This document shows positions 1-64,000 of a stretch of 64,000 nt of DNA, in pieces. How positions within the stretch are numbered: position 1 is the first letter of the stretch; the number at the start of each line of letters is the position of its first letter. The position numbers were made by a program, and so were the translations under genes. This DNA comes from a virus (Duplodnaviria > Caudoviricetes): the IMG/VR virus record IMGVR_UViG_3300029928_000003; one strand, given 5' to 3'. The notes below the pieces were generated by a model that saw only the letters and a program-made list of their open reading frames with translations, ran no database searches and was not told the origin of the DNA.

Positions 1-1
1 T

Positions 2-100
2 CTGTGGAAACAGGTAGAGAAGACGGAGGGCGAGCCTGAGGGCGAATCTGAGGGCGAATCTGAGGGCGAATCTGAGGGCGAGAAGACGCCTGAGGCCTAA
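2..100 (+). CDS. 3' end of a partial CDS with an acidic (EGES)n tail
   Basis: Frame 2 reads LWKQVEKTEGEPEGESEGESEGESEGEKTPEA-TAA; followed by a terminator. Confidence 0.6.
   Translation: MWKQVEKTEGEPEGESEGESEGESEGEKTPEA
26..82 (+). repeat. 12-bp tandem repeat GAGGGCGAATCT (about 4.75 copies)
   Basis: Directly visible; in frame, encodes EGE(S/P). Confidence 0.9.
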
Positions 101-106
101 CCTCCC

Positions 107-138
107 GGAGAACGGCGAAAGTCGTTCTCCTTTTTTTT
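107..138 (+). terminator. Rho-independent terminator
   Basis: GGAGAACGGC-GAAA-GTCGTTCTCC hairpin followed by T8. Confidence 0.9.
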
Positions 139-488
139 AATGTTGTAAGGTTATTATATACTATAACATTTTATAAACCAAAAATTTATAAAAATTTTGT
201 AAGTAGTATATTTTAGCTTTACAACATTTCCTCCAAAGGTTGAAATTCCTTTTAATCGTCTAAAACGATTAATAAAATCCCCTATTATAAAGCATACCTT
301 AACGTGGTATAGGGGTTTTTAACTAAAATGCTAGTCTACCTTAAGTAAGTAGCCTTCTATGAATAATAGTAGTAGAAGATGCAGCTCTCAAAGTTCGCGA
401 GACTCAGCTGCCTAAATATTGAGTGTTAGCGTGATTAACAGCTCCAAAACCTATAACAAGTTACTTTAGGTGGGTAGGGCTTATTAAA

Positions 489-812
489 ATGGGAATAAAA
501 TTCTCATCAAACTTAGTGCTTACTGTTCTATTGAATAAAAAACTAAACGAGATAGCAGCTATCATACTGCTGTCTCAAAATGAAATAGCTCCCGAAAGAG
601 GGAGTATAATCTACACATGGGATCCAAATGAAACTGGGATCCCAGAAATATATAGTAGTGTTACAGCCTACAAGTATATAATAGGCTGTAACACGTATTA
701 TGTAGTGTTCCTGGGCGAAACAGTGAAATGTTTCGCTGACAGAAAATACTGCAGTGCTATATATGAAGAGGAGAGTAAACTCTTCTTCGGAGAGTACTTT
801 AATCCTGATTAA
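489..812 (+). CDS. hypothetical protein
   Basis: 107-aa ORF, no recognised motif. Confidence 0.5.
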   Translation: MGIKFSSNLVLTVLLNKKLNEIAAIILLSQNEIAPERGSIIYTWDPNETGIPEIYSSVTAYKYIIGCNTYYVVFLGETVKCFADRKYCSAIYEEESKLFFGEYFNPD

Positions 813-880
813 ATACAGTACAACCTAGGTAAGTTGTAAAACTGCCTACAATTTTTTATAAACAATCAAAAACTTTTATT

Positions 881-1190
881 ATGACAATATTTAAAAACTT
901 TACGCCACACTATAACCCTGAATAGTGGTGTGGCTTACCAATCTCAGGGTATAGCCAGAGTGGCAGCATCATTCTCATCCTTTGATGAGAATGGTGTATG
1001 CCACCAAGTGTTTGGCGACCTTACAGGCCTGCCTGCACCACAAGATAACGTGCGTTATATAGTTAGCGCACTTGTGCTTGCAGCAGGGAAGGCTCAGGGT
1101 CGTAAAGACCTTGTAGCACCTGCTACAGGCCATCCAGATTGTGTTCGCAAGGATGGCTTTATAGTAAGCGTGCCTGGCTTTGTTGACTAA
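881..1190 (+). pseudogene. phage protein with N-terminal NFTPH motif, frameshifted near 910
   Basis: ATG at 881 gives MTIFKNFTPH; coding continues in another frame (ITLNSGVAYQSQGIARV...) into ORF 930..1190. Confidence 0.6.
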
Positions 1191-1600
1191 GAATCGGAGG
1201 TTAATGCACCTTGGCAACAGAAGCATTTGGCTAATAGGAAAGACTATTATATTTTATAGTAGGTGTTATCTAACTATAACACCTACGGTATAATATAGTT
1301 TTAATTATCTTGAGTTAGAAGGATAATTTATTATCAACTATATTATACCTTTTCATTAAAAACTCAATATAAAAGATATTGGTTTTAAAGTATAACTTTA
1401 AAATTTCAGTATTTCCAAGTTGTTGAGGACGCCAGTTTTCCTAATTTCTTTGAAGAAGGTTTAGGCGTAAAACACGAACCCTTTTCTAGTTCGGATTTCG
1501 ATAGATTTCCGTGGTTAAAACTATGATGACATTGCTGGTGGAAAGTAACCTTAATTTAAATCACTATCTAATTTTGAATCCTTGATAGTGGGGTACCCAT

Positions 1601-1822
1601 ATGATAGGAAAAAATTCTATCGTAAAAAATGTGAGTGTTAAAATAGGCAAAGACATTATCGCAGTAACCGTACAACTTGATAAGTTGTATCGCATCTGCG
1701 ATATTAATTGCCCCAAAAAGCAAAGAGAGATTATTCTTTCTGCCTTTAGAGGGCGCCAAGGCAACTCTCCAATAGTTATGGAGGAGTTGTCAGAAGCATT
1801 AAATAGCATAGTAGACCTATAA
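1601..1822 (+). CDS. hypothetical protein
   Basis: 73-aa ORF co-oriented with neighbours. Confidence 0.45.
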   Translation: MIGKNSIVKNVSVKIGKDIIAVTVQLDKLYRICDINCPKKQREIILSAFRGRQGNSPIVMEELSEALNSIVDL

Positions 1823-1835
1823 TAACGTACTAAGC

Positions 1836-2201
1836 ATGTTTAATGCAAAAAATATAGCACCTGTTTTTAATACTCTTAAGCAGGTGCTAATTCTAAAAGG
1901 AAATCAATTTAGTCGTCAGACTATAATTGAAATCCTTGATAAATGTGGGTTCCCAAAAGGCGGTACAATGTACTTTGCTTTTATTAAATCGGGGATCGTA
2001 AGTCGTACAGGTAGGATATTCAGTTTTACTGATGTAAAGCCTACCTACTACAAAGAGCTCGAAAAGGTGTATAATGCCTATCGTGCTCTGGTTTATCAAT
2101 ACAATAAAAGTCAGAAACAAGAACCAAATATAGTTCTGACTGATAAATTATGTATTGAGTACCTAAAACAAAGAGGTTATAAAATATATAAAGAATGTTA
2201 A
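1836..2201 (+). CDS. hypothetical protein
   Basis: 121-aa ORF ending CIEYLKQRGYKI. Confidence 0.7.
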   Translation: MFNAKNIAPVFNTLKQVLILKGNQFSRQTIIEILDKCGFPKGGTMYFAFIKSGIVSRTGRIFSFTDVKPTYYKELEKVYNAYRALVYQYNKSQKQEPNIVLTDKLCIEYLKQRGYKIYKEC

Positions 2202-2364
2202 TTCTCTTTGTTTTAAAAGCAATAAATAATATATTTACATTGCTCAGTTACCACTAATCTATAAAGTGGTGACTTTTTGATATTTTCAACAAGAAAAATA
2301 TTGGAGTTTCTATATAACTCAAAAATATAGTGGTAAGTTGAATTATTGAGCAAAATTCAACTTA

Positions 2365-2410
2365 GGGATAGATGGGTCATTTATTATAGGTTCGATTCCT
2401 ATATATCCCA
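2365..2410 (+). pseudogene. tRNA remnant or minihelix (acceptor stem and T-arm only)
   Basis: GGGATA...ATAGG-TTCGATT-CCTAT-ATATCCC-A with only ~14 nt in place of the D and anticodon arms. Confidence 0.6.
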
Positions 2411-2418
2411 CAATTTAT

Positions 2419-2503
2419 GCCACCATGGTGGAATCGGTAGACATGAGGGACTTAAAATCCCTTGGTCATTGCGACCGTGTGGGTTCGAGTCCCACTGGTG
2501 GTA
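2419..2503 (+). tRNA. tRNA-Leu(TAA)
   Basis: GCCACCA/TGGTGGT acceptor, loop CT-TAA-AA, long variable arm, GTGGG-TTCGAGT-CCCAC. Confidence 0.95.
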
Positions 2504-2605
2504 CAATGTGTAGTAAGGCTATATAATTATTGTGAAATAATTAATTAGTCAATAGTTATTGTGATTGATAAAAAAAGAGTGCTATTGTGATAATAGTACT
2601 CTTTT

Positions 2606-2668
2606 GCTTTTAATGCTACTATCAATATGATAAGAGTTCCAAGTCTCTATAAAATGCAGAGGAAAAGT
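2606..2668 (+). ncRNA. twister ribozyme (type P1)
   Basis: P1 GCTTT/AAAGT, TAA, P2 TGC/GCA, P4 AGAG/CTCT, pseudoknots TCC/GGA and AC/GT, conserved GA. Confidence 0.85.
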
Positions 2669-2704
2669 AACAAGATTAAATAAAAATAAAAAAAACAAAC
2701 AAAA

Positions 2705-2998
2705 ATGAACAGCTTAATTAAGGTGAAAGTAGAATTTAAGAACAATGGAAATCCAATAAATGTTCAAGACATTTTTAAAGATTATCCACAACTTAAGTGG
2801 TATCTTGATGACTTTATGAAAGCCAAAGATAGTTTTATTTCAAAAGCCGAAGTTGTGGATAATCAAGTCCGAGACTGTGATATACGTAATGCACTCTTGG
2901 ATTGGTCAGTTAATGAAAGGGAGTCTGACAAGCTCTTCAAAATTGACCCAAAAGGGTTTCAATTTACATATACATTCTTATGTTATGTAGATTGTTAA
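2705..2998 (+). CDS. hypothetical protein
   Basis: 97-aa ORF after an A-rich leader, downstream of a twister. Confidence 0.75.
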   Translation: MNSLIKVKVEFKNNGNPINVQDIFKDYPQLKWYLDDFMKAKDSFISKAEVVDNQVRDCDIRNALLDWSVNERESDKLFKIDPKGFQFTYTFLCYVDC

Positions 2999-3092
2999 AC
3001 GCATTTAGGAATAAATAGTTTGTCATATATAAAATAAAACATATGAAATTATATAATTTTTTAAGTAAACATATCACAACCATATACTGGTT

Positions 3093-3338
3093 GTGTATAT
3101 CTTATTGTATAGTATTTATTTTAGTAGGACTTTTACATGTTTTATTAAAATGAAGAATTACAAACTATATAGTCCTGGTGATGAAGTAATTATCATTAGG
3201 ACACATAAAGATGACTTAAATAAAAAAGGAATAATCATAGAAGTAAATTGTTCCTATTGTAAAATCAAAATTGGAGACAAAGTATATAATCATACTTATG
3301 CCCAATTTAAAAAAGTTAATAAAAATGAAAACGATTAA
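3093..3338 (+). CDS. small KOW/SH3-like protein (start probably ATG at 3150)
   Basis: PGDEVIII...KKGIIIEV pattern. Confidence 0.5.
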   Translation: MYILLYSIYFSRTFTCFIKMKNYKLYSPGDEVIIIRTHKDDLNKKGIIIEVNCSYCKIKIGDKVYNHTYAQFKKVNKNEND

Positions 3339-3488
3339 ATATATTGGGCAGCTACTATTAATGGTATTTGGAATTGTAGTAATGACTATTAGTATGTACT
3401 TCTTAGGAGCTGCCTTAAACATTATATGATAAATATTTTCGTTGCAATAGGTTGTTAATACGGTCTGTGATAGATAGTATTAATGTTT

Positions 3489-3562
3489 GTTCTAATAACT
3501 CAATTGGATAGAGTAACACTCTTCTAAAGTGTAAGTTGTGGGTTCGAGTCCCACTTAGAACA
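3489..3562 (+). tRNA. tRNA-Arg(TCT)
   Basis: GTTCTAA/TTAGAAC acceptor, ACACT-CTTCTAA-AGTGT anticodon arm, canonical T-arm. Confidence 0.95.
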
Positions 3563-3695
3563 CAGATGCGTTAAGGATGTTAATTATTTTTGTTTTATAA
3601 AATATTATGTTATTGAGAAATAATATATGGTTAGAGAATTTTATAATTTTTCGTGAATTAAAAAGTGTTATGTTATTGTGAAATAACATAACACT

Positions 3696-3761
3696 GCTTT
3701 TAATGTAGCTTATCTTTATAAGATAAAGAGTCCAAAGCCTCTATAAATACAGATGGAAAGT
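3696..3761 (+). ncRNA. twister ribozyme (type P1)
   Basis: P1 GCTTT/AAAGT, TAA, P2 TGT/ACA, P3 TTATCT/AGATAA, P4 AGAG/CTCT, pseudoknots CCA/TGG and GC/GC. Confidence 0.9.
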
Positions 3762-3796
3762 TAACAAGATTATTAATTAAAAAATAAGAAATCAAG

Positions 3797-4045
3797 ATGA
3801 AAAAGTATCCCAGAACATCAACAATTGAAATTGATTGCGACCCTTGTACAGGTATGGGTCGTCAACAAAATCATTATGAAGCTATTTGTAAGCTTCTTAA
3901 TGTGAAGCCAGAACCAAGAATATCTGCTTTCTTTGGTTGCTGGGAATGGCCAATAACTTATAAAACAGCAGAAGACGAAGCAAAAGCCAAAGAGTTTTTG
4001 ACAGACCTATATAACTCTGGGTTATGTCGATACGCTTCTTGGTAA
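3797..4045 (+). CDS. hypothetical protein
   Basis: 82-aa ORF downstream of a twister. Confidence 0.75.
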   Translation: MKKYPRTSTIEIDCDPCTGMGRQQNHYEAICKLLNVKPEPRISAFFGCWEWPITYKTAEDEAKAKEFLTDLYNSGLCRYASW

Positions 4046-4087
4046 AATATATTTAATTAGTTGGATTCCTTTTTTTAATTTAAAATT

Positions 4088-4354
4088 ATGAAACATTATA
4101 TAGATTTAGAAGAAGTTTTAAAAAACTACACAGAAGTAGTAGTTCTTTCTTATGGTTATATGCAGTACAATCGCATATTTGGAAATCATTATGAACCATT
4201 TGCTCATAAAAGGCAAATTAAGTTTACTATTTCTAATGGAGAATTTTATAATCCTACATTTGAAATAGATGATTTACACCCAGAAGATTTCTATTTTTAT
4301 ATAGAAGATGGGGTTGTTTATGTAGACGATCCTGATATTTGTTGTTATGAATAA
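4088..4354 (+). CDS. hypothetical protein
   Basis: 88-aa ORF. Confidence 0.7.
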   Translation: MKHYIDLEEVLKNYTEVVVLSYGYMQYNRIFGNHYEPFAHKRQIKFTISNGEFYNPTFEIDDLHPEDFYFYIEDGVVYVDDPDICCYE

Positions 4355-4366
4355 AAAATTAGTAAA

Positions 4367-4756
4367 ATGAAAATATTAAAAATAAAATTTGAAAATAAAG
4401 TAAGAGTTAATAATACATATATTGAGTTTTTATATGTAAAAGACGATGATATTCTTTATTTATTAAAGGAATCATTAAATAAAAACTTTAGATATACTGT
4501 AATTAAAAAACTTGAAAATATTGATACAGTATCTAGAGATTTTATTAAAGAGATAGCACCTGCAATTGATGAAACTTTTAAAGCTAAAAAGGTATTTAAT
4601 GCATTATGCAGACCCAATACAGTTTTTGAAGTATTAGTAAAAGATAGCTATAAACCTTGTTTTAATATCGTAGGTTATAGTGAAAATGGTGTTTTAGTTA
4701 CTGTAAATCAATATTATGAATACAAGTTTGAAAACGATAATTTAGTTGTTAAATAA
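4367..4756 (+). CDS. hypothetical protein
   Basis: 129-aa ORF followed by a terminator. Confidence 0.7.
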   Translation: MKILKIKFENKVRVNNTYIEFLYVKDDDILYLLKESLNKNFRYTVIKKLENIDTVSRDFIKEIAPAIDETFKAKKVFNALCRPNTVFEVLVKDSYKPCFNIVGYSENGVLVTVNQYYEYKFENDNLVVK

Positions 4757-4761
4757 ATTAT

Positions 4762-4794
4762 GGGCATACTTTTTAGTATGCCCTTTATTTTTTT
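4762..4794 (+). terminator. Rho-independent terminator
   Basis: GGGCATACT-TTTT-AGTATGCCC followed by a T tract. Confidence 0.8.
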
Positions 4795-4798
4795 AATT

Positions 4799-5101
4799 AT
4801 GAAATATACTATTGAAAATTCTTTTTATGAAATTAAATGTGTAGTAAATTCTATTGCAAATATACAAGAAAAGGTATTTCTTATTAAAACAGATAATGAT
4901 AACTATGCGAATGTGAAGAATGATATTTTATCTATTATAACGCAAATAGTAGGATATAAACCTATTTCTAAAAAGAGATATGATATGCTAAATAGGTTTA
5001 AACCTTCTTTTGAAAACTATTTAAGAAGATATTATAAACTTAGATATAATAAAGATTTAGAATCTTATATATTTACAATAATTATTCCTATAGATAAATG
5101 A
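4799..5101 (+). CDS. hypothetical protein
   Basis: ORF 4760..5101; start moved to the ATG after the terminator. Confidence 0.6.
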   Translation: MKYTIENSFYEIKCVVNSIANIQEKVFLIKTDNDNYANVKNDILSIITQIVGYKPISKKRYDMLNRFKPSFENYLRRYYKLRYNKDLESYIFTIIIPIDK

Positions 5102-5352
5102 ATTCAATAACAATCAATGAGAAATTCTATATAATATTAGATGAAACTCATAAATATAATGATGAGATAGATAAGGTGGAAAATAATTATATTCTTTATA
5201 AAGATAATGCATTATTTAATGCTTATAATCAAACTTATGAAGAATGTGAATTTTCAGATAAAGGTCCAATAATACTTTCTATGGAATCTAAATTTAATAT
5301 TTATAAAATAATAGACGGAGTTTTTATTCCCGAAATAGAAAAATATCTTTAA
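5098..5352 (+). CDS. hypothetical protein
   Basis: 84 aa, ATGA overlap with the previous gene. Confidence 0.65.
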   Translation: MNSITINEKFYIILDETHKYNDEIDKVENNYILYKDNALFNAYNQTYEECEFSDKGPIILSMESKFNIYKIIDGVFIPEIEKYL

Positions 5353-5359
5353 TTAAAGA

Positions 5360-5391
5360 TTTGTAAAATTACATTAATTATAATAAATTTG
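5360..5391 (+). promoter_or_regulatory. Bacteroidota-type -33/-7 promoter
   Basis: TTTG-N20-TAAATTTG matches the TTTG / TAnnTTTG consensus. Confidence 0.7.
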
Positions 5392-5447
5392 TTATTAGAA
5401 TTAATTTTTTTAATATTAAAAATAATAAATTAAATTTTTAAAAAACT

Positions 5448-5615
5448 ATGAAAAAAATATTTTTTGCGGTAATTGCCGCTAGTTTATTTATGGTATCTTG
5501 TGGTAATACTAATAAAGCAAATACGGTTAAAGATACTACGATTGTTGATACAGCTAATGTAGATTCTACAATGATTGATTCTCTTGCTGTAGATTCTGCA
5601 TCAGCAGTTCACTAA
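5448..5615 (+). CDS. small lipoprotein (55 aa) with repeated D-S/T motifs
   Basis: MKKIFFAVIAASLFMVSCGNTNKANTVKDTTIVDTANVDSTMIDSLAVDSASAVH; signal peptide II with VSC lipobox; below the ORF-track cutoff. Confidence 0.85.
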   Translation: MKKIFFAVIAASLFMVSCGNTNKANTVKDTTIVDTANVDSTMIDSLAVDSASAVH

Positions 5616-5664
5616 TTTAATATTCTGTTTTCTTAAAAGTTTCAGTAAAAAACTTTTAATTTTA

Positions 5665-5736
5665 GCTCTTGTGGAGTAATGGTTAGCTCGTCAGATTTTC
5701 ATTCTGGAAATTTGGGTTCAATTCCCAACAAGAGTA
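5665..5736 (+). tRNA. tRNA-Glu(TTC)
   Basis: GCTCTTG/CAAGAGT acceptor, TCAGA-TTTTCAT-TCTGG, T-loop TTCAATT. Confidence 0.9.
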
Positions 5737-5802
5737 CTTTTTGTTTTCCATTTTGATTGTTGTTTTATTATTATTCTTACTAGTAATTAGTAGGAATAAT
5801 AT

Positions 5803-5875
5803 GCGGAAGTAGCTCAGTTGATAGAGCATCAGCCTTCCAAGCTGAGGGTCGCGAGTTTGAGCCTCGTCTTCCGCT
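5803..5875 (+). tRNA. tRNA-Gly(TCC)
   Basis: GCGGAAG/CTTCCGC acceptor, TCAGC-CTTCCAA-GCTGA; T-loop is TTTGAGC rather than TTCGAGC. Confidence 0.92.
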
Positions 5876-5878
5876 CTT
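5859..5878 (+). repeat. 20-bp direct repeat, copy 1 (tRNA-Gly 3' end)
   Basis: GAGCCTCGTCTTCCGCTCTT identical to 11491..11510. Confidence 0.95.
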
Positions 5879-5915
5879 GTTTAATATATAATAATTAAAT
5901 TTATAATAAACGGAG

Positions 5916-6353
5916 TTGTTAATTCCCGCAATTCATGAAAAACTGAATAAGGTTTATGCAAAACACTTTGAAATAAACGTGTTGAAACCTAAAATACTTC
6001 CTAAAGAAGCTTATTACGCTCCAAGAAATCGCTATTTATCAAATGTTTTATTACGTGATTTGAATTGTAATTCCAAGACCTATATCATATACGCATAAAG
6101 ATGTATCCCACAAAATACACGGAAGTAAAAATTATGGGATTGACTCCTTTAGGCGGAAACAAATCTATAGTGTCCGATTATAGATGCAAGGGAAACTCCT
6201 TTATTGCGGTCATAATTCATGAATTTGGACATGGCTTTTATAAGGCATTGTTCTAATCCTAATTGCATAATGTGTGATTACCAAAAACATAAAGGAAAAC
6301 CTTTTGTTTTTATCACCAATTTATGCACGCAACAGACTTCTCTGATTAACTAA
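5916..6353 (+). pseudogene. frameshifted archaemetzincin-like (M54) zinc peptidase
   Basis: Fragments in different frames: AYYAPRNRY; VIIHEFGHGF; HCSNPNCIM...LC, matching the HExGHxxxxxHC-x4-CxM signature. Confidence 0.7.
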
Positions 6354-6661
6354 TATATCTATACGAGCGATGGTAATTGTATAAAATCTAAAAAGTATGG
6401 TAAACTTAGAATCGATTGTTTAGTAATAGGTCTCATTTACTGTATCTTTTAGATATTATATTTACTCTATCTTCATAGACTAAGTAAATAACTATTTATT
6501 AATCTTTTAAAATTTAAATTAAAAATGAAACAAGTAAAAAAAGCAATTAAATGGTATTTAATGAATGTAGAAAAATCTTATGTAAGTCTTCCTGATGGAA
6601 CATTTCCTTACTTTTATATTCATTAAATAAGAAACAATGTTAGAATATATAATTCTAACTT

Positions 6662-6716
6662 ATTGTAATGCTAGCATTGAAGGTTACAACTCCTTATGAA
6701 AAAAGCAGAGTACAAT
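6662..6716 (+). ncRNA. twister ribozyme (type P1, no P3)
   Basis: P1 ATTG/CAAT, TAA, P2 TGCT/AGCA, P4 AAGG/CCTT, pseudoknots TAC/GTA and AG/CT, conserved GA. Confidence 0.8.
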
Positions 6717-6747
6717 TAATTTTCGTTTAATTAAAAAATTAGTAAAG

Positions 6748-7020
6748 ATGAGACATTTAAGTATTTTATTATTTCTTTTAATGGGTTTTTCATTAAGTTC
6801 CCAAACTTATAAAATTCAAGGTAATAATATTATATGTATGCAGAAAGTAGATAAATTAACTTCTTTTACTTATCAAGATAAAGATGGTACAATTTATCCT
6901 GTATATATAAATAGTAAAGGTAAGTTTTACATTAAAAAGATTTCTAAGAAGACTGGTAAAGAATATAGATATTATCTTCCTAAAGAAATTCAAGAACAAT
7001 TAAATCAATTATATAATTAA
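6748..7020 (+). CDS. secreted hypothetical protein
   Basis: N-terminal signal peptide; C-terminal KISKKTGKEYRYYL. Confidence 0.75.
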   Translation: MRHLSILLFLLMGFSLSSQTYKIQGNNIICMQKVDKLTSFTYQDKDGTIYPVYINSKGKFYIKKISKKTGKEYRYYLPKEIQEQLNQLYN

Positions 7021-7024
7021 AAAT

Positions 7025-8329
7025 ATGCCACAAAGAGGATATTTTGTTTCTCCTAGAGATGGACGAACATATAAATATGGACAATAGGTAACTATTGGTA
7101 ATAAAGTATATCAAGAGAATTCAGACGGATCTCGTACTCTTATTAGATATTCTAATGGTACTCCTAATTACGATCTTACCCCTACTGGTTCTTATATAAC
7201 AAGAATAGAAAACCCAGATAGCGCGGGCTATGTTAATGGACGTTGGTATAATAAAGCCTATACTGATAAACATAAAAATGGCCCGCGTGTTTGGGATTCT
7301 AATTAGATAGGAATAGGTATTGACACAAGAGAAAATAATAATCCAGTTGTACAATAGTATTTACGAAATACTGGTCAATATAAATATATTAATGAAGATG
7401 ATGAACATTTTGTAAGGCAAAGTACTATTAAAGAAAAAGATGACACTCTTAATAGATTAATGAGAAAGTATAATATTAATATTAACTTATCTCCTAATAA
7501 GAGAGCTATGGCTTTAGGTATGATATATCAAGGACTAGCTAATCAATTGTTCAATCCTAAAACCCCATTAGCAAGACAACTTCAAAATGCTTTTACTAAT
7601 GGTACCGATAAACAATTTGCAGATTCTATAACAAATTTCTATAATGTATTCTAGAATGGTAGATTTCGAGAAAGAGCAAAATAGAATCAAGAATATTGGA
7701 GTACCAGACTGTATAATGGCGGTAAAATTAGATAGTTTTAGACTGGGGGAAAATCTCCAGAATAGAGTGCTGTAAATAGAGCACAGTCTCCTTATGGGGA
7801 ATATTATAAAGCATAGGATGTTAATGAAAGTATACCATGGTATATTTCTCGTGCAGCAGCTAGATATATAAAAGATAATATTGCTAGTTGGTTTCCTTCG
7901 GGAGTATCTAATTGCACTTTAACTGCTACTCATTGGGTAGATCCTGAAAATAATCTTATGAGAGCCGCAAGTATTTGGAATAATCCTAATAATTATAATT
8001 ATAGTCAAATACCTTCAGATATTGCGATTCCGGGCAATTTAATAATTGCCCAAAATCCATCCAATAAGACTTTTCATACTATGATGATAAGTGGCTTTGC
8101 TGATAAAGATTACCAGTATAATTTTCATGGAAATAAAGTATATCCTGTACATAAAGGAGATATATTAGTAAATTATAGTCGTGGTGGAAATAATCAAAGT
8201 GATTTTGTAAATAACATACCTTTATCAGTTTACTTAGATAATAGCGAAGGGAAGAATAAAATTAGATATTATAGGTACAACTATCCAGATTCTGTATTAT
8301 TAAATGAAATTAAAATTACTCCTCATTAA
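7025..8329 (+). CDS. TAG-recoded 434-aa protein; putative lysozyme-like plus CHAP/NlpC-P60-like domains
   Basis: Single frame ATG to TAA with 9 in-frame TAG and no TAA/TGA; joins track ORFs 7460 and 7958; motifs IENP...IGIGID, NCT...HTMM, GGKI-RQFQTGG. Confidence 0.8.
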
Positions 8330-8332
8330 AAT

Positions 8333-9940
8333 ATGACTAAAACAAAATTAATAAATAAAAAAGAATCTATACAATTCAATTTACCTAATGGTACTAAATC
8401 TCCAGTATTTAAAAATGGGGATGAAGCAGCTGAATGGTATGTACAAAACTTTCCTAGAACTGGTTATCATATAACCACTTAGCAACCCCTTTCCCAATAG
8501 CCGAATAATCCTACAGTAACTTTACCAGAGATTACTGTATATCCTAATGTGGCAGCTAAAAAATAGGCAGAAGAAGATCAGAATAATAAAGAGTAGATAA
8601 TTAATGGTAATTATTTCGGCCATAAATTTACCCCTACAGAAGCTAATATTAATTATTATTTAAACTTATATGATAAAGATAAATAGGTTCATAACGCAAC
8701 TGATTCTAAAGAATGGGCTAAATTTGCTTTAGCTAATGCCGTTACAGGTGCAGGTCTTTATGGTATAGGTTCTGCTGTATTAGCATCTCCTACTTTAACT
8801 ACTGTCGGTAAAATAGGGGCTGATATTGGTTTGGGTTATGTAGGAGGAAAAGGAGTCGATTAGACTTCTAAAGCTATTACTGGAAAAACTTTTGGTTAGA
8901 ATTTAGGTGATGCAGTAACTAATAATACTTCTCTTGCATTGACCCCTGAATTAGCTGACATGCTTAATCCTGGATATTTACTTGCATTTAATAATGTTTA
9001 TGGATTAAGAAATAAAGCATTATCTTATTTCAAATCTAAATCACCAGAACTTAAAGCTATAGGTAAAACTATGGAATTTAAAACCGAGAATACAGTAGGT
9101 TCTGAAATGTTTGAATCTCCTAATATTTGGAATATTTCGGAGAAACATTAGAGGGCTTATCCTGTTGAAGTAAATAAAGCACTTCCAATATATTTACAAA
9201 AGCCAGCATTGGATGCTATGCGTAAAAAATATATTTTATTCATGAAAGTTCCTATTAGATCTAAAATTCCAGAAGTAGATGATTTGGCTAAGGCACTTAC
9301 TTAGGTTAGAGGGCGTGCAAAAAGTTATTACTAGTCTAGAAAATATAGAAAAAAATTCAGATAGTTTTTAGAAGATAATGCACTTAATAAAGATCTTGAA
9401 GGCACCTATATTCATAGTATAGAAGATCGTTTAGATACTAATCCTACTATGTTAGGTATGAGCTCAAATATTTTGACGCAGGGGGCATAGATGTATCATG
9501 GGGCAATGATAAGCCCTTATAGATTTCATAATAATTTTGTTACTCCTTTTCATGAATATGCACATGCGGCTAATTAGTTCGGTACTTATAATCCTACTAC
9601 TAAGTAGATTGAGATAATTGATCCAACTAGAGATTTAATACAAGATTATAATAAAAAAATGATACAATCATTACCTATTAATCCAGAATTTGATACAACA
9701 TCTAAATATTGGAAATATGTAATAAATGAAAAGGAAGTGGCAGCAAATATGTTGCCTTTGCAAATATTCATGGAAGACCACGGTTATTCTCCAAAGTAGA
9801 TGGTTAATTTTCTAATTAAAAATAATTTTTTAGATAAAAACGCATATAAATACTATTATAATGCCTTAGGTAAAGATGGGCTTACTACTTTAATAGAAAG
9901 AACATTGAAAAAAGGCGGTAAATTAACTAAAAAGAAATGA
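8333..9940 (+). CDS. TAG-recoded 535-aa protein with Gly-rich hydrophobic segment and C-terminal zincin domain
   Basis: Single frame ATG to TGA with 15 in-frame TAG; HEYAH at 9551-9565 and downstream E-x2-A; ends KKGGKLTKKK. Confidence 0.85.
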
Positions 9941-10095
9941 TAACATATAACAATACATCAGAACAAAGAAAATTTCTTGAAAAATATTTAAAAGAACAAG
10001 AAGAATATAAAAGAAAATTGGAACAATATAAAAAAGATAAAAAGGCTGGGAAAAATCCTGACCCGTCTTTTATAATTAATCATACAGTAATTTAA
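9937..10095 (+). CDS. 52-aa charged protein, TAG-free (candidate immunity protein)
   Basis: ATGA overlap with the zincin gene; fills the gap exactly; all three Gln codons are CAA. Confidence 0.65.
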   Translation: MITYNNTSEQRKFLEKYLKEQEEYKRKLEQYKKDKKAGKNPDPSFIINHTVI

Positions 10096-10097
10096 TT

Positions 10098-11390
10098 ATG
10101 CCAACTATTTTATCAGATAACACTAGAGTACAATAGTCTGTAATAAACCCTTATGTAGGAAATTTAAAAAATCAATTAAAACCTAAAGATATTAAAAAAA
10201 TGTCTTTACCCATATAGGCTACGTATGCTCTTTCTAAAGCAATTAATAATAATAAGAAAAAAAGATTAGTAGTTCGTTCTAATACAAAACCACAAGAACC
10301 TGCAGATAATACTAGAGTACAATAGCCTATAAATATTGAACATAGAACTGATAAAGAATAGTTGTAGCATGACTACCCTCAAAACGCACCAGTTTCAGAT
10401 CCTATAACAACTGGTATTAATTATTCCTTACCTGTTATAGGCACAGCGTTAACTGCTGTTGATTTTTATAACGGTCTTAAGGATATTAAAAATAACGGTT
10501 TTAACTTAAATAATACAACATAGACATTTCTTGCAGGTGTTCCATTTTTATCAAAAATGGGTGCTATTACTAAACCTTACAGAATAGGGGCTACAAAGAG
10601 AGCTTTGGAAACGGTTATGAGATCTTCTGGTTTTGGGACTCCTTTTCCAGCAAGATTGGAGCTAAAAGATATAGTACATACAGACCCCTCCAGGCTTATC
10701 CCATTAGCAGCTTATACTCTTACAGGAGCTAGAATAGGCCCTAAAGGATATTATAACTCACTTAATGATTTTACAAAACATCCAGGTCACCATTTTTATA
10801 ATCCTAAAGGAAAGGTACGGTATTATACTGGATTCAGCGATCGTCCGGATAACGATCTTTCTTTTAGATTTCTAAATTAGAATGATATGGTAGATGCTTT
10901 TTTATATAATAAAAAGATATGTCCTTGGTATGGATATGAAAGGACTAATATAGGGGATAATTTTGGAATTCATGCTGATTATATTGCACAAAAATATGCA
11001 GATAAAGCAAGTGATATTCCAGTATATGAAGGTGCTTATAGATCTTTCTTAAAGGTTAGAGATAAACCAAAAATTATAGGTTCTGATGGTAGTAATGATG
11101 GATTCCCACGGATAAATAATACTTAGTTAGATGCAGGAGGACATCTTGTAGAAATAGGCGACTTAATAGGAGATAAAGTATATCGTTATTAGGATATTTG
11201 GAAATTTAACCCTGAAGACTATCTAAACAGATGGGGTCGCCGAATGGGTTTAACATCTAGTGCTCTTAGAAAATATATATCTTACGAGGGTTTAAAATTA
11301 GTTGATAAATTAGGTACACCCGTTATTACTAGAACTCCTTGGAGTTATATAGAAGATATGTCCAAACTAAATAAGTTATATTTTCCCTAA
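10098..11390 (+). CDS. TAG-recoded 430-aa protein (effector/cargo-like)
   Basis: Single frame ATG to TAA with 9 in-frame TAG; joins ORFs 10557 and 10887; duplicated DNTRVQQ; LPVIGTALTAVD segment. Confidence 0.82.
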
Positions 11391-11442
11391 TATGGCTTTA
11401 CCAGAAATATTTAATACAAAATAATTAGATGAAAGATAAGAT

Positions 11443-11507
11443 GATTCGCTAGCTCAGCTGGTAGAGCACAACACTTTTAATGTTAGGTTCGAGCCTCGTC
11501 TTCCGCT
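11443..11507 (+). pseudogene. chimeric tRNA: 5' part of tRNA-Lys(TTT) fused to the 3' end of tRNA-Gly
   Basis: Intact D arm and CAACA-CTTTTAA-TGTT arm; variable loop and 5' T-stem missing; 3' end equals tRNA-Gly and cannot pair with GATTCGC. Confidence 0.8.
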
Positions 11508-11510
11508 CTT
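11491..11510 (+). repeat. 20-bp direct repeat, copy 2
   Basis: Identical to 5859..5878. Confidence 0.95.
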
Positions 11511-11574
11511 TAATTACAGTAAATATTATATTAAATATCTTCCCGATATAAATTTAAAAAAATAATCTAGTATT

Positions 11575-11646
11575 TGCCTTATCGTATAATGGGTATTACA
11601 CAAAATTTTGGATTTTGTAATCTAAGTTCGATTCTTAGTAAGGCAA
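11575..11646 (+). tRNA. tRNA-Gln(TTG)
   Basis: TGCCTTA/TAAGGCA acceptor, CAAAA-TTTTGGA-TTTTG, CTAAG-TTCGATT-CTTAG. Confidence 0.92.
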
Positions 11647-11662
11647 CAATTTTATTAACTTT

Positions 11663-11696
11663 ATCCCTGATTAGGTCGCTCTAGTCAGGGATTTTT
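11663..11696 (+). terminator. Rho-independent terminator
   Basis: ATCCCTGATTAG/CTAGTCAGGGAT followed by T tract. Confidence 0.8.
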
Positions 11697-11711
11697 AATT
11701 TATATACTATT

Positions 11712-12107
11712 ATGAAAATAAGAATTAATTTAATGAAGTTTAAGCACAGTGATAAAACCACTGTATGTGTAATTAAATCAGAGTATTGTATAGATTGGAA
11801 TGAAGCAAACACTCGTGGTAATATTAATGTAGCAAAACAATTAAATGTAACACAACGTAGTCTAAATGGCCTTGAAGTTGTTGTTACTGCTAGAACTACT
11901 TGTAAGTCTCCTGATAAATTTGATAAGGTATTAGGAGAACGCATTGCAGAAAGTAAAGCTAAAATTAAATTAGGTAAAAAATTAAAAAAGATTAACGATA
12001 TCTTTAAAGAAAGTTTAGAAACTTCTATAGATATACTTACAGAAAATGATACTAAATTTAATAGATTTATTTCTACAGAAAAAAAGCATTTAAATGATCT
12101 CAAATAA
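11712..12107 (+). CDS. phage protein with C-x3-D-x-F-x4-G motif
   Basis: TTCKSPDKFDKVLGERIAESKAK. Confidence 0.75.
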   Translation: MKIRINLMKFKHSDKTTVCVIKSEYCIDWNEANTRGNINVAKQLNVTQRSLNGLEVVVTARTTCKSPDKFDKVLGERIAESKAKIKLGKKLKKINDIFKESLETSIDILTENDTKFNRFISTEKKHLNDLK

Positions 12108-12510
12108 TGATTTACAGAAGCTTAAAGAATGGGCATCAGATAAAGAATTTACGTTACCTAATGGCCAAATATTATTAGCATCTGATTTTATAAATAAAAA
12201 GATATTTGATCATCATAATTGGTTTACTTCTTGGTTAATAGATAGATTACAGCTTTCTAAATTACTTAACCCAAATTTTCTTATAATATATCCGGATATA
12301 TTGATTGATTTTGGATTTAGATTTTCATCATCTTTTAATGGATTTAGATATAATTTCAAAAATGGATATGTAATAGCTAGACTTTTACCTAAAAATGAAT
12401 GGATGTTTCAAATATTTGATTCTGAACACAATACTTTAGGTACTATCTATTTACAGAGAGTAGGCGCGTTTAATAAGTTTTTTAAGTTTTTAAAAGAATG
12501 GCTAAGATAA
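12094..12510 (+). CDS. hypothetical protein
   Basis: 138-aa ORF, overlapping operon layout. Confidence 0.7.
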   Translation: MISNNDLQKLKEWASDKEFTLPNGQILLASDFINKKIFDHHNWFTSWLIDRLQLSKLLNPNFLIIYPDILIDFGFRFSSSFNGFRYNFKNGYVIARLLPKNEWMFQIFDSEHNTLGTIYLQRVGAFNKFFKFLKEWLR

Positions 12511-12698
12511 ATAATAATGAGATTGAAGAGTATATAGATGAAGAATTTACTCGCTCATATACTCCTGGAGCTTATAATTATTTTGAGAAGTACTGTGATG
12601 CTTGCGATAATTTTAAAACTCGTAATTGTCCTTTTAAAAGAATAGTTACGGAAAATACTCGTTGGCAAGATTTAAAGTGTAATAATTTTAATGATTAA
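12498..12698 (+). CDS. small Cys-rich (putative Zn-binding) protein
   Basis: CxxC...CP...C. Confidence 0.65.
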   Translation: MAKINNNEIEEYIDEEFTRSYTPGAYNYFEKYCDACDNFKTRNCPFKRIVTENTRWQDLKCNNFND

Positions 12699-12704
12699 AT
12701 AATT

Positions 12705-12992
12705 ATGTGGGCAGAAGATCAAGATTGGTATGGATTGGAAGAACTTATTAATGATGATTTATTTCATTATGAAGGACTTAAAACAATTCAAAAAGTAGTT
12801 AAAACAAATACTTGGGTAGTTCAAGAAACTATTGTTTGGGAAACTAAAAGTGGTGAATTACTTAGTATTACTGATATGGAAACAAGTCATATCAAGAATT
12901 GTATTAAACTTATTAAAGATCATAATTGGAGAAGAGTTTATCTTCCAATATTTATTCAAGAATTAAAAGATAGAGGAGAATGGAACAGTTAA
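12705..12992 (+). CDS. hypothetical protein
   Basis: WETKSG...ITDMETSHIKNCI, a pattern common in phage proteins. Confidence 0.75.
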   Translation: MWAEDQDWYGLEELINDDLFHYEGLKTIQKVVKTNTWVVQETIVWETKSGELLSITDMETSHIKNCIKLIKDHNWRRVYLPIFIQELKDRGEWNS

Positions 12993-13159
12993 TTGTATTT
13001 GATAGTGCAGAAGGAACTCTCACTATTTATAATGTAAAGAATTATCCTATTTTAGATGAACCAAATATAGATATGGATGAAATCCTAACTCAATTTGGTT
13101 TTGATCCAACATATTGTACTACAATGTGGAGTAGAGATACTAATATTGAAATAAGATGA
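12980..13159 (+). CDS. 59-aa protein, paralog of 32917 and 44994 genes
   Basis: MEQLIVFDSAEGTLTIY...EILTQFGFD; fills the gap with overlapping start and stop. Confidence 0.7.
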   Translation: MEQLIVFDSAEGTLTIYNVKNYPILDEPNIDMDEILTQFGFDPTYCTTMWSRDTNIEIR

Positions 13160-13698
13160 TAGGTACACATAATTCAATGACGTATCTTAAACCTAGAACT
13201 TGGTGGATGCGTTTAGTTAATAGATGGGCAAAATGTCAAGATAAAACATTAGAAGAACAATTAAAATCTTATAAGTGTTTTGATTTTCGAGTATTTTATT
13301 ACAGAGGGAGTTGGTGTTTTGCACATGGCTTTTGTGAATATACTAGTACGACTATTTATCAAGCTTTAAATAAAATTGAAGAGCTTAAAGGTAATCATAC
13401 TATATATGTAAGACTTATCTTAGAAAAATCTGATGATATGTCAAGTGCTTTTGTTAATCTTTGTAAGAAGTTAGAAACTCAATATTCTAATATTAATTTC
13501 TTTGGTGGCAATAGAAAGTCAGATTGGAAGAAATTATATACATTTAGTACTGGTATATCTGATAATAAAGTTCATCAATATGTATCTTCTATGCAACCTT
13601 GTAGTAAATTAATTACTCCAAGAGAGTATGCTAAAAAACATAATGAAGAAAATTTAAAAAAGTTATCAAAAGATATTGATTTATTCGATTTTATATAA
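13156..13698 (+). CDS. PI-PLC X-domain-like phosphodiesterase
   Basis: GTHNS, CQ..TLEEQL, FDFRV, FAHG motifs. Confidence 0.8.
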   Translation: MIGTHNSMTYLKPRTWWMRLVNRWAKCQDKTLEEQLKSYKCFDFRVFYYRGSWCFAHGFCEYTSTTIYQALNKIEELKGNHTIYVRLILEKSDDMSSAFVNLCKKLETQYSNINFFGGNRKSDWKKLYTFSTGISDNKVHQYVSSMQPCSKLITPREYAKKHNEENLKKLSKDIDLFDFI

Positions 13699-13943
13699 TG
13701 GAAAGAGATATTTTAATATGTTCTTGTGGAAGTCCTGAACATCAAATAATTGTTAGTTATTTAAATAACCAAGTGTATTTAACAATACATTTGGTTAGAC
13801 TTCCGTTTTTTCAAAGATTATGGAAAGGTATTGCATATATCTTCGGGTATCGTTCTAAGTATGGAGCATTCGATGAATTTATCTTAGATAAAAATGACTC
13901 AGATAAACTTCTAAAAATTAAAAAATATTTAGATGAAGTTTGA
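13698..13943 (+). CDS. hypothetical protein (CxC-x3-H)
   Basis: CSCGSPEH; RLWKGIAYIFG. Confidence 0.75.
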   Translation: MERDILICSCGSPEHQIIVSYLNNQVYLTIHLVRLPFFQRLWKGIAYIFGYRSKYGAFDEFILDKNDSDKLLKIKKYLDEV

Positions 13944-14340
13944 TATTGATCCAGTTCTTACCTTAGACTTAAAAGATGATATATTTATGAATTATGATAA
14001 ACATCTTTATGAGTTCTTAGGTAAGAACGTTTTAAATGCTTTCTATTTTGGATTAATTATAAAGAAAATATTTGATAAATTAGAACCAGAGCAACAATAT
14101 CTATATTCTAAAGAATTAAGGCATTTAGTAAGGGATATTGAACAATATAATTCTCAAATCCAATACTGGACTAAAAAATATGCCAATAAAGATTTATTTA
14201 AAACTATAGAAGATATTTATAATAATATTATATGGTTTCCAGATACTGAAGATATAGATAAAATAAAAGTTGCTTTATTTTTAGCAATTACAATTGAATC
14301 GGCAATAGATGAAGACAAAATCTTACCAAGTTTACACTGA
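13933..14340 (+). CDS. hypothetical protein
   Basis: 135-aa ORF. Confidence 0.7.
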   Translation: MKFDIDPVLTLDLKDDIFMNYDKHLYEFLGKNVLNAFYFGLIIKKIFDKLEPEQQYLYSKELRHLVRDIEQYNSQIQYWTKKYANKDLFKTIEDIYNNIIWFPDTEDIDKIKVALFLAITIESAIDEDKILPSLH

Positions 14341-14728
14341 TGGGGCTTATTCTTCTTTAAGAGATCAAGGTGGAGTAGGATTAGTAGTACTTAAAGATAA
14401 TGAAAAAATATTATCATTTTCTCATAATTATAAACATACTACTAATAATCAAATGGAATTATTAGCAATCATAATTGCATTAGCTACTATTAAAAAACCA
14501 ATTGATAAACTTATAATCTATTCTGATAGTATGTATTGTGTTGGTTGTATTACTAAAAATTGGAAGCGTAAAAAGAATCCAAAATTATGGAAAGAGTTTG
14601 ATAAACAATATTTAAGAGTATCTTCATTGTGCCCTAATATTATATTTCAACATATAAAAGGACACAATGGAGATACTTGGAATACTTATGTAGATAAATT
14701 AGCAAATAAAGCAAGTCAATTATTATGA
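14309..14728 (+). CDS. rnhA: ribonuclease HI
   Basis: YTDGA, TTNNQMEL, YSDSMY, HIKGHNG..N..VDKLA. Confidence 0.95.
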   Translation: MKTKSYQVYTDGAYSSLRDQGGVGLVVLKDNEKILSFSHNYKHTTNNQMELLAIIIALATIKKPIDKLIIYSDSMYCVGCITKNWKRKKNPKLWKEFDKQYLRVSSLCPNIIFQHIKGHNGDTWNTYVDKLANKASQLL

Positions 14729-14961
14729 ATATAGATAATACAATTCGTGATATATTGGAGAAATATGATTTTAATAAGATAATGAAGCTTATTAATATTG
14801 AATTTCCTAATATAAAAGTATACGAAATAATGATGTATACTTTATTACTTTTAGAACAATCTAAAGATATTAATTGTGATATTGAATCATGGTTTAATGA
14901 TAAGATTGTAATACAAGTAAATTATAGTGATAAATACATATTAATACACGTAATAATATGA
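14725..14961 (+). CDS. hypothetical protein
   Basis: 78 aa, ATGA-coupled. Confidence 0.6.
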   Translation: MNIDNTIRDILEKYDFNKIMKLINIEFPNIKVYEIMMYTLLLLEQSKDINCDIESWFNDKIVIQVNYSDKYILIHVII

Positions 14962-15377
14962 AATTAAATAATAGAGAAATATCTGCAATTGCAGATAAAG
15001 TTTATAATGAGCTAAGTAATGAATATACTATAGAATTACAAAGAGTAATTCACGAATATATTCCAAGTGCTAAATATATTAATACTCAAGAATTAATTGA
15101 AGAAACTTTAGATATTGCTAAAGAATATAATCAACTATTACAAAGATGGGGTGAAATTAGAAGAGAACTTAATTTAGGATGCTATTATGATTTAGATAAT
15201 ATAGAAAGAGATAGTGATAAAATTCTTGAGAATATTATATTAAAAGAACATCCTATCAAAGATATTCCTAGCAAGGATAATATTGTAAATGATATTATTA
15301 TTGCTAATATTGATCCTGAATTTAATGTAGATAATTTTATTAAAGAAGCTATAGAAAAATGGAAGATAAGTTTATAA
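14958..15377 (+). CDS. hypothetical protein
   Basis: 139 aa, ATGA-coupled. Confidence 0.7.
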   Translation: MKLNNREISAIADKVYNELSNEYTIELQRVIHEYIPSAKYINTQELIEETLDIAKEYNQLLQRWGEIRRELNLGCYYDLDNIERDSDKILENIILKEHPIKDIPSKDNIVNDIIIANIDPEFNVDNFIKEAIEKWKISL

Positions 15378-15688
15378 ACAAAGTAAAGAATGTGATTAGT
15401 AGAAAACCATTAAATGCAGAAACAGCATATACATTATCTGTTTATGGACAACGTATGTCTAAAGATAATGTATATCAAAAAAGTATTTCTGATATTGAAA
15501 GTCGTATTGAATTAAGAAGTCAAAATAAAGGTACTTCTATTCTTTATGAATATGATAATAATTTTCCAACTATGGGAGAAGATATTATGAAATACTTTAA
15601 AGATTTAGGTTATATTGTATTAATGATAGATTCTTCAACTTTTAAAGAAATTAAAAATCCTAAATTATTAATTAGTTGGGAACGATGA
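15359..15688 (+). CDS. hypothetical protein
   Basis: 109 aa ending LGY...LLISW. Confidence 0.7.
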   Translation: MEDKFINKVKNVISRKPLNAETAYTLSVYGQRMSKDNVYQKSISDIESRIELRSQNKGTSILYEYDNNFPTMGEDIMKYFKDLGYIVLMIDSSTFKEIKNPKLLISWER

Positions 15689-15945
15689 CTATAGAAGAAA
15701 AAGATTTTAAATTAACTTGTTGTCAAGGTTATTGTTGGGATTTAGAATTATTACAAACTATAAAACCTAAAGGTAAACCAGAACGACAAGAATTTCAAAT
15801 TGAAGGATATTCCATGACTTTAGAAAGATGTTTACAGCATATTGTAAATTATCGTTTAGGTAAAAAACAAAAAACTTATTCTTTAAAAGAATACTTAAAT
15901 CTATATAAACAAGAAGTAGAAAAATTAAAAGATTTAGTAAAATGA
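15676..15945 (+). CDS. hypothetical protein
   Basis: 89-aa ORF. Confidence 0.7.
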   Translation: MGTMTIEEKDFKLTCCQGYCWDLELLQTIKPKGKPERQEFQIEGYSMTLERCLQHIVNYRLGKKQKTYSLKEYLNLYKQEVEKLKDLVK

Positions 15946-16535
15946 AAGTACATATTCAGCATTTACATGATTCTTTTGTAGATTACAAAGGTAAAACACA
16001 TTATTTAACTTTAGTAGCAATTAGTGAAGAACTTCCTATTAAGAATTGTGAATTAAAGAATCCTGTTGAAGAATATAATCCAGATAATGCAGTTACTTAT
16101 GATGTTTGTGAATATTTAGATAACTTTGGATGCCTTAATTATATTGGGGAAGTTGCTAAAGGTTTAAAAATAGGTATTTCTGTTTGTAACCCATTAGATA
16201 AATTTGATCCAGAAATAGGGCTTAAGAGAGCTACTGCTAAAGCAAAACAAAGTAACTATGTATTATTTGTAACAGATAAAGGTCTTATTAATACTGCACT
16301 GGTTACTGCTTTACTTCATCAAGAAGCTGAATTTATTAAGAATAATCCTAATAAGATTATTAAAGGATATAATGAAGCTATGAAGAAATATCAAAAGCAA
16401 CAAGAAGAAATTAGTAAGATGAAAACTTTTAAAAAGAATTTATCTGAAAATGAAAGAATTGCAGTTAAAGTAGCTAAAGAAAATCCAGGATTTCTTCATA
16501 AATTAATGTCTTATGTTGAATGGCTAAAGAAATAA
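15942..16535 (+). CDS. phage protein with C-x3-D-x-F-x4-G motif
   Basis: ISVCNPLDKFDPEIGLKRATAKAK. Confidence 0.75.
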   Translation: MKVHIQHLHDSFVDYKGKTHYLTLVAISEELPIKNCELKNPVEEYNPDNAVTYDVCEYLDNFGCLNYIGEVAKGLKIGISVCNPLDKFDPEIGLKRATAKAKQSNYVLFVTDKGLINTALVTALLHQEAEFIKNNPNKIIKGYNEAMKKYQKQQEEISKMKTFKKNLSENERIAVKVAKENPGFLHKLMSYVEWLKK

Positions 16536-16864
16536 AACTTTTAAATATTGGAATAATTACAGTAATTGTATTGCTTGTTATTAATTTAGTAATACTTTAT
16601 AAACAACCTGCTAATGACTATAATAAGATAGATTCTTTATCCACTAAAATAGATTCATTATCTTTAGTTAGAGATTCTATAGTTAGACAAGTAGATACAA
16701 TTACTGTTAAACTAAAAGAGAATGATAAGAACTACTATAAAACGTTCTATATTATCGCTAATAATACTGTTACCGATGACTATATTTTCTTCAGAAAATA
16801 CCTTGCGGATAACAAAGCAAGACTCGATAGTATCAGTGACAGCATCAGAATTAAAGGAAACTAA
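16520..16864 (+). CDS. membrane-anchored coiled-coil protein (spanin-like)
   Basis: N-terminal TM helix then coiled coil with DSL/DSI/DTI motifs. Confidence 0.6.
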   Translation: MAKEIKLLNIGIITVIVLLVINLVILYKQPANDYNKIDSLSTKIDSLSLVRDSIVRQVDTITVKLKENDKNYYKTFYIIANNTVTDDYIFFRKYLADNKARLDSISDSIRIKGN

Positions 16865-17138
16865 TCTTATATTTATTGAGCATAATAAGTTTAGAATAGA
16901 AAATAATTTATTAAAGAATCAATGTATTAATTATCAAAATATAATTAATAATCAAGTTCAAACAGATTCTATTAAAACTATACAGCTTAATTCTTATAAA
17001 GATAAAGTTAATTCTTTAATATTAGATAATAGTAATCTTACCAATAGGATTACTCAACAGAAATCTCAATTAAAATATTGGAAGATTGGAGGATTTACAG
17101 TTGCAGCTAGCCTGCTATTAATTTTATTATTAAAATGA
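16722..17138 (+). CDS. signal peptide, coiled coil and C-terminal TM (spanin-like partner)
   Basis: Out-of-frame overlap of 143 nt with the previous gene; hydrophobic at both ends. Confidence 0.6.
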   Translation: MIRTTIKRSILSLIILLPMTIFSSENTLRITKQDSIVSVTASELKETNLIFIEHNKFRIENNLLKNQCINYQNIINNQVQTDSIKTIQLNSYKDKVNSLILDNSNLTNRITQQKSQLKYWKIGGFTVAASLLLILLLK

Positions 17139-17452
17139 TTCAAAACACTGCTAAAGAAAAAGCTCTATTAAAGAAGCTTAAATTTAAAAGTAAAGATAGC
17201 CATTTTCATAATGTTCCTCTTCGTCATATACAAGTATATGATAAGTTAATTATTTATTTGAAGAAGAACAAAGAATTTGACAAGACTACTTATAGTTTAA
17301 AATGCTGGCAACATGAGATTCCAGAATTAATCAGTAATTTTCAGATAGTTAATCCCAGAACTAAACAGATGGAATCAGTAGTGTTGAAATATTCTTGGAA
17401 TGGTAGAGAATATAAGCCAGACGAAAAACCCTTCTACGGGTTTGTACTATGA
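17135..17452 (+). CDS. hypothetical protein
   Basis: 105-aa ORF. Confidence 0.7.
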   Translation: MIQNTAKEKALLKKLKFKSKDSHFHNVPLRHIQVYDKLIIYLKKNKEFDKTTYSLKCWQHEIPELISNFQIVNPRTKQMESVVLKYSWNGREYKPDEKPFYGFVL

Positions 17453-17599
17453 GATAACCACATATAAAGTAAAGGATAATTGTATCGGTATTATAGGTAC
17501 TAAATGCTGTAAAGTTAATAAGCCATTAATTATTAAAACGGATACTATTATAAGGAATTATAAAAATTATAAAGTAATCAGTTTTATTAATTTAATTGA

Positions 17600-17776
17600 A
17601 TGAACTTAAATAGTTTAATTAAGGATAAATATGGTATTAAACTAAAATATACAGATAGAACCTGTAAGAATTGTAGAAAATATCCTTGTTTTAGTGGGAT
17701 AGAAAAGTGTGCTTGTGATTTTGCTAAATATGGCTGTAGATATTATTTAGAACCTTTTATTCATAATAAGTTCTAA
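17600..17776 (+). CDS. 58-aa Cys-rich protein
   Basis: RTCKNCRKYPCF...CACDFAKYGC; fills the gap, below the track cutoff. Confidence 0.65.
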   Translation: MNLNSLIKDKYGIKLKYTDRTCKNCRKYPCFSGIEKCACDFAKYGCRYYLEPFIHNKF

Positions 17777-18081
17777 TGAATACAGTACATAAAGCAAGAT
17801 TAGAATCTTTTTATAAAGATTGGTCAGGATATGTAAATTATGTATTTAGAATATATCCTATTTCAGGCCCGCCTAGATTATTATCTTGTTCAAAATGCCC
17901 TAATTGGAATACACCTCCTATTAAAATAGGTTCCTGGGGATATGTAGAATATAAAGAGGTAAAAGCAGGAGAAGATACATGGTGGGATGGTAAAAGTAAT
18001 ATCGCATATCGTTATGATAATGTATATTTCATTAAATTTGTCCCACTTAAACCAAAAATTGAAAAAGAATTTATAACATAA
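17776..18081 (+). CDS. hypothetical protein (possible OB fold)
   Basis: 101 aa, beta-rich. Confidence 0.7.
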   Translation: MNTVHKARLESFYKDWSGYVNYVFRIYPISGPPRLLSCSKCPNWNTPPIKIGSWGYVEYKEVKAGEDTWWDGKSNIAYRYDNVYFIKFVPLKPKIEKEFIT

Positions 18082-18947
18082 TGTCTATAATTAAAGAAAA
18101 ATTAACAGAAGCTATTGAAGCTAAGAAAAACGATATTAATTCTTATATTTGGAAATTTGCTCGTAATAAGGACAAGGTGCAACCAGAAATTAAATTAATG
18201 GATGCAACCCCAGAACAATTACAGTATTTCTATAAACATTGTAAATCAATGCTTTATAATACTGATAAATTTAATATTGGAAGATATCCTTTACTTGATT
18301 TGATTAAAGAGCAAAGAGATAAATGTAATATTGAATTATTTATTCGTAAAGTTGAACTTGGAAGTATTAGTGCTGATGGACAAGGCTATTCTAAGGTAAT
18401 GTATTGTCAGAATCTATTAGAATTTAAGAGAAAGAACTATAAGTATTTTATGGATCATGATTTTGATTCTTCTCCTATTAGTCTTGTAGTAGGTAAACTT
18501 CCTAGAGAATTTGAAGATATTACTATTGGTTCAGTAATTAAAGCATGTCTTGGTCAACTTGGGGTATTCTCTACCCGTCATATTACAACTAGCTTTATTC
18601 TTTCTATAGGCGTTTTCTTGACACCTAAAGAATTACAAGAATGTAATGAATATGATGAAAACGGTAAGAAGATAAGTAAGTTAACTGTTCTTAAAAAGAA
18701 GTTAGGTCTTAAACAATCTTATAGTATTAATGTTAAGAGTGGTGGTCTTACTTTATCGCAACTAAGAGCAATGCTTAATTTAAGAACTAAAAATTATTCA
18801 GAACTTAGTACTGAGCAACTGACCACTCTAAGAGATAAAGTATTATTTCATTTAGAGAAAGAGGTGCTTTCTCATGTAGATCAATGGGAAAATAAGCTTA
18901 AAGAAATTGAAAAAGTGGCTGAAGTACGTAATATTACTTTAGAGTAA
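18081..18947 (+). CDS. conserved hypothetical protein
   Basis: 288-aa ORF upstream of the helicase. Confidence 0.8.
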   Translation: MSIIKEKLTEAIEAKKNDINSYIWKFARNKDKVQPEIKLMDATPEQLQYFYKHCKSMLYNTDKFNIGRYPLLDLIKEQRDKCNIELFIRKVELGSISADGQGYSKVMYCQNLLEFKRKNYKYFMDHDFDSSPISLVVGKLPREFEDITIGSVIKACLGQLGVFSTRHITTSFILSIGVFLTPKELQECNEYDENGKKISKLTVLKKKLGLKQSYSINVKSGGLTLSQLRAMLNLRTKNYSELSTEQLTTLRDKVLFHLEKEVLSHVDQWENKLKEIEKVAEVRNITLE

Positions 18948-18948
18948 A

Positions 18949-20217
18949 ATGTTTTTTAAAACTAGAGATGAAAGACAAGAAGAAGCTAGGATAAAATGGA
19001 TTAAGAATAAGTGTAGGGGTTGTCTTGTAATGCCAACTGGGACAGGTAAGACATTTACAGCTATAAAGGCAATTAAATCAATAATTACTAAATATCCTAA
19101 AATAAGATTTTTAGTAATTGTACCTACAGATAATTTAAAAATTCAATGGGAGCAATATTTTGATAATAATGGATTATCTCTTAACGGGGAAGCAGTAGTA
19201 GTAAATACTGCTATTAAACATCACTATGTAACTGATATTTTAGTTATAGATGAATGCCACCGTATGAATTCTTTAACTTTTAGAGATATATTTAAAACTA
19301 TTCAATATAAATACATCTTGGGGCTTACAGCTACTTATGAAAGATTGGATAATCTACATAAAGAAGTTATGGAAAAATACTGTCCTGTAATCGATAAGAT
19401 TACTACAGAAGAAGCTCAATTGAATAACTGGATTTCTCCTTTTAAAGAATATCAAGTAATAGTAGATGTAGATAATATTGAAGAATATAGAGAATATAAC
19501 AAATCTTTTATTGCTTCCTTTGAATTCTTTAACTTTGATTGGAATTTAGCAATGTCAATGGTAGGTAAAGTAGGGTACAAATCTAGACTTACTTATCGTG
19601 ATATATTATGCAAAAATGGAACTTTAGAACAAAAGAAAGAAACTCTAAAAAATATAACTTATCATGCAATGAATTTTATGAGAATGATTCAAAAGCGTAA
19701 AGCTTTTATTAATAATCATCCTAAAAAAATAGAAATTGCACGTAAGATTATAGAAGCTCGTTCTAATTCCAAGATTATTACTTTTTCTAATAACATTAAA
19801 ATGGCCGAAGCTATTGGTATGGGAGGTCAAGTTTATACAGGAAAAGATAGTAAAAAGAAAGCTAGAGCTAATTTAGAAGAATTCAATCGAGCTAAAACTG
19901 GGATAATACATTCAGTAGCTAAACTTGATGAAGGAGCAGATATAAAAGGTTTAAGTGTTGCCATAATATTAGGTTTAAATTCATCTGAAATTAAATCTAC
20001 TCAAAGGAGGGGTAGATGTATCCGTTTTGAAGAAGGCAAAACTGCTGAAATCTTTAATATTATTATTAACGATACTGTAGAAAGTAAGTGGTTTGCTTCA
20101 TCTCATAAGAATTCTACTTATATTACAGTAGATGAACAAGGCCTAGACGATATCCTTAATGGAAGAGAACCTAAACCGTACGTTAAACCAATTAAAGATT
20201 ATCAATTTAGATTTTAA
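18949..20217 (+). CDS. superfamily 2 (DExH) helicase
   Basis: PTGTGKT, DECH, LTAT, LDEGADI, QRRGRCIR. Confidence 0.95.
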   Translation: MFFKTRDERQEEARIKWIKNKCRGCLVMPTGTGKTFTAIKAIKSIITKYPKIRFLVIVPTDNLKIQWEQYFDNNGLSLNGEAVVVNTAIKHHYVTDILVIDECHRMNSLTFRDIFKTIQYKYILGLTATYERLDNLHKEVMEKYCPVIDKITTEEAQLNNWISPFKEYQVIVDVDNIEEYREYNKSFIASFEFFNFDWNLAMSMVGKVGYKSRLTYRDILCKNGTLEQKKETLKNITYHAMNFMRMIQKRKAFINNHPKKIEIARKIIEARSNSKIITFSNNIKMAEAIGMGGQVYTGKDSKKKARANLEEFNRAKTGIIHSVAKLDEGADIKGLSVAIILGLNSSEIKSTQRRGRCIRFEEGKTAEIFNIIINDTVESKWFASSHKNSTYITVDEQGLDDILNGREPKPYVKPIKDYQFRF

Positions 20218-20300
20218 GATGTAATTCGTACATAATAAATACAATCTTAATAGATTATACATTATTATGGTTTAAAATAATTATTAATAATATTTTAAAC

Positions 20301-20921
20301 TTGAAATTAAGTACGACTAAATTAGAAAGAGAGATAGCTTTTATGGAAAGATATAACTTAGATGCTAATGCATTACTTTTTATAAAGGCTTTATTAATAT
20401 TACAAGATGAAAAAGATGAACAAATATTTATAGATATTCTTGAATTATTTCACCAATTAGATAAATCTATAGAAGATTTATTTAAATATTTGAAAGATAA
20501 GGAAATAATACTTAAAAGTTTTAAAACGCCTAAAACTGGAGAATCTTTTAATCCATATACTATCCCACTTAATAAAAACTTTTTAAAGACTTACTATAAA
20601 GCTTCTTTTAAACTTGGTCAAGAGTTATTTGAGGAATATCCTAAGTTTGCTATTATACAAGGTAATATGGTATCTTTAAGAGGAGTTGCAAAGAAGTTTG
20701 ACTCTCTAGAAGATGCTTATAAAGCATATAGTAGAAAAATAGGTAATAATCCAGAAACTCATAACCATATAATAGAGTTAATTAAGTGGGCTAAAGAACA
20801 TAACATTTTAAATTGTACATTAGCTACTTTTATAGTTGATGAAAAATGGAATGATTTAGATGCTATGAAGAATGGAGATAATGATTCTATTATTAATTAT
20901 GATGCAGTTAAACTTATATGA
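20301..20921 (+). CDS. hypothetical replication-associated protein
   Basis: 206 aa, translationally coupled to dnaB. Confidence 0.7.
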   Translation: MKLSTTKLEREIAFMERYNLDANALLFIKALLILQDEKDEQIFIDILELFHQLDKSIEDLFKYLKDKEIILKSFKTPKTGESFNPYTIPLNKNFLKTYYKASFKLGQELFEEYPKFAIIQGNMVSLRGVAKKFDSLEDAYKAYSRKIGNNPETHNHIIELIKWAKEHNILNCTLATFIVDEKWNDLDAMKNGDNDSIINYDAVKLI

Positions 20922-22015
20922 TTGCAGAATCCTTATTACATCAAATTGAATCTGGACGAGAAGGTAAACAATGGGGATATTCTATGGGCCTTCCTAAATT
21001 GGAAGGAATTATTGATGGAGTATCTCGTGGAGTATATACTTTAGTATTTAGTCCAACTGGAAGTGGAAAAAGTTCGCTAGCATTATATTCCTATGTTTAT
21101 TGTCCTTTAAGAGATCATTTAGACGACGGGAACTTTAAAGTAAGTTATTTTTCCTTAGAAATGTCTAGTGAGATGATTTATGCCAAACTATTAAGTATGT
21201 ATATATTTGAGAAATATGGTAAGGAATTATCTCCTAAAGAATTATTATCTAGAAAAAAGAATTATACGCTGTCTGATGAAAACTATCAAATAGTTAAAGA
21301 TTGTATGCCCTGGCTTGAAAAGGTTGAGAAAGTAGTACTCATCCATGATAAATCTTTAAATGCAAATAGTTTATATACTATTTTAATGAAAGAATTAGAA
21401 AAGGATGGTCATTTTAAAGAACTAGAACACAGAAAAGTATACTATCCTAATAATGAGCAATTAACTCACTTAGTAGTTATTGATCATTTAAGTTTAGTAA
21501 GACGTTCTGAAGGTCGTTCTTTAAAAGAAGAAATGGATTTAATATCTTCATATTTAGTTACATTACGTAATATATGTAAGATAAGTCCGTTAGTAATTAT
21601 GCAAGCAAATCGTAATTCTACTTCAATGGACCGTAGACGAGAGGGATTAAACAATCTTAGAATAGATGATACAAAAGATACTGGAGCACCAGCCCAAGAC
21701 AGTGAAATAATTATATCAATTTTTAATCCATTTAGAGAAAAACTTAATACTTATCGTGGTTATGATATTAAAAGATTAGAAAGTAGATTCAGGTCTATTA
21801 CTGTATTAAAGAATAGATATGGTGAAGCAGATATAGAAGTAGGATGTGCTTTTTATGGTGCAGTATCTGTATTTGCGGAACTTCCTAAACCAGATGAAAT
21901 ATATGATTATGGTAAGTATGAAACTTCTCAATGGATATTAGAAGATAATAAAGATGATATTAAAGAGAAAAAAGATACTAATAACAATATTCAAAATACT
22001 AAATTTTTATTATAA
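20918..22015 (+). CDS. dnaB: replicative DnaB-like helicase
   Basis: SPTGSGKS, FSLEM, VIDHL, QANR, QDS, LKNRYG. Confidence 0.92.
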   Translation: MIAESLLHQIESGREGKQWGYSMGLPKLEGIIDGVSRGVYTLVFSPTGSGKSSLALYSYVYCPLRDHLDDGNFKVSYFSLEMSSEMIYAKLLSMYIFEKYGKELSPKELLSRKKNYTLSDENYQIVKDCMPWLEKVEKVVLIHDKSLNANSLYTILMKELEKDGHFKELEHRKVYYPNNEQLTHLVVIDHLSLVRRSEGRSLKEEMDLISSYLVTLRNICKISPLVIMQANRNSTSMDRRREGLNNLRIDDTKDTGAPAQDSEIIISIFNPFREKLNTYRGYDIKRLESRFRSITVLKNRYGEADIEVGCAFYGAVSVFAELPKPDEIYDYGKYETSQWILEDNKDDIKEKKDTNNNIQNTKFLL

Positions 22016-24294
22016 TGGCTGAATTAATTGCAATTGTAGGAGAGAGTGGTCTTTAAGGAATTTTAACATTTTTATTTTGCCATAAATCAAATATTTTTAT
22101 TATATTTGTATTATAATCATAATATAATACAAGTATGAAAAGAACTTATAAAATTTTAACGAAATTACACAAAAAACCTGGAATTTATATTATTTCTTGC
22201 ACAGAGACCGATAAAGTATATATTGGGGAAAATTTAGATATTGATGCACGATAGGTTATGAAAGATGATACCGCAGGCCACTTTAACAAATCCGTTTAAA
22301 ATTGGGAAGCCTCGATTCAAATTATTGTGAAATAATTGAGGTAATCAATTACGAACTATATGAATAGCATAAAAGTAATATAGACGTTTAACGACTAGCA
22401 GATAGATAGCTAAATTAATTCTGCCACGAAATACGGACATTTTATAAATTGTATGTGAATATAAAATATAAAGTGAAGAGATAGTCTAATCTACATATTA
22501 ATGAATATAAATTGTAGAGTGTAAGATAAAGAGCTTACAGTTAATACAGTATGAGCGGAAAAACAACAAGTATTAGGAATTTGAATCCTAAAGAAACTTT
22601 TATTATTTCTACTACTGGTAAAAGACCTGGAATTAGGGGAGCTAAAAAATTATACCCTTCTGTAGAATTAACTAAAGATTCATTTAAAGGTAACTTTTAT
22701 GAAACCTCTAATGTTGATAATATAGGAAAGATGATGGCATTAGTTTCTAGTAAAAGACCTGAAATAAAAGTTATTATTGTTGATGATTAATAAAAGCCAC
22801 AAAATATTTTGAAAAGTCATAATATATTATATTTAATGTAATAAAAATATATAAATATAATGATATGAATAAAAAATATAATGACTTTGAAATTATTGAA
22901 TTACATTCAAAAGGTTTAACAGATAAAGAAATTGCAGAAATTTTAGGAGTAAATCCTAATAATTTAGCAAGAAAAAGAAATAGATTAGGTTTAAAACCTA
23001 ATAAAAATATCAGAGAAACTTATATATTAACTAAAGAAGAGTTAGAAATCATTTGTGGTACTCTTTTAGGAGATTCTACAATTAGATATGTTCATAAAGG
23101 ATGTAAATTTCCAAATTTAACTTTTACATATGGATTAAATCAGAGAGAATATTTTGATTTTTTATCTAATAAATTAGTTAATTTAAAATCATCAGTTAAA
23201 GAATACGATTCTAAATATATAAGAACTAACAGAGAAATTGCTAAAAGATTAGTATTTACTGGAAAGAACATGAAATGTTTAGTAGATATATATAATTCTT
23301 TTTATCCAGATAATAAAAAGATAATTCCTATGGCATTTGTAGAAAAATATTTTACAAAAAGGAGTTTATATTATTTATTTATGGATGATGGAAGTTATGA
23401 TGTTTCTAAAAATAGTTATATAATAAACACGCAATGTTTTTCATACGAAAATCTTCAAGAATTTGTTAGTTTTTTATTTAAAAAATTTAATTTAGAATTT
23501 AATATAAAAACTGATAGAAGTTTATATTTAAAACATGTTTCTAATGATATTATGTATAAAATTTTATCTGATAATAATGAATGTGATTCTATGAAATATA
23601 AATATGGTGATAGTCATCATAAAACTCCGTTAAACAAGGAAACTCCTGAAAAGGACAATCTTGTGCTAAACCCTCAAGAAATTGAGGAAAAAGCTAAACG
23701 ACTAGAAGTGATGCCTAACGAGAAAGACGGGGCTATAAAATCTTCCACGAAAGCGGGGCACTGTTCAAAGTAAAATTCGTGAGAATATGAAATGAATTAA
23801 AGATATAGTCTGAACTATACATATAAATAAAAGTATAGAATTGGAAGATAAAGAGCTTCCAAGATAACAAATTGTATCAATATATACAAGCATTTGAATC
23901 AATGGATCGAGTAGACGAGAAAGGGTTCTCAAAGTTTACTGATATGGCGAAACATGCCTATGAAGTTTTAAAGAAAGGAAAGAGTCTAAGGGATGATCTT
24001 TATGTATGTATTTTAACGCATAGTGAAAATATAGGAGATAATATTAATCCTTATTATAAGATTAAGACATTAGGCAAACTCCTAGATTCAGTAATTACTT
24101 TAGAGGGATTGTTCACGTATGTATTATTTACAAAAATTATAAAAGATCCAACTACTGATAAAATTATGTATAAGTTTATAACTAATTCGGATGGAACTTG
24201 TACTGCTAAAACTCCAATTGGTTTATTTGAAGACAATCTAATTGATAATGATCTTGATTTTGTTATTAAAAAGATAAAGGAATATAATGAGTAA
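22015..24294 (+). CDS. AAA ATPase (Sak4/AAA_24-like), 3 exons: 22015-22050, 22554-22787, 23875-24294 (229 aa)
   Basis: Splicing restores Walker A GESG|SGKT and Walker B IIVDD|YQY. Confidence 0.9.
22076..22108 (+). promoter_or_regulatory. intron-internal Bacteroidota-type promoter
   Basis: TTTG-N21-TATATTTG upstream of the endonuclease remnant. Confidence 0.65.
22135..22299 (+). pseudogene. truncated GIY-YIG homing endonuclease in intron 1
   Basis: PGIYIISCTETDKVYIGE then TAG at 22252 and TAA at 22297. Confidence 0.8.
22788..23874 (+). mobile_element. group I intron 2 (in Walker B)
   Basis: GAU|...G boundaries; P7 GACTA (23700) / TAGTC; 3' AAGATAAAGAGCTT element shared with intron 1. Confidence 0.9.
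22865..23773 (+). CDS. intron-encoded LAGLIDADG homing endonuclease with N-terminal HTH
   Basis: ICGTLLGDS and LYYLFMDDGS; GLTDKEIAEILG. Confidence 0.9.
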   Translation: MNKKYNDFEIIELHSKGLTDKEIAEILGVNPNNLARKRNRLGLKPNKNIRETYILTKEELEIICGTLLGDSTIRYVHKGCKFPNLTFTYGLNQREYFDFLSNKLVNLKSSVKEYDSKYIRTNREIAKRLVFTGKNMKCLVDIYNSFYPDNKKIIPMAFVEKYFTKRSLYYLFMDDGSYDVSKNSYIINTQCFSYENLQEFVSFLFKKFNLEFNIKTDRSLYLKHVSNDIMYKILSDNNECDSMKYKYGDSHHKTPLNKETPEKDNLVLNPQEIEEKAKRLEVMPNEKDGAIKSSTKAGHCSK

Positions 24295-24841
24295 TTACAT
24301 GTTTGAAGAATTTACAATTGCTTTAAAGTATCAAGTTAAAGTAGATACTGATACAGGTGAAATGACTACTAAATGTATTAGTAGAAAGATTGATAAAAGT
24401 AATTTTAAAGTTTCTGAAAGTAAAGTTAATGAGAGTTCAGAACCTCAATTAACACTGGAAGAAAATAAGTATCGTCTAAATAATGCTGCAATTAAATTAA
24501 TGAATTTAAAAGCAGATGATAGACTGGAAATTAAATATGAAAAGCAAGGTAATATTATAAGTCCTATTATAGGTACTGCTGAAGCTTTTCATATTTCTGG
24601 AGGTAATAGGCTTACTAAGTCTAATACTGTGGCATTTCGTGGGATTAAGAATAAAGAGCTGTCTGAATATGGAACAATTTTTACTATTACTCCATATAAA
24701 GATGGCTTATTTAGTTTAAAAGGAGATAAAGAAATAGTAGAACAGCAAGGTGATGAAAACATTGTAGAACCCGATGTTAATGACTTTGCAGATTTAGTAG
24801 ATAATACCGAAGAGGTAGATTCATCATTTTTTCAACTTTAA
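24287..24841 (+). CDS. hypothetical protein with acidic tail
   Basis: 184-aa ORF. Confidence 0.75.
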   Translation: MSNYMFEEFTIALKYQVKVDTDTGEMTTKCISRKIDKSNFKVSESKVNESSEPQLTLEENKYRLNNAAIKLMNLKADDRLEIKYEKQGNIISPIIGTAEAFHISGGNRLTKSNTVAFRGIKNKELSEYGTIFTITPYKDGLFSLKGDKEIVEQQGDENIVEPDVNDFADLVDNTEEVDSSFFQL

Positions 24842-24858
24842 AATAAAATAATTTAATT

Positions 24859-25551
24859 ATGGAAGGATTTAATTTCTCAAGTTTCGCAACAACTCAAGCA
24901 CTTTCTAGTAATCAACCTCAACTGAAGCCTTGGAACATTTATGATGTTAAGTTTAAAGGCGCGAGAATAGACAATGTACAAGGTAAAAAAGATCCAAATG
25001 CTACTTATACTATTCTTAAGGTAAGATTTGAAGGTAAAGAAGGTTATTATGAAGAATCTATTTTCTATCCTAAAGCTGGAGACGACAAGCGTCCTACTTA
25101 TACCAGTAAGGATGGTCATGAGTACGAAGGCGCATCTAGTCTAGATAGAACTATGACCTTTATTGCTCAAGTTGCAGAAGTTCTTAACCCAGAAGGATTT
25201 AAGAAAATGCAGCAAATGAGTAGCAAATTTAAGACTTTTGATGATGTAGCTAAGGCATTTATAACTATTACTAATCCTGTAAAGGATAAAGAAACTAAAC
25301 TTAAGTTAGTAGGTAGAAACCGTAATGGTAGTATCGTAGCGAGTCTTCCTAGATTTGTAGCAGTTAATAAGCAAGGAGAGCGATTTACTTGTGATAATTT
25401 CTTAGGAGATAGAGTATTCTTTTCTGCTTATGAAGAAGGTGAACGCAAGAAATATATGAGTGCCACTCCTACAAAAACAGAGGACTTAGTTATTAGTGTG
25501 GATGAGGCTCCTAAAGGATCTGAAGATATAAACTTCGATTCACTTCTATAA
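24859..25551 (+). CDS. putative single-stranded DNA-binding protein
   Basis: Between AAA ATPase and primase; beta-rich N-terminus; acidic tail EDINFDSLL. Confidence 0.55.
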   Translation: MEGFNFSSFATTQALSSNQPQLKPWNIYDVKFKGARIDNVQGKKDPNATYTILKVRFEGKEGYYEESIFYPKAGDDKRPTYTSKDGHEYEGASSLDRTMTFIAQVAEVLNPEGFKKMQQMSSKFKTFDDVAKAFITITNPVKDKETKLKLVGRNRNGSIVASLPRFVAVNKQGERFTCDNFLGDRVFFSAYEEGERKKYMSATPTKTEDLVISVDEAPKGSEDINFDSLL

Positions 25552-25627
25552 TACATAATTCTTGGTTTTTATTGTAAAATTCAATAAAATTAAGATTTAA
25601 AAGTTTATGTTTATTATGTAATGAGAT

Positions 25628-26650
25628 ATGGATTTTCAATTTAAACCAAGATTATCTAAAGAATTAATTCTTTCTAAATATTCTGAGGAACAGATAATGT
25701 CCTTTTATTTAAAAGTGCCCATAAAGAAAGGATTATTTAGATCTCCCTTACGAGTAGATAAAGAGCCTACTTGTAGTATATATCGAAATAGTTCTGGTAC
25801 TTTATTATTTAAAGATTTTGCAACAGGGCAATGCTTGAATTGTTTTGGAATAGTTAGAGAAATGTTTAATTGTTCTTATATTGAAGCATTAAAGATTATT
25901 GCAAATGATTTCAATATAATTAAGGATACATCTATTCCTCAAAATATTGGAAAGATTAATACTAATTTAAATAAGATTAAAGGTAATGAAATAGCTAATA
26001 TACAAGTAGAAATACAAGATTTTACACATTATGAAATTAAATGGTGGAAGAAATATGGAATAACTTTAGAATTACTCAAAAAGTATAAAGTATTTTCTTG
26101 TAAATATGTTTTTCTTAATGGAAAAATAATTGCTGAATCAAGTCAAAGCTGTCCAATTTTTGGATATTATGGTGGAACTATTAAGAGAAATAAAAAGAAG
26201 ATAGAATTATGGAGATGTTATTTTCCTAAACGCGAATCTTATAGATTTATTACTAATTGGCCAAGTAAAAAGATTCAAGGTTTCGATCAAATAATTGGTA
26301 AAGGTAAATTATTAATAATTACTAAGAGTATGAAAGATTTATTGTGTTTTAGATCAATAGGATTAGAAGCTATTGCCCCTAATAGTGAAACGCAATTTCT
26401 AACTGATTCTGTACTTAATAATTTAAAACAAAACTATAAACATATTATAGTTTTATTTGATAATGATCAAACAGGTATTTCTTTTATGAATAAAATTAAA
26501 AAGAAACATCCAGAATTATTATATACTTGGATTCCTTTTAAATATAAAGCTAAAGATATTTCTGATTTCTATAAAAAGTATGGTAGAGATTTCACTATTA
26601 AAACAATTAAAGATTATATTATATGGCTAAAAAAAGTTAGAAAGATTTAA
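25628..26650 (+). CDS. DNA primase (TOPRIM)
   Basis: SPLR.D..PTC, FKDFATG, ITKSMKD, LFDNDQTG, KDISD. Confidence 0.88.
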   Translation: MDFQFKPRLSKELILSKYSEEQIMSFYLKVPIKKGLFRSPLRVDKEPTCSIYRNSSGTLLFKDFATGQCLNCFGIVREMFNCSYIEALKIIANDFNIIKDTSIPQNIGKINTNLNKIKGNEIANIQVEIQDFTHYEIKWWKKYGITLELLKKYKVFSCKYVFLNGKIIAESSQSCPIFGYYGGTIKRNKKKIELWRCYFPKRESYRFITNWPSKKIQGFDQIIGKGKLLIITKSMKDLLCFRSIGLEAIAPNSETQFLTDSVLNNLKQNYKHIIVLFDNDQTGISFMNKIKKKHPELLYTWIPFKYKAKDISDFYKKYGRDFTIKTIKDYIIWLKKVRKI

Positions 26651-27189
26651 ATACATCTTGTAAATGTACTTATAAAGATGGTACAACTCGAGAGTTTACA
26701 TCTATAGAAGAAGCTAGTTCAATTACTGGAATATCTATTCCCAGTATTAAGATTAGATGTAATAAACCTGGAACTTTAGGTAAAGATAAAACTGCTTTTG
26801 AATGGTTAGATAAAAAGACAGAACTTTACTATAGAGCAAAAAAGAGTCGTAATAAAGGATCAGCTTTAGAAAACGATGTAGTAAATAAACTTAAAGAACT
26901 AGGTTATGATGGAGTATGTCGATCTGCTGGAGAAAGTAAGCACTTAGATAATTCTAAAGTTGATATTGCTGATATTAATCATGAGCTTGAGGTAGCAATT
27001 CAATGCAAGCATTATGCTAATACCCCAAATTATTTCAAAATTAAAGATGAATGCACTGATAATAGAGATTTTGTTTTAATATGGAAGAAAAGTGCTGAAG
27101 CGGGTACTATCAGTAAAGGAACTGTTGCAATTATGGATGTGAACTTCTTTTATAAATTATTAGATACATATCATAAATGTAAAAAATGA
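26623..27189 (+). CDS. Holliday junction resolvase (Hjc-like PD-(D/E)xK) with N-terminal NUMOD1-like domain; TAG at codon 6
   Basis: ATG GCT AAA AAA AGT TAG then 182 open codons to TGA; FTSIEEAS, SRNKGSALE, KVDI, IQCK; absent from the ORF track. Confidence 0.85.
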
Positions 27190-27707
27190 AATTAGACATC
27201 TCAATGGACCTTGATGGATGTTTGTGTAACTTCTACGGTCCATATTTAGAACGTTTTGGTACGCCTAAGAAAGATACAGACATTACTTATAATGTTGCTA
27301 ATATTCTTAAATATGATAAAGAATTTTGGTTATCGTTACCTGTAATAAATAAACTTAATTGGTGTCCTAAACAATATACAACTGCGAGAATAATTAAAAA
27401 GAATTGGATTAAGGAATATTTGAAGATTAATGGATTTCCTAAAGCTCCAATTTATCAAATATTTGGTTATAGTTTAAGTAAGGCTAGTAAAATACGAATG
27501 GGAGGCTGTGATCTACATATAGATGATAGTCTTTCTGTGTTTATAGACCTAAATAAAAAAGGTATCCCATGTCTACTATTAGATTCCCCAAATAATCAAG
27601 ATTGGGGACCAATAGGCCGTATCTATTCATTAGATATAGATGAAATAGAGGATACTTATAATCTATTTATTAATACATTGTTTTCAAATTTTATTGATTT
27701 ATTATGA
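27186..27707 (+). CDS. HAD-superfamily 5'(3')-deoxyribonucleotidase-like protein
   Basis: DLDGCL, TAR, HIDDS. Confidence 0.8.
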   Translation: MKLDISMDLDGCLCNFYGPYLERFGTPKKDTDITYNVANILKYDKEFWLSLPVINKLNWCPKQYTTARIIKKNWIKEYLKINGFPKAPIYQIFGYSLSKASKIRMGGCDLHIDDSLSVFIDLNKKGIPCLLLDSPNNQDWGPIGRIYSLDIDEIEDTYNLFINTLFSNFIDLL

Positions 27708-27988
27708 ATAACGTAAAGAAATTAGTAATAAATGAACTTACTAAAGATACAATTACCATAGATTTAATTGATGAAAGATTTCCAGGAATTATTATTGCTT
27801 TGAAAGATAATAATCCAGTAGGATTTATTAGCTTTTATGAAGATTATGGTTGGGTATTACATAATAATGTAGGAGATAATATTCTTGATAATGCGGATGA
27901 AACTATATATTCACTTAGTAAAGCTATTCAAAATATAATAAAACAAAATTTAGCTAATAACTTTAAAGTAATAGAGTTTGAAGATTAA
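27704..27988 (+). CDS. hypothetical protein
   Basis: 94-aa ORF. Confidence 0.7.
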   Translation: MNNVKKLVINELTKDTITIDLIDERFPGIIIALKDNNPVGFISFYEDYGWVLHNNVGDNILDNADETIYSLSKAIQNIIKQNLANNFKVIEFED

Positions 27989-28994
27989 ACCATTGTTAGA
28001 TACTCTGAGATTAGAAAAAATTTCAGATGAAACCTATTTCTCAAAAAAGTATTCTAATTATATTTCTAATTCAAGGTTAGGACTTATTAATCCTAAACAA
28101 GGAGGAAGTCCTGAGAAATTCTTTGCTGGATTTAAACCAATATATAGTAGTTCATTAGATTTAGGTAGTACAGTTCATGAGATGAGCTTACAAAGTGAAT
28201 TATTTGAAATTTGTAAAACAGTTGATAAACCAACTGCTAAAGTAGGAGTTATTGCAGATAAAATATATAATATCTTTAAAGGTAAGCTTCCTAATAAAGA
28301 AGATATATGTAAAGTTGCTGCAGAAATTGATTATTATCATGGGCTTCTTTCTGAAAAACAAATCGAAACTGTATTTACAAAATGTAAACCTTATTGGGCT
28401 GATAGAAAGTTATTTGAAGACTCTTATACTGGAAATAAGGAGTTAATCTACTTAGATCCAAGAACTCGGGAGATAGCTTGTAATTGTATCATAGCACTAA
28501 AAAAGAATCAATATATACAAAATTTATTATATCCAAAAGGTCTTATAGAAAATCCAATTTCTGAAAATGAACAGGCAATTCTATTAGATGTTGAAATAGA
28601 TGATAAATTCATATTAAAGATTAAAGCAAAACTTGATAATTATACTATAGATAAAGAAACTAATACTATAGTAGTTAATGATATTAAAACATTAGGAAGA
28701 ATTGTATCAGACTTCTCAATTAATGTAGATAAATATCGTTATAATAGGGAACTTAGTTTATATTCTTGGTTATTAAGTTTATGTGCAAATAAATTCTATG
28801 ATATGAAAGATCCTATTATTAAAGGAAATTATTTAGTAGTATCTACAATACCTCAATATTATACTAAGATAGTTCCTATGACTAAATCTATGTATAATGA
28901 AGGATGGAAAGAATTTGTGTATCTTCTTAAATTAGTTGCTAAATCTGTAGAAACTGATTATAAAGATTTTGGAATATGGATTTCAAAGAAATGA
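27978..28994 (+). CDS. PD-(D/E)xK exonuclease (RecE/ExoVIII-like)
   Basis: ISNSRL, LGSTVHE, KAKLD, NDIKT, Y.R.L.LY. Confidence 0.82.
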   Translation: MKIKPLLDTLRLEKISDETYFSKKYSNYISNSRLGLINPKQGGSPEKFFAGFKPIYSSSLDLGSTVHEMSLQSELFEICKTVDKPTAKVGVIADKIYNIFKGKLPNKEDICKVAAEIDYYHGLLSEKQIETVFTKCKPYWADRKLFEDSYTGNKELIYLDPRTREIACNCIIALKKNQYIQNLLYPKGLIENPISENEQAILLDVEIDDKFILKIKAKLDNYTIDKETNTIVVNDIKTLGRIVSDFSINVDKYRYNRELSLYSWLLSLCANKFYDMKDPIIKGNYLVVSTIPQYYTKIVPMTKSMYNEGWKEFVYLLKLVAKSVETDYKDFGIWISKK

Positions 28995-29296
28995 AAGAGA
29001 ATTATAAAATATATTCTCTAGGTTATTTAAATACTGATATTAATAATAAGTTTGCTCTAATTTCATTAATTGATTACTTAGTAATGCGATTAAAAGAAAA
29101 GAAACCAGATGTAACTTATTATCAAGTAATATATAAGATAGCTGGAGCTTCATACCCAGAAGACTTTATAAAAGCATTAGCTATAGTATGTGAAGATTTT
29201 GCATACGGATGTAAAGAATTTCCAACATTTGGAATTGCTCCTAAAGAAGTGCCTAAGAAAATAAAAGAAATGTTAGATACTTATATACCTTTTTAA
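28976..29296 (+). CDS. hypothetical protein
   Basis: 106-aa ORF. Confidence 0.7.
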   Translation: MDFKEMKENYKIYSLGYLNTDINNKFALISLIDYLVMRLKEKKPDVTYYQVIYKIAGASYPEDFIKALAIVCEDFAYGCKEFPTFGIAPKEVPKKIKEMLDTYIPF

Positions 29297-29524
29297 AAAT
29301 TAACTTATTTCCTATTCAAAATATTTATTATAATTATAGGTATATAAATGTACTAGATATTTTTAATATTTTATAGATGATTCATTTGGAAAATGCAAAA
29401 GTTATTACTAACATTGCATTACAAAATGAAAAGAAATCTAAAATAAATAAGCATTTTTATTTGGATAATAGATATAAAATGGTATATTTACCTACATCAA
29501 AATGTTGATGTATAATATGAATTA

Positions 29525-30100
29525 ATGACTTATAAAAAATTTAAAACAATGGTACAGACAATGAATTTTAAGAAACTGGAAGTAATGGGTGCAACTAAGG
29601 AAGAAGCAATGGCTAAAGTACCCTTTGCAATATTTAGTGATGCAACACAAGCTTTTAAGCGTTGGAAAGAGAAGCAACATGACGGTTATACTGAGACTGA
29701 TGTAAAGCAATTTATGCTTGATCAGCTGGCTCTTAAGACTAAGAATATGCCTGGTTTTGGTCTTTCTATTACTTTGGAATCAGCTGTTGTTGATAGTCGT
29801 ATGCGTCCTTATACTATTACTGACAATCAAAATAAAAACAGTAAGCATCGTTATAAAATGACTTATCAGATTCTTGATAAGAATACTCATCAGATTCTTA
29901 CGGAAACTAATGAGACTAAAGCTAAGGCTAAGGAACTTATGAAGGATCTTTATACTAATAAGGGTTATAAAGGTGATGCTGTGTGCGTCTTCACGAAGCA
30001 GGTTGTTGAGGGTGAGAAAGTTGCATTTGATGCTACTTATACTCCTTCTAAGAACGCTTGTCCTGGTAAGTATCTTGTATTCGGAATCGAGAAAGACTAA
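29525..30100 (+). CDS. hypothetical protein, probably highly expressed
   Basis: Promoter-like TTTG...TATATTTA upstream, distinct codon bias, terminator downstream. Confidence 0.8.
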   Translation: MTYKKFKTMVQTMNFKKLEVMGATKEEAMAKVPFAIFSDATQAFKRWKEKQHDGYTETDVKQFMLDQLALKTKNMPGFGLSITLESAVVDSRMRPYTITDNQNKNSKHRYKMTYQILDKNTHQILTETNETKAKAKELMKDLYTNKGYKGDAVCVFTKQVVEGEKVAFDATYTPSKNACPGKYLVFGIEKD

Positions 30101-30125
30101 TAATTTATAATTGTCCATAATCTTT

Positions 30126-30163
30126 AAATGGGGGTAACTTAGAAATAAGTTATCTCCATTTTT
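30126..30163 (+). terminator. Rho-independent terminator
   Basis: Long hairpin with GAAA loop followed by T tract. Confidence 0.8.
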
Positions 30164-30198
30164 ATTTTATAAACGTAACTGTATTAAAACCCGAAAGG

Positions 30199-31713
30199 AT
30201 GAAATCTGAAACTATCAATAAATTAATTAAACATTTAAAAGCAATTAAAGAAGCTGGAATTACAATTGAACAATATGAAAAAATAAATAATTTAAATTCC
30301 CGTTTTATTATAAATAAAATATATAGTGTTAAAGTAGCTCATGAAGATGAAGCAATATCTGATGATACTTTTAATACTGTAATGAATTTATATGAATCCG
30401 TTAAACAACGGAAGTCTAGAAATTCTGATATTGAAGACACTGATAATCGTTCTGAAGTAACTTTAGATAGAGATGAAAATGGTAAGATAATTCAATATAA
30501 TTTTAGTGTTAATATAAGAGATAAAGCTCCACTTACTGGACATTTTACTAGAGACGAAATGAGTCTTATTTATAGACTTTATTCTAGTTATGGCAGTAAT
30601 ATTACACAGAGAGAAGTATCCAGATTCTTTCCAGAATATTCTCTTTGTGATTTTAAAAGGATACTAAGAACCTTTAATATTACTAAAGCATCTGCGCCAT
30701 TTCCGCAACATATTATAGAAGAGAATGATAAAGCAACTCTCTTAGATATGCAATTTAGAGAGAAAGAAAATGATTTTCTTAAATCTTATGAAGCTGATAA
30801 AGTTAGACAAATGGATCAGCAACTTAAGAAATATATGAAAGAGAATTATGATTTAAAGAATCAAATTCAATCATTTTCTAATATTAATCTAAATCTTACA
30901 GGTGGGGTATCCGTAACACCTAAGCCAAGTAATTCTAAGAAAGATTTATTTATTTATCTTTCTGATATGCACATTGGAGCAAGTGTAGGAGAAAATTCTC
31001 TTTATAATAATACTTATGATGCTAAAGAAGTTCAGAATAGATTAAATAAAATATATAATACTGTATATAATGCCGATGGTTATGATTCTATAATTGTATG
31101 TAATATAGGAGATTCATTAGATGGGGAATATAATCAAACTACCAGAGGAGGACATTATCTTCCTCAAAATATGGATGAAAAGCAACAAATTAAATGTTTC
31201 TTAGAATCTATGTATGGGTTCTTCACTAATTTATCTACTATACCTCATAATGAAATTAAATATTATGCTGTAGGAGAATCTAATCATGGTGGAGTATATG
31301 AATATGCAAGTCAAATCGCACTAAGTAAAGTATTAGATACAATTAATGTTAAAAGTACAGTATGGGATAAGTTTATAGGTCATTTTATACATAAGGGGCA
31401 TACCTATATATGCTCTCATGGAAAAGATAATAAAGATATGTTTAAAAATTGGCCTCTTACTCTCAACGATAAAACTGAAGGTATTATCAACGAATATATG
31501 GATATAAATAATATTTCAACAGCTACTGTAATTAAAGGAGATTTACATCAATCTGCAATTACCTATGGTAAAAGATTTACTTATCGGTCTGTAGGTTCTA
31601 TGTTTGGAAGTAGTGGTTGGATTATGAAGAATTTTGGTAATACTCATGCTGCTTGTGATTATTCAATTGTTGATGAAAATCAATCATTAGATGGGCGTAT
31701 AATACTTAATTAG
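30199..31713 (+). CDS. calcineurin-like metallophosphoesterase with N-terminal extension
   Basis: SDMHIG, GDSLDG, SNHG, SHG, GDLH; extends to 31734 if TAG=Gln. Confidence 0.85.
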   Translation: MKSETINKLIKHLKAIKEAGITIEQYEKINNLNSRFIINKIYSVKVAHEDEAISDDTFNTVMNLYESVKQRKSRNSDIEDTDNRSEVTLDRDENGKIIQYNFSVNIRDKAPLTGHFTRDEMSLIYRLYSSYGSNITQREVSRFFPEYSLCDFKRILRTFNITKASAPFPQHIIEENDKATLLDMQFREKENDFLKSYEADKVRQMDQQLKKYMKENYDLKNQIQSFSNINLNLTGGVSVTPKPSNSKKDLFIYLSDMHIGASVGENSLYNNTYDAKEVQNRLNKIYNTVYNADGYDSIIVCNIGDSLDGEYNQTTRGGHYLPQNMDEKQQIKCFLESMYGFFTNLSTIPHNEIKYYAVGESNHGGVYEYASQIALSKVLDTINVKSTVWDKFIGHFIHKGHTYICSHGKDNKDMFKNWPLTLNDKTEGIINEYMDINNISTATVIKGDLHQSAITYGKRFTYRSVGSMFGSSGWIMKNFGNTHAACDYSIVDENQSLDGRIILN

Positions 31714-31777
31714 TTGTAGAATTAGATAAATTAAAATAAAATTTAAGTAAGTTTAATATAATAATAATAAAAGAACA

Positions 31778-31939
31778 ATGAGAAAGTCTGATTATCAATT
31801 TGGTAAATACAAACCAAGAAAAAATTCAGTTAAGGTTACTTATAAAGGTACAGAGTATCTTTCTAAAGCACAATGTATGGCATTAGAAGGAATTACAAGA
31901 AAGCAGTTAGATGAATATCTTATTCTTAATAAACAATAA
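31778..31939 (+). CDS. 53-aa basic protein (NUMOD1/HTH-like)
   Basis: VTYKGTEYLSKAQCMALEGITRKQL; below the track cutoff. Confidence 0.55.
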   Translation: MRKSDYQFGKYKPRKNSVKVTYKGTEYLSKAQCMALEGITRKQLDEYLILNKQ

Positions 31940-31946
31940 TAAAATT

Positions 31947-32711
31947 ATGGAATTAAATCTTGAACAAGTACTTGCAGGAAAAGACACTCAAATTAAAGGT
32001 AAATCGTATTTTAATACCGATGCTTATGTATCTCCTTTTATAGAGAAGATGTCTAAGTATACTGATAACTTTATTTATAATGGTATAATGCCAGATCAAA
32101 TGACTTTGTCTGAAGGCAATACAGATGTTACATGGAACCGAATGTGGATTCAAGCAGTAATGCCAGATGAAAATGGATTTGATAATCATAGCCGTGTAGT
32201 AGGAATGGTATATGGACTTGATATTCGTAAACCAGTAGTTAAATTTTATGTAGGAGGTCTTAATATGGCATGTTGTAATCTTTGCGTATTTTCTCCTTCA
32301 TTCTTAGATGTACAAGAACTTGAACCAGACTCAGCTATAAATTATAAACCAGTTGATAGGCTTCTTGAACAGGTAGATAACGTTAGGGTTACTCTAGAAA
32401 AATTACGTAATACTACAGTTGATTATAATGAAGTTCTTATTAATGAGAATCTTGGAGATTGGGTTCGTAAAACTTTAAATAGTACTTATTCTAATCAATA
32501 TTCTAAAGTAAAGCTTGCAACATCTACTGCGATTGATGCTTATAAACTACTTTATGAAAATGAAGATTCTCCTTATTATGTACCTAAAGATACAAGTACT
32601 GATATGTTTAATATCTATAATGCTTGGACTCAAGTAATTACTAATGATAAGAGAGATATTATAAATAAAGCTGAAAAAACTTTGTTAATTGGTAATATTC
32701 TAGGAATTTAA
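31947..32711 (+). CDS. DUF932/DUF945-like protein
   Basis: G.....C.N motif and FNIYNAWTQ; start moved to MELNLEQ. Confidence 0.65.
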   Translation: MELNLEQVLAGKDTQIKGKSYFNTDAYVSPFIEKMSKYTDNFIYNGIMPDQMTLSEGNTDVTWNRMWIQAVMPDENGFDNHSRVVGMVYGLDIRKPVVKFYVGGLNMACCNLCVFSPSFLDVQELEPDSAINYKPVDRLLEQVDNVRVTLEKLRNTTVDYNEVLINENLGDWVRKTLNSTYSNQYSKVKLATSTAIDAYKLLYENEDSPYYVPKDTSTDMFNIYNAWTQVITNDKRDIINKAEKTLLIGNILGI

Positions 32712-32916
32712 ACATGTGGATATTTAAAGTAATATTAATTTTATATGCTCTAATTTATATTTTACTTGGAATCATTGTTAAATATAATATAGGTAATTCT
32801 CAATATATATTAAAAGAATATATTTCTAATGATAATTATATTAGCAATAATTTACCTATTAATTACATTAATAATGGTTTCTTTTTATTAATAATTATTT
32901 GGTTAGCATTATTTAG

Positions 32917-33120
32917 TTGAATATGGAACTAGCTATAATGGACTTTTCAAATGGTACTTTACATATTTATCCAGTACCTAAATTAAATATGGAAGAATCT
33001 GAAATATTAGACTATATAGAAGATCTGGGATTTAAATTAAGTCAGGTAGATTGGATGCTTGCATCTCATAAAATTGATGTATTTGATTATGGAGTTAGCG
33101 ATCGTATACAACAGCGATAA
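32917..33120 (+). CDS. small protein, paralog of 12980 and 44994 genes
   Basis: LAIMDFSNGTLHIY...IEDLGFK. Confidence 0.7.
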   Translation: MNMELAIMDFSNGTLHIYPVPKLNMEESEILDYIEDLGFKLSQVDWMLASHKIDVFDYGVSDRIQQR

Positions 33121-33367
33121 GCATAAAGACTTTTATAATTCTTTAATAAATTATTTATTACAAAATAATATTAAGTATAGTAGCTTTGATGCTAAATATA
33201 CTAAAGAAAGAAAGAAAAGTTATAGAGTTAAAGGAGCATTTAGTGCTAGATTAGACCCCTTTGTGGGAATATATGAAAATAATAATCCTATAAAAGGATT
33301 TTATTCAGAAGCTAATGAATGTACTTTAGATAATATTATAAACTATATTAAAACTGATAATGTATGA
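33089..33367 (+). CDS. hypothetical protein (possible thioredoxin-like fold without CxxC)
   Basis: ARLDPFVGIY...KGFYSE. Confidence 0.6.
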   Translation: MELAIVYNSDKHKDFYNSLINYLLQNNIKYSSFDAKYTKERKKSYRVKGAFSARLDPFVGIYENNNPIKGFYSEANECTLDNIINYIKTDNV

Positions 33368-33873
33368 GAGTAAATGTAATTAATAATTCTGAAAATCCAC
33401 TTCCTAAATATGAATCTGAATATGCCGCAGGCTTAGATTTACGTGCTTCTTTTAAATATATTACTCCTGAGAATCCATTAAAGCTTTACGGAGAAGGAGA
33501 AATTGTATTTGCTGGAGAACATCACGCTAAGACTATGTTACGGCTTGAACCTGGAAGTAGAGCAATTATTCCTACTGATATGTTCGTGTCTATCCCAAGC
33601 GGACATTTTGCAGCAATATATCCAAGAAGTGGTCTTAGTATTAAAAAAGGTTTGGGTTTATGTAACTCTGTTGGGGTTATAGATGCAGATTATAGGGGAA
33701 ATATCGGTATTCCTGTAATTAATAATGGTTTAGAAACTATTTGGATAGAAGATGGTGAACGTATTGCTCAACTTATTCTTCAACCATATATTACAGTAGA
33801 TTGGAATCAAGTAACTAGTCTTGATGAAACTAAAAGAGGAGAAGGCGGTTTTAATTCAACAGGAACAAAATGA
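33364..33873 (+). CDS. dut: dUTPase (trimeric)
   Basis: AGLDL, PRSGL, GVIDADYRG, GERIAQL, RGEGGFNSTG. Confidence 0.97.
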   Translation: MRVNVINNSENPLPKYESEYAAGLDLRASFKYITPENPLKLYGEGEIVFAGEHHAKTMLRLEPGSRAIIPTDMFVSIPSGHFAAIYPRSGLSIKKGLGLCNSVGVIDADYRGNIGIPVINNGLETIWIEDGERIAQLILQPYITVDWNQVTSLDETKRGEGGFNSTGTK

Positions 33874-34033
33874 CAACACAGGCACAGAATTCAATTAATC
33901 TATATAAAGGTAATAATCCTAGTAAAATTAAAATAGGATTATCTTTACAGAAACCATCAGTAGTTAAAGAACTTATGGATTATTTTAAAGTAGATAGCAA
34001 AGACAAATTAGCACTTAAATTATCACAATTATA

Positions 34034-34387
34034 ATGGGACTTGATATTAGTTTTAGAAAAGTAAAAAGAACTGATTTATCTTATTTTCGTAAGGTTAATT
34101 TTTTAGTTAAATTCTTTAATGATAAATACCCAGAATTAAAAAATTGTTATCCTATAGATATAACTAAAGAAGATTTATTTGATCTTAAAAATCGATGTGA
34201 AGAAGTATTGCACGATCATACTAAAGCAGATAAATTGCTCCCAACACAAGATGGATTTTTCTTTGGGTCTGTAGATTATGATGATGATTATTATAAAGAT
34301 GTACAAGATGTATTAAATGCTGTAGCTGATATGTTATCAATAGATTTAGCTAATAATGAAAATATAGAATTTGAAATTTGGTATTAA
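34034..34387 (+). CDS. conserved phage protein
   Basis: MGLD, YFRKVN, LLPTQDGFFFG. Confidence 0.8.
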   Translation: MGLDISFRKVKRTDLSYFRKVNFLVKFFNDKYPELKNCYPIDITKEDLFDLKNRCEEVLHDHTKADKLLPTQDGFFFGSVDYDDDYYKDVQDVLNAVADMLSIDLANNENIEFEIWY

Positions 34388-34663
34388 TTGTTTTATAAAC
34401 GATGTGTGATGATTAAACAAGATTTCATTAAAATAATCCAAAGTCAACTTGATTGGGATGATAAAATAACTAAATTAGAAAATATTCTTCAAACAGAATT
34501 ATATATGTCAGATATGTATTCTCACCCTACATTTTTATTTGAATATATTATTAAAGATAAATTTACCAAAGACGGGGAAGATATTATCTATACCTATATT
34601 TATGAAGAAGGAGAACGAGATCTAGAATATTTATGGAATAAAGTAAAAGATTATAGAAAATAA
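34388..34663 (+). CDS. hypothetical protein, paralog of 34853 gene
   Basis: K.DF.K...G.D...YE...LW pattern. Confidence 0.65.
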   Translation: MFYKRCVMIKQDFIKIIQSQLDWDDKITKLENILQTELYMSDMYSHPTFLFEYIIKDKFTKDGEDIIYTYIYEEGERDLEYLWNKVKDYRK

Positions 34664-34866
34664 TGGAATTTAATAAATTAAATTCAGTAACTGATAAACT
34701 AGGAAAATACTTTTATACTAGTAATGATGATTATATTACTGTTACTAAATGGAGTAATGGAGAAGGATATGATATAGATTTAAATGGAAAACTTGTTCAA
34801 CTTCATGAATGTGAATTAGATGCTATTAATTATTTAGTTCAAACATTACGATATGAAGAAAAGTGA
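34663..34866 (+). CDS. hypothetical protein
   Basis: VTKWSNGEGYDI. Confidence 0.7.
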   Translation: MEFNKLNSVTDKLGKYFYTSNDDYITVTKWSNGEGYDIDLNGKLVQLHECELDAINYLVQTLRYEEK

Positions 34867-35164
34867 TTTTTGTAAAGTAGCTACAACAATATTAACAATA
34901 GAAGATTTCTTTGATAAATCTTTTAAGTTAAATATAGATTTAATATCTTCTCCGGTTTCAGACTATTATGTTATTTCAAGTATCTTATTTGAAACTAATT
35001 ACGGTATTAAAGGTAAAGAATTCCTTGATTGGTGGTTTTATGAAAGAGATACAAACAAATCCACAAAAGAACAATTATGGGATGAAAATGGAGATCCTAT
35101 AGATGTAGACTCTATTTTATCTTTATATCAATATATGGAAGATAATTATAGAAATAATTGTTAA
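34853..35164 (+). CDS. hypothetical protein
   Basis: 103 aa; GKEFLDWWFYE. Confidence 0.7.
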   Translation: MKKSDFCKVATTILTIEDFFDKSFKLNIDLISSPVSDYYVISSILFETNYGIKGKEFLDWWFYERDTNKSTKEQLWDENGDPIDVDSILSLYQYMEDNYRNNC

Positions 35165-35189
35165 ATTAAATAATTTATAGTATATTTGA

Positions 35190-35499
35190 CTTTGACGTAG
35201 TGCTTCTTTGCAGATCAGTTCTAGCACATAATAAACATTAGAACCGTGCGTGTATTCGCTTGTCAAAGCTAACTGCCCTAGGAATCCCGCTCTGTCTTTG
35301 GCCCTGACAACGGGTGCTGGTACAAATCGGGGCGTGCCCAGCATCACAGTGTGTATACATTGGTTAGTAGCGACGACTCCTTAGTGAAAGTCTCAGACTT
35401 TTAACGAAAATAGTACCTAAGAAGGGGAAGGAGTTCAAGTTGGCATATATCAATAGAGTAAAAATTGATATTACCAGCATAGGGGGCCCTATATACTAT
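35190..35499 (+). ncRNA. unidentified ~310-nt structured RNA
   Basis: GC-rich intergenic block between TATATTTG (35181) and a terminator; many nested stems. Confidence 0.7.
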
Positions 35500-35508
35500 T
35501 GTTAATTC

Positions 35509-35548
35509 AGATAAGTCCTAAGTATTTTCTTAGGACTTATCTTTTTTT
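35509..35548 (+). terminator. Rho-independent terminator
   Basis: AGATAAGTCCTAAG/CTTAGGACTTATCT followed by T tract. Confidence 0.85.
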
Positions 35549-35556
35549 ATCTATTT

Positions 35557-36771
35557 ATGATTGAATATTTATTAGGAAAAAGTTCTGCTGGTAAATTTAG
35601 ATTTGCCGTTATTGAATGTAACGAACAATGGAGTGAACCCGATAAAGGCTATGTTATTCAACGTAGTTATGGGCAAGTAGGCGGTAAAACAACTTTATCT
35701 CCTAAGATTATTGTAGATAGAACTAAACAGAAAAGAAATTGGAAAGAACAATATACTTTACAATTTAATTCGGAATTGAAGAAATTTCTAGATAAGGGTT
35801 ATATCAAAGTATCTAAGCACCCTAATGAGTATACAAATGAAGAACTTAATTCTATCTTCGGTGAAGTTAAAACTAATCAATATGGAGTAATTAAACCTAT
35901 GTTAGCTAAGCAAGCCGATAAAGTTACTAATAAAAAGATATTTGATAATGTTTGGATAGCTTCAAAAAAATTAGATGGCGTAAGATGCCTTATGTACTAT
36001 AAAGATGGAGAAATACTTACTGCTTCTAGAGGTGGAGAAACATATCAACCATCTACAGTACATATTCGTAGTGATGAACGATTATTAAATTACTTTATAA
36101 ATAATCCAACTCATATTCTAGATGGAGAATTATTTAGAAGATTTAAAAGTCTTCAGCAAATTAGTGGTGCAGCTAGATTAGAGAAAAATGCTTATGATTG
36201 TGAATGGCTTCAATACTGGATATACGATGTATATGATACTTCTAATCCTGATTGGAAAGCTGGAGATAGAATAAAACATCTTCTTAATAGTTCAATTACT
36301 TATAATATTCCATTATATGCAGATACTTCCATGGATGAAGAAGATAGTAATATATTTATATTAATGCAAGAACCTATTTCAGGTTGGGATAATATAGATA
36401 AATTACATGATCAATTTGTAAATGAAGGATTTGAAGGAGTAGTAATTAGAAATCCAGATAAACCTTACAAACCAGGAGGTCGTACAAATGATATGATTAA
36501 AGTAAAGAAATATAAATCTGAAGATTTTAAAGTAATAGGATATAAACTAGGTCTTAGAGGTTCTGAAGATATGACTTTTACTTGTGAATTAGAAGATGGT
36601 AGAACATTTGAAGCAATGCCTTGTGGAACAAGAGAACAGAAAGTAGAATATGTTGAGAACTTTGATTCTAAATATAAAGGACATAAAGCAGAATGTACTT
36701 TCTTTAATTATTCAGATGATGGAATTCCTACTCAACCTAAATTAAGAATCTTTAGATTTGATTTAGAATAA
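35557..36771 (+). CDS. ATP-dependent DNA ligase with N-terminal WGR-like domain
   Basis: KLDGVR, LDGEL, FEGVVIR, KVK. Confidence 0.93.
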   Translation: MIEYLLGKSSAGKFRFAVIECNEQWSEPDKGYVIQRSYGQVGGKTTLSPKIIVDRTKQKRNWKEQYTLQFNSELKKFLDKGYIKVSKHPNEYTNEELNSIFGEVKTNQYGVIKPMLAKQADKVTNKKIFDNVWIASKKLDGVRCLMYYKDGEILTASRGGETYQPSTVHIRSDERLLNYFINNPTHILDGELFRRFKSLQQISGAARLEKNAYDCEWLQYWIYDVYDTSNPDWKAGDRIKHLLNSSITYNIPLYADTSMDEEDSNIFILMQEPISGWDNIDKLHDQFVNEGFEGVVIRNPDKPYKPGGRTNDMIKVKKYKSEDFKVIGYKLGLRGSEDMTFTCELEDGRTFEAMPCGTREQKVEYVENFDSKYKGHKAECTFFNYSDDGIPTQPKLRIFRFDLE

Positions 36772-36772
36772 T

Positions 36773-37609
36773 ATGAGTAAATTTGATATCAAACAAATAA
36801 TAACAGACCGTAGTGATGCATCTTTAAAATTTTATTTTCGGGATGTATCTAAAGAAAAGAGAATTACTCAAGAAGAAGAGATAGAATTAGCTAAGAAAAT
36901 AAAGAAAGGAGATCATAATGCTCTAAATAAATTAGTTACTGCTAATTTAAGATTTGTAATCTCCGTTGCTAAACAGTATCAAGGTAAGGGTTTAAGTCTT
37001 GTAGATCTTATTCAAGAGGGTAACTTAGGATTACTTACTGCAGCTCAATCTTTTGATGAAACTAGAGGATATAAATTTATTTCCTATGCAGTATGGTGGA
37101 TAAGACAATATATTACTAAGGCTTTATCCAATCAATGTAGAACTGTCAGACTTCCAATGAACCAAGTATTATGTATAGCAAAATATAATAAGGTAAGTTC
37201 TAAATTTGAACAAGAAAATGGTAGAAAGCCTTCTTTATCTGAATTAGAAGAAATTTCAGATTTACAATCTGATAAAGTATCAGAAGCATTAACGTATAAC
37301 CCAAGTTTTTCTTCTTTGTCTTCTCCTATTAATGAAAATGATAAAGGATGTTTACTTGATATTATCCCAAATACTAATGCAGATATATCTATAGAAATTG
37401 GAAGTAAAATAGATCAAGTATTACATCAATTACCTTATAGAGAACAGGATGTACTTAGATTATATTATGGTATAGGAGTTTCTCCTATGCAAGATACAGT
37501 AATAGCCGATTTATTTGATATAAGTACTGAAAGAGTGCGACAAATAAAAGCGAGAGCTATTAAAATAATACAAGCTAAATACACTAATTTTCTTAGAGAT
37601 TTACTATGA
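36773..37609 (+). CDS. RpoD-like sigma-70 factor
   Basis: ANLRFVISVAKQY, DLIQEGNLGL, KFISYAVWWIRQ, STERVRQI. Confidence 0.95.
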   Translation: MSKFDIKQIITDRSDASLKFYFRDVSKEKRITQEEEIELAKKIKKGDHNALNKLVTANLRFVISVAKQYQGKGLSLVDLIQEGNLGLLTAAQSFDETRGYKFISYAVWWIRQYITKALSNQCRTVRLPMNQVLCIAKYNKVSSKFEQENGRKPSLSELEEISDLQSDKVSEALTYNPSFSSLSSPINENDKGCLLDIIPNTNADISIEIGSKIDQVLHQLPYREQDVLRLYYGIGVSPMQDTVIADLFDISTERVRQIKARAIKIIQAKYTNFLRDLL

Positions 37610-39708
37610 TATATTTAGTTAGTAATAATAATACTCTATTTGAATCCAATAATTATAAAAAGATATCTTGTAAAGATGCATTACAATTATTAGATAAATT
37701 AAAGCTAATACAGTTAGACAGTGAGACTTCTGGACTAGATTGTCATACTAAAGTATTACTTACTTTACAATTAGGTAATAAAGATAATCAAATAGTATTT
37801 GATTGGACTACTATTTCTAATGAGGATAAATCTTCTATTAAGAAGTTCTTAGAAAGTGAAGATAAGACTTGGCTAGCATGGAATGCTGCGTTTGATTTAA
37901 CTTTTCTTTATGTTCAACATATATATCCTAAGAATATTATTGATGGAATGATATTAGATAAACTGATATTTTTAGGATATCCTCCATCATTAACTCCAGA
38001 TTTATTTACTAATCAATTTGGGTATAAACCAGTATATGATGCTAATAATGTTTTAAAACATTATGAATTAAGTTATTCTTTAAAAGCGGCCGCTGATAGG
38101 TGGATACATACAGATATTGATAAATCAGTCAGAGGCCAGATTATTACTAAAGGATTAACCGATTCTGTAGTAGTTTATGCCGCAAATGATGTTAGGTGGT
38201 TAGAAGATATATATAATGAACAATTAAAAGAGCTAACTAAACAAGATTTATTACGAGCAGCTAAATTTGAATGTGAATTCATTAAATCTGTAGCTTATAC
38301 TAAATATTGTGGTATTCATTTAGATGCAGATAAGTGGAAAGCTAAAATGAAAAAAGACCAAAATAATTTACAAGTGGCTATTAAAGAATTAAATAATTAT
38401 GTAGTAAATCTATATAATAAAGATAAGTCCTATAAAGCTTTTACAACATATGTTCAACCAGATTTATTTGGATTTACTACTCCTGGGATTGCTTGTAATA
38501 TAAATTGGAGTAGTTCTAAACAGGTAATACTCTTATTTGAACAACTTGGAATACAGGTTAAAACATTTGATAAGAAGACTAGAAAAGAAAAGAAATCTAT
38601 AGAAGAAAAACAATTAGCTCCACAATCTGATAAGTTTCCCATTATCCCATTATTTTTAAGATATCAGGGTGCTTCTAAACTTGTATCTACTTATGGTGAT
38701 AATTGGCTAAAAGCAATTAATCCTAAGACTGGAAGAATCCATTTAGAATTACATTCTATTGGTACTGACACCAGTAGAATGAGTAGTGGTGGGGGTGTTT
38801 ATAAATTAAACGCCCAGAATTTACCAAATGATGCTGAAACCAGAGCTTGTTTTACTGCCGAAGAGGGTAATTCCTGGCTTAGTTGTGACTACAAAGGGCA
38901 AGAAAGTTGTTTAATAGCTTCGGTATCTAAAGATAAAGCTATGATTAAAGAACTTAGTAAACCTAATGGTGATATTCATAGCTTAGTGGCTTATATGTCT
39001 TATCCTAGTATAATTCCTAGGAATACTCCTATAGAAAATATTAAGAAAGAATATCACGACGCTAGACAGAATGCTAAAGGAATTGAATTCTCGATCAATT
39101 ATGGCGGTGATGCTCATACAATAGCTAATAATAAGGGTATTTCTATTAAAGAAGCAGAAAAAATCTATAATGACTTTATGAAGGGTTTTCCAGGTATTCA
39201 TAAGTATCAACAATATTGTAGAAATACAATACTACAGAAAGGCTATATACTTATGAATCCTATTTTAGGACACCGTGCCCATCTATATGACGGAGAATGG
39301 TTAAAGAAGATGTCTAATAAAATGGAAGATCCCGAATTTGTTAATTATTATTGGCAAATGCGTAAATTAAGTCCTAATTGTGATACTGTTAAAGATGTAA
39401 ATAGATTTAATAAGAGAAAAGCTGCTTCTGAAAAACAATCTATAAACTATCGTATACAAAACCGTGGGGCTTGCTGCTTTAAATTAGCTTCTATTAAGTT
39501 ATTTAATTGGATAGTTAATAATAACTATCAAGATAAAGTACTTATGTGTGTCCCTGCCCATGATGAATGGAATCTTGAATGCCCTAAAGACATGCAAGAT
39601 ATTGTGGGTAAAGTTTTAGTGCAATGTATGGTTGCAGGAGGTAGACCCTTCTGTCCTAACGTATTCTTAGGGGCTGACTTAGAAATTTCAGATCATTGGG
39701 TTCATTAA
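37606..39708 (+). CDS. polA: family A DNA polymerase with 3'-5' exonuclease
   Basis: DSETSG exo I; DYKGQE, RQNAKGIEFSINYG, AHDE. Confidence 0.95.
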   Translation: MIYLVSNNNTLFESNNYKKISCKDALQLLDKLKLIQLDSETSGLDCHTKVLLTLQLGNKDNQIVFDWTTISNEDKSSIKKFLESEDKTWLAWNAAFDLTFLYVQHIYPKNIIDGMILDKLIFLGYPPSLTPDLFTNQFGYKPVYDANNVLKHYELSYSLKAAADRWIHTDIDKSVRGQIITKGLTDSVVVYAANDVRWLEDIYNEQLKELTKQDLLRAAKFECEFIKSVAYTKYCGIHLDADKWKAKMKKDQNNLQVAIKELNNYVVNLYNKDKSYKAFTTYVQPDLFGFTTPGIACNINWSSSKQVILLFEQLGIQVKTFDKKTRKEKKSIEEKQLAPQSDKFPIIPLFLRYQGASKLVSTYGDNWLKAINPKTGRIHLELHSIGTDTSRMSSGGGVYKLNAQNLPNDAETRACFTAEEGNSWLSCDYKGQESCLIASVSKDKAMIKELSKPNGDIHSLVAYMSYPSIIPRNTPIENIKKEYHDARQNAKGIEFSINYGGDAHTIANNKGISIKEAEKIYNDFMKGFPGIHKYQQYCRNTILQKGYILMNPILGHRAHLYDGEWLKKMSNKMEDPEFVNYYWQMRKLSPNCDTVKDVNRFNKRKAASEKQSINYRIQNRGACCFKLASIKLFNWIVNNNYQDKVLMCVPAHDEWNLECPKDMQDIVGKVLVQCMVAGGRPFCPNVFLGADLEISDHWVH

Positions 39709-39722
39709 TAAATATTAATTCT

Positions 39723-42700
39723 ATGAATATAACTAAACGAGACGGATCGATTGAAAAATTTGATATTAATAAAATTATTAATGCTGTAGGTAAAGCATAT
39801 AAATCAGAAGGATATACAATTAATGATGATATTATAGATGAATTAAAAAATCTTACTACTACATATATTTCAGATAATATTTCAGTAGAAAAAATACAAG
39901 ATGAAGTAGAGCAAATTTTAATGGATAATGCTCCTTTTGATGTAGCTAAAGCATATATTACATATAGAGAGAAACATAAACAATCAAGACTTATTAGAGA
40001 AAGAATTGATTATATGAATAAATATAGTCAATCAAATGATAATGCTGCATCTTCTAGTGAAACTGATGGTAATTCTAATGTTACCATTAAAAATGTAGCT
40101 AATCTTGAAGGAGAAGTATATAAAACTACTAATAGAATCATTCAAAGACAACGAATGAAAGATAAGTTAAATGAAATGTTTCCAGAAGTAGCTAAACAAT
40201 ATGAAGAAGATTTAAATCATCATATTATATATACGCACGATGAAGCTAGTACTCCTGTTTTAAAGAATTATTGTATGGCAGTATCTTTATATCCTTTAAT
40301 AGAATATGGTACTTCTACAATGGATGGATTAAAAGCTTCTGCTCCTAAAAACTTAGATAGCTTTTGTGGACAATTTGTTAATCTTGTATTCTTATTAAGT
40401 TCTCAATGTAAAGGAGCTGTTGGGTTTGGAGAGTTCTTTAATTTCTTTGATTATTATTGTGCTAAAGAATGGGGGCCTAATTATCATCTTAAAGAAGATA
40501 TAATTGTAGATACAGATTATGTAGTTAATCCAAAAACCATTGGTCAAAAAATAGAACAATATTTTCAACAAGTTGTCTATTCATTAAATCAACCAGCAGG
40601 TAATAGATCATATCAATCCCCATTTACTAACTTTAATTATTTTGACAGTAATTATTGGCATAGTTTATTTGATGATTTCTGTTTTCCTGATGGTAGTAAA
40701 CCTGTATGGGAAAGAGTAGATTTTCTTCAAAGAAAATTTATGAATTGGTTTAATGAGGAAAGAACTAAAACTTTACTTACATATCCTGTAGAATCTATGT
40801 GTTTATTACATGATGGTAAAGATGTAATTGATAAATCATATAAAGATTTAGCTGCTGAAATGTGGTCTAAAGGACATAGTTTCTTTGTGTACTTATCTGA
40901 TAATCCAGATGCGGTTGCAAGTTGCTGTTTTAGCAAGGATACTAAATTTTTATGGAAATCTTCTACAAGTGAGGTTCATATTAGTACCTTTAAAGAATTT
41001 CTTGATCTTCCCTATAAACAAACGAAAGAAAATTTTAAAGTATTTCATAATGGTTCATGGATAAAAGGTAAAATAATTTCTCTTCCAAATAGACAAATGT
41101 ATAAAGTTATCACTTATAATAATAAAGAATTTATTATGAGTGATAACCATATTAATGTTACGTATGATGGAGAAAAAAGAACAGAAGATTTAACAACAGA
41201 TGATTATCTTATGTTCAATACTTCAACACTTTCACCTGTTACAGAAAATAACGAACATTTAACTTATGAACAAGGTTTGTTAATAGGGTTATTCTTAGGT
41301 GATGGAACCTTTGGAAATTATGTATGTCTTGATGGTAGTGTTCATAGTTTTCAACTCTCTCTAAATAAAGAAAAATGGGAAAAAGTACAAAACCATTTAT
41401 CAAAAATTGGAGATTTTAGATTAGGTACTATATATAATAATGTATATCCTATTCATTGTTATAATAAAGAATTAACTACATTTATAGCGAAATGGACTGG
41501 TAATGAACCTAATAAGACTTCTGCTTTAAATAAATCTTTAAATCTAGATTGTTTTTTACAGTCAGTAGAATTTAGGAGAGGTATTCTTGATGGTTGGTAT
41601 ATTACAGATGGAGGTAATTCAAATAGATGCTATACTATAAGCAAACATTTGGTTGAAAGAATGGAAGCTTTATGTACTACATTAGGGTTGCAAACTATAC
41701 TTAATATATCAGATAGGACAGATGAAGCTGTAATTATTAGAGGCCAAGAATTTAACAGAAATTACCCATTATATTGTCTTAGATGGTATGTTGATGCTAA
41801 TCATAGATGCAATAAAACTAAAGATAAATCTTGGAAGAAAAAGAATAATAGTATATATTGGAAAATTAAATCCATAGAGCCAATAGAATATAAAGATAAT
41901 ATATATTGTGTTCAATGTGATAATCAAGATGAACCCTATTTTACATTACCTAATGGGTTAATTACTCATAACTGTAGATTGAGGAATGAAGTAGTTAATA
42001 ATACTTTTAGTTCAACTACTGGACTTACGGGTGTACAAACAGGTTCAGTTAATGTAATTACTCTTAACTTAAATAGAATAGTACAAGATTGGTATAAAGA
42101 ATATAATAAATCAAAAGATAAGTTTGATTTAGATACTTTGAAACCCAGTTTTAAAGCTTATTTATTAAAGATTCTTGAAAGAGTTTATAAATATCAAGTA
42201 GCTTATAAAACAATGTTGTTTGAACTTGAGAAACAAGGTATGCTTACTGCTTCAAAGGCTGGATATATTTCAATGAAGAAACTATTTTCTACTATTGGTG
42301 TGAACGGTTTTAATGAAATGGCTCAATTTATGGGGCTTAAAGTAAGTAATAATACTGAATACAAAGACTTTATTGCTTATGTATTTAATATTATCTCTAC
42401 TTTCTGTAAAGAAAAGTCTACAAAAAATTATCTCTTTAACTTAGAAGTAGTGCCAGCAGAGAGTCTGGGTTCAAAAAACTATAATTGGGATAAAAAAGAT
42501 GGTTATATTGTGCCAAATAATGAAGTATTGTATAATTCTTATATATACGATGCACATGATCCTAATACTTCTGTTTTAGATAAGTTTGTACTACAAGGAG
42601 GTAAAGTAGCAAAAGCATCATCTGGAGGACAAGCACTTCATTGTAATCTAGAGGATCATTTAAGTAAAGAACAATATCTTAAACTTATAGAATTTGCTAT

Positions 42701-42917
42701 ACAAAAAGGTACATCATATTTCACTTTTAATATTCCAAATAGTCAATGTGATAATTGTGGTTTTATTACTAAACATCCAATAAAAAAATGTCCTATATGT
42801 GGTAGTAATAATATTACTCAGTGGACAAGAACAATTGGATATTTAAGACCTATTAAAGCTATGGATTATTATAGGCAAATAGAAGCAAACAATAGAGTAT
42901 ATAGTAAAACAATTTAA
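39723..42917 (+). CDS. nrdD: anaerobic (class III) ribonucleotide reductase with intein
   Basis: ATP cone MNITKRDG; SC|intein|CRL; CxxC...CPxC; RTIGYL glycyl-radical loop. Confidence 0.95.
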   Translation: MNITKRDGSIEKFDINKIINAVGKAYKSEGYTINDDIIDELKNLTTTYISDNISVEKIQDEVEQILMDNAPFDVAKAYITYREKHKQSRLIRERIDYMNKYSQSNDNAASSSETDGNSNVTIKNVANLEGEVYKTTNRIIQRQRMKDKLNEMFPEVAKQYEEDLNHHIIYTHDEASTPVLKNYCMAVSLYPLIEYGTSTMDGLKASAPKNLDSFCGQFVNLVFLLSSQCKGAVGFGEFFNFFDYYCAKEWGPNYHLKEDIIVDTDYVVNPKTIGQKIEQYFQQVVYSLNQPAGNRSYQSPFTNFNYFDSNYWHSLFDDFCFPDGSKPVWERVDFLQRKFMNWFNEERTKTLLTYPVESMCLLHDGKDVIDKSYKDLAAEMWSKGHSFFVYLSDNPDAVASCCFSKDTKFLWKSSTSEVHISTFKEFLDLPYKQTKENFKVFHNGSWIKGKIISLPNRQMYKVITYNNKEFIMSDNHINVTYDGEKRTEDLTTDDYLMFNTSTLSPVTENNEHLTYEQGLLIGLFLGDGTFGNYVCLDGSVHSFQLSLNKEKWEKVQNHLSKIGDFRLGTIYNNVYPIHCYNKELTTFIAKWTGNEPNKTSALNKSLNLDCFLQSVEFRRGILDGWYITDGGNSNRCYTISKHLVERMEALCTTLGLQTILNISDRTDEAVIIRGQEFNRNYPLYCLRWYVDANHRCNKTKDKSWKKKNNSIYWKIKSIEPIEYKDNIYCVQCDNQDEPYFTLPNGLITHNCRLRNEVVNNTFSSTTGLTGVQTGSVNVITLNLNRIVQDWYKEYNKSKDKFDLDTLKPSFKAYLLKILERVYKYQVAYKTMLFELEKQGMLTASKAGYISMKKLFSTIGVNGFNEMAQFMGLKVSNNTEYKDFIAYVFNIISTFCKEKSTKNYLFNLEVVPAESLGSKNYNWDKKDGYIVPNNEVLYNSYIYDAHDPNTSVLDKFVLQGGKVAKASSGGQALHCNLEDHLSKEQYLKLIEFAIQKGTSYFTFNIPNSQCDNCGFITKHPIKKCPICGSNNITQWTRTIGYLRPIKAMDYYRQIEANNRVYSKTI
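40926..41972 (+). mobile_element. intein (349 aa) with LAGLIDADG endonuclease
   Basis: Starts CFSKDT, ends ITHN before C; LLIGLFLGDG and GILDGWYITDG blocks. Confidence 0.93.
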
Positions 42918-43187
42918 TAACTTAGGTCTGATATCAGACCTTTTATGTTATATATGATAGATATTATATTAACTTATTCTGATTGTGTAATAAAATTATA
43001 CAATGCAGATATAATAGCTATAGAAGATAATAAAGTTTATATAACTACTTCTGTAAATGTAGCGTTTAAGAATAGTATTACAGAAGAATTTAAAGAATAT
43101 AAATTAAATGAATTAGATCAATGTAAAAAGATTTATGAAGATGAATATTTATTTAATTATCCTATTAGAATTCAAATACTTTAATTT

Positions 43188-43751
43188 ATGATATTTTATC
43201 AAGTAAATAGTGACTATCGTATTTTTGATTATCTTATTAATAATGGTATTACTAAGTATGTATTTATTGATAAAGAATCAAAAGATTATGAAACTAGGAT
43301 GATTTTTAAAGAATATAATAAGAATATAAATTCTTATATATTTGAATCAGACAATGAAAAAGTAAGTATTCCTAAAGAAGAAATTAATAAAAGAGTTCCT
43401 TGTGGTAGACTTATTGTAAAAATACCTATACTTTGTTTGGGTGATTGGATTGCAGTTAAGAAAGATAAAGGAGTTGTATATACAAGAATAGATACTCCAA
43501 AAGATATTAATTTTTATTCTAATTCCGTTAATTGGAGAGTTCTTACAGATAAAGAACTTGAAGATTGTAGAAAATCTTGGAGAGTAAATATTACAACGTG
43601 TAAGACTATTGGAGACTTTAGAAATCTTAGAACTTATACAGATTTATTTACTAATGATATTCCTGTTAAAGTAGAAATAGAAGGTAAAGAATATGAAATA
43701 TCTTCAGTTACGCTTACAGAAAATGATATTACAATCAAAGTTAATCAATAA
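43188..43751 (+). CDS. hypothetical protein
   Basis: 187-aa ORF. Confidence 0.7.
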   Translation: MIFYQVNSDYRIFDYLINNGITKYVFIDKESKDYETRMIFKEYNKNINSYIFESDNEKVSIPKEEINKRVPCGRLIVKIPILCLGDWIAVKKDKGVVYTRIDTPKDINFYSNSVNWRVLTDKELEDCRKSWRVNITTCKTIGDFRNLRTYTDLFTNDIPVKVEIEGKEYEISSVTLTENDITIKVNQ

Positions 43752-44071
43752 TGAAATTATTTGATATAGAAACTACAGAAGAAAATCTCCTATCTTTATA
43801 TCCAAAAATAGGAGATTGTTATAAATCTACTGATGGTAGTAAACATTATATTAAAGTACTTAATATATATGATAAAATAATAGAATATCAATGGATTACT
43901 ATTTGGAAAGATTCTAACTCTATAAGTATTGAAGTAAGTCAAACTCGAAGATTATTTATGGAAAAAGATAATCCAAATAGTTTTGTATATCCTATTATTT
44001 GTAATTTAGTAGAATATATTCCTACTGAAGAATATGATAAAATATATAATAAAATTAAAGCTTTGTGTTAA
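43751..44071 (+). CDS. hypothetical protein
   Basis: 106-aa ORF. Confidence 0.7.
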   Translation: MKLFDIETTEENLLSLYPKIGDCYKSTDGSKHYIKVLNIYDKIIEYQWITIWKDSNSISIEVSQTRRLFMEKDNPNSFVYPIICNLVEYIPTEEYDKIYNKIKALC

Positions 44072-44587
44072 TACTTATTTATAGTATAATTATAATAAAA
44101 GATACTGATATTTATAATACATTATTTAGCTTTTTAGAATAAGCACAAAAAAAATATAAACAGCAGGAAAAGATAAACTTATTATGTTTGCTAGTCATAT
44201 TAGAGATTATAATCTGCCTCCTAATACTAAAGAGTTCTTCAATACTTGCTCTACAGAGTCTTTAATAGAGTATAGAAATGCTCTATTAGATATAAAAATG
44301 TGTTTAGATAAGTATCTTGATAATAATAAACTATACAATTTTAATCATGTTAAAAACAACAGTAAAAACAACTAAGAAAGCTTCTTTAGATTTATTAAAT
44401 AGAATTAATACATATCTATTTGAGCAGGAATATGATGAATTATCTGGAGTTAAACAAACAGATATTAAAAAACTTAAAGATGCTGCTAAAGTATTAGTTA
44501 ATATTATAAAGAAATAAATGTTACTAACCATTTCCACCATATTATTCTCAATATTTTTATTGGGAGTAATATGGTTTTGTTTTAATA

Positions 44588-45001
44588 ATGAAGACTAAAA
44601 AATTAATTCTTAAAAATACTTTTAGTACAGGTAATCATGGTTGGGGTAATGGGTATGTAGCTGTACCTCCAGAACATCCTTTATATGGTAAATCGTATAT
44701 GGATGAAGATTATCCTGATTTTAATGTACATGGTGGTATTACATTTACAGAACCTGCTGTTTATAATGAAACTACCTTTGTAAGTAAAACTAAAATTAGA
44801 GAGAAATATATAGGTAAGAGAGCATATCAACTACAATATGGCATTAGTCTTGATGGTGAAATACCTGATAATTGGTGGCTAATAGGATTTGATACTTGTC
44901 ATAGTAATGATACTAATCTTAATTGGCCTAAAGAAAGAGTTATTAATGAAACTAATTATTTACAAAAAAGAATAAATAATTTATTTAATAAAAATGAATA
45001 G
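44588..45001 (+). CDS. conserved phage protein
   Basis: GYVAVP..HPLYG, VHGGITF, WWLIGFDTCH. Confidence 0.8.
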   Translation: MKTKKLILKNTFSTGNHGWGNGYVAVPPEHPLYGKSYMDEDYPDFNVHGGITFTEPAVYNETTFVSKTKIREKYIGKRAYQLQYGISLDGEIPDNWWLIGFDTCHSNDTNLNWPKERVINETNYLQKRINNLFNKNE

Positions 45002-45173
45002 TACTGAAGAATTAGTTATAATGGATTACAATACAGGGAGTATTATTATTTGTAAAAACCCACCAGAAGATAAAAATACAGAAGAAATTCTAAAACATTT
45101 AGGCTTAGATATTAATAATTGTACTGTTATGTTCTGTAATAACCCAAAAATTAATTACGTGAACTATGATTAA
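44994..45173 (+). CDS. 59-aa protein, paralog of 12980 and 32917 genes
   Basis: LVIMDYNTGSIII...EEILKHLGLD. Confidence 0.7.
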   Translation: MNSTEELVIMDYNTGSIIICKNPPEDKNTEEILKHLGLDINNCTVMFCNNPKINYVNYD

Positions 45174-45182
45174 TATAAAATT

Positions 45183-46865
45183 ATGGATATAAAAGATAAC
45201 ATTAAAGAATTTATCCAGAAAAGGAAAGATAGAAAACTATATAACAAAATAGCTAAATTTGATAAGAATAATATAAAAGAAATAATTCTTGAACAAATTG
45301 AAGATATTTGTGCAGATAGCTATGACGATGGTTATGAAGAAGGTTTTATGAAAGGTATGGAAATTGTAGCTCAATATATAGATTCACTATATGATACAAA
45401 GGATTCTTCTAAATCTGATATTATATTAAAAGAATTAAAAGACCTCCTAAAAAAATTAAACAATAATGAATAATATAGAGTTCAGTAAAACCGATTCTGA
45501 AGCATATAATTGGATTGTAAATAATCTTGATAAGCTTTCAGATAAAGACTTTACAAAAGTTCAAAATATAATGACCAGACTTTATAATATCGATTCTAGA
45601 TTATCAATGCTTAAAGCATTAGAATACAATCTATCCCATAGTGCAATTAAAGTATTAGTTAATCTTAAAAACGAATATAATAATTTAAAAAATAAATGAG
45701 CATAGACGAACAAATTAAGATTTTACAAGCCTATAAGAACGGCAAGCCAATTGAAATAGAAGTCTTTGATAATGGATATTATTTATGGATAACATTGAAT
45801 GCTGATAAAGATTATACCTTTGATTTCAGGAATAATAACTATCGTATTAAGCAAAAACCTAAAATTCGTCCTTATAAAGATGCTAAAGAATTCTTAGAAG
45901 CAAGTAAGGAACATGGGCTATTCATTGATACCTTCCCCCTTCAGTTGAGCAACTGCTACAACTTACCTATTTATGTAAGTCCTGACGGTGTGAGGTTTGT
46001 TCATAGAGCATATTCGTTTTCAGAGATAAAGAAATATCATTGGCAAGATGGCACACCCTGTGGGGTAGAGGGGGATTGATTATTACAACAGAAACTAAAT
46101 AAAATATCAAAAGAAAATGAAGAAAATAATAATACATTGTAACTATATTCAAGGCTTTATCAGAAATGGACATTTAGAATTAGAACTTTCAGATGAAGAA
46201 TTCAAAAAGTTTGAAGTATTATCCAAGAAAGATAAAATTGATTGGATTAAAGAAGATGGAGAATTATACATAGACTCTTATAGAGTAGAAGACTATGAAG
46301 TAGGTGACGAAATTGAAATTCTAAATTCGTAAAATAATGGAAACAGCAAACGCATCAATTAGAAAAATATTCATCAGCGGTAATATCCTCGATGAAACAC
46401 TTAATGCAATTATGAAAAATGGATTTGAATGCTCAATAGTACCAAATGGTGGAGGATTTACTATTACTTATGATGACAACAATTTAAGATTCCAAGAACG
46501 CTTGTTAGAGCAAAAGGAAAAGGAATATAATGAAGTCTCCAACAAAGTGTTCGCGTTGCGAAAAGAGTATTCTGAACTAATGAAGAAATTAAAAAAAGAT
46601 GTATAATAAATTAATTAAAGATGGTTATAAACTATTATTAGATACTCCTACTGTACATATTTATTATAAGTGGTTTGATAATCTTAAAGTAGAAATTATA
46701 ATAGAAGATGAAACTGAAGAATGTGCAGAAGATATTAGATGTCATATTGATGATGATAAAGGTATATCTTTAGGAGATTTAACAGTTAATAACTATAAAG
46801 AATGTAAGAGATTTATTAAATTTGTATCTGAACTAATTAAAGATAGAAATGCTGAAATACACTGA
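45183..46865 (+). other. run of six small hypothetical CDS (45183, 45466, 45696, 46117, 46337, 46599)
   Basis: Tightly packed or overlapping ORFs without recognisable motifs. Confidence 0.65.
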
Positions 46866-47322
46866 TAGTCAAGTTACATTTAGTGAAGTACCAGATGAAA
46901 TATCTTTATGTATTAATATAAGTAATTGTCCTAATAATTGTCCAGGATGCCACTCTAGCTACTTAAAGAATGATATTGGTACTTTATTAAGTAAAGAAAA
47001 ATTATCTCGTCTTATAGAAACTAATCAAGGAATTAGTTGTGTCTGTATTATGGGAGGAGATTCAGAGCCTAAAGAAGTAAATAACATAGCTAAATTTATT
47101 AGAGATAAATATAAGCTTAAAACTACTTGGTATAGTGGCAATACTGAATTAAGTAAAGATATAGATATTAGTAATTTCGATTTTATTAAGATTGGGCCTT
47201 ATGATAGAAATAAAGGCCCGTTGAATAATCCTAATACTAATCAAAAGTTTTATGAAGTAGTTACTATGTCTACTGGTAAACAAAAACTTCATGATATAAC
47301 ATTTAAATTTTGGAGAAAATGA
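46849..47322 (+). CDS. nrdG: anaerobic RNR activating radical-SAM protein
   Basis: CPNNCPGCH, MGGD, WYSG, IKIGPY, TNQ. Confidence 0.93.
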   Translation: MLKYTDSQVTFSEVPDEISLCINISNCPNNCPGCHSSYLKNDIGTLLSKEKLSRLIETNQGISCVCIMGGDSEPKEVNNIAKFIRDKYKLKTTWYSGNTELSKDIDISNFDFIKIGPYDRNKGPLNNPNTNQKFYEVVTMSTGKQKLHDITFKFWRK

Positions 47323-47464
47323 CATTTATAATTCATTTTAAAGACGGTCATAGAGAGCAATATTCTAATCGATATGATGAGGATGATGAACAAGAAAGAG
47401 ATGCTGCATGGGATGATGTATATATGACATTTCCAGAAGCTGATTATATTGAATCTTTTTAATT

Positions 47465-47677
47465 ATGATAGAGATTAAAAGACTTGATGGTTGGAAATTA
47501 AATCCTAATGATAGAGTAGTTAATGCTATTCTGCGTAGAGCTGAAAAGAATAATGGAATCTGTCCTTGTATTCATACTACACCAGAATATAAAAGTAAAG
47601 ATTTACATTGTCCTTGTACAGATTATACAGAAAGAAATAATTGTATTTGTGGTTTATATATAAAAGATGGGAACTAA
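47465..47677 (+). CDS. ferredoxin-thioredoxin reductase catalytic-subunit-like protein
   Basis: CPC...CPC...CICGLY. Confidence 0.8.
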   Translation: MIEIKRLDGWKLNPNDRVVNAILRRAEKNNGICPCIHTTPEYKSKDLHCPCTDYTERNNCICGLYIKDGN

Positions 47678-48140
47678 TTTTTATTTAAAAAGAAAAATAA
47701 ACGAATCTACCAAAAAAGTTCTTAAAGATTGTATTGATAAAGATGATATAGATACAGTAAGAAGTATTCTTAATGATTATAAAGATATTCATATAGGTAA
47801 AAGAAGTGCTGGTTGGAAATTCTTATGGGATGCTCATTATTTTAAATATTTTGAACCAAATAAAGATAGTATTTTAAGATGGTTAATGTCTGGAATAATT
47901 TATGACGAATACGGAAGAACATTTGATATAAATGACTTTCTTTATAAAGAATTAGATGGCTTTATAGATAAAGGATATGATATAGAAAGCTTCTATGATA
48001 AAGAAGCTCCTAATTATAGTTTAGATTCAAACATAAAGGAATTTAAAAGAAGGGTTAGTGATAAATATCCTGCTATAAATAAGTATGGAGAATTTTATAT
48101 TGATAATTTAAGGTTTACTGTAAATGAAGATTTTTCTTAA
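47667..48140 (+). CDS. conserved phage protein
   Basis: MGTNFY, HIGKRSAGW, IYDEYG. Confidence 0.8.
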   Translation: MGTNFYLKRKINESTKKVLKDCIDKDDIDTVRSILNDYKDIHIGKRSAGWKFLWDAHYFKYFEPNKDSILRWLMSGIIYDEYGRTFDINDFLYKELDGFIDKGYDIESFYDKEAPNYSLDSNIKEFKRRVSDKYPAINKYGEFYIDNLRFTVNEDFS

Positions 48141-48142
48141 AT

Positions 48143-48385
48143 ATGAAAACTAAATTAGTAAATATTAAAGTAACTGTACCTATTGATACAGATTTCTATA
48201 TAGAAGTTTCTGAAAAAGAAACTAAAGAAAATATAATTGAACGTGCTAAGCAAGAAGTAAAATTTCCAACAGAATATCCTTTTATATTAGATAAGTATCT
48301 TAAAAGAAGAGGTATTAATATTGTTGGATTGGATAGTATGTTAAAATCTTGGAATCTTGGGGAAGTAAAGTATGAAGTCATTTAA
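48143..48385 (+). CDS. hypothetical protein
   Basis: 80-aa ORF. Confidence 0.65.
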   Translation: MKTKLVNIKVTVPIDTDFYIEVSEKETKENIIERAKQEVKFPTEYPFILDKYLKRRGINIVGLDSMLKSWNLGEVKYEVI

Positions 48386-48673
48386 TATTATTATAGAAGA
48401 TAATGGGATATTCAAATCATACAATATAATTCCTACTTTATTAAAAGTATGTAAGAATATAAAGATTTAAAGGTAAAGTAGAAAAAAAGATTGATGTATA
48501 CGATCAAGTGATAATGAATCTTGATATAATTGTTGATATATTAAAAGAAGAGCTTAATGAATGAATTTCAATATTATGTTTAATAATATTTATATTCTTT
48601 CTAGATTATAGAGTTGAAAGAAGAATTAAGTTTTTAGAAAATGATATTGAAGAACTTAAAGAAAAAATAAATA

Positions 48674-49009
48674 ATGAAGATAAACTTTAATTATAAATTT
48701 AAAATTAAGAATCCTGTAGTAATATGTTATATAAGTATTGCTAGTTCTAGATTTTATCTTACTGCTAGAGCAAAAGCATTTTGTTCTGAACATGATTCTT
48801 TTAATATTGAAAAAGGTAAAGAACTAGCTTTAGCTAGAGCTAAAGAATTAGTAATAAAGAAAAGCATCAAAAAACTTCACAGGGATAGAATTAAACTTAA
48901 TAAATCTAGATTTACGTTAGATTCAGATATATTAGATATGTATCGTATGTCTGACTCTATCAATAAACACAGAACTAATATTGAACATAATTATGGGTTG
49001 GAGTACTGA
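48674..49009 (+). CDS. phage protein with C-x3-D-x-F-x4-G motif
   Basis: AFCSEHDSFNIEKGKELALARAK. Confidence 0.72.
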   Translation: MKINFNYKFKIKNPVVICYISIASSRFYLTARAKAFCSEHDSFNIEKGKELALARAKELVIKKSIKKLHRDRIKLNKSRFTLDSDILDMYRMSDSINKHRTNIEHNYGLEY

Positions 49010-49403
49010 ATTATTTTGTAATATATCCTTTAATAAGGAAACTTTTAGTAGTAAGTTTGAAGTAGAAGATAAAATTGATGAAATCAAACAATACATACAA
49101 ACTTGTAAAGATACATTACGGGATTTAGCAATAATGACCGAACCTGAAAAGATGTTTAATAAAACAGAAGATAAACCAATTTATTATTGTGTATCAGATG
49201 AGTTTGAATCTCAATTTAGTCTGCTCCAAGAATATTATGTAGATTTATACAAATTAGAATTACTTTTAGATAATTGGGATAATTGTCATACTAAAGATGG
49301 TTTAGCAATAGATCCTCCAGATAATATTGAATGGGGTACTGCTTATCTTAGCGGAGATTTTATTAAAAGTGTAAAATATCCTAATAGATCTGATAAGTTT
49401 TAA
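48981..49403 (+). CDS. hypothetical protein
   Basis: 140-aa ORF (start probably MGWST). Confidence 0.7.
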   Translation: MNIIMGWSTELFCNISFNKETFSSKFEVEDKIDEIKQYIQTCKDTLRDLAIMTEPEKMFNKTEDKPIYYCVSDEFESQFSLLQEYYVDLYKLELLLDNWDNCHTKDGLAIDPPDNIEWGTAYLSGDFIKSVKYPNRSDKF

Positions 49404-49443
49404 TAGATTATATTGATTTTTACTTTTTAAATATTTTTTAATT

Positions 49444-49650
49444 ATGAACAAGAATTTTGATAATGTAATGGATGTTAATGAAGACGTATTGAATGTAATA
49501 GCTGAGGAAAAGGAATTTGCCACCAGAGTAATGGATTATCCTTCTGATTATGAACCAGAATGTGATGAAAATGGGCTTGATGCTTATCTGGCAGATAAAG
49601 CATACGAAGCAGAATTTATAGATTCTTCTGATAATGATATAGACTTCTAA
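49444..49650 (+). CDS. highly acidic small protein
   Basis: 68 aa, very D/E rich. Confidence 0.7.
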   Translation: MNKNFDNVMDVNEDVLNVIAEEKEFATRVMDYPSDYEPECDENGLDAYLADKAYEAEFIDSSDNDIDF

Positions 49651-51273
49651 ATGAAATTAAATTCTACAAAAATGGGTATTTGGTTTACTTCAGATACCCA
49701 TTTTTATCATAAAAACATTATTAAGTTTACTAATAGACCTTGGAATACAGTAGAAGAAATGAATAATGCATTAATTAACAATTGGAATGAAGTTGTTAAA
49801 CCTAATGATACTGTATTTCATTTAGGAGACTTTGCTTTTACTTCTAATGGTAATTGGAAAAAACTTATTAATGAATTAAATGGAAAAATCTATCTTATAT
49901 TAGGAAATCATAAAATTTACGAATTTTAACAAGGAAACCTGAGGAAACCTAATTATATTTGCGCTGTAATAAATTTATTATTTTATGAGACAGCACAAAT
50001 TAAACATTGATTATTTTAATGAGATTAATTCTCATGAGAAGGCGTATGTATTAGGTTTCTTATATGCAGATGGATCAAATAGGGGAGATGGTATAATATT
50101 TTCACAGAATGTTGAAAGAATAGATATTCTTGAGAAGATAAAGAAGGCTTTAGATTCTGAAGCTCCTATTAGAGAACGAGTTTCAGGACTTTTTGTTCTT
50201 GAACTGTTTAGCAAAAAAAATGGTTAAGGACGTTGAACGGCTAGGTGTTGTTAGAAACAAGTTCCTAATATTACAATTTCCAACTAAAGAGTTGGTTCCA
50301 GAGGAGTTTATGTCTTCTTTTATTCTCGGATATTTTGACGGAGATGGATGCATTTGGAACGGTAAGAGAAAGAAAATGATAGTTAAAGATTCTTCACGCA
50401 AAGAAGGATTTAGAGAAAGGATAGTACATAATGTAAAATTTACTTTTACTGGATGTGTATCCTTTATTGCTCCTCTACAAGAGTATTTGGTTAAGGTAGG
50501 TATAGTAAAGAGAAAAACTAAATTAAACTACTCCAAAGCAAAGAATCCAAATAATTCTACTTGTGACAAAGTGTGTACTATGGAGTACTCTGGCAGAGGA
50601 CAGATAAAGAATCTCTATGAGTATATGTATTCAAAAGCCCCTATTTGGTGCAATGAAAAGAAGTTAAAATTTGAAAAAATATTTTGTGCTTCAGATGAGA
50701 AATCACCTGTAGAAACTGTGTTAACTGAGGAAACGGCTGAGAGGCTAATCCTCAACCAAGCCTCTAATGTGGAGGAAGGCTCATCGACTATCCCTGAGAT
50801 GGGAGTAGGACCAAGTGGCCCGAAATACACAGCCCCTAACGAGCAAAGTCAAGGGTGTGAGATAGTCAGTTCTCATATGAATAAGGAAGTATGAGCTATG
50901 GGTATGAAATACCCTATCGGTACTAGTCTAACGAACTAGTATAAACACCAAGGACGAATTACATAGTCCAGGTAAATATGTATTAGATTTATTTGAAGGG
51001 GTATACAATCAATTGTTAATTAAAATTGATAATAGAAAAGTATATTTAAATCATTATCCTTTTCTTTGTTATGCTGGAACATATAGAGGTAAAGATTATA
51101 ATACAATACAATTATTTGGACATGTACATAGTAATAAAGAAAATACTCATGGTAAAGATAAAGATAGATTAAAATATTTATTTCCTACTCAATATGATGT
51201 AGGAGTAGATAATAATAATTATTATCCAGTATCTTGGAATCAAATATTAGAAATTATAAATAAATATGGCTAA
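49651..51273 (+). CDS. calcineurin-like phosphoesterase, 2 exons: 49651-49911 and 50953-51273
   Basis: SDTHF, HLGDF, GNH|D restored by splicing, LNHYP, FGHVH, DVGVD. Confidence 0.9.
49912..50952 (+). mobile_element. group I intron 3
   Basis: CAU|...G boundaries; P7 GACTAT/ATAGTC; TGTG/CACA P3. Confidence 0.88.
49985..50894 (+). pseudogene. LAGLIDADG homing endonuclease split by an extra A in the A8 run at 50213-50220
   Basis: AYVLGFLYADGS in ORF1 and SFILGYFDGDGC in ORF2; removing one A fuses them (~302 aa). Confidence 0.85.
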
Positions 51274-51565
51274 CGTTTGTAATAATACACTTAAAGTATA
51301 TTCTGATAATGAAAAGAATTTAGATTATGTATGTAAATTCTTTGATAATCCAAATATCAATTCAATTAGAGAGTGGATAGATAATAACGAAATAGAATTT
51401 TATTTTGATTCAAAATGGATATTTCCAGAAGAATTAATGAATAAATTATATGAAGGATTACCAGATAAAAGTGATATTGATATGACCTGTTTATCAGTAG
51501 AACAAACTAATTTATATTGTGAATTTCATACTTGTGATGAAGAAGGTTGGCATTCAATAAGGTAA
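51266..51565 (+). CDS. YubB/DUF1281 ferredoxin-like-fold protein
   Basis: MANVCNNTL...FDSKW pattern. Confidence 0.6.
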   Translation: MANVCNNTLKVYSDNEKNLDYVCKFFDNPNINSIREWIDNNEIEFYFDSKWIFPEELMNKLYEGLPDKSDIDMTCLSVEQTNLYCEFHTCDEEGWHSIR

Positions 51566-51568
51566 TTT

Positions 51569-51811
51569 ATGAAAATAGTTTATAGTACTGGTTGCATTTC
51601 AGAAGGAATTACAATTGATAATAAAAATTATAATTCTTATTCTAAAGAGGAAATAAAAAAGATTCTTCATAAAATGTTAGATAAGGTAGATAATATCGCA
51701 GACTTACAAGAAATTATGAGTAATCTATGTGAGATAGTAGGTTATTGTAAAGATCTTGGGCAATGCGAACAATGCGGAGATTGGGTGTATGATTATACTG
51801 TAGAATTATGA
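51569..51811 (+). CDS. hypothetical protein with CxxC
   Basis: QCEQCGD. Confidence 0.7.
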   Translation: MKIVYSTGCISEGITIDNKNYNSYSKEEIKKILHKMLDKVDNIADLQEIMSNLCEIVGYCKDLGQCEQCGDWVYDYTVEL

Positions 51812-52002
51812 AAAAAATATTATTATTAAGTTTACTTGGATTATGTAGTTGTGATATAATGCTTACAGAAGAACCTATAACTGTAAGATATTATCCACAA
51901 CCATATTATTATATTCCAGCTAAACCAATTCATCATCCTCCTAGGGTTTATCCATTAGATCCTCCAGGAAGATATTATCATTCTAAACCTCATAGACGAT
52001 GA
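51808..52002 (+). CDS. small Pro/His-rich putative lipoprotein
   Basis: MKKILLLSLLGLCSC signal and lipobox. Confidence 0.7.
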   Translation: MKKILLLSLLGLCSCDIMLTEEPITVRYYPQPYYYIPAKPIHHPPRVYPLDPPGRYYHSKPHRR

Positions 52003-52460
52003 TTGATATTAATAAACTTATTAGGGAAGCAATGAAATCTAATGATAGAGATGCATTGCGAACTTATCAAAACTTAAAAGCAGAAATACAATTAGTAAAA
52101 ACTGCTAAAAATGCTAAAGAATATACAGAAGCTGTTGAGATACAACTGTTGAGTAAAATGTGTAAAAAATTAGAAGATGCAATTATAAGCTTCTCAGACG
52201 CTGGTAGAGACGATTTAGTTTCTTCTTATACAATTGAATTACATATACTACAAAAGCTGCTTCCTAAGCCTGTATCAGAGTCAGAGATATGTTCTGCTAT
52301 TATATTATGGTGTGCTAAAAATGGGTATTGTGATGGTGTTACTGCTGATTGTTCAATCCCAAAAAAGGAAATGGGAATAACTATAAAAGCCATTAAAGAT
52401 AAATATCCTAATGCCGATGGTAAATTAATTGCTAAAATTGTAAAATCCTATGTTGTATAA
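51999..52460 (+). CDS. GatB/YqeY domain protein
   Basis: AMKS, AGRDDL, LLPK, KEMG, ADGKLIAKIVK. Confidence 0.88.
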   Translation: MIDINKLIREAMKSNDRDALRTYQNLKAEIQLVKTAKNAKEYTEAVEIQLLSKMCKKLEDAIISFSDAGRDDLVSSYTIELHILQKLLPKPVSESEICSAIILWCAKNGYCDGVTADCSIPKKEMGITIKAIKDKYPNADGKLIAKIVKSYVV

Positions 52461-52932
52461 ATTTATATCTGAAGAACCTTTTTATTATTATGGTTCAAAG
52501 TTTGCTGAAAAGGGGAATATTTTAGAAACAAAAGGTAGAGATACAATTATTAATTTAGATACAGGTTGTAAAATAGAAGGACTCGATGAAGTCATTGGAC
52601 AACTTGTAGACAGTTGTGAATTTTATCCAGAAGATATACATTCAATAGTAAGTAAATCGGGTGAAACTACAGCTACAATAGACAATGTTAATCATCCTAA
52701 ACATTACACATGGTTAAAAGATAAGTGTGGAATTGAGGTAATTGATATAGTAAGACACATGAACTTCAATTTAGGACAAATATTAAAATATATTCTAAGA
52801 TTAGGGCATAAAAATGATAATAACTTTAGTAACTATGAGAAGATATTATCTGATTTGCATAAAGCTGAGTATTATTTAAAAATGGAAATTAATAGGGTAG
52901 ATAAATTATGCAAGAACAATGGAAATCATTGA
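52450..52932 (+). CDS. DUF3310 protein (T7 gp1.7-like nucleotide kinase family)
   Basis: DNVNHPKHY, IEVID, FNLG..LKY..R, DL.KA.YYL. Confidence 0.85.
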   Translation: MLYKFISEEPFYYYGSKFAEKGNILETKGRDTIINLDTGCKIEGLDEVIGQLVDSCEFYPEDIHSIVSKSGETTATIDNVNHPKHYTWLKDKCGIEVIDIVRHMNFNLGQILKYILRLGHKNDNNFSNYEKILSDLHKAEYYLKMEINRVDKLCKNNGNH

Positions 52933-53669
52933 GTAAATACAAGGGTTTAATAGAAGTTAGTACTCTTGGTAGAGTTAGAAGATTACATGGAAAATCAGAT
53001 ATATTAAAACCTAAACTGGATAAAAGAGGATACTTATGTGTTCATATACGAATATCTAAATTGGGGATAAATAAAATGGTTAAAATACACAGGTTAGTAG
53101 CCGAAGCTTTTATACCTAATCCAAATAATTTACCTATTGTAAATCATAAAAATGAAATAAAAACAGATAATAGAGTAGGAAATCTTGAATGGTGTACCCA
53201 TAAATATAATGTAAATTATGGAACAGGATTAAAAAGAAGAGCTTATAATTCTAGAAATCAAGTACACAGAAGTTGTCCTATATTACAATATTCATTAAAT
53301 GGAGAGTTTATACAAGAGTTTCCTTCATTTAAGGAAGTACAAAGGTATTTAGGTAAATCATATAGTAATGTTTGGAATGTATGCAATGGTAGGGGGATTA
53401 GTGCTTATGGATATAAATGGAGTTATAAATACATAGAAGGTAAAAAAATAGAAATTCCTAATTCCTATACTTGGTTTAAAAAGAATTATGGTTTAGATTT
53501 ATCAATAATTTTACAAGACTTATCATTTGATATAGCTTGTGCCATTAAGTATATTCTTAGGTCAGGCCATAAGTCTGAGCAAGATGTACCTGATAAAGCT
53601 AAAGAAATCGAAGATCTTAAGAAAGCTATTTGGTATATTAATGATAGAATTAAAGAACTAGAACAGTGA
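52908..53669 (+). CDS. NUMOD4-HNH-NUMOD1 homing endonuclease fused to a second DUF3310-like domain
   Basis: EVSTLGRVR, HRLVAEAF, VNHKN..KTDN...NLEW, AYGYKW; then AIKYILRSGHK...EDLKKAIWYI. Confidence 0.88.
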   Translation: MQEQWKSLSKYKGLIEVSTLGRVRRLHGKSDILKPKLDKRGYLCVHIRISKLGINKMVKIHRLVAEAFIPNPNNLPIVNHKNEIKTDNRVGNLEWCTHKYNVNYGTGLKRRAYNSRNQVHRSCPILQYSLNGEFIQEFPSFKEVQRYLGKSYSNVWNVCNGRGISAYGYKWSYKYIEGKKIEIPNSYTWFKKNYGLDLSIILQDLSFDIACAIKYILRSGHKSEQDVPDKAKEIEDLKKAIWYINDRIKELEQ

Positions 53670-53926
53670 AAGATATTATTATTAAAGGAAGATATAATAC
53701 AGAACATTTATTAAAGTATATAGAAGATAATTTATATAGTTTAGAAAATTGTTTATATTTTAGAACTATATTAGATAATGATAATAATATTATTGCAGTA
53801 GATCCAGATAGCGGACCATTTATGCAAGTAGGTGATAATATATCTAACTTTATAGAAAATTCTACAGATAAAATTATAGAATCAATAGAATATAAAAATA
53901 AGAAAACTTTAATCAAATTAAAATAA
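53666..53926 (+). CDS. hypothetical protein
   Basis: VDPDSGPFMQVGD. Confidence 0.7.
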   Translation: MKDIIIKGRYNTEHLLKYIEDNLYSLENCLYFRTILDNDNNIIAVDPDSGPFMQVGDNISNFIENSTDKIIESIEYKNKKTLIKLK

Positions 53927-53928
53927 TT

Positions 53929-54279
53929 ATGGACAATGGTTATCCTATGGGTGCTGAATTTGATCCAAATGCACCTTATAATCAAGAAGTAAACGAACCG
54001 AAAACAATTAATGTAGTTATTGATTTATGTATTAGTAAATCAGTACCTATTGAAGTTACTGATTATACTGTAGATGAAGATGGTAATCCTGATTTTTATT
54101 CTTGTGATTTATATGATGCAGTAAGTAATCAGATATATCTTCCTACGGAATTATCTGAAACAATTACCAAGTCTCTTGATTCAGTAAAAGATTTAAAAGA
54201 ATTTAAGCACTATAATAAGAACGCTCTTATAGATGGATCAGATTGGGATATTGATGACTATACAATTACAGTAGAATGA
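53929..54279 (+). CDS. acidic phage protein
   Basis: YPMGAEFDPNAPYNQ. Confidence 0.75.
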   Translation: MDNGYPMGAEFDPNAPYNQEVNEPKTINVVIDLCISKSVPIEVTDYTVDEDGNPDFYSCDLYDAVSNQIYLPTELSETITKSLDSVKDLKEFKHYNKNALIDGSDWDIDDYTITVE

Positions 54280-54533
54280 AATTAATTAAATTTGGTGCGG
54301 ATTGGTGTAATCCTTGTAAAATACAAAATTCAGAATTTGAAAAGAATCCTCCTAAAGTAGAACTACAAATAGTAGATGTTGATGAAGATACCGATGATCT
54401 AGCTTCTAAATATCATGTAAGAAATATTCCAGTTATTGTTCTATTAGATAATGATAAAGAAATACATCGTTGGACAGGATTTACTAAAACATATCAGATA
54501 AATGATTATATTGATAATTTAAAGAAACAATGA
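54276..54533 (+). CDS. thioredoxin
   Basis: ADWCNPCK, VRNIP. Confidence 0.92.
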   Translation: MKLIKFGADWCNPCKIQNSEFEKNPPKVELQIVDVDEDTDDLASKYHVRNIPVIVLLDNDKEIHRWTGFTKTYQINDYIDNLKKQ

Positions 54534-55354
54534 AATTAATAAATCAATCTGTAAAGCAACTTAATCAAGAACTTACTATAGAAGGGGCTATGAAGGCGGC
54601 TGAATATGCTGGAAGAGTATGCTATAATTCCACAGATAAGATTACTGAAGATAGCTATAAAGGATTTATTAAAGGATTAGTAGCTAGAGGACACATGAGT
54701 CCTCTAGCTCATGGTATTATTTATTTTGATTTTCCTAAGGACTTTAATAATACTTATCTAACTATATTAAAGCATAATAATTTTAGTTATACTATTAGTT
54801 CTAAAACTAGGGTATTTGTAGCTACTAATCTACGAGTATTGTATGAAAATTTTAATCAGAAAGAAATAAATACAATGCTCCCATATATTACTAATGATGA
54901 TAAGGGAATTAAATATAGTTCATTTGAAGTCATTACTTCTATAGGAGTAAGTAGAGAATTAAATAGGCATGCAGTTTCTTTAGCTATATGTGAACAATCT
55001 ACTAGATTCTGTAATTTTAGTAAAGATAAATTTAATAGAGAGATTACTTTTATAAAACCAGAATGGTACTATAAGTGTAAGGATTATGTACAAAAAGAAT
55101 TTGTTTCTACTTTAGGTCTTCTCGAAACTAATTATATGAACTGGTTAAACCTTGGATTAAAACCAGAACAAGCTAGAGCAATATTACCTTTAGAAACCGC
55201 AACAAGAGTTATATATACGGGTTTAAATATAGATTGGTTACATGTATTACTTCTTAGAAGTTCTAATATGGGGGCTAAAAATGTACACCCAGAATGTGCC
55301 GAGATAGCCAATTTGATTGCAAATAAATTTGATTTTAATATAAAAGACGTATGA
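54530..55354 (+). CDS. thyX: flavin-dependent thymidylate synthase
   Basis: AGRVCYNS, GHMSPLAH, SRELNRH...EQSTRF, EQARAILP. Confidence 0.9.
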   Translation: MKLINQSVKQLNQELTIEGAMKAAEYAGRVCYNSTDKITEDSYKGFIKGLVARGHMSPLAHGIIYFDFPKDFNNTYLTILKHNNFSYTISSKTRVFVATNLRVLYENFNQKEINTMLPYITNDDKGIKYSSFEVITSIGVSRELNRHAVSLAICEQSTRFCNFSKDKFNREITFIKPEWYYKCKDYVQKEFVSTLGLLETNYMNWLNLGLKPEQARAILPLETATRVIYTGLNIDWLHVLLLRSSNMGAKNVHPECAEIANLIANKFDFNIKDV

Positions 55355-55563
55355 TAGTTCTTTGGTTTATTGCTGGAAGTATTCAGATTGCTCTTATTAT
55401 AATGTTTATTAATATGACTCTTAATATTGGTAATATTAATCAAGTATTAATGAAAATATCTAAATCTGTATGTAAAGAAGAAAAAGCCGATATTGTAAAA
55501 GATAACAAAATACAATCTACGACAAATACTGTGAAAGAAGATAGTATACTACTGTGGCATTAA
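55351..55563 (+). CDS. small membrane protein
   Basis: N-terminal TM helix. Confidence 0.55.
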   Translation: MIVLWFIAGSIQIALIIMFINMTLNIGNINQVLMKISKSVCKEEKADIVKDNKIQSTTNTVKEDSILLWH

Positions 55564-55730
55564 TTATTAGTTATGGATAATAAAAAATTTAAAAATATAG
55601 TTTTTATCTGGTTATTAGTACTCACATTGTTTATAGTAGGAATGATAATGTGTTTTGGAGATATATATTCTAGATTTAAAGTATTAGATGAGGTATTTAA
55701 AACAATTCAAAACTCCTTAGCTTATTAATT

Positions 55731-55916
55731 ATGAAAGAAAATCAAGTAAGTACATTGGAGAAAGTTTTATCTTTCTTATTTCCTATTATAGGTATTATTC
55801 TATATTTTATTAATAAAAATAATGTAAAAGATAGTTCAGAATATCTTAAGTGGTCAGGAATAGGATTTTTAATCGGTGTAATTTGTCAATTAATATTAAT
55901 ATCAGTTATAAGTTAA
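55731..55916 (+). CDS. two-TM small membrane protein
   Basis: LSFLFPIIGIILYF. Confidence 0.75.
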   Translation: MKENQVSTLEKVLSFLFPIIGIILYFINKNNVKDSSEYLKWSGIGFLIGVICQLILISVIS

Positions 55917-56299
55917 TGAAGAAATTATTATTTATTTTAATAGCTTTAATTGGATTTAGTACTTCTATTTATGCAGGTACTTATGCCACTACTTTTAAAA
56001 GTGATTCAGTAGGAATTTGTTATTATATGGAATATGAGGATGCGTATGATCAATGGTGGGCAGTTGCTTGGAAGAATTCAGATACGGTTCTTATTGAAGG
56101 GACTGACTTGCTTTTTAATAAACAATACACTATTGAAATAGTATCACGTACTTATAAATCTTATATCCGCTCTATTGCAATTTGGGGTAAAAAACATCCG
56201 AATGCAACACATTTTCCCGATAGATATGTAGAAAAAATTATGTATTTCTGTAAATTAGTGAGTTGTAGAAAATTATCGAATCTTTCTAATGATTATTAA
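55916..56299 (+). CDS. secreted hypothetical protein
   Basis: MKKLLFILIALIGFSTSIYA signal peptide; TAATG coupling. Confidence 0.7.
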   Translation: MKKLLFILIALIGFSTSIYAGTYATTFKSDSVGICYYMEYEDAYDQWWAVAWKNSDTVLIEGTDLLFNKQYTIEIVSRTYKSYIRSIAIWGKKHPNATHFPDRYVEKIMYFCKLVSCRKLSNLSNDY

Positions 56300-56427
56300 T
56301 AATTATGATATATGAAACTATTGGTGTAATTATAATAGGTATTATAATTATTTATATTTTAGCTTGGTTATTCGGAGCAACTGAATGATTATACTATTAA
56401 GAACTTTGGTATGTATACTTATACTTT

Positions 56428-56964
56428 ATGTATTTGTATACATACCTTTATTTATATTTTATTATGCAGACGACAAAATTTACACAGAACGATATAAACG
56501 AAGGAATAGAAAATCTTAAAGTAGGAATTTGTAATATAATTAATTCTTTAGCAAATAATAAAATATCTGAATTTACTTTAGAATTTCCATTTCCTACTAC
56601 AGTAATGTATGAAATGATAATTAAATTTACTAATGGAGTTAAAGTAATTGATTATAATGCAGTAACAATTAAATTAAGAATACATAATTCTGTTAATATT
56701 TTAATTACTAAAGTTGGAAATAAGTATCATTTTGAATCTAATTTAATTAATCCTATTAAAGATAATCGAATAGTTAGTGATAAAACGTTTGCTACAAGAT
56801 TAATTAGATTTCTAGAACAAGTTGAAGTTCAAGATATGATGAGCGAGGAAGAACAAAAATATCTACTTTCTGTAGCTAATAAATTAAGAAATTATCAATA
56901 CTTAACTAGAACAGAAGAAGAAGATGTTTATTTTAAGAATATAAGATTTCCTAATAAAAATTAA
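56428..56964 (+). CDS. hypothetical protein
   Basis: 178-aa ORF (start probably 56464). Confidence 0.65.
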   Translation: MYLYTYLYLYFIMQTTKFTQNDINEGIENLKVGICNIINSLANNKISEFTLEFPFPTTVMYEMIIKFTNGVKVIDYNAVTIKLRIHNSVNILITKVGNKYHFESNLINPIKDNRIVSDKTFATRLIRFLEQVEVQDMMSEEEQKYLLSVANKLRNYQYLTRTEEEDVYFKNIRFPNKN

Positions 56965-57081
56965 GATATAATCTAATTTATATAATCTGATTCTTTCTAC
57001 TCTGATATATTAATTTGTAAAATTGATATTTAATTAGTAAATTTATATTTTCGTACTGCGCATAATTAAGAAAGGACAAAT

Positions 57082-57486
57082 ATGAAAACATTTTTCAAAA
57101 TGCTAACAATTTTAATTGTTGCGCTCATTTTTAGTAATGCACAAGCACAAACAGCAAATCCTAGAGCTACTTATTATTATTGTGGTTCACACGGAATGGG
57201 TTGGAGTGTAGCAGGAGGTGAACGACTAACTCCTCAAAAAGCAAAAGTCGTTAGATACATTGCAGTATCAAGAGATTTAGAAAGAAAAGGATTTAAATTG
57301 GGAATGTACGTAAAGGTTACAAGTGAACACTATCCACATCTAAATGGAGTATGGAAAATCATGGATAGAATGTCTAGTAGAATGCACAATTGTATTGACT
57401 TCCTATTACAGAATAAGGGAGATAGAAAGAAAATGAAAATGCCTAGACATGTAAAAATTGAATTATTAACCAGTAGTACGAAATAA
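57082..57486 (+). CDS. secreted 3D-domain (MltA-like) protein
   Basis: Signal peptide; ATYY, IAVSRD, MDRM, IDFL. Confidence 0.75.
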   Translation: MKTFFKMLTILIVALIFSNAQAQTANPRATYYYCGSHGMGWSVAGGERLTPQKAKVVRYIAVSRDLERKGFKLGMYVKVTSEHYPHLNGVWKIMDRMSSRMHNCIDFLLQNKGDRKKMKMPRHVKIELLTSSTK

Positions 57487-57490
57487 ACAT

Positions 57491-57538
57491 AATAAGGGGA
57501 AGAATAGCTGCTATAGCTATCCTTCCCCTTATTTTTTT
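57491..57538. terminator. bidirectional terminator between convergent gene blocks
   Basis: AATAAGGGGAAG...CTTCCCCTTATT followed by T tract. Confidence 0.85.
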
Positions 57539-60500
57539 ACTATTGTGATTTATTATATGCGTTTCTAGTGTCTTGAAAAGCCCTGAGTACAGCAACATTA
57601 TTATTAATTAGGTCACTTACTGATCGTTTGCCAGCAATTACTCCTAGAGTCTATTTAATAAGTTTAAGATTCTATGAATAAATAGGAGGATTAGTGTTTT
57701 CACCTAAGAATTGAAATACATTAAATACCCCTTTAAAACCATCATAAGATCTAGATGATGATTTATATACTAATTCGACAGTAGCATTAGTAAGTACATC
57801 TCTATTTTTCATATCCTTCTTAAAGTTTCTATAAGAAGGATCAATTGCGCATCCATAAAGAATAGAGAATATTAAAAATGCTAGTAGATCAGAACCTAAC
57901 TTTAATAGATTTCTTCTTTGTACAGGGTCTACCCATATTTCTGATTTAAAATCTCCGTTGTTTAATGCCCTTAAAGTATCTTTTAATGTATAATATATTC
58001 CTTGGATTACTATAGGAACTCTATGCATTAGAGGTTTAATATGAGTTAAATTCTCTGTAGCCTATTTAACAGTACCATCATAGAAATATTTAATAGTACC
58101 GTCTTCACTCTTATATTGTACAATAACTTGACCTGTATCATCTAAGAATTTTAAATTACCTGCACTATCCCTATCCTAGACTAATTCAGAAGAGCCGTTA
58201 GTATATTGCCCTGGTTTCATCATATAATTAGCATAAATACCATTCATCCAAGTAGAATACATACCAAAGAATGTTCCTAATGCCATATGTTCATACGCAG
58301 CACGAGTACTTCTATCATAAGCACCGTATATACTATTAGCCACATTTTTCATTTCTTCTACTTCTTGTAATGAATAAGGCATGGGCAAATTATCCGTATA
58401 ATTAAGAGTTGCATCAGGATGCTCTCTATTATAAGCTCTTATAGCATTGTAATAAGCTCCTTGCTAATTATAATATTCTTTATTACTAGTATCTCCTGAA
58501 GCGTAGATTGAGAATCTTTTGTCTTTTTTCCAATCATATACTAATTCACCATCTTTAATATCGAATGCATCATATACGCCATCTTCATAACATTTAGCTA
58601 CAAATAATGTCATACGATTTAAGAAATCTGGCCTACGTAATGTAGCATATGCCCAATTTCCTATATTTGATATACCTCTACCAGATTTTAAACCTTCAGA
58701 AATTCTAGATATATCAATATTAGAAAGACGGTAAATCTAACATAATTGATTTACTATATTAATTGATCTACCATCTGTAAAAGAATTCTTAATTACTGTT
58801 TTATATGCCTTCATTAATGATTTAGCACTAATATCTGTTTGGTAATGATTAATAGTCCTCATTGTATTTTGCCAGCATCCTTCAAAAGTATCACGTAACA
58901 TACTAGTTATATTACCAGCAATTAAAGTATTGCTAACCATTCTTTTTAATGGCGTAAGAAATCCTAGAATCTTTTGAGAAGTCTTTTCCATAACAGACAT
59001 ATGGAACATGTTGACTTTAACAAAGTCATCAATCATTGATATAGTTTGCTTAATAATTTTCTCTTTATTTGGTACAGATGCTAAAGCATTAAGTTGAAAT
59101 AAAACTCCTTTTATAGTAACTAAAGCTTTATTATATTCTTTAGTTTCTATATCTCGTTCGATATAGTCAGCTAATAATACTTCCAAATTAGTTTCAAAGT
59201 AATCAGCACCATGAGCCGCAATATAATTATTTCTTTCTTTAGAGTCCCCTCTTTGAAATGAGTTTTGTAATTGCCTTGCCCTCCAAGACTAATCTCTTAA
59301 CTCTTGGTCCTCTGGGCTAGTTACATTCTATACAAATTCATCAAAAGCTTGTTTTGGGTTTCTTAATAATGCAGTAGCAGATTCTTTTATATATTCTAGC
59401 TTTTTAGATAAAGGGTATATAGTTCTTCTAGTACTTATTGATGCTTTCTCTAACGGAATTTGAAAATAGGTGTCTCCATGTTTCTTTATAAATTCCTATA
59501 GTTTAGGATCATCTGCAGATGTAAAATCAAACTAAATTCCCTAATTTGGATATTTGATTTTTGCAAACTCAAATAAAATTCGTTTAAGAAATTGCTATTT
59601 GGCATTCTTTTTACCATCATTCTTTATTTGGGCCATTTCATTGGGATTATAGGGATTTAATAATTCTAATGTATTATTTCCTTGTGAATCTCTTTTATAA
59701 AGATCTTGAAACTATTTAGCCTAATTACCTAAAATACTATTCTACAATCTAGAATATCCTATTTCATCATAGAATGTTTTAAAAAATGATCTAATAGGAA
59801 TCCATTTCTATACCGCTTTTTCTGCAATAGTATTTAATGCTCTATTATATAAGTCTGTAATAATACGAAAATTGCTATTAGGTACTCTACTGCTGACAAA
59901 TACATTTTTATCAATAGAACTAAGGGCTTGCACATTAGGGTTAATTTCACCTACATCATAATAAGTAATAGCTTTTAATACATCTGCATAAAGTAAAGCT
60001 ATTTTTTTAGTTGCTTTACTTTTTAATGATGCTTCTAAGTTATTAGTAATTGCAGGATAATTTTCTTCCATAGTTTTCTGAATACTTCTAAGCGCAGTTA
60101 ATCTTGCTTCTACTGTTTTAGCATCTTGTAACTCCCCAAAACCAGTATCTAATAATTCCTAGGTTTCTGCTTTTAATAGAGTAGAGTCCGCAATAGTATC
60201 TTTATAATCTTGCACTAATGTTTCAAACTAATCTACATATTTAAATCCTATAAAATTATTATGAATGTTTACAGTTTTTATTTGATTTACTTCTTGTATA
60301 ATTTTAGAAAAACATTCTTTATTTAGAGTTTCCATATTATAAATAGAACTCTATCCCCTTCCCTATAGAGATACTACTTTTAAAGAACCTAATAATTTAT
60401 CTCCAGATATTTTAGGAAGTACTCTATTGAGTAAAGTCATAGCTCTTACAGCTTCAATAGTACCCATATTAGACTTATAGTTTACTAGAGAACCTGATTT

Positions 60501-62105
60501 AGTATCATACAGTCTACTTCCTAATATATTAGTACCTCTTTTAAAACGAATCATAGCATCTAAATCCATACCGCTTAATATTACAGTATTAATCTATCCA
60601 GAAGCTTTATTTTTAAAGAGTAGTATATTAGCAGACAATAATACATCATTATCTATTAATTCCCAACCAGAGGGAGTATCTTTATTTATTGCAAAATAGG
60701 GACTAAATACTTTATGCAAATAAAGACCTGTTTTGGAATATGCTTTATTAGATAAGAAATTACTTGTTCCATCAGTTAAACCTGCTTTAACATCTTTAAC
60801 GACCCTCTTTAATACTATATCATTTTCAGGAGATAATTTTTCAGAATGCTCCTCTAATATCTCTATAATTTCTTTATTCTTTTCAGGAACAGTTCTATCT
60901 TCTATGTTATATATATGATCTTCGTCTATATATAAGATATATCCATATTTAGGATCAGTACTTTCTTTAATATTTCCTCTATTCTTTTTAATCCACTCTT
61001 GTGCAGATATCTATATACCAGAAGCTTGTATATCTCTTTCTGGAAATATTGCTTGTAAATCTTTAGAAGCGTTATCTAAGTCTTCATCAGATAATTTATC
61101 AGTATCCACATGTGCCGGAATAAAGTAGCTTGCTGCATCATCATATTTTTTAAAAACATATCTATCATTTATTACAGTAAGTTCTTCTGGTTTCTATACT
61201 GAAATGGAATCAATAGCAGATAAATCATCATTATATACCATACGAACTGGTATAATATGTAAAGTAGCATTATTTACTGATATGCCGTGGGCGGCTAACA
61301 TCTATTTAAGTAAGGCCATTTGATATCTATATTTTTCCATTTTTACAGAACCCATATTAATTCCGCTAGTAGTTACTTTATAATTATATATATGTAAATC
61401 ACCATCGGCATCTACTATACACATATCAATATGCCCAAATATATCTTTAGGCATATCTCTTAATTTAGCAGTTAAATTAACATTAAAAAATGCTTGGGAC
61501 GATCTACCACTATTTTTCTTTTTAATGCCTGAGAATATACTAATTTTAGTATTATCTATTTCTGTTTTTAAAGCATTAGAAACATTCTTAAATTTGGTAT
61601 CCTTTAACTATTTATTAAATTCATAGGTACTTGTTTTATCATCTATCTTACTAATTATTGTATGTAGCTAAGTGGCATCTGCGGCTATCATATCCCAATT
61701 ATCTACTTCAAGAGTGGCCTTTCTTTTACCTTCTTCTAAAGTGGGGCTTACCCCATCTTTAACAAACTACGCTGCTTTATGTTCTATATATCCATCTCTA
61801 CTTAAAGATGTTATATGAGTTTTTTCATAAAAAACAGGGGTATCTATTAATTCCTAAGAGCTTATACAACCTTTACTTGTCCAATATGGTTCACCATCGT
61901 CATACGCCATCTTATTATGAGATTTTACTGGGATAGCTTGTAAGTTGGCTATTGCAGATGCAATTTTTTCCTACTTCTAATTTGCTTTACTAAAGATAAT
62001 ATCTGATTCATTTTCATAATTTATGATATGATCATCTTTAATAGCTCTTACGAGATCCTAATAGCTTTTGTAAGCAGTTCCTTTATAAGTATATGTACAA
62101 TTCAT
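57537..62105 (-). CDS. TAG-recoded giant virion-associated protein (~1522 aa) with PD-(D/E)xK-like domain
   Basis: Five track ORFs share one frame and end at TAG; ATG at 62105 (MNCTYTYKG), TAA at 57537; GHIDMCIVDADGDLHIYNYK; frame spot-checked, not read exhaustively. Confidence 0.82.
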
Positions 62106-64000
62106 TTACATTCCTCCTATATAATATTATCGTTCTTCATTTTCTCGATCACATTAGAAATCTATCGATATACTCTACCTTTTTTAAATTCTAATCCGTT
62201 TTTATAATTAGCGACTGCAGACATAAATCCTTTACATACATCATAAATAGTTCCTTTATAGATAGTGTTTATATCATCTCCATTCATACCTTCAAATACT
62301 TTAGATAAAGCTTTATCTGTATTATTTTTGGTCTATTTCATTGCATCTGTCAGTTCTTCGCTTAATAAATCGGTACGTTTACCAGCTAAATAATCCCCGA
62401 ATAAAGTAGCGAAAACTTCTTCCTATATATCCATTTCAGATCTTCCTTTATATTTAGCTCTTACTTCTTCTTGTACTTTACCAACCCATTTATCTTTTTT
62501 TATACTAGCTATGGTATTTAATAACTTAACATAACCATCAAAATTAGATGCTTTTAACACTCCTAATAATAAGTGGGTATATTCATGAAATACGTCAGCT
62601 GAAGTGGCAGTATCTTGGTTTATATATACTTTGCCGTCTTTAATAAAAGCCCTAGTGTCTTCATCAACTCCCATATCCTTTGCTTCGCTATTAGTAATTA
62701 ATTCTATTTCCAGTCCTTCGTAAGTATCTTGCAATACTTTTATAGCCGTATTTAAATGTCCTATAATGGGCATAGGCCTTTGGGTTGCCGCATCTAAACT
62801 TACCCCAATATCTGTTATAGGTTCTAACTATAACATCTTATTTCCCTACTTAACTACATAATAATAGTTATAACCATGAACATCAGTTTTAGCATTAGAT
62901 AATTCTTCTAAAATACCTTTTATTAGATTATCTTCTAATTCTTCACCATAGTATTTATTAACTTGATTTTCAGTAGTATTACGTTTTTGTTTATCGTATA
63001 ATTTATAGATAAATAATCCCGCTAATTCAGGAGAATCTATTACTTCTTTTAATTTATCAAAAGTCTCAGATAGAACTCCACGCTCACTGAAATAGGTATA
63101 AAAATCTTCTAAAGTCCCGTTAGTTAATAGGCTATTATATTCCTAATCTATTGAGTCGTACTTTGTAAGGATAGTTTTATATTTCTTAAAAGTAGATTTG
63201 GCTGGATATAAGAAACTATTTTTTTGTAAGTATAATTTAAAAGGAGTATTAGCTTCATAATAAAATTCAGGAGAAAATACAGATAATTTTTTATCATACT
63301 GCTTACTGTCTATTCTCTATTTAAGTTCTTCTATAGAAGAGTAACTTTTAGCTGAAGTGTTAGGACTTAATAAGCCTTGGCTGTAATAATATTTAGGAGA
63401 TTCTTTAGACTATACATCTTTATAAATTATAAATCCTTTATATACTTCTTGCGGTACTAAGAATTTATCAATAGTATCATAAGTATAATTCTAAGTTTCA
63501 GATAAGGTAAATGAATTATTTTTGAAATATATAGTTGGAGACCCGCTAGAATTAAAATATATTGAAGAAAATTCTAATTTTAAAGGGGAATCTTTAATTT
63601 TATTAATTAATTCTTTGGCCGCCTATGTAAGCGTTTCTTCATCATTAGCTATTGTCTTAACTTCTAATAAAGCAGCTAATTCTTTTTTAGTTAAAGATAC
63701 AATATTGTTAGGATACTTCTATAAGAATGAATAAGTCTATGCAGCTAAAGGATTTTCAAAAGTTAATGCATTATCATTCTATAATTTTCTGCAAATTCCG
63801 TCTAATAAACCATATAAACCCTCATTAGATAGCTATGTTTTATAATGTGAATTGTTCTCTAAGAAATCTAATAAAACATCTGTCTAAGTCTTAGGGGTAC
63901 TATCATCAGATAATTTTATTTTATCTAATAAGTTAGCTAATCTTTCATTACCTTGAAATTTAGTTTTAACCAAATCTTTAGTTTTTAAGAAGGTGGCAAA
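62102..64000 (-). CDS. 3' part of a TAG-recoded giant virion protein with zincin motif (partial)
   Basis: Frame open at the window end; VFHEYTHLL; TGA overlaps the next ATG. Confidence 0.8.

Follow-up and report, generated by a model that had tools for sequence, protein, structure and literature searches.

The DNA analysed here, a 64,000-nt stretch referred to as the window, is Crassvirales DNA, and in the early/tRNA arm of this gut crAss-like phage three twister elements are arranged in a clean layout: the three copies lie within 4 kb, and each joins a hairpin to an unstructured A-rich leader of 31-37 nt and a gene of its own. The features of the three modules are on the plus strand. The first module begins with tRNA-Leu(UAA), whose CCA is not encoded (2419..2504; ARAGORN; Rfam tRNA, 56.6 bits). 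Three short hairpins predicted by RNAfold at 2507-2525, 2526-2541 and 2544-2569 (2507..2569 in all) lie between this tRNA and P0, and the 2505-2606 region folds with -27.2 kcal/mol (z -5.7). A 15-bp hairpin at 2573..2605, detected by a terminator-like scan and by folding, ends 1 nt 5′ of P1. Since the U-rich strand of P1 comes next, this hairpin resembles a terminator; we read it as the optional P0. Twister 1, with P1, P2, P3 and P4, covers 2607..2667 (RF03160 and pseudoknot scan), 102 nt from the end of tRNA-Leu. It is followed by an A-rich leader of 37 nt that has no Shine-Dalgarno sequence (2668..2704) and by a 97-aa ORF (2705..2998) having no Pfam match and only a marginal PHROG match.

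The second module is a paralogue of the first, with about 80% identity across twister and leader. It also starts from a tRNA lacking an encoded CCA, tRNA-Arg(UCU) at 3489..3563 (ARAGORN, Rfam), which is followed by a GAGA-loop hairpin (3606..3627; centroid fold) and a 14-bp GUGA-loop hairpin (3664..3695; terminator-like scan and fold), the latter 1 nt 5′ of P1 and again read as P0. The GUGA-loop hairpin sequence was also examined as a window-wide motif. Twister 2 (3697..3760; RF03160 and our own model) is 133 nt from the end of tRNA-Arg, and between it and an 82-aa ORF (3797..4045) is a 36-nt A-rich leader (3761..3796), paralogous to the module 1 leader by repeat comparison. In the third module, a 33-codon ORF (6525..6626), recognized within a conserved 225-nt block by comparison with a related phage, takes the upstream position. 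An 8-bp hairpin at 6639..6659 (fold z -4.1), 2 nt 5′ of P1 and read as P0, precedes twister 3 of the P3-less subtype (6662..6716; RF03160, our own model and an orthologue), a 31-nt leader (6717..6747) and a 90-aa ORF with a signal-peptide-like N-terminus, which ends with TAA (6748..7020; phrog_16207, E 9e-11). This ORF is the first gene of a variable island, so that one twister copy is placed exactly at the start of the island, and its protein has no relatives in the viral contigs searched. No informative Pfam or PHROG family was obtained for the ORFs downstream of the twisters.

RF03160, the twister-P1 family of Rfam, is the type-P1 twister, a self-cleaving ribozyme reportedly described by Roth et al. 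in 2014, and at each of the three sites its model aligns over the full length (model positions 1-68) on the plus strand. The scores are 45.9 bits for twister 1 (E 4e-8), 58.3 bits for twister 2 (E 1e-11) and 28.7 bits for twister 3 (E 0.0037), the E-values being those for a 4.7-kb region; our own model gives 67.2, 76.8 and 47.3 bits, respectively. None of the three reaches the RF03160 gathering cut-off of 67.2 bits, because their helices are AT-rich at all three sites, and the twisters are therefore missed by routine annotation: an Rfam search of the window at gathering thresholds reported tRNAs only. The sequence-only reading had proposed three twisters here and named the twister-P1 model as a way to check them; the full-length matches bear this out, though below the gathering score, and their ends agree with its coordinates to within 1 nt. 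It had also placed cleavage after T2611, T3701 and T6666, and the Rfam alignment predicts the same positions, namely U2611/A2612, U3701/A3702 and U6666/A6667. As for other ribozyme families, no match was found in the window, and HDV-family ribozymes gave none at E up to 1; an identity as theta/HDV-like ribozymes was thus rejected, the elements 102-133 nt from the tRNAs being twisters. Weak matches of our own model at 24475-24523 and 1732-1805 were discarded as they are without P4 and L4.

At each site, stems P1, P2 and P4 are present in canonical order with the fold open at P1, and MFE folds recover P1, P2, (P3) and P4. This stem order with an optional P3, as well as the tertiary pairings T1 and T2, the U-A at the scissile bond, the GA that includes the catalytic G and the L4 pattern G-U-NNN-AA-NN-C, is shared with known type-P1 twisters (PMC5408937, PMC6154101). 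Indeed, the UAA at the predicted cleavage site and the GA after P2, which had been noticed from the letters, are kept in all three twisters, and so are the L4 nucleotides G, U, AA and C; in the O. sativa twister, the GA holds the catalytic G, G45, which is listed with A7 (table in PMC5408937). Site 3 has no P3, a condition shared by roughly one in five twisters. The 4-bp length of P2 is reported to matter (PMC5408937): sites 2 and 3 have four Watson-Crick pairs in P2, and site 1 has three plus a U-U mismatch.

The two pseudoknots are not scored by the Rfam twister-P1 model. T1, formed by 3 bp between L4 and L1, is UCC/GGA in site 1, CCA/UGG in site 2 and UAC/GUA in site 3, while T2, formed by 2 bp between L2 and L4, is AC/GU, GC/GC and AG/CU, respectively, exactly as first read. 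All of these pairs are Watson-Crick, and the sites differ by compensatory changes on both sides. The T2 of known twisters is described as a "conserved GC," whereas sites 1 and 3 have other pairs, which would broaden the range of sequences that the core of a twister is known to accept. An exhaustive scan of the 64 kb on both strands, demanding both T1 (3 bp) and T2 (2 bp), found exactly these three sites, whereas 100 dinucleotide shuffles gave 0.01 sites on average. The folding energies of the three twisters are no better than those of shuffles (z 0.2, -0.05 and -1.15), and hence the case for the twisters rests on comparative evidence.

Such evidence is found in related phages. No record in the GenBank phage set is near-identical to the window, and one related phage, G002, retains all three twisters. 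Its site 1 differs from that of the window solely in the P3 loop, and in its site 3 the P2 pairing UGCU/AGCA is changed to UAUU/AAUA, that is, at two compensated pairs. Among 58 distinct phage twisters of the subfamily, 96.9% of cells are paired vs 70.5% in shuffles (98.8% for T1 and 99.1% for T2), and double changes are seen in 21 of the 23 pairs, including all of T1. Nine further phage contigs carry the P3-less subtype of site 3, and in them all helices and both pseudoknots are paired; their T2 is GC/GC or AC/GU, and AG/CU is confined, among the 58 distinct relatives aligned (alignment A3), to site 3 and its G002 orthologue. On these grounds, the three loci are, with strong support, genuine type-P1 twister ribozymes with covarying pseudoknots, for which self-cleavage is predicted; they are additional members of an already known ribozyme class. 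The fold, the catalytic nucleotides and both pseudoknots are demonstrably intact and kept by compensatory change.

The twister-P1 finds of our own model at 19 other phage loci were all missed by the Rfam cut-off, which is thus strict toward AT-rich members from phages. It overlooks a sizeable population of them, and phage genome annotation consequently under-reports such twisters. Searches by other routes were set aside: in IMG/VR, a loose twister pattern matched mostly by chance, three of the 117 stretches being real, and a weak twister-P3 candidate in L125 was dismissed for its many mismatches (25.7 bits). Among cultured relatives, crAss001, IAS virus and cr111_1 have no twister-P1, and in another phage the site-2 ORF has a homologue (71% identity) that is accompanied by a hairpin and lacks the twister. 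These genes can therefore do without the ribozyme.

The hairpin that adjoins P1 probably represents P0, an optional stem known from 21% of twisters (PMC6154101); known twisters with this stem have a counterpart at each of the three sites, where a fitting hairpin lies 5′ of P1. A same-strand ORF starts within 60 nt in 27 of 54 distinct twisters, and a significantly stable hairpin lies just upstream in 26 of the 54. In an unrelated phage of 174 kb, small ORFs flank each of three twisters that lie within 3 kb. The recurrent module is a P0 hairpin, a twister, a short A-rich leader and an ORF. The sequence-only reading had put the tRNA at the head of this module and the ATG 31-36 nt from the ribozyme. 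Its hairpin-twister-leader-ORF part recurs, and tRNA genes do precede two of the sites (Leu ending at 2504 for site 1, Arg ending at 3563 for site 2), but the link to tRNA is not general; likewise, the ATG distance holds for sites 2 and 3 (36 and 31 nt) but is 37 nt for site 1. A tRNA or tmRNA on the same strand lies within 1 kb of only eight of the 58 distinct twisters from related phage loci, and the tRNA density within 1 kb of the related twisters (0.093/kb) is not above that of the remainder of the same loci (0.131/kb). Adjacency to tRNA is a local feature, not a general rule. Moreover, the predicted cut is 100-130 nt past the 3′ end of the tRNA, so cleavage cannot itself make the tRNA end.

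What could these twisters do? The function of bacterial and phage twisters has been open since their discovery, and processing of polycistronic RNA has been proposed as a role (PMC6765202). The functional side of the sequence-only reading, with release of pre-tRNAs and 5′-OH, structure-protected mRNAs, is plausible and supported in part. We give a probability of roughly 60% to the reading that the twisters cut long phage transcripts and that the module is an element of intercistronic processing and insulation. Each twister in the plus-strand transcript would cut after the U preceding the conserved AA during synthesis, and thereby part the upstream RNA from the downstream message. The upstream RNA, which would contain a tRNA at sites 1 and 2 if tRNA and ORF are co-transcribed there, as we assume, would end with the P0 hairpin and a short U-rich tail bearing a 2′,3′-cyclic phosphate. 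The downstream message would start with a 5′-OH enclosed within the compact fold with its two pseudoknots; for the 3′ cleavage fragment, a buried and poorly ligatable 5′ end has been reported (PMC8782182). Because of this buried start at a fixed cut, the 5′ leader would be identical whatever precedes it, and such a uniform leader would make the module act in processing and insulation. The module could then be placed before different cargo genes.

Another possibility is that the unit serves mainly the upstream RNA: P0 and the U-rich P1 strand would form an intrinsic terminator, the twister would back it up by cutting read-through RNA at nearly the same nucleotide, and the tRNA-containing RNA would receive a hairpin-protected 3′ end either way. 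The P0 of sites 1 and 2 does score as terminator-like, its tail being the P1 strand itself; GC-rich relatives show a classical GC-rich stem at P1 and then a U-rich P1 strand, and two other phages have a twister close to tRNA and tmRNA genes. Yet the strong upstream hairpin is absent in about half of the related twisters, tRNAs are near so few of them, and site 3 is preceded by a small ORF and not by a tRNA, all of which makes this explanation unlikely. Alternatively, transcription may start in or just after the hairpin region, and the twister would then trim a triphosphate leader to give a 5′-OH, structure-capped mRNA instead of separating cistrons. The region does have a sigma-70-like match, with an extended -10, whose end at 2594 is about 15 nt short of the cut at site 1, and, past tRNA-Arg at 3585, a -7 box of the Bacteroidota type (TAnnTTTG); also, the 5′ ends of early transcripts of the crAss-like phage phi14:2 shared no motif upstream (bioRxiv 10.1101/2020.03.07.982082). 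Against this, promoter-like matches in the region number 32 while 40.5 are expected from shuffles, and neither motif, sigma-70-like or Bacteroidota -7 box, is consistently present before the three twisters, so we consider leader trimming alone quite improbable.

It is also conceivable that the modules persist mainly as repeated recombination joints, like the PeSL elements; cleavage would then be a side effect or would have been lost, at any rate in the divergent twister 3. The window and G002 cease to be homologous about 3 nt past twister 3, the cargo beyond being different, and the 225-nt block comprising the small ORF, P0 and twister 3 is the only conserved piece inside the variable island; the paralogy of modules 1 and 2 through the leader fits as well, and shuffling via PeSL is documented (PMC2839356). 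However, P2 of site 3 has changed in a compensatory manner, and so have T1 and T2 between the sites, which shows selection on the RNA fold and not just on DNA identity, and the catalytic nucleotides are all retained; we regard this reading as very improbable. That the matches reflect nothing more than chance resemblance in AT-rich DNA, as their sub-threshold scores and insignificant folding energies might suggest, has a practically negligible probability, refuted as it is by the pseudoknot-requiring scan, the compensatory changes in the orthologues and the strong covariation across the family.

The preferred reading, cleavage between cistrons, can be extended further, though in a form that we regard as doubtful: P0, twister and A-rich leader may constitute a portable gene-head cassette in Crassvirales and other large phages, which would sever and insulate early messages and whose conserved ~100 nt would serve also as a joint for cargo exchange between phages, TAG-recoded ones included. 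If true, this would provide a concrete biological role for twisters. It recalls RiboJ, reportedly an engineered hammerhead-based insulator of Lou et al. 2012. In insulators of this type, a ribozyme in the 5′ leader strips the upstream context and leaves a constant 5′ end; RiboJ is an engineered part made from a hammerhead, unlike the phage twisters, whose insulating effect we infer.

Among natural systems, theta ribozymes are likewise small self-cleaving ribozymes found 3′ of tRNAs in gut Caudoviricetes, and the phages bearing them include stop-codon recoders (Kienbeck et al., 2024, PMC10879173). They belong to a different class, minimal HDV-like ribozymes with a nested double-pseudoknot fold that cuts at its own 5′ end, and are proposed to cut the 3′ trailer of the tRNA directly, whereas the elements here are twisters with a predicted cut 100-130 nt past the tRNA. 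PeSLs (promoter-early stem-loops) of T4-type phages are similarly short, repeated stem-loop units between small non-essential genes (Arbiol et al., 2010, PMC2839356). A PeSL consists of a promoter and a terminator without a ribozyme, in contrast to the stem-loops here, for which no shared promoter was found; gene content changes at PeSL borders, as it does at the border of twister 3, and the portable cassette, if real, would parallel the PeSL cassettes of T4 with a ribozyme as its basis.

At the curated thresholds of Rfam, five tRNAs and no ribozyme are found in the window. When the region 2300-7000 was reported by E-value, the model for type-P1 twisters (RF03160, gathering score 67.2 bits) aligned over its whole length (positions 1-68) to three sites: 2607-2667 (site 1; 45.9 bits, E 4.1e-8), 3697-3760 (site 2; 58.3 bits, E 1.1e-11) and 6662-6716 (site 3; 28.7 bits, E 0.0037). 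The three twisters named by the sequence-only reading are therefore all matched by the covariance model, every score being below 67.2 bits, and an E-value scan of the whole window gave no further ribozyme family. Because RF03160 does not score pseudoknots, pairing of the two twister pseudoknots, T1 and T2, is an independent test. Each site was parsed, in order, into P1, UAA, P2, T2a, P3 or a linker, P4, its loop L4 (G, U, T1a, AA, T2b and C), P4′, the junction, P2′, GA, T1b and P1′. T1 is UCC/GGA at site 1, CCA/UGG at site 2 and UAC/GUA at site 3, and T2 is AC/GU, GC/GC and AG/CU in the same order, in exact agreement with the pairs read before. When both strands were scanned exhaustively for all helices together with T1 and T2, only sites 1-3 were recovered, as compared with a mean of 0.01 in 100 dinucleotide shuffles, while the scan without the pseudoknots gives 8 matches in the window versus 1.7 in shuffles. 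The predicted scissile bonds are 3′ of U2611, U3701 and U6666.

All three sites keep the GA after P2, the A 3′ of the cut and, in L4, the G, U, AA and C. The G of this GA is what we take to be G45 of the O. sativa ribozyme. Review tables list A7 as the catalytic adenine of that ribozyme and G45 as its catalytic guanine (PMC5408937). P2 of site 1 contains a single U-U mismatch. Folding energies of the three twisters are not significant (z of 0.2, -0.05 and -1.15); nonetheless, the twister helices are reproduced by the MFE structures. G002, the nearest virus record among those compared (91 kb), harbors orthologues of sites 1, 2 and 3: there is no difference at site 2, an indel in the loop of P3 is the sole difference at site 1, and P2 of site 3 changes from UGCU/AGCA in the window to UAUU/AAUA, that is, in two fully compensated pairs.

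Furthermore, a pattern in which only UAAUG, P4, the loop AA and AUAAA were fixed retrieved 84 stretches from IMG/VR, mostly phage contigs of 60-200 kb, and a covariance model of our own was built from 17 retrieved sequences. The three window sites belong to this training set, so their scores in that model are not independent evidence. The model yields 87 twisters, 58 of them distinct. In the alignment with both pseudoknots, 96.9% of the cells are paired, versus 70.5% in shuffles and 33-46% when the partners are slid, and changes on both sides occur in 21 of 23 pairs, all three T1 pairs included; T2 is GC/GC nearly throughout, with a G-C to A-U change in three sequences. When its filters are turned off, the model finds nothing further in the window, where the next best match (20.5 bits) is devoid of P4 and L4 and was rejected. 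None of the twister-P1 elements that it finds in 19 other IMG/VR loci (L090, L128-L221) reaches 67.2 bits, and two Twister-P5 matches (L149, L164) are above their gathering score.

Site 3 has no P3; its linker is CAUUG and its 8-nt junction AUGA(A/G)AAA. About 20% of twisters have a short junction in place of P3 (PMC5408937). A pattern for this subtype retrieved 11 stretches, one being the G002 orthologue; in nine of the ten others, from GC-richer phage contigs, every helix and both pseudoknots are paired (T1, CAC/GUG, UCC/GGA or CGC/GCG; T2, GC/GC or AC/GU), and site 3 is thus a member of a real subtype. Among the sequences compared, AG/CU as T2 is seen solely at site 3 and in its G002 orthologue. 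The linker and the junction are constant across GC-rich and AT-rich phages (L214-L222).

The spacers from twister to ATG are 37, 36 and 31 nt at sites 1, 2 and 3 (31-36 nt as reported earlier). In 43 of the 54 distinct related twisters, an ORF of 45 codons or more starts within 250 nt on the same strand, and in 27 such an ORF starts within 60 nt (median distance, 44 nt). However, the site-2 ORF has a 71% identical homologue in another phage with a hairpin and an A-rich leader upstream and no twister, and hence the ribozyme is not tied to its gene. Two twisters follow a tRNA, as was claimed: tRNA-Leu ends 102 nt before site 1 and tRNA-Arg 133 nt before site 2, with additional small hairpins between tRNA and P0 at both. 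tRNA adjacency is no rule, however: a tRNA or tmRNA on the same strand lies within 1 kb in only 8 of 58 twisters, and tRNA density, at 0.093 per kb near twisters, does not exceed the 0.131 per kb of the remainder of these loci. In L129, an unrelated 174-kb phage, three twisters in 3 kb are each flanked by small ORFs, one lying 66 nt after a tRNA; a twister of this phage is located within a tRNA cluster that also holds a tmRNA. In L136, another large phage, a twister (4145-4207) stands between a tRNA (4284-4358) and a tmRNA (3469-4018), all on the minus strand (3469-4358). The window tRNAs are without encoded CCA, and over 100 nt separate them from the cut; the 3′ ends of the tRNAs therefore cannot be made by the twister itself, unlike with theta ribozymes, proposed cutters of tRNA trailers (PMC10879173). 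Directly upstream of tRNA-Leu, a sub-threshold element with a good T-arm (2332-2410, plus strand; Rfam tRNA 20.9 bits, E 0.77), not called by ARAGORN, may be either a decayed tRNA or an RNA resembling one.

The window has 27% G+C, with all genes on the plus strand as far as about 56 kb, and encodes a replication module of DNA polymerase, helicases, primase, ligase, NrdD and a LAGLIDADG homing endonuclease, the last at 22865-23773 (plus strand; phrog_11023, E 1e-16). The polymerase shares 44-47% identity with its counterparts in IAS virus, crAss001 and cr111_1 (Crassvirales, family Steigviridae). Twister-P1 has no match in these three cultured or reference relatives, so the elements are specific to the lineage of the window. 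The leaders are A-rich and without Shine-Dalgarno sequences, as expected for the presumed Bacteroidota host. Bacteroidota-type -7 boxes are found at 5384-5391 (TAAATTTG, with TTTG 24 nt upstream), preceding a lipoprotein-like ORF of 55 aa (5448-5615), and at 3585 (TATTTTTG), directly after tRNA-Arg.

A hairpin immediately 5′ of P1 is called P0. This optional stem is present in 21% of annotated twisters (PMC6154101), and its position fits that of the hairpins abutting P1 at 2573-2605 (15 bp, 1 nt from P1), 3664-3695 (14 bp, 1 nt) and 6639-6659 (8 bp, 2 nt). All real GC-rich P3-less members have a hairpin within 45 nt before P1, ending 0-3 nt from it in most, and a significantly stable hairpin occurs in the 40 nt upstream of 26 of 54 distinct relatives. 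A GC-rich canonical terminator hairpin with a T-run lies without a ribozyme at 4762-4783, between ORFs of 129 and 100 aa; the twister is not used by every unit of this arm.

We consider it probable (about 0.6) that co-transcriptional self-cleavage splits the upstream RNA from a downstream message bearing a 5′-OH in the folded twister. The upstream RNA, which at sites 1 and 2 would probably include the tRNAs, would have at its 3′ end P0 and a U-rich tail that bears a cyclic phosphate, and the message detached from it in vivo would start with the 5′-OH within the twister, followed by a constant unstructured leader, which may affect its stability or its translation. Bacterial and phage twisters have been proposed to process polycistronic transcripts (PMC6765202), and in the 3′ fragment the 5′ end is reportedly buried (PMC8782182). 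P0 with P1 also resembles an intrinsic terminator, because the 5′ strand of P1 is U-rich, and the cut would coincide with its point of RNA release; that the twister is a terminator fail-safe in the service of the upstream RNA is unlikely. Trimming of a 5′ triphosphate leader, which would need a promoter within the hairpin region, is more doubtful still. No sigma-70-like or Bacteroidota -7-box motif recurs upstream of all three twisters. In the crAss-like phage phi14:2, early transcripts showed no promoter motif in common (bioRxiv 10.1101/2020.03.07.982082).

That twisters occur close to phage genes was recognized when the class was described (PMC6765202), and the three in the window are new, unannotated examples of it, noteworthy for non-GC T2 pairs, the P3-less junction, a synteny break at twister 3, and an RF03160 cut-off that seems too strict for phage members, missing the AT-rich phage population. 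As for the break, the window and G002 are 95-98% identical over 2432-5910 and then diverge, the sole exception being a 225-nt block at 6495-6719 (89% identity) with a 33-codon ORF, P0 and twister 3. Similarity stops about 3 nt past the ribozyme, and synteny breaks exactly at it: the next gene is an ORF of 90 aa with a signal-peptide-like start and a TAA stop in the window, and in G002 a 356-codon ORF that starts 11 nt past the twister and has five TAG codons needing read-through. Modules 1 and 2 are paralogues of about 80% identity from twister through leader. In L005, a related phage, an extra stretch of about 420 nt (1684-2106) relative to window 4050-4105 is flanked by two copies of a 55-nt intergenic sequence, present once in the window between ORFs of 82 and 88 aa, and resembles a small cassette that was inserted at a repeated intergenic joint devoid of a ribozyme. 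The three alternatives to message release by self-cleavage overlap and are not mutually exclusive; the last, that the modules persist mainly as recombination joints, agrees with these borders and is very improbable. The arrangement is reminiscent of T4-type phages, where gene shuffling is mediated by repeats of the PeSL cassettes (PMC2839356); in the twister modules the compensatory changes show selection on the RNA fold itself.

Follow-up and report, generated by a model that had tools for sequence, protein, structure and literature searches.

A Lys/Gly hybrid tRNA as a recombination scar bordering an accessory gene slot in a TAG-recoded crAss-like phage

The 64,000-nt stretch of DNA analyzed here (the window), from a large gut phage, carries a Lys/Gly hybrid tRNA (11443–11510; this and all other features described lie on the plus strand) that is a recombination scar edging an accessory gene slot and is predicted, from its sequence, to be a non-functional pseudogene. 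Comparison with a close relative (G002) indicates that the exchangeable unit of this slot runs from tRNA-Gly to tRNA-Gln (5877–11574) and is not the interval bracketed by the two copies of a tRNA-Gly 3′ end. It is probable (about 0.6) that a cassette-bearing genome became linked to a Glu-Gly-Gln tRNA array when a tRNA-Lys and a tRNA-Gly recombined illegitimately, in or close to their T-loops.

The repeat on which the preliminary description was built, an exact 20-bp match extending to 24 bp with one mismatch, is borne out. Positions 5855–5878 and 11487–11510, both located by repeat search and DNA search, are alike except for a T/C difference at 5858/11490, and the exact 20-mer (5859–5878 and 11491–11510) recurs at a distance of 5.6 kb. 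When up to two mismatches were allowed, the 18-mer core was found at two sites in the window, which are these two copies, and at none in 100 shuffles. The left copy is the 3′ end of an intact tRNA-Gly(UCC) of host type (5803–5876; ARAGORN; Rfam 66.6 bits; 56% GC), from the T-loop to the last base plus 2 nt; this gene forms the left border of the slot and follows a tRNA-Glu(UUC) (5665–5737; ARAGORN; Rfam 64.6 bits) that is 100% identical in G002. The right border is an AT-rich, phage-type tRNA-Gln(UUG) (11575–11647; ARAGORN and Rfam) with a strong terminator-like hairpin of 13 pairs and a T run directly 3′ of it (11663–11692).

The native tRNA-Gly spacer signature sits on the right copy only. 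The first 28 nt of the displaced spacer (11509–11574) match the spacer that follows tRNA-Gly in G002 in register at 23 of 28 positions (6 of 200,000 shuffles), and the matching 28-mer is unique among the 127,944 28-mers of the window. Homology between the flank of the left copy and the same spacer was considered and rejected, the match being 11/28 and not significant (p about 0.5 to 0.8). The retention of this spacer by the right copy agrees with the earlier proposal that the duplicated tRNA 3′ end marks an insertion or recombination junction. The spacer between the hybrid and tRNA-Gln measures 64 bp, against 65 bp between tRNA-Glu and tRNA-Gly. The data do not show that the array was tight in the ancestor, because the spacers 5′ of tRNA-Gln in the two alleles compared have no significant similarity; the tRNA-Gln side lends it no support.

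As first described, the right copy is fused at the T-loop to the 5′ part of a tRNA-Lys. Positions 11443–11484 are identical at 42 of 42 positions to nucleotides 1–42 of bacterial tRNA-Lys(UUU) genes; an A follows, then GGTTCGAGCC, a T-loop of Lys type (10/10), and then the Gly 3′ end from GAGCC onward, so that the last 20 nt of the hybrid are identical to tRNA-Gly. The Lys 5′ part and the Gly 3′ part are thus joined within GAGCC, a segment common to the Lys and Gly T-loops, which are alike at 8 of 10 positions. The hybrid lacks about 8 nt in the variable loop and T-stem; its acceptor strands are non-complementary, and its T-stem has no 5′ strand. Since it has neither acceptor nor T-stem, it is predicted to be a pseudogene. 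No tRNA was called here by ARAGORN, no Rfam match was obtained at E ≤ 1, and the fold is no better than that of shuffles (z −1.0). Relative to a clean joint in the T-loop, the hybrid requires two further changes, a deletion of 8 nt and one substitution; the junction has therefore either decayed or formed farther 5′, at the border of the anticodon stem and variable loop, and the crossover point would lie between tRNA position 43 and the T-loop.

The preliminary description had listed a decayed peptidase, a twister and a recoded cassette in the interval. The peptidase and three TAG-recoded ORFs (7025–8329, 8333–9940 and 10098–11390, with 9, 15 and 9 in-frame TAGs) are present, while the twister is at most twister-like. 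The peptidase remnant (5919–6427) derives from a HEFGH lipoprotein metallopeptidase gene of host type and was recognized by three-frame reading. It shows 91% nucleotide identity to an intact gene, P0153, on two bacterial contigs (L049 and L050), and 87% to a third (L051); the intact lipoprotein has 220 aa, whereas in the phage copy about 67 codons are gone from the N-terminal end and the remainder is frameshifted. No Pfam match was obtained for the peptidase fragments, and their identity rests on the 91% match to the intact gene. Part of this region (5911–6152) is further deleted in three sister assemblies. A 33-codon ORF follows (6525–6626) within a 225-bp island (6495–6719) that is 89% conserved between the cassette types. 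The Twister-P1-like RNA (6662–6716) scores 28.7 bits (E 0.005) against the type P1 twister model (Rfam RF03160), below the gathering cut-off of 67.2; compared with G002 it shows two compensatory pairs in one helix (UGCU/AGCA to UAUU/AAUA), in a comparison of two sequences only.

A 90-aa ORF with no TAG and no Pfam family (6748–7020) precedes the three cassette genes. A1 (7025–8329) encodes 434 aa with its 9 in-frame TAG codons read as Q and matches neither Pfam nor PHROG. A2 (8333–9940; 535 aa, 15 TAG) is 33% identical in its C-terminal half to the G002 protein B3. The 52-aa ORF at 9937–10095 is common to both cassette types (43% aa identity) and has an about 80% identical copy in an AT-rich islet of a host-like genome (G038). 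A3 (10098–11390; 430 aa, 9 TAG) carries a C-terminal domain (about 165–425) from an unnamed family that is widespread and in some cases fused to phage lysozyme domains. Its predicted model (pLDDT 68.5) gave no PDB match (Foldseek best E 0.5, VIA-align Z 3.6 or less), and no relatives of A3 were confirmed in IMG/VR. An A3 homologue is absent from five related genomes, and the cassette is therefore accessory.

In G002, the flanks on both sides are 95–99% identical to those of the present phage and a different TAG-recoded cassette lies between them, so the earlier concern that all relatives might have the same content does not apply. Homology stops at 5876, the last base of tRNA-Gly, and restarts at 11575, the first base of tRNA-Gln. 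The swapped unit is thus Gly-to-Gln (5877–11574), and the Lys/Gly hybrid and its 64-bp spacer fall inside the variable part; the repeat-bracketed 5.6-kb segment, previously taken as the exchanged unit, has to give way. Two cassette alleles are known, type A in this phage and type B in G002; the G002 slot contains a partly homologous cassette without any repeat, and the hybrid is absent from it. The view that tRNA genes anchor cassette exchange stands insofar as the contents differ and the breakpoints coincide with tRNA ends. Beyond this, the tRNA genes may themselves have been the crossover sites of the A/B swap, and conserved tRNA genes would then supply the homology for cassette swaps in the Gly-to-Gln slot. 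The crossovers of the A/B swap could fall anywhere in the 95–99% identical flanks.

An assembly chimera, an artifact envisaged at the outset, is excluded, since the same junctions occur in five independent assemblies including the window: JGI 3300013936 (Ga0116637_1000002), ENA ERZ808254, ERZ26859183 (coverage 179) and ERZ26858504 (coverage 85) carry both junctions in the same arrangement, and the five are 99.7–99.9% identical. A search for empty-site alleles among close relatives had been suggested as a check. None was found by an exact-pattern scan of IMG/VR for the tRNA-Gly 3′ end, 45–75 nt and the tRNA-Gln 5′ end; the only other allele bears a different cassette, and a metagenome scan with the tRNA-Gln sequence returned G002-type contigs only. 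A scan of IMG/VR with 37 nt of the Lys half, for a donor with a phage-borne intact tRNA-Lys, gave bacterial or provirus contexts only. Neither a donor in which an intact tRNA-Lys follows A3 nor an empty Glu-Gly-Gln allele was found in IMG/VR, JGI metagenome contigs or exact-protein look-ups, and near and distant DNA searches of GenBank phages with the flanks and with 6400–6760 returned nothing useful.

We propose that two related genomes underwent a single illegitimate crossover, in the course of replication or of a co-infection. The first genome would have had the order Glu-Gly-(peptidase remnant, small ORF and twister-like RNA, A1–A3)-tRNA-Lys, and the second a Glu-Gly-64 bp-Gln array, or that array with a different cassette since lost. 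The tRNA-Lys of one would have been joined to the tRNA-Gly of the other, the T-loops (GAGCC, 8/10) being the simplest place for the joint, leaving an intact tRNA-Gly on the left and a dead hybrid, Lys 5′ and Gly 3′, on the right, with no need for a site-specific recombinase. The 24-nt right copy would accordingly be the phage's own original tRNA-Gly 3′ end, pushed 5.6 kb downstream and still preceding its native spacer and tRNA-Gln. Both the order of events and the one-step crossover are reconstructed from the present arrangement. Homologous and illegitimate recombination had been regarded as equally possible; the joint between Lys and Gly admits only an illegitimate event, whether through the GAGCC microhomology or through T-loops alike at 8 of 10 positions.

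A possible but unlikely alternative reaches the same hybrid in two steps, from an ancestor arranged Glu-Gly-cassette-Lys-(X)-Gly-Gln, by deletion between the T-loops of tRNA-Lys and the second tRNA-Gly. Deletion hybrids between neighboring genes are the classical phage case: such hybrid tRNA genes reportedly arose in the tRNA cluster of phage T4. The continuing decay seen in the extra 8-nt loss would also suit this course of events, which nevertheless costs one event more and leaves a full tRNA-Gly duplication around the cassette to be accounted for; neither a relative with two copies of tRNA-Gly nor an ancestor with an intact tRNA-Lys and a second tRNA-Gly was found. The related crAss-like genome G003 does have a tRNA-Lys upstream of a tRNA-Gly in its array, 1.6 kb apart, but this argument from synteny is weak because its tRNAs are AT-rich and unrelated to those of the present phage. 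A simple deletion leaves unexplained why the Gly parent is still present upstream. Like the T4 hybrids, the present one unites the 5′ part of one tRNA with the 3′ part of another through a similar T-arm or T-loop and is a dead by-product of recombination. Unlike them, with their neighbor deletions and lost parents, it coexists with an intact glycine parent 5.6 kb upstream, which means that the event left two copies of the Gly 3′ end, one on either side of the cassette; it also differs in belonging to a TAG-recoded crAss-like phage and in having two halves of host type.

Site-specific integration is considerably less probable than that two-step course. It would make the 5.6-kb segment a present or former integrative element targeting tRNA-Gly, with the 20-nt block as att core and the integrase acting in trans or lost. 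An identity block from the T-loop to the 3′ end, flanked by a restored tRNA on one side and by a displaced end with its native flank on the other, is the classical signature of tRNA-targeting integrases, and the arrangement here resembles the attL/attR of prophages and genomic islands in repeating the tRNA 3′ part directly at either end, next to an intact tRNA at one of them. Additionally, tRNA-Gly is identical to the host gene, so that a host element aiming at it could strike the phage copy. On the other hand, no integrase or resolvase domain (Pfam) was found in the 33 ORFs of at least 150 aa in the window, cassette proteins included, nor any match to PF00589 or PF00239 in five related genomes (G002–G004, G006 and G007; controls positive), so that no tyrosine or serine recombinase gene accompanies the repeat; for the phage's own genome this search covers the 64,000-nt window, 88 kb lying outside it. 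The absence of an integrase gene from the window, noted previously, is thereby extended to relatives. A weak Pfam "Recombinase" match in G002 B3 (13.4 bits against a cut-off of 21.1) was discounted as evidence. The insert is also AT-rich, TAG-recoded and native to the phage type rather than a host element, its core abuts a truncated, non-cognate tRNA-Lys, which fits illegitimate recombination and not an attP arm, and the G002 slot holds a partly homologous cassette without the repeat. That the hybrid is not a scar but a selected, functional tRNA-like signal serving in processing, in priming or as a decoy is hardly credible: it does lie within a transcription unit ending at the strong terminator after tRNA-Gln and is identical in five assemblies, yet assemblies that are 99.7–99.9% identical overall are uninformative on selection, and the missing stems, the unremarkable fold, the failure to match tRNA models and its absence from G002 all speak against function.

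The proposed illegitimate crossover is neither a new mobile element nor a new mechanism. Homology-facilitated illegitimate recombination reportedly occurs in the natural transformation of bacteria; the present case resembles it in having extended homology leftward through tRNA-Gly and, to the right, a joint at 5 nt of GC-rich microhomology, and differs from that bacterial process in being, as we infer, an exchange between phages. What the locus provides is a record, at the level of single bases, of accessory-gene remodeling in a strictly lytic crAss-like phage with no integrase found in the window; the junctions lie at tRNA genes, and one of them is preserved as the Lys/Gly hybrid. In the Zeta crAss-like phages, a tRNA block lies at the genome start, upstream of replication genes (PMC12386605). 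The present phage resembles them in this block, in gene content that varies among close relatives and in recoded stop codons, and the passages of that source on tRNA genes, hypervariability, recombination and suppressors report no hybrid tRNA, no cassette swap between tRNAs and no host-identical tRNAs (PMC12386605).

Three parts of the locus are, to judge by their matches, host-type DNA: the tRNA-Gly, the Lys half of the hybrid and the remnant of the peptidase gene. The tRNA-Gly is identical at 74 of 74 positions to a chromosomal tRNA-Gly in a Thr-Tyr-Gly-Thr cluster of one Bacteroidota genome (G038), and likewise to L027. Besides the identical tRNA-Gly, G038 has a matching tRNA-Lys and an intact peptidase, and it also carries a fragment of an A2/small-ORF/A3-like cassette that was later split by a host transposable mini-element. 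Four independent shared pieces (tRNA-Gly, tRNA-Lys half, peptidase gene and cassette fragment) thus tie the phage to a likely host lineage, a kind of evidence seldom available for uncultured Zeta-type crAss-like phages. A more speculative and doubtful extension is that host-copied tRNAs act as portable islands of perfect homology, making the Gly-to-Gln slot a standing two-way exchange site between phage and host for TAG-recoded cassettes; this phage would then have 70-odd identical bases in common with the host chromosome and with other phages of that host carrying the same captured tRNA. A tRNA-Gly identical to that of the host, a truncated host-type peptidase in the phage and a cassette fragment in the host are observations that fit an exchange in both directions. 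Another genome, G001, was rejected as tRNA source, its tRNA-Gly being 81% identical, with no match to the tRNA-Lys and none to the peptidase with the query used. The phage contigs inside G001 look mis-binned, and its genus-mate G008 has one 84% tRNA-Lys match.

The two ends of the segment under study are marked by a direct repeat of 24 nt with one mismatch (5855–5878 versus 11487–11510), including an exact 20-bp stretch (5859–5878 = 11491–11510), which had been claimed in the preliminary description and was confirmed by repeat search, while shuffled sequence yielded no such pair. The left copy is the 3′ end of an intact tRNA-Gly(UCC), one of five tRNA genes called in the window (tRNA-Leu at 2419, tRNA-Arg at 3489, tRNA-Glu at 5665, tRNA-Gly at 5803 and tRNA-Gln at 11575). 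Just ahead of the right copy, positions 11443–11484 comprise 42 nt identical to bacterial tRNA-Lys(UUU) genes, so the suspected fusion to a tRNA-Lys 5′ part is real. With respect to an intact tRNA-Lys, this Lys/Gly hybrid (11443–11510) is missing ∼8 nt (the variable loop and the 5′ strand of the T-stem). Its T-loop context is of the Lys type, GGTTCGAGCC (10/10), followed by tRNA-Gly sequence from GAGCC onward, and the single mismatch in the 24-nt repeat is therefore a Lys-type base. An alternative parse with an equal number of changes puts the joint at the border of anticodon stem and variable loop, with 8 nt lost and a T changed to C afterwards; since both parses have the same cost, the crossover is placed no more narrowly than from tRNA position 43 to the T-loop. 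The hybrid is devoid of acceptor stem and T-stem, is not called as a tRNA by ARAGORN or by Rfam at E ≤ 1, and its predicted folding resembles that of shuffled sequence; it appears to be a pseudogene. Recombination between the two copies would delete 5,632 bp and leave an intact tRNA-Gly directly joined to TTTAATTACAGTAAAT and tRNA-Gln.

Four further assemblies from different samples were retrieved by exact protein identity (JGI 3300013936 and ENA ERZ808254, ERZ26859183 and ERZ26858504, the last two with coverages of 179 and 85). Both junctions are present letter for letter in all four, at an overall identity of 99.7–99.9%, which rules out the assembly chimera that had been named as an alternative.

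Comparison with G002, the closest different relative phage (a 91-kb IMG/VR record, the same contig being present in the ENA ERZ808258 assembly), showed 95.5% identity over 4050–5876 and 98–99% from 11575 onward. Identity is ∼99% up to the last base of tRNA-Gly, disappears at precisely the next position and returns at the first base of tRNA-Gln. Between these two tRNA genes G002 harbors no hybrid tRNA and 4.8 kb of different, likewise TAG-recoded genes (B1–B4), so that content is not identical in all relatives. Thus the proposal of an exchangeable 5.6-kb segment holds for the exchange of content but not for the repeat-bracketed borders, the true borders being tRNA-Gly and tRNA-Gln (5877–11574). 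Only three features are common to both cassette interiors: a 225-bp island, the C-terminal half of A2 (8333–9940; 33% amino acid identity with B3) and the small 52-aa ORF after it (9937–10095; 43% amino acid identity). Such divergence beside 99% flanks indicates replacement and not drift in place. The island (6495–6719), 89% identical between otherwise unrelated alleles and immediately preceding the recoded genes in each, contains a 33-codon ORF (6525–6626) and a twister-P1-like RNA (6662–6716). The twister of the preliminary description shows two compensatory pairs (helix UGCU/AGCA to UAUU/AAUA in G002, two sequences compared), and its score of 28.7 bits is below the cut-off. No homologue of A3 (10098–11390) was found in five more distant relatives, whose tRNA arrays are widely different, and the cassette is accessory. 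Both alleles were found in ENA analyses with neighboring accession numbers (ERZ808254 and ERZ808258), which suggests, without proving it, that they co-circulate. The C-terminal domain of A3 is a member of a large family without a name (149 clusters) that in some cases is joined to lysozyme domains of phages, and its structure model found no PDB relative. The N-terminal part of A3 harbors a 189-bp internal direct repeat (10114–10143 and 10303–10332) with the motif DNTRVQQ occurring twice. In another TAG-recoded phage (IMGVR_UViG_3300045988_095709), a tRNA-Gly ending in the same 22 nt (2826–2899) sits exactly where TAG-free ORFs switch to heavily recoded ones (e.g., 1280 aa with 21 TAG).

The spacer after the intact tRNA-Gly of G002 matches the 28 nt after the right copy at 23 positions in register, a level reached by 6 of 200,000 shuffles and by only one of the 127,944 28-mers in the window; the flank of the left copy matches at 11/28, which is not significant. 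Additionally, the gap between the hybrid and tRNA-Gln (64 bp) is close to that between tRNA-Glu and tRNA-Gly (65 bp). On the basis of the spacer match and these spacings, the right copy and its spacer look like the old Gly-to-Gln junction of a tRNA array, and 5877 to ∼11486 looks like DNA that arrived later, with a Gly 3′ end of its own in place of the old one.

The most economical history would be one unequal crossover that joined two related genomes: one would have had the order Glu-Gly-cassette-tRNA-Lys, the other Glu-Gly-spacer-Gln, and the joint would have fallen in the T-loops of tRNA-Lys and tRNA-Gly, respectively. The first parent would have supplied all DNA left of the joint, the intact tRNA-Gly included, and the second the Gly 3′ end, the spacer, tRNA-Gln and all downstream DNA. 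That G002 is less similar to the left flank (95.5%) than to the right one fits such a two-parent crossover, if weakly. None of the three ancestral forms was found in IMG/VR and metagenome-contig searches, so the order of events is one that we infer. It had been considered that homologous and illegitimate recombination were equally possible; this does not apply to the hybrid, whose joint links lysine and glycine tRNA genes (sharing GAGCC plus 8 of 10 T-loop positions) and cannot be legitimate homologous recombination. The main rival is a two-step history, in which a complete second tRNA-Gly came first and a T4-type deletion between tRNA-Lys and this second tRNA-Gly followed, but it requires one step more than the single crossover. 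Integrase-mediated insertion of the segment is unlikely because the window and five related genomes yielded no recombinase, the inserted material is recoded DNA native to the phage, and the core has a truncated tRNA of non-cognate type as its partner. The A1–A3 proteins (A1, 7025–8329) match no Pfam or PHROG family and 30 further window ORFs carry no integrase, resolvase or transposase domain, in agreement with the reported absence of an integrase gene; PF00589 and PF00239 had no match in G002 and four related genomes (90–100% complete), with positive controls detected.

A tRNA 3′ end present twice is the textbook sign of an integrated element, and hybrid tRNA genes of T4 were reportedly described by McClain and Foss in 1984 as arising where similar stretches of phage tRNA genes recombine. 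In the present case both marks occur together without an integrase. Its own features are that the parental tRNA is left intact, that a recoded accessory cassette is bracketed, that both tRNA halves are host copies and that the phage is a presumed crAss-like one. A survey of Zeta crAss-like phages describes a tRNA block and high variability, and its passages on these topics contain nothing like the hybrid or the bracketed cassette (PMC12386605). What the case chiefly offers is a precise reconstruction together with a link to the host.

The tRNA-Gly has a GC content of 56% in a 28% GC phage and is identical (74/74) to a chromosomal tRNA-Gly in the Thr-Tyr-Gly-Thr cluster of the bacterial genome G038, and likewise (74/74) in a provirus-flank contig of 51% GC. 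The first 42 nt of the G038 tRNA-Lys are the Lys half of the hybrid. G038 also encodes an intact 220-aa HEFGH lipoprotein peptidase, of which window 5919–6427 is a 5′-truncated, frameshifted version (87% nucleotide identity, rising to 91% with two further bacterial contigs in which the gene lies 3′ of the ribosomal protein S1 gene), so the decayed peptidase previously suspected in the interval is borne out. Three of the four further assemblies lack 5911–6152, which is continued decay of this remnant. Conversely, contig C4 of G038 (44513–44982) contains an AT-rich islet in a 60%-GC chromosome, similar to window 9885–10114 and 10332–10384, with the final codons of an A2-like gene, the entire small ORF (∼80% amino acid identity) and the initial codons of an A3-like gene. 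It is split by a host miniature inverted-repeat element of ∼179 bp with ends CCAAATCGGTCA(T/A)TAGAA, a motif with 34 matches in G038 (both ends are paired in ∼14 copies) and 0 in the phage window. The islet would represent phage DNA residing in a likely host. Given the shared tRNAs and peptidase in the phage and the cassette fragment in G038, fragments appear to have moved both ways between the variable slot and a bacterium like G038, whose lineage, as judged from these sequence comparisons, is a good candidate for the host.

G001, the bacterial genome with most words in common with the window, was rejected as the source of these tRNAs by tRNA comparison. G038 (CAVKDU01) is titled Wujia chipingensis, a Lachnospiraceae; this title is doubtful because its SusD/RagB genes (among 14 controls detected only in Bacteroides), its Thr-Tyr-Gly-Thr tRNA cluster of Bacteroidota type and the GC content of its contigs (57–63%) conflict with Lachnospiraceae. 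G038 is a Bacteroidota genome and probably a mislabelled bin. The host-borne A3-like fragment apparently has one copy only of the A3 internal repeat. The intact peptidase homologue (L049 7889–8551, L051 10001–10672) forms an islet of its own, with 31% GC within bacterial DNA of 55–60% GC, and occupies two different chromosomal contexts, the same mini-element hairpin coming next in L049; the gene appears to be mobile among gut Bacteroidota.

The window as a whole is AT-rich phage DNA (GC ∼28%); a near-identical JGI contig measures 151,913 bp and relatives of the window helicase lie on 130–200-kb viral contigs. Plus-strand genes from 11.7 to 56 kb mostly use the standard code and, according to ORF annotation, have replication and nucleotide-metabolism functions (DnaB, primase, family A DNA polymerase, ligase, sigma factor, NrdD with an intein, ThyX and several homing endonucleases); reading TAG as an amino acid is needed to open two blocks, 7004–11390 on the plus strand and 57537–64000 on the minus strand. 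Just upstream of tRNA-Leu, at ∼2330–2412, a perfect, T-arm-like hairpin (ATAGG TTCGATT CCTAT) followed by ATATCCCA received no tRNA call and could be a further remnant of a tRNA or a tRNA of aberrant form. A 19-nt stretch of the T-arm is the same in tRNA-Arg (3489–3563) and tRNA-Leu (2419–2504), a further inter-tRNA homology that could be a substrate for the same type of recombination. Two LAGLIDADG endonucleases, one HNH/NUMOD homing endonuclease and the NrdD intein (22823–23770, 50142–50891, 52905–53666, 39678–42917) make double-strand-break nucleases abundant in this genome, and these could seed illegitimate joins.

Follow-up and report, generated by a model that had tools for sequence, protein, structure and literature searches.

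We analysed a 64,000-nt stretch of DNA (hereafter the window) from a Crassvirales phage of about 153 kb that carries PolA, a virion-RNAP block and TAG=Gln late genes. Assignment to the Epsilon group was rejected because members of that group lack a DNA polymerase and transcription block (PMC7886860), whereas PolA is present here; the Zeta group fits the size and features better. When TAG is read as Gln, three consecutive + strand ORFs emerge between a tRNA-Gly and a tRNA-Gln gene, here called genes A, B and C (Table 1), and none of them has an in-frame TAA or TGA. They agree in length and TAG number with the three genes that a sequence-only reading of this DNA had described, and the TAG-free state of the flanking genes was likewise as described: the 28 flanking + strand early genes (6,975 codons) hold no in-frame TAG and 450 off-frame TAG.

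Table 1. Features of the slot between the two tRNA genes (window coordinates).
Feature	Position	Strand	Source or remark
tRNA-Gly(UCC), left anchor	5803..5876	+	ARAGORN
Two short out-of-frame ORFs	5916..6256	+	Read from sequence; second ends ...AVIIHEFGHGFYKALF
Segment common to G002	6495..6719	+	blastn, 89% identical
90-aa TAG-free protein, N-terminal signal peptide (MRHLSILLFLLMGFSLSS)	6748..7020	+	
Gene A	7025..8329	+	434 aa, 9 TAG; AF2 model, VIA-align, Foldseek, invariant residues
Gene B	8333..9940	+	535 aa, 15 TAG
52-aa hydrophilic TAG-free ORF	9937..10095	+	Start overlaps gene B stop (ATGA)
Gene C	10098..11390	+	430 aa, 9 TAG
Chimeric tRNA-like remnant	11444..11510	+	Repeat analysis; no tRNA call by ARAGORN
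tRNA-Gln(UUG), right anchor	11575..11647	+	ARAGORN
Intrinsic-terminator-like hairpin	11663..11692	+	13-bp stem, then T run; strong

The in-frame lack of TAA and TGA extends over 1,399 codons of a sequence with 28–31% GC, and the off-frames of the three genes contain 14–60 TAA each. Translation with table 11 splits the A–C region into pieces of at most 123 aa. TAG makes up 35% of the Gln codons in A and 60% in both B and C, a usage that matches that of two late − strand genes (57537–63973), in which the share is 46% and 59%. The proposed use of TAG as Gln was borne out by alignment: the TAG site Q365 of gene C is Q in 29 of 31 homologues, and the gene B sites Q189, Q334, Q415 and Q489 are invariant Gln. 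Together with the early genes, the region shows the pattern of code 15, in which TAG is the only in-frame stop triplet, aligns to Gln and is absent from early genes. The idea that TAG is a stop here, with the region made up either of degraded pseudogenes in pieces or of numerous short genes, draws on the short ORFs of table 11 and the standard code presumed for the host; it already fails in coding (no TAA or TGA in frame against dozens off-frame), homology (homologues are conserved full-length across the TAG positions), Gln alignment (TAG sits on invariant Gln) and predicted structure (confident AF2 domains run across TAG sites), and we regard it as vanishingly improbable.

Recoding of TAG to Gln (code 15) in late genes has been described for crAss-like and other gut phages, where it is proposed to hold translation back up to the point at which a suppressor tRNA is produced (PMC7886860, 10.1101/2021.08.26.457843, PMC9523058). 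Under the standard code, A, B and C are each truncated at their first TAG (codons 21, 50 and 13, respectively) until an amber-suppressing tRNA-Gln is active. ARAGORN found no tRNA(CUA) suppressor within the 64-kb window; in the related phage L007, a tRNA(CUA) lies immediately 3' of the homologous cassette. A lysozyme-only homologue of A in a related phage has no TAG in a similar early-gene neighbourhood; thus, TAG gating is not a fixed trait of the gene A family. In A, B and C, TAG may be the gate or may be a by-product of late translation.

In the protein of gene A, a beta module at the N-terminus is followed by a T4/pesticin-like lysozyme module (about residues 50–236), a GG-rich linker and an NlpC/P60 cysteine peptidase module (243–420). 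In the AF2 model (pLDDT 74.7), the last of these has an alpha+beta papain-like fold that VIA-align matched to 8er5_B (Z 11.4, rmsd 2.9 Å over 108 residues). All 28 chains with Z ≥ 8 were NlpC/P60 or CHAP cell-wall hydrolases, among them T6SS Tae3/Tse1 and a diffocin baseplate protein. The lysozyme module gave moderate scores (Z 7.0–7.6 over 141–157 residues) to the P22, T4 and DLP12 lysozymes, and its top Foldseek match was pesticin (4aqn_A, E 4e-3, probability 1.0). The motifs that had suggested a lysozyme and a Cys/His peptidase in A proved to be conserved, and both folds were found: SNC(297) and H351 are invariant in 21 homologues, and E62, D65, D91 and D100 in 13. A putative match of these acidic residues to T4 E11/D20/T26 was made by eye, across a loop (65–92) with pLDDT <50, and a 29-residue, poorly modelled insert separates the Glu from the Asp. 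No Pfam match was obtained for A at E ≤ 1, PF00877 included, which suggests that the peptidase belongs to a divergent branch of the NlpC/P60 superfamily and not to the curated family. Neither module reached a Pfam or PHROG model, and their profiles gave chance matches only against PDB sequences. Homologues of A join the same modules with PF18013 ('phage tail lysozyme'), PF00959 and LysM, and PHROG 'endolysin' families match the extra domains in some of them. By predicted fold, gene A encodes a two-headed peptidoglycan hydrolase, muramidase-like and NlpC/P60 endopeptidase-like. The earlier description of toxin- or effector-like cargo held in part: the enzymology that can be read points to cell-wall breaching, and 'toxin' was too strong a word. 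No Pfam pre-toxin or toxin domain was detected in A, B or C.

Gene B consists of a conserved N-terminal module (1–120), a junction (120–215) and a metallopeptidase-like C-terminal domain. The junction combines a weakly hydrophobic Gly/Ala segment with TGKTFGQ...NPG. A hydrophobic Gly/Ala stretch followed by HEYAH had been noted; both are present, at 131–151 and 407–411, although the hydrophobicity is weak (mean Kyte-Doolittle 1.34 over 19 residues). HEYAH is followed by E468, and the protein ends in KKGGKLTKKK. In a sequence alignment of domain 296–535, H407, E408, H411 and E468 were invariant in 11 sequences, so that the motif proposed for a zincin stands as a conserved HExxH...E domain, with the zincin fold itself putative. 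We describe the C-terminus as metallopeptidase-like. The family is rare, with 15 matches among 1.84 billion representative proteins. Against Pfam it gave a sub-threshold eCIS_core match (E 0.008) in two of 11 members, a profile search of the domain against PDB sequences returned chance matches only, and an IMG/VR scan with gene B found no match. Part of the analysis of gene B was done with the database proteins P0004 and P0005.

The N-terminus of gene C is disordered and bears the leader DNTRVQQ in duplicate. SLPVIG (110–115) lies in a short hydrophobic junction, and a conserved, widespread domain makes up the C-terminus (about 160–427; >130 homologues). Of 120 homologues, 21 carry the leader MKxIPK...SDNTRV, where chance would give 0.4. 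Both the LPVIG segment and the C-terminal domain noted before are conserved features, and the domain has no match among solved structures: the best Foldseek E value against the PDB was 0.47, the maximum VIA-align Z over 48,161 chains was 3.8, and the only BFVD match was an uncharacterised crAss-like protein. A lead toward a lipid-II phosphatase, taken from weak colicin-M-like and SciW/Rhs Foldseek rows, was dropped.

Taken together, Pfam, PHROG and PDB sequence searches gave no match for A, B or C, and A and B found none by tblastn or blastn in 50,697 GenBank phage records. The C-terminal domain of gene C had a single tblastn match in those records, and it was unannotated. BLAST of A, B and C against the two late proteins of the window gave chance-level similarity only. 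Standard-code gene callers shatter the three genes, which makes their families nearly invisible in annotated phage databases.

The genes are packed like an operon. The 90-aa ORF stops 4–5 nt 5' of gene A, the A–B gap is 3 nt, gene B and the 52-aa ORF overlap at ATGA, and the terminator comes only past tRNA-Gln, where the terminator-like hairpin would close the unit. The three genes may be transcribed together with the early genes, as the sequence-only reading supposed; no late promoter for the island was identified. The 52-aa ORF is kept in all strain variants. The 90-aa protein is 80% conserved in L001, where it lies 5' of a lysozyme-only form of A, and it is a candidate periplasmic partner or inhibitor. 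Complex prediction for this protein with the lysozyme module of A scored 0.00, which counts neither way on binding. The segment at 6495–6719 is the sole stretch inside the slot common to the window and the relative G002, in which its counterpart sits directly 5' of a recoded zincin gene. It contains a 33-aa ORF (6526–6627) and an AT-rich hairpin (6639–6659), and could serve the recoded genes as a regulatory leader. The two out-of-frame ORFs upstream, in a region absent from L001 and G002, are probably a decayed zincin gene from earlier slot contents.

The variable slot sits exactly between tRNA-Gly and tRNA-Gln. A 24-nt direct repeat (family D4) has its left copy at the 3' end of tRNA-Gly (5855–5878) and its right copy (11487–11510) inside the chimeric remnant, in which a tRNA-Lys-like 5' part is fused to a tRNA-Gly 3' end; repeat and chimeric tRNA are a recombination scar. 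Blastn against G002, which is 97% identical, showed identity stopping at window position 5910 and resuming at 11574, with different recoded genes in the same position. The array is thus polymorphic, as had been supposed, with the slot replaced wholesale between close relatives. A MAG assembly breaks at both slot flanks. A search for further slot variants through the conserved 180-aa neighbour gene returned only distant phages without the cassette.

Comparison of relatives for conserved N-termini with swapped C-termini, a check that the sequence-only reading had called for, was positive. The N-terminus is retained beside an unrelated C-terminus in B versus a 511-aa protein of L027, and in C versus a 337-aa protein of L027 and a 356-aa protein of G002. 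Residues 120–215 of gene B match the segment just N-terminal to the C-type domain in >30 homologues. B and C share one architecture, in which an N-terminus that is variable or disordered precedes a Gly/Ala junction of weak hydrophobicity and then an enzyme-like C-terminal domain. Some strains have lost gene C by deletion or carry it frameshifted, and the gene is dispensable. These comparisons mark the island as accessory and recombination-prone, a place where whole genes and C-terminal domains are exchanged.

We propose, with a probability of roughly 0.5, that the amber-coded modular proteins A, B and C are made late, packed in the virion and ejected to breach the envelope. They would be synthesized once the suppressor tRNA-Gln is active and loaded into the cargo space of capsid or tail. 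In the following infection they would be ejected ahead of the DNA; A would then open the murein, and B and C would insert into the envelope by their hydrophobic segments. Exchange between co-infecting relatives would be anchored by homology in the tRNA genes and in the repeated N-terminal modules. Such a scheme would parallel T7 gp14–16 or crAss001 gp45; T7 gp16 is an ejection protein with murein hydrolase. Loading into the virion is the most likely fate of the three proteins. In its favor are the coding evidence with TAG as Gln, the TAG usage shared with late genes, the operon-like packing, the folds of A, the PF18013-linked homologues, the shared junction, the swapped C-termini, the replacement of the slot between close relatives, the recombination scar, the dispensability of C and the shared leader. 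Against it, the genes lie in the + strand early arm, outside the late structural block, with no late promoter identified; a lysozyme with an endopeptidase is also an endolysin-like composition, and PHROG 'endolysin' families match extra domains in some homologues; the hydrophobic segment of B is weak; and a TAG-free lysozyme-only homologue exists. There is precedent in crAss001, whose cargo space amounts to 5.5 MDa and in which one cargo protein has a transmembrane helix (136–158; PMC10172136), and phage-packaged multidomain proteins often carry lysozyme and zincin domains (PMC5512222).

A late lysis role is a live rival to virion cargo, and we consider it possible but less probable. The island would then be an auxiliary lysis module, with A as endolysin, B and C as envelope-degrading enzymes, and TAG holding back their production until the cycle ends, as has been suggested for lysis genes in recoded phages. 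In crAss-like phages, recoding is reported to be strongest in lysis genes, yet the crAss-like lysis cassette lies in the structural block (Borges et al., 10.1101/2021.08.26.457843). Gene A does have two muralytic folds, and the Gly/Ala segments of B and C could be likened to signal-anchor-release segments; but they are preceded by long modules, disordered or conserved, that put them 100–130 residues from the N-terminus, which is not how SAR endolysins are built. Small TAG-free membrane or lipoprotein ORFs in relatives would be holin- or spanin-like: in L027 and L028, small lipoprotein ORFs immediately precede the lysozyme-like gene, while the G002 slot contains multi-TM ORFs and the L027 slot a single-TM ORF. 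The island of the window, in contrast, has no multi-TM or lipoprotein ORF within 5877–11574; the 90-aa protein carries a plain signal peptide, and the 52-aa product is hydrophilic. The putative membrane partners are not recoded, whereas the spanin is among the most recoded genes (Borges et al., 10.1101/2021.08.26.457843). A search of G002 for Amidase_2 (PF01510) as a second endolysin found none, which is uninformative because that record is only 60% complete. Finally, lysis enzymes do not usually come as a set of three to five large, mosaic proteins that differ by exchanged C-termini and include one that is dispensable.

Less probable, and in our view unlikely, is an arrangement in pairs of effector–immunity style whose members the genetic code keeps apart. 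On this reading the TAG-rich proteins would be ejected or released cell-wall effectors, and the TAG-free exported or membrane proteins, made early, would protect the infected cell against the same effectors when superinfecting relatives bring them in. T4 Spackle and Imm would be the protective analogues, as would Pim, the periplasmic immunity protein for pesticin; pesticin itself is a muramidase toxin and gave the top Foldseek match of A. In every lineage examined, the recoded genes have small TAG-free ORFs beside them that encode a signal peptide, a lipobox or TM helices, a placement that would suit immunity genes; these ORFs are, however, non-homologous between lineages, and where they lie with respect to the enzyme gene varies. 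The 90-aa ORF accompanies the lysozyme module (window, L001) and is absent from G002, which lacks the module, but with only three or four lineages such co-occurrence is anecdotal. Fast turnover of the slot would suit a conflict locus. Combining this with virion cargo, a single transcript could yield TAG-free shields at once and TAG-laden cargo after the amber-suppressor switch, for packing in progeny. We hold this form of the idea to be quite doubtful; if true, competing crassviruses would be diversifying the tRNA-flanked slot in an arms race with one another.

Crassviruses are the dominant human gut phages. For the breaching of the Bacteroidales envelope and for the contents of the large crassvirus cargo space, the island supplies candidates: the two-headed, divergent murein hydrolase of gene A, the rare metallopeptidase-like family of gene B and the gene C domain without known fold, in a modular layout that is common to the three genes and recombines between near-identical genomes. 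An amber-recoded island with TAG-free ORFs in a standard-code arm is also a natural test of recoding as a translational timer on a shared transcript. TAG recoding itself is already known; the mosaic island, the uncatalogued domains and the interleaved TAG-free exported proteins are new.

Several known systems resemble the island in part. GH24 lysozyme and NlpC/P60 or CHAP virion hydrolases and endolysins share with gene A both folds, the expected Cys/His residues and, putatively, the Glu; gene A differs in its lack of Pfam or PHROG matches and in the 29-residue Glu–Asp insert. Podovirus-like ejection and cargo proteins (T7 gp14/15/16, N4 gp51/52, P22 gp7/16/20, crAss001 gp45/gp46; PMC10172136, PMC13434306) are made late, stored in capsid or tail, expelled before the DNA and partly unfolded or disordered, properties that A, B and C would share. 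Those such as crAss001 gp45 have a hydrophobic or TM segment some 130–160 residues from the N-terminus, and the layout of B and C is similar; the likeness to gp45/gp46 is one of description. The genes for A, B and C differ in lying in a tRNA-flanked slot outside the structural block and in being mosaic and strain-variable.

Polyvalent proteins are virion-packaged, combine zincin-like metallopeptidase, lysozyme and uncharacterised domains with extensive shuffling, and are thought to act on invasion (PMC5512222). They are single giant polypeptides of 2–15 domains (PMC5512222), whereas the island spreads its domains over several proteins of 350–550 aa, in each of which a single payload follows an N-terminal or junction module held in common, and the putative zincin of B may be of another family than their MPTase. 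Polymorphic toxin systems (PMC3482391) also have a conserved N-terminus and junction with recombining C-terminal domains, nearby decayed cassette remnants and small adjacent, possibly protective ORFs; the island differs in being phage-borne, with no link to a secretion system and with cell-wall hydrolases as its only identified payloads. In code-15 phages, as here, in-frame TAG is confined to a subset of genes and aligns to Gln, with replication genes in standard code. The recoded genes of the crAss-like phages of Borges et al. (10.1101/2021.08.26.457843) form a single contiguous unit; the A–C island, in contrast, is a separate recoded block inside a standard-code arm, packed operon-like with TAG-free ORFs.

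Reading TAG as glutamine resolved the stretch between tRNA-Gly and tRNA-Gln (the slot) into genes A, B and C, which are listed with the other features in the table; under table 11 the A-B-C stretch broke up into fragments, none longer than 123 aa. Not one of the 1,399 codons of the three genes was an in-frame TAA or TGA, against 14–60 TAA in each of the two off-frames per gene; in DNA of ~31% GC, these frames are thus open far beyond chance. The 28 neighbouring + strand genes (6,975 codons) had no in-frame TAG and 450 off-frame, and apparent TAGs in other + strand ORFs were confined to spurious extensions of the N-terminus or to the extreme end of the ORF. The sequence-only reading had reported the three TAG counts, the absence of TAA and TGA, and the TAG-free flanks, all of which our counts confirmed. 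TAG usage was late-gene-like: TAG made up 35% of Gln codons in A and 60% in both B and C, compared with 46% and 59% in two large - strand genes. When TAG positions were aligned with homologues, they hit conserved glutamines; 29 of 31 homologues have Q at the position of C Q365 (motif QDIWKF), and Q189, Q334, Q415 and Q489 of B are invariant. We concluded that A, B and C are real genes in which TAG encodes Gln. Such recoding of late genes is established in crAss-like phages (PMC7886860; PMC9523058; Borges et al. preprint, 10.1101/2021.08.26.457843).

Features of the recoded slot, the surrounding window and related phage sequences
Feature	Sequence	Coordinates	Strand	Description
tRNA-Gly 3' end	window	5855-5878; 11487-11510		24-nt repeat, two copies
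Short ORFs	window	5916-6256		two, out of frame
Common segment	window	6495-6719		89% identical in G002
90-aa ORF	window	6748-7020	+	signal peptide, no TAG
Gene A	window	7025-8329	+	434 aa, 9 in-frame TAG read as Gln
Gene B	window	8333-9940	+	535 aa, 15 in-frame TAG read as Gln
52-aa ORF	window	9937-10095	+	
Gene C	window	10098-11390	+	430 aa, 9 in-frame TAG read as Gln
tRNA chimera	window	11444-11510		tRNA-Lys(UUU)-like 5' half, tRNA-Gly 3' end
Standard-code gene	window	30199-31734	+	TAG at codon 505/511
NrdD	window	39696-42917		intein (Pfam Intein_splicing), residues 458-759
Standard-code gene	window	44588-45007	+	TAG at codon 138/139
Two large recoded genes	window	57537-63973	-	
Slot gene	G002			404 aa, 7 TAG
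Slot ORFs	G002			two, small, multi-TM, TAG-poor
Slot gene	G002			356 aa, B-type zincin domain after different N-terminus
Slot gene	G002			444 aa, A-like N-terminal beta module and Gly/Ala segment
Shortened gene C	L020	11074-12177		367 aa
Shortened gene C	L024	4448-5212		254 aa
Leader-bearing protein	L028	4408-5718		
Lysozyme-only A homologue	L028	7001-7762		0 TAG
Leader-bearing protein	L007	6917-7693		
tRNA(CUA)	L007	12196-12270		amber suppressor

The window (27.9% GC) has a + strand arm with tRNAs, helicases, primase, ligase, PolA and an intein-interrupted NrdD (anaerobic ribonucleotide reductase), and its heavily recoded - strand block begins at 57537. In two standard-code genes of the + strand, TAG is apparently a true stop followed a few codons on by TAA; these would gain short C-terminal extensions once the code switches. 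The closest named relatives of PolA were those of IAS virus and crAss001 (~45% identity), which places the phage in Crassvirales. Contigs with an identical gene A measured 151.6–153.3 kb, and the Zeta group of Yutin et al. fits the phage by size, PolA and recoding. The Epsilon group was discarded, because it has no DNA polymerase and no RNAP block (PMC7886860), whereas this phage has PolA. No tRNA(CUA) was found within the 64,000-nt window. On a 146-kb contig of a related recoded phage (L007), a tRNA(CUA) immediately follows the recoded cassette homologous to this one and shares bases with the start of a GIY-YIG ORF.

Comparison with relatives showed that the island is polymorphic and mosaic, with turnover at the locus. 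The IMG/VR genome G002 matched the window at ~97% identity on either flank (2432-5910 and 11574-15946), and its slot carried genes other than A-B-C. The sole slot segment common to both lies immediately upstream of the recoded genes in each and may be regulatory. A relative at 85% identity (L001) had B and only the lysozyme part of A, without C, and its tRNA-Gln stood on the opposite side of the cassette. In a 2.4-Mb MAG that holds the phage in pieces, contigs C87 (ending at 3614) and C119 (ending at 10873) broke at both slot flanks, as they would if strains differed at this locus. Two copies of the 24-nt repeat occurred in the A-B-C slot variant only, the second within the tRNA chimera (not called by ARAGORN); together, repeat and chimera mark a recombination joint at tRNA genes. 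Also restricted to the window's variant were the two short ORFs, with an HEFGH motif and the second ending AVIIHEFGHGFYKALF, probably the remnant of a small zincin gene and debris of former slot contents.

Gene A had no match among Pfam, PHROG or PDB sequences. In its AlphaFold2 model (35-sequence alignment, mean pLDDT 74.7), residues 243–420 were NlpC/P60-like (VIA-align Z 11.4, rmsd 2.9 Å over 108 residues to 8er5_B), and every one of the 28 chains at Z≥8 was a cell-wall hydrolase, among them T6SS Tae3 and Tse1 and a diffocin baseplate protein. Residues ~50–236 resembled T4, P22 and DLP12 lysozymes by structure comparison (Z 7.0–7.6), and pesticin, a muramidase bacteriocin, was the top Foldseek match of A (probability 1.0). 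The homologue alignment showed E62, D65, D91 and D100 of the lysozyme-like module and C297 and H351 of the peptidase module to be invariant. Fold matches and invariant residues together indicate that gene A is, by predicted fold, a divergent two-headed peptidoglycan hydrolase, in agreement with the lysozyme-like and Cys/His peptidase-like motifs first noticed in it.

The Gly/Ala hydrophobic segment and HEYAH motif proposed for gene B were likewise both present. Residues 131–151 are Gly/Ala-rich and weakly hydrophobic (mean Kyte-Doolittle 1.34) and are followed by TGKTFGQNLG...NPG; within the C-terminal 240 residues, which terminate in LKKGGK, H407, E408, H411 and E468 are invariant. The motif suggests a metallopeptidase-like (zincin) domain. 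This domain matched no Pfam or PDB sequence, and an exhaustive profile search with HMMER retrieved, out of 1.84 billion representative proteins, 15 relatives in total. Gene C was predicted to be disordered over residues 1–119 and confidently folded over ~160–427 (block pLDDT mostly 85–98 in the model). Its C-terminal domain, rightly described as uncharacterised, was all that 132 homologues had in common, and its fold had no relative among solved structures (best Foldseek E 0.47; maximum VIA-align Z 3.8 over 48,161 chains). R168, E171, R175, D263, D266, H292, K303, H349, D366 and K369 are invariant or nearly so, and the domain looks like an enzyme. C is a dispensable gene: in strains whose A and B are identical, it was 430, 367 or 254 aa long, the two shorter forms arising from in-frame loss of the 63 residues between two DNTRVQQ repeats (L020) or from a frameshift (L024), and A and B kept their lengths in both.

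The island proteins shuffle modules. Constant N-termini with exchanged C-termini were found in B, whose residues 5–182 were 43% identical to a 511-aa protein of relative L027 with an unrelated C-terminal half, and in C, whose residues 59–160 matched a 337-aa L027 protein bearing a different C-terminus. More than 30 C homologues carried, directly ahead of their C-type domain, a segment matching residues 120–215 of B. The lysozyme-like module was joined to NlpC/P60 in the window and to LysM in L027, stood alone in L028 and L001, and followed another leader in L007; in A homologues, further partners of these modules were PF00959, PF18013 ('phage tail lysozyme') and two uncharacterised modules that recur. 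Many otherwise different cassette proteins (C-family homologues P0015, P0031 and P0034, proteins of L028 and L007, and others) open with a leader, M(K/R)(I/L)(I/V)PK...(Q)SDNTRV, which may serve as a signal for packaging or processing; of 120 C homologues, 21 had MKxIPK...SDNTRV, where chance would give 0.4.

Until amber suppression became active, translation would halt at codon 21 of A, 50 of B and 13 of C, so that full-length proteins would appear late. We put at about 0.5 the probability that they serve as accessory cargo or ejection proteins, opening the murein and inserting into the envelope when the phage enters. Pointing this way are the disorder of the N-termini, the hydrophobic segments in mid-protein (crAss001 gp45 likewise has a transmembrane helix at 136–158; PMC10172136), the tail-lysozyme partners of homologues, the over-represented leader, and the known packing by phages of multidomain proteins bearing lysozyme and zincin domains (PMC5512222). 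The main rival, that the island proteins act late, in lysis, agrees with the Borges et al. preprint and seems to us rather unlikely.

The slot ORFs are packed operon-like, with the 90-aa ORF ending 5 nt before A, A ending 3 nt before B, the B stop overlapping the start of the 52-aa ORF, and the latter abutting C; the only strong terminator lies 3' of tRNA-Gln. Among the recoded genes of relatives, too, lie small ORFs without TAG that encode lipoproteins, signal-peptide proteins or TM proteins, and that such exported proteins are early-made protective partners is a still more doubtful reading. In L028, a 155–161 kb relative, the lysozyme-only A homologue follows a 63-aa lipoprotein ORF in an early-gene setting of sigma-factor, RNase H and ferritin genes; because it has no TAG, gating by TAG is not universal in the family. 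The TAG codons could be a consequence, not a cause, of late translation.

Within the searched libraries, the separate recoded island inside a standard-code arm, cassette exchange anchored at tRNAs between near-identical genomes, the architecture of common modules with swapped payloads, and three uncatalogued domain families are new; the Zeta-group paper makes no mention of a locus of this kind. Among known systems, the island is kin to the ejected or polyvalent phage proteins, combined with a polymorphic-toxin-like architecture.

Follow-up and report, generated by a model that had tools for sequence, protein, structure and literature searches.

A previously undescribed structured RNA is encoded by a large crAss-like phage at positions 35198-35494, on the plus strand of the window (the whole 64,000-nucleotide stretch of viral DNA that was analysed). 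The RNA matches no family in Rfam 15. Together with a terminator that extends to 35549, it stands about an even chance of being a self-contained noncoding RNA gene of a new family. A first-pass annotation had proposed a stand-alone, multi-domain, pseudoknotted noncoding RNA with its own terminator at this place, and the proposal is supported by the negative Rfam searches, by covariation among homologs and by the absence of a conserved open reading frame (ORF). In the best reading of the data the RNA gene stands alone and moves between phages.

The element is a GC-rich island (46-54%) in a TAG-recoded phage genome of 28% GC, and lies where the first-pass annotation had placed it. GC content is 48.5% over 35200-35399, with a 120-nt peak of 54%; it is 23-31% in the flanks and 27.9% over the whole window. 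The minimum folding energy has a z-score of -3.3 that is equal on both strands, so folding energy by itself decides nothing. The strand is given by the many invariant G-U pairs, which are compatible with the plus strand only; all features below are on this strand unless stated. The conserved core (35198-35494) runs from UAGUGCUUC to CCCUAUAU, and conservation has the same limits in all four homologs, from the phage records G429, L091, G430 and G019. The covariance model R1 scores 267 bits on 35215-35441. The core is about 300 nt long, or about 350 nt with the tail that carries the terminator.

The homologs were detected with conserved words and a covariance model, G019 being reached by the covariance model only. 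G429 and L091 represent one lineage, and the comparison set consists of five sequences from four lineages, the window included. Identity to the window over the core is 85% in G429 and L091, 86% in G430 and 61% in G019. Mean protein identity to the window over 21 shared ORFs is 42% for G429, 42% for G430 and 45% for G019. The sampling is narrow, four lineages from a few gut metagenomes, which limits the statistics and the generality of what follows.

Searches with Rfam 15, the check that the first-pass annotation had suggested, matched no family. At gathering thresholds five tRNAs were the only matches in the window, with nothing at the element. At E<=10 the window copy gave six unrelated weak matches, which reached at most 19.8 bits where the threshold is 51, and the G019, G429 and G430 loci gave no match common to the three.

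The covariation analysis, suggested in the same place, gave a positive result. In the full structure 99.3% of the cells are paired and 12 of 73 pairs have changed on both sides, compared with 6.0±1.4 in shuffled controls and 1-3 in slid controls. For the nested core including the divergent G019, both sides have changed in 16 of 52 pairs, against 5.7±1.8 in shuffles. Since the lineages number only four, each helix rests on between one and three substitution events. Nearly all the helices of the first-pass annotation are supported by compensatory changes, namely GTTCTA/TAGAAC, CTAACT/GGTTAG, CCCG/CGGG, TGTC/GACA, GTGCTGG/CCAGCAT, CAGTGT/ACATTG, ACTCCTT/AAGGAGT and AAAGTC/GACTTT. The hairpin ATATCAAT/ATTGATAT also holds, with variable length, as do all three proposed pseudoknots (GCCCT/GGGGC, GGCCC/GGGCC and TGCTGGT/ACCAGCA). 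The exception is CTTTGAC/GTCAAAG, the 5' half of which is missing in all homologs and probably lies upstream of the transcription start.

The 5' part of the RNA forms an H-type pseudoknot from two helices, alpha and beta, which the first-pass annotation had missed. Alpha (GUGCU/AGCAC, 35200-35204 with 35223-35227) becomes GUCCU/AGGAC in G019, a single compensatory event from G-C to C-G. Beta (35218-35224 with 35238-35244) shows a change of G-C to U-A in the same homolog. The beta loop, CACAUAAUAAAYAU, is A-rich, nearly invariant and kept in all copies. Hairpin gamma follows (35248-35259), with a GCG/CGC stem that is invariant in three lineages and lengthened to GCGG/CCGC in G019.

Delta (35268-35274 with 35362-35368) closes the domain 35262-35374 and shows a G-U to A-U change. 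Its extension (35262-35264 with 35372-35374) changes from GUC/GAC to ACC/GGU in G019, giving two compensatory pairs. The central domain, closed by CUAACU/GGUUAG, contains a pseudoknot of epsilon and eta and the hairpin zeta. Epsilon pairs 35275-35279 with 35329-35333, its 3' strand lying inside the eta loop, and occurs as GCCCU/GGGGC in the window and G429, GCCCU/AGGGC in L091, GUCCG/CGGAC in G430 and AACGU/ACGUU in G019. Zeta is formed by 35286-35289 with 35311-35314 and by 35293-35296 with 35306-35309; its CCCG/CGGG is replaced by CCUCG/CGAGG in G429 and CCAUG/CAUGG in G019. The zeta loop (35300-35304) in turn forms a long-range pseudoknot, mu, with 35484-35488, about 180 nt away and near the 3' end. 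Mu is present in four complementary forms: GGCCC/GGGCC, AAUCC/GGAUU, GACCC/GGGUC and CAACUCC/GGAGUUG.

Helix eta (UGCUGG/CCAGCA, 35315-35320 with 35338-35343) is invariant in three lineages and is CCAG/CUGG in G019. The same 5' strand can pair at a distance to form an alternative helix, lambda (UGCUGGU/ACCAGCA, 35315-35321 with 35473-35479), for which G019 has CCAGCC/GGCUGG at the matching places. The two helices, both of which had been listed by the first-pass annotation, exclude each other, and lambda is also incompatible with the base of hairpin kappa. In both sequence clades a single 5' strand is complementary to the eta and the lambda partners, with one independent change; lambda thus counts one substitution event. 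That 35315-35321 can pair locally or with 35473-35479 in both clades suggests two functional conformations, between which the RNA may switch.

Hairpin theta (35348-35361) shows A-U to C-G changes in G429 and G430 and is poorly kept in G019. Domain iota is closed by a stem (35375-35382 with 35428-35435) with two to three compensatory pairs, and contains an inner variable hairpin (35388-35392 with 35396-35400) with four. Iota also contains a purine-rich, apparently unpaired segment, CCUAAGAAGGG (35416-35426), identical in five of the five sequences, including G019. It is complementary to an invariant CUUCUU near the 5' end (35203-35208); neither side varies, so that pairing between them is unproven. 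Kappa (35441-35476) is a variable hairpin, the sequence of which is replaced in G429 and G019 and is about 65 nt longer in G430 than in G429. Its closing stem, UGG../..CCA, is kept as UGGUAU/AUACCA, or as GCCAGC/GCUGGU in G019. Two other helices were dropped: a 5'-3' closing helix proposed by RNAalifold, which clashes with mu and is only partly kept in G019, and CUUAG/CUAAG inside iota, in which a one-sided change in G019 breaks the pairing.

The RNA is not coding. The window has a 74-aa ORF on the minus strand, which the first-pass annotation had named as a possible conserved unit in place of the RNA. In G429 this ORF is divided over two frames, and G019 has no ORF of at least 30 aa on either strand, whether translated with code 11 or with TAG read as Q. 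No open frame is conserved among the copies, the ORFs varying in frame and length. The 74-aa ORF and a GC content foreign to the phage would suit a small protein gene or a functionless GC-rich fragment of host DNA, readings that are now close to refuted: substitutions in the helices are compensatory, and a host origin was sought in vain. The phage contig is part of a metagenome-assembled genome; BLAST of 401 genomes from the family of that genome returned only the phage contig itself and short AT-rich chance matches. The covariance model, run on 151 genomes of that family, added one partial match of 17 bits (E 0.03).

Rfam could have missed the RNA if it were a far-diverged representative of a known class (a tmRNA, an RNase P RNA, a fragment of a group I or group II intron, a reverse transcriptase-associated RNA or an omega-RNA scaffold), as phage versions of known RNAs can score below its thresholds. 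The absence of any Rfam signal at E<=10 across four lineages makes this quite improbable, and the individual classes agree with the first-pass reading that tmRNA, RNase P and group I core motifs are lacking. Phage-encoded tmRNAs exist, and the RNA resembles tmRNA in its length of about 300 nt and its several H-type pseudoknots. However, it has no tRNA-like acceptor, T-arm, CCA end or conserved tag reading frame; ARAGORN found five tRNAs and no tmRNA in the window, and Rfam gave no tmRNA match. Bacterial RNase P RNA gave no match at E<=10, and a P4 consensus (a GGAAAGUCC-type strand) is absent. The sequence GAAAGUC in the window is part of a variable hairpin that changes in homologs.

The RNA is like a group I intron in its size (250-350 nt), its high GC content within an AT-rich phage and its patchy, mobile-looking distribution. 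Its epsilon, zeta and eta strands also follow one another much as P3, P4-P6 and P7 do. Group I introns are also abundant in these phage genomes. But the RNA interrupts no gene and has its own terminator. Between the 3' strands of epsilon and eta there are just 4 nt (35334-35337), which leaves no P8, and an 8-nt linker occupies the place at which P7 and P3' would normally meet. The RNA's conserved 3' boundary, CU(A/G)UAUAU, lacks the terminal G of group I introns. RF00028 gave no signal at E<=10 in the window copy or in the G019, G429 and G430 loci. Group II introns, marked by a 5' GUGYG and a domain V hairpin, had no Rfam match, and the RNA's 5' GUGCU, which is GUCCU in G019, pairs with AGCAC or AGGAC. 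The RNA is not an intron.

Phage UG27 reverse transcriptases have an associated noncoding RNA with three long stem-loops, which adjoins the reverse transcriptase gene and is located between it and a partner gene; the prediction was made for gut phages that include crAss-like members and members with a reassigned stop codon (PMC9226505). The present RNA is likewise a structured RNA of gut phages that encode a reverse transcriptase. It differs in being built around pseudoknots, and in its position. The reverse transcriptase ORFs are at 55 kb in G429, 27.5 kb in G430 and 148 kb in G019, whereas the RNA is at 160, 131.7 and 82.6 kb, respectively. A link was rejected because of these distances of 66-105 kb and because G003, a phage without the RNA, has a reverse transcriptase too. 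A guide scaffold of IscB or TnpB (HEARO/omega-RNA) was also rejected, there being no HEARO match and no such nuclease among the adjoining genes, which are a 103-aa ORF plus ligase in one context, a 264-aa ORF plus NrdD in another and a nucleotidase-like gene plus an exonuclease gene in the third. The closest resemblance in kind is to GOLLD, ROOL, OLE and raiA-type RNAs, long and intricate noncoding RNAs that emerged from comparative analysis and have conserved pseudoknots and junction nucleotides. The likeness includes being phage-borne; GOLLD and ROOL occur in prophages. The new RNA has no sequence or structure match to them in Rfam 15. It is also smaller, about 300 nt against about 580-800 for the large orphan RNAs, and is known from four lineages of one phage group.

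The RNA would have its own promoter, and its transcription would end at its own terminator. Upstream of the core is a promoter-like -10/-7 box, TATATT(TG), at 35181-35188, the role of which is assigned by its position. A TATAT(T) box recurs 8-11 nt ahead of the conserved block in four of the four lineages. The first-pass annotation had taken TATATTTG as evidence of a promoter, a reading that does not stand, TAnnTTTG being rarer in the window than expected (76 against 99). A sigma-70 scan gave TTGTTA-17-TATATT, a 9/12 match that is no better than chance. The strong terminator that had been proposed after the RNA is borne out at 35509-35549, where the scan found a 14-bp stem with a 6-nt loop followed by T7, with a folding energy of -20.5 kcal/mol (z -6.1). 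A strong hairpin with a U tract behind it is present in G429 and G430 as well, making three of the four lineages; G019 has no recognisable terminator hairpin. Terminator sequences vary, and the last conserved base is 15-40 nt upstream of them.

The genes around the RNA point to another possible arrangement. In the window it lies between a 103-aa gene with no family match (34853-35164) and an ATP-dependent DNA ligase gene (35557-36771; Pfam DNA_ligase_A_M, E 4.9e-18), which starts 8 nt past the terminator tail. Alignments of the ligase start at residue 1, and the 103-aa gene ends in a stop codon of its own. There are three contexts in all: ahead of ligase in the window and G430, ahead of NrdD (with the 264-aa ORF on the other side) in G429 and L091, and, in G019, with the nucleotidase-like gene on one side and an exonuclease VIII-like gene on the other. 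The first-pass placement upstream of ligase, sigma and polA is thus correct for the window, but the arrangement is not fixed. In every lineage the RNA is followed directly, on the same coding strand, by a DNA-metabolism gene, but the whole block around it is devoted to DNA metabolism as well. Replication origin or primer RNA was dropped as a function, the turning points of cumulative GC skew being 21-37 kb distant.

These facts permit a cis-acting leader, a riboswitch-like or factor-dependent attenuator that would sense a metabolite or protein and set read-through into the downstream DNA-metabolism gene. The 8-nt spacing in the window leaves no room for a separate ligase promoter, so ligase, sigma and PolA must be read through the terminator. 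A leader fits this arrangement at least as well as a separate gene, whose promoter is so far a positionally recurring box. Aptamers typically have compact, pseudoknotted folds in which the junction nucleotides are invariant, and this RNA has such a fold, with a terminator between it and the gene that follows on its strand. A switch needs alternatives of the kind that both clades keep here, where lambda excludes eta and the base of kappa. The leader is nevertheless a tentative alternative, because a conserved pairing or overlap between the core fold and the terminators was sought and not found, and the terminators vary, with none recognisable in G019, a point that also tells against a self-contained gene. 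In addition, the downstream gene is not constant between lineages, a TATAAT-like box separates terminator from ligase in G430, and the core of about 290 nt far exceeds known aptamers; there is no Rfam riboswitch match. Most relatives express the same genes without the element: where ligase was found, the homolog of the 103-aa gene mostly stops about 15 nt ahead of the ligase start, with no insert.

Among large TAG-recoded crAss-like phages, few lineages carry the RNA. The two closest proteomes, G003 (54%) and G021 (49%), lack it. Covariance models found no copy in 28 related records, of which 15 have a completeness of 90% or more, and BLAST of 26 related phage genomes gave chance matches only (E>0.1). 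BLAST of the element against 50,697 phage records had no match, and a 12-kb stretch matched only 52 bp of nrdD in Aeromonas phages. An eta-loop 20-mer, which includes a polymorphic base, found nothing in the viral collection; a gamma 16-mer found chance matches and the window's own record; and two degenerate beta-loop patterns returned only the four known viral records.

The RNA probably spreads between co-occurring phages by recombination. Its distribution is patchy and at odds with proteome relatedness, it has three insertion contexts, and the one intergenic site occupied in both the window and G430 is flanked by proteins that are 28-40% identical. The genomes are also rich in introns, inteins and homing endonuclease genes. 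All this would suit a selfish RNA-gene cassette, either a ribozyme-based or recombination-prone element or a relic of one, spreading among co-infecting phages with no need of a benefit. Such a cassette is unlikely, since there is no linked mobility protein, no terminal repeat or target duplication was seen, no gene is interrupted and the hallmarks of group I and group II introns are missing. The conserved unpaired nucleotides and two pseudoknots point to selection on the RNA's own activity.

A partner protein was sought by presence and absence. Only an ORF of 62-80 aa and a multi-copy GIY-YIG-like ORF fit the pattern, and the former was rejected because it also occurs in five records without the RNA, three of them complete. 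The lack of a partner counts against the stand-alone gene. The reverse test, for proteins confined to genomes without the RNA, gave nothing meaningful, and no conserved antisense targets of CCUAAGAAGGG were found in the phage genomes.

As a stand-alone gene, which the first-pass annotation took for a possible ribozyme or RNP scaffold, the RNA would act in trans as a folded molecule, either as a catalyst or by binding specifically to a small molecule or to a protein of the host or the phage, and it would do so during the early or replication phase. A more specific version is possible, if doubtful: the RNA would be a new ribozyme or a switch sensing a ligand or factor, in which eta and the base of kappa alternate with lambda to toggle a double-pseudoknotted core. 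It would serve large stop-codon-recoded crAss-like phages in the replication phase, and as a free-standing RNA gene it would pass horizontally between them.

New RNA classes of this size are rare, and complex multi-pseudoknot RNAs with invariant junctions have, where a function was later found, mostly turned out to be ribozymes, riboswitches or RNP cores. A covariation-supported structure with three pseudoknots and a candidate conformational switch offers something definite to examine by structure probing, by assays of cleavage and binding and by cryo-EM. Its carriers are TAG-reassigning members of the crAss-like phages, the most abundant group of gut phages. The RNA is about twice as conserved as the proteins of these phages, and it changes genomic site with no travelling protein partner, which argues for a strongly selected activity at the RNA level in infection.

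A sharp GC island occupies positions 35181-35548 of the window, with 48.5% GC at 35200-35399 against 23-31% on both flanks and a peak of 54%; the window as a whole has 27.9%. A 103-aa ORF (34853-35164) precedes it; an ATP-dependent DNA ligase gene (35557-36771) comes next, followed by a sigma-70-family gene and PolA, the order read in the first-pass annotation. PolA is nearest to those of IAS virus and crAss001-type Bacteroides phages (44-47% identity), and TAG must be read as a residue to keep many ORFs open. Three other GC-rich islands are present in the AT-rich window: a tandem repeat of GAGGGCGAATCT type closing with a hairpin and T run (1-180), a GC-rich 86-aa ORF (930-1190, island 901-1240) and the GC-rich part of ORF 50193-50894 (50681-50920).

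Exact-word scans found copies of the RNA in three phage records, G429 (IMGVR_UViG_3300001528_000174), G430 (IMGVR_UViG_3300001528_000136) and L091 (ERZ808275 NODE-24), the last closely resembling G429. The window's own element recurs almost unchanged, with three base differences, in record G002 and in a contig from a genome whose title is Candidatus Melainabacteria. BLAST missed a further, far more diverged copy in G019 (IMGVR_UViG_3300014039_000013; 78 bits, E 7e-24), which was picked up by R1, a covariance model of the central 227 positions. L092 (CALEJY010000136.1, or G001:C136), a 17-kb piece of this crAss-like phage, was placed in a metagenome bin titled 'uncultured Candidatus Melainabacteria'. 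This binning may be an artefact or a hint of a non-Bacteroidota host; no other genome of that bin's family, among those searched, has the RNA.

Rfam 15 matched only five tRNAs in the entire window. At E<=10 the RNA region gave six weak, unrelated matches, and no match was common to three homologous loci. ARAGORN found no tmRNA, in line with the lack of tmRNA motifs noted earlier. ORFs across the region vary in frame and length from copy to copy. A minus-strand 74-aa ORF, considered earlier as a possible conserved unit, is not one: in G429 its frame falls into two frames. In the G019 region neither strand holds an ORF of at least 30 aa, whether translated with code 11 or with TAG as Q. Judged from these copies, the element is non-coding.

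The structure was tested on the four sequences that resemble one another, in a version that included both pseudoknots. The proposed structure paired 99.3% of cells, compared with 95.3% for shuffles and 38-50% for slid controls. The covariation check proposed earlier came out in favor of the fold, with both-side changes in 12 of 73 pairs versus 6.0±1.4 in shuffles and 1-3 in slid controls. Addition of G019 gave 16 of 52 nested pairs (shuffles 5.7±1.8, slid controls 0-5), an alignment that leans towards the structure because it was fitted to the model. Helix forms were checked strand by strand by script. Two suggested pseudoknots changed in sequence and kept complementarity: epsilon (GCCCU/GGGGC in the window, GUCCG/CGGAC in G430, AACGU/ACGUU in G019) and mu, in which the zeta loop (35300-35304) pairs with a strand ~180 nt downstream (35484-35488; GGCCC/GGGCC in the window, elsewhere AAUCC/GGAUU, GACCC/GGGUC and CAACUCC/GGAGUUG). 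The predicted stems zeta (CCCG/CGGG; CCUCG/CGAGG and CCAUG/CAUGG in others) and iota (ACUCCUU/AAGGAGU; ACCUCUU/AAGAGGU and GGCCUC/GAGGCU in others) are complementary in the altered forms too, and the delta extension is GUC/GAC in the window and ACC/GGU in its other form. A helix missing from the first-pass annotation, GUGCU (35200-35204) with AGCAC (35223-35227), is GUCCU/AGGAC in G019; together with beta, where G-C in the window becomes U-A in G019, it folds the 5' end into an H-type pseudoknot. The annotated CTTTGAC/GTCAAAG stem fails, its 5' half being missing from all homologs. That structural reading is largely right and the finding real: a new RNA family whose pseudoknots are supported by covariation. 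In addition, the invariant element CCUAAGAAGGG (35416-35426) is complementary to the invariant 5' CUUCUU, both sides without variation, and the two could pair. No conserved site complementary to CCUAAGAAGGG was found in the phage genomes.

The predicted fold of the region beats shuffles in stability (z -3.3), but does so equally on both strands, so energy alone is no evidence; the RNA is placed on the + strand because of invariant G-U pairs and terminators. The conserved block starts at UAGUGC, 8-11 nt past a recurring TATAT(T) box, where a transcript start would be expected. The terminator noted earlier is a 14-bp hairpin followed by T7 (35509-35549). In three of the four lineages the RNA is followed by a strong hairpin and a U tract; none was found in G019. 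The hairpins of G429 (locus L088, 5870-5915, minus strand) and G430 (locus L089, 11470-11515, minus strand) are homologous, their outer stem covarying (CCCAAA/UUUGGG vs CCCUAG/CUAGGG), and the window hairpin is unrelated to this pair.

The strand UGCUGGU (35315-35321) is complementary both to 35338-35343, forming eta, and to 35473-35479, forming lambda, the third suggested pseudoknot; the distal lambda strand partly builds the base of hairpin kappa. Lambda holds in the window and G019, with one independent change: the shared strand in G019 is UCCAGCC and its partners are altered to match, CUGG locally and GGCUGG distally, with a kappa base of GCCAGC/GCUGGU. Because eta and lambda are mutually exclusive, the RNA may function in two conformations, a lead resting on that one independent change.

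A ligase search of the viral collection gave 28 related loci, in most of which the 103-aa gene's homolog stops ~15 nt short of the ligase start. BLAST and covariance models detected no copy in 28 RNA-less related records (15 of them at least 90% complete). Together these results mark the element as an insertion between the two genes. In three related phages, L029, L030 and L032, the ligase gene itself is interrupted after about residue 161 by a ~1.13 kb insert (pieces at about 1376-1867 and 3001-3732), possibly an intein or an intron carrying a homing endonuclease gene.

Core identity of the RNA is 85-86% among the window, G429 and G430 and 61-64% to G019. Over 21 ORFs common to all compared genomes, proteins average 45% identity to those of the window phage in G019 and 42% each in G429 and G430, all bearing the RNA, and 54%, 49% and 43% in the RNA-less G003, G021 and G006. 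Thus the RNA is far better kept than the proteins, and its distribution departs from proteome relatedness. In the window and G430 it lies between the 103-aa gene's homolog and ligase, syntenic despite flanking proteins just 28-56% identical; in G429 and L091, between a 264-aa ORF and NrdD; in G019, with a weakly NT5C-like ORF on one side and one resembling exonuclease VIII on the other. NrdD of the window (39696-42917, 1073 aa) has an intein (Pfam Intein_splicing, residues 458-759); those of G429 and L091 are 737 aa and lack it. The pattern of RNA copies fits a self-contained RNA gene, swapped among phages and repeatedly lost.

The main rival, a cis-acting attenuator, draws on the 8-nt gap between the end of the window terminator and the ligase start codon, and on the alternative helices eta and lambda, which would suit a switch. 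It is the less likely reading. Against it, fold and terminator have no conserved link, G019 lacks a terminator, and different genes lie downstream.

No protein co-occurring with the RNA was found by presence/absence across the compared genomes. A 62-80 aa protein (window 3150-3338; MK(N/H)(Y/W)KL...NHTY(A/G)QF, no family match) is patchily distributed, in all RNA-bearing genomes and also in five RNA-less records, and was rejected as partner. All four complete genomes tested, RNA or not, encode reverse transcriptase in ORFs (RVT_1) that contain in-frame TAG codons (G429:C1:54963-55562, G430:C1:27528-28226, G019:C1:148308-148883, G003:C1:67258-67746); being distant from the RNA and present in RNA-less G003, they were also rejected. 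In contrast, the UG27 phage ncRNA, described as three long stem-loops, adjoins its reverse transcriptase (PMC9226505). Multi-copy ORFs, apparently of GIY-YIG homing-endonuclease type, are found in G429, G430 (C1:54167-58552) and G019 (C1:16-2395 and 155437-159160); three RNA-less relatives lack them. There is no GC-skew turning point at the RNA locus.

The preferred reading, to which we give about an even chance, is a putative trans-acting compact RNA, a ribozyme or specific binder, made from its own promoter in the early or replication phase. The family to which it belongs has a narrow distribution.
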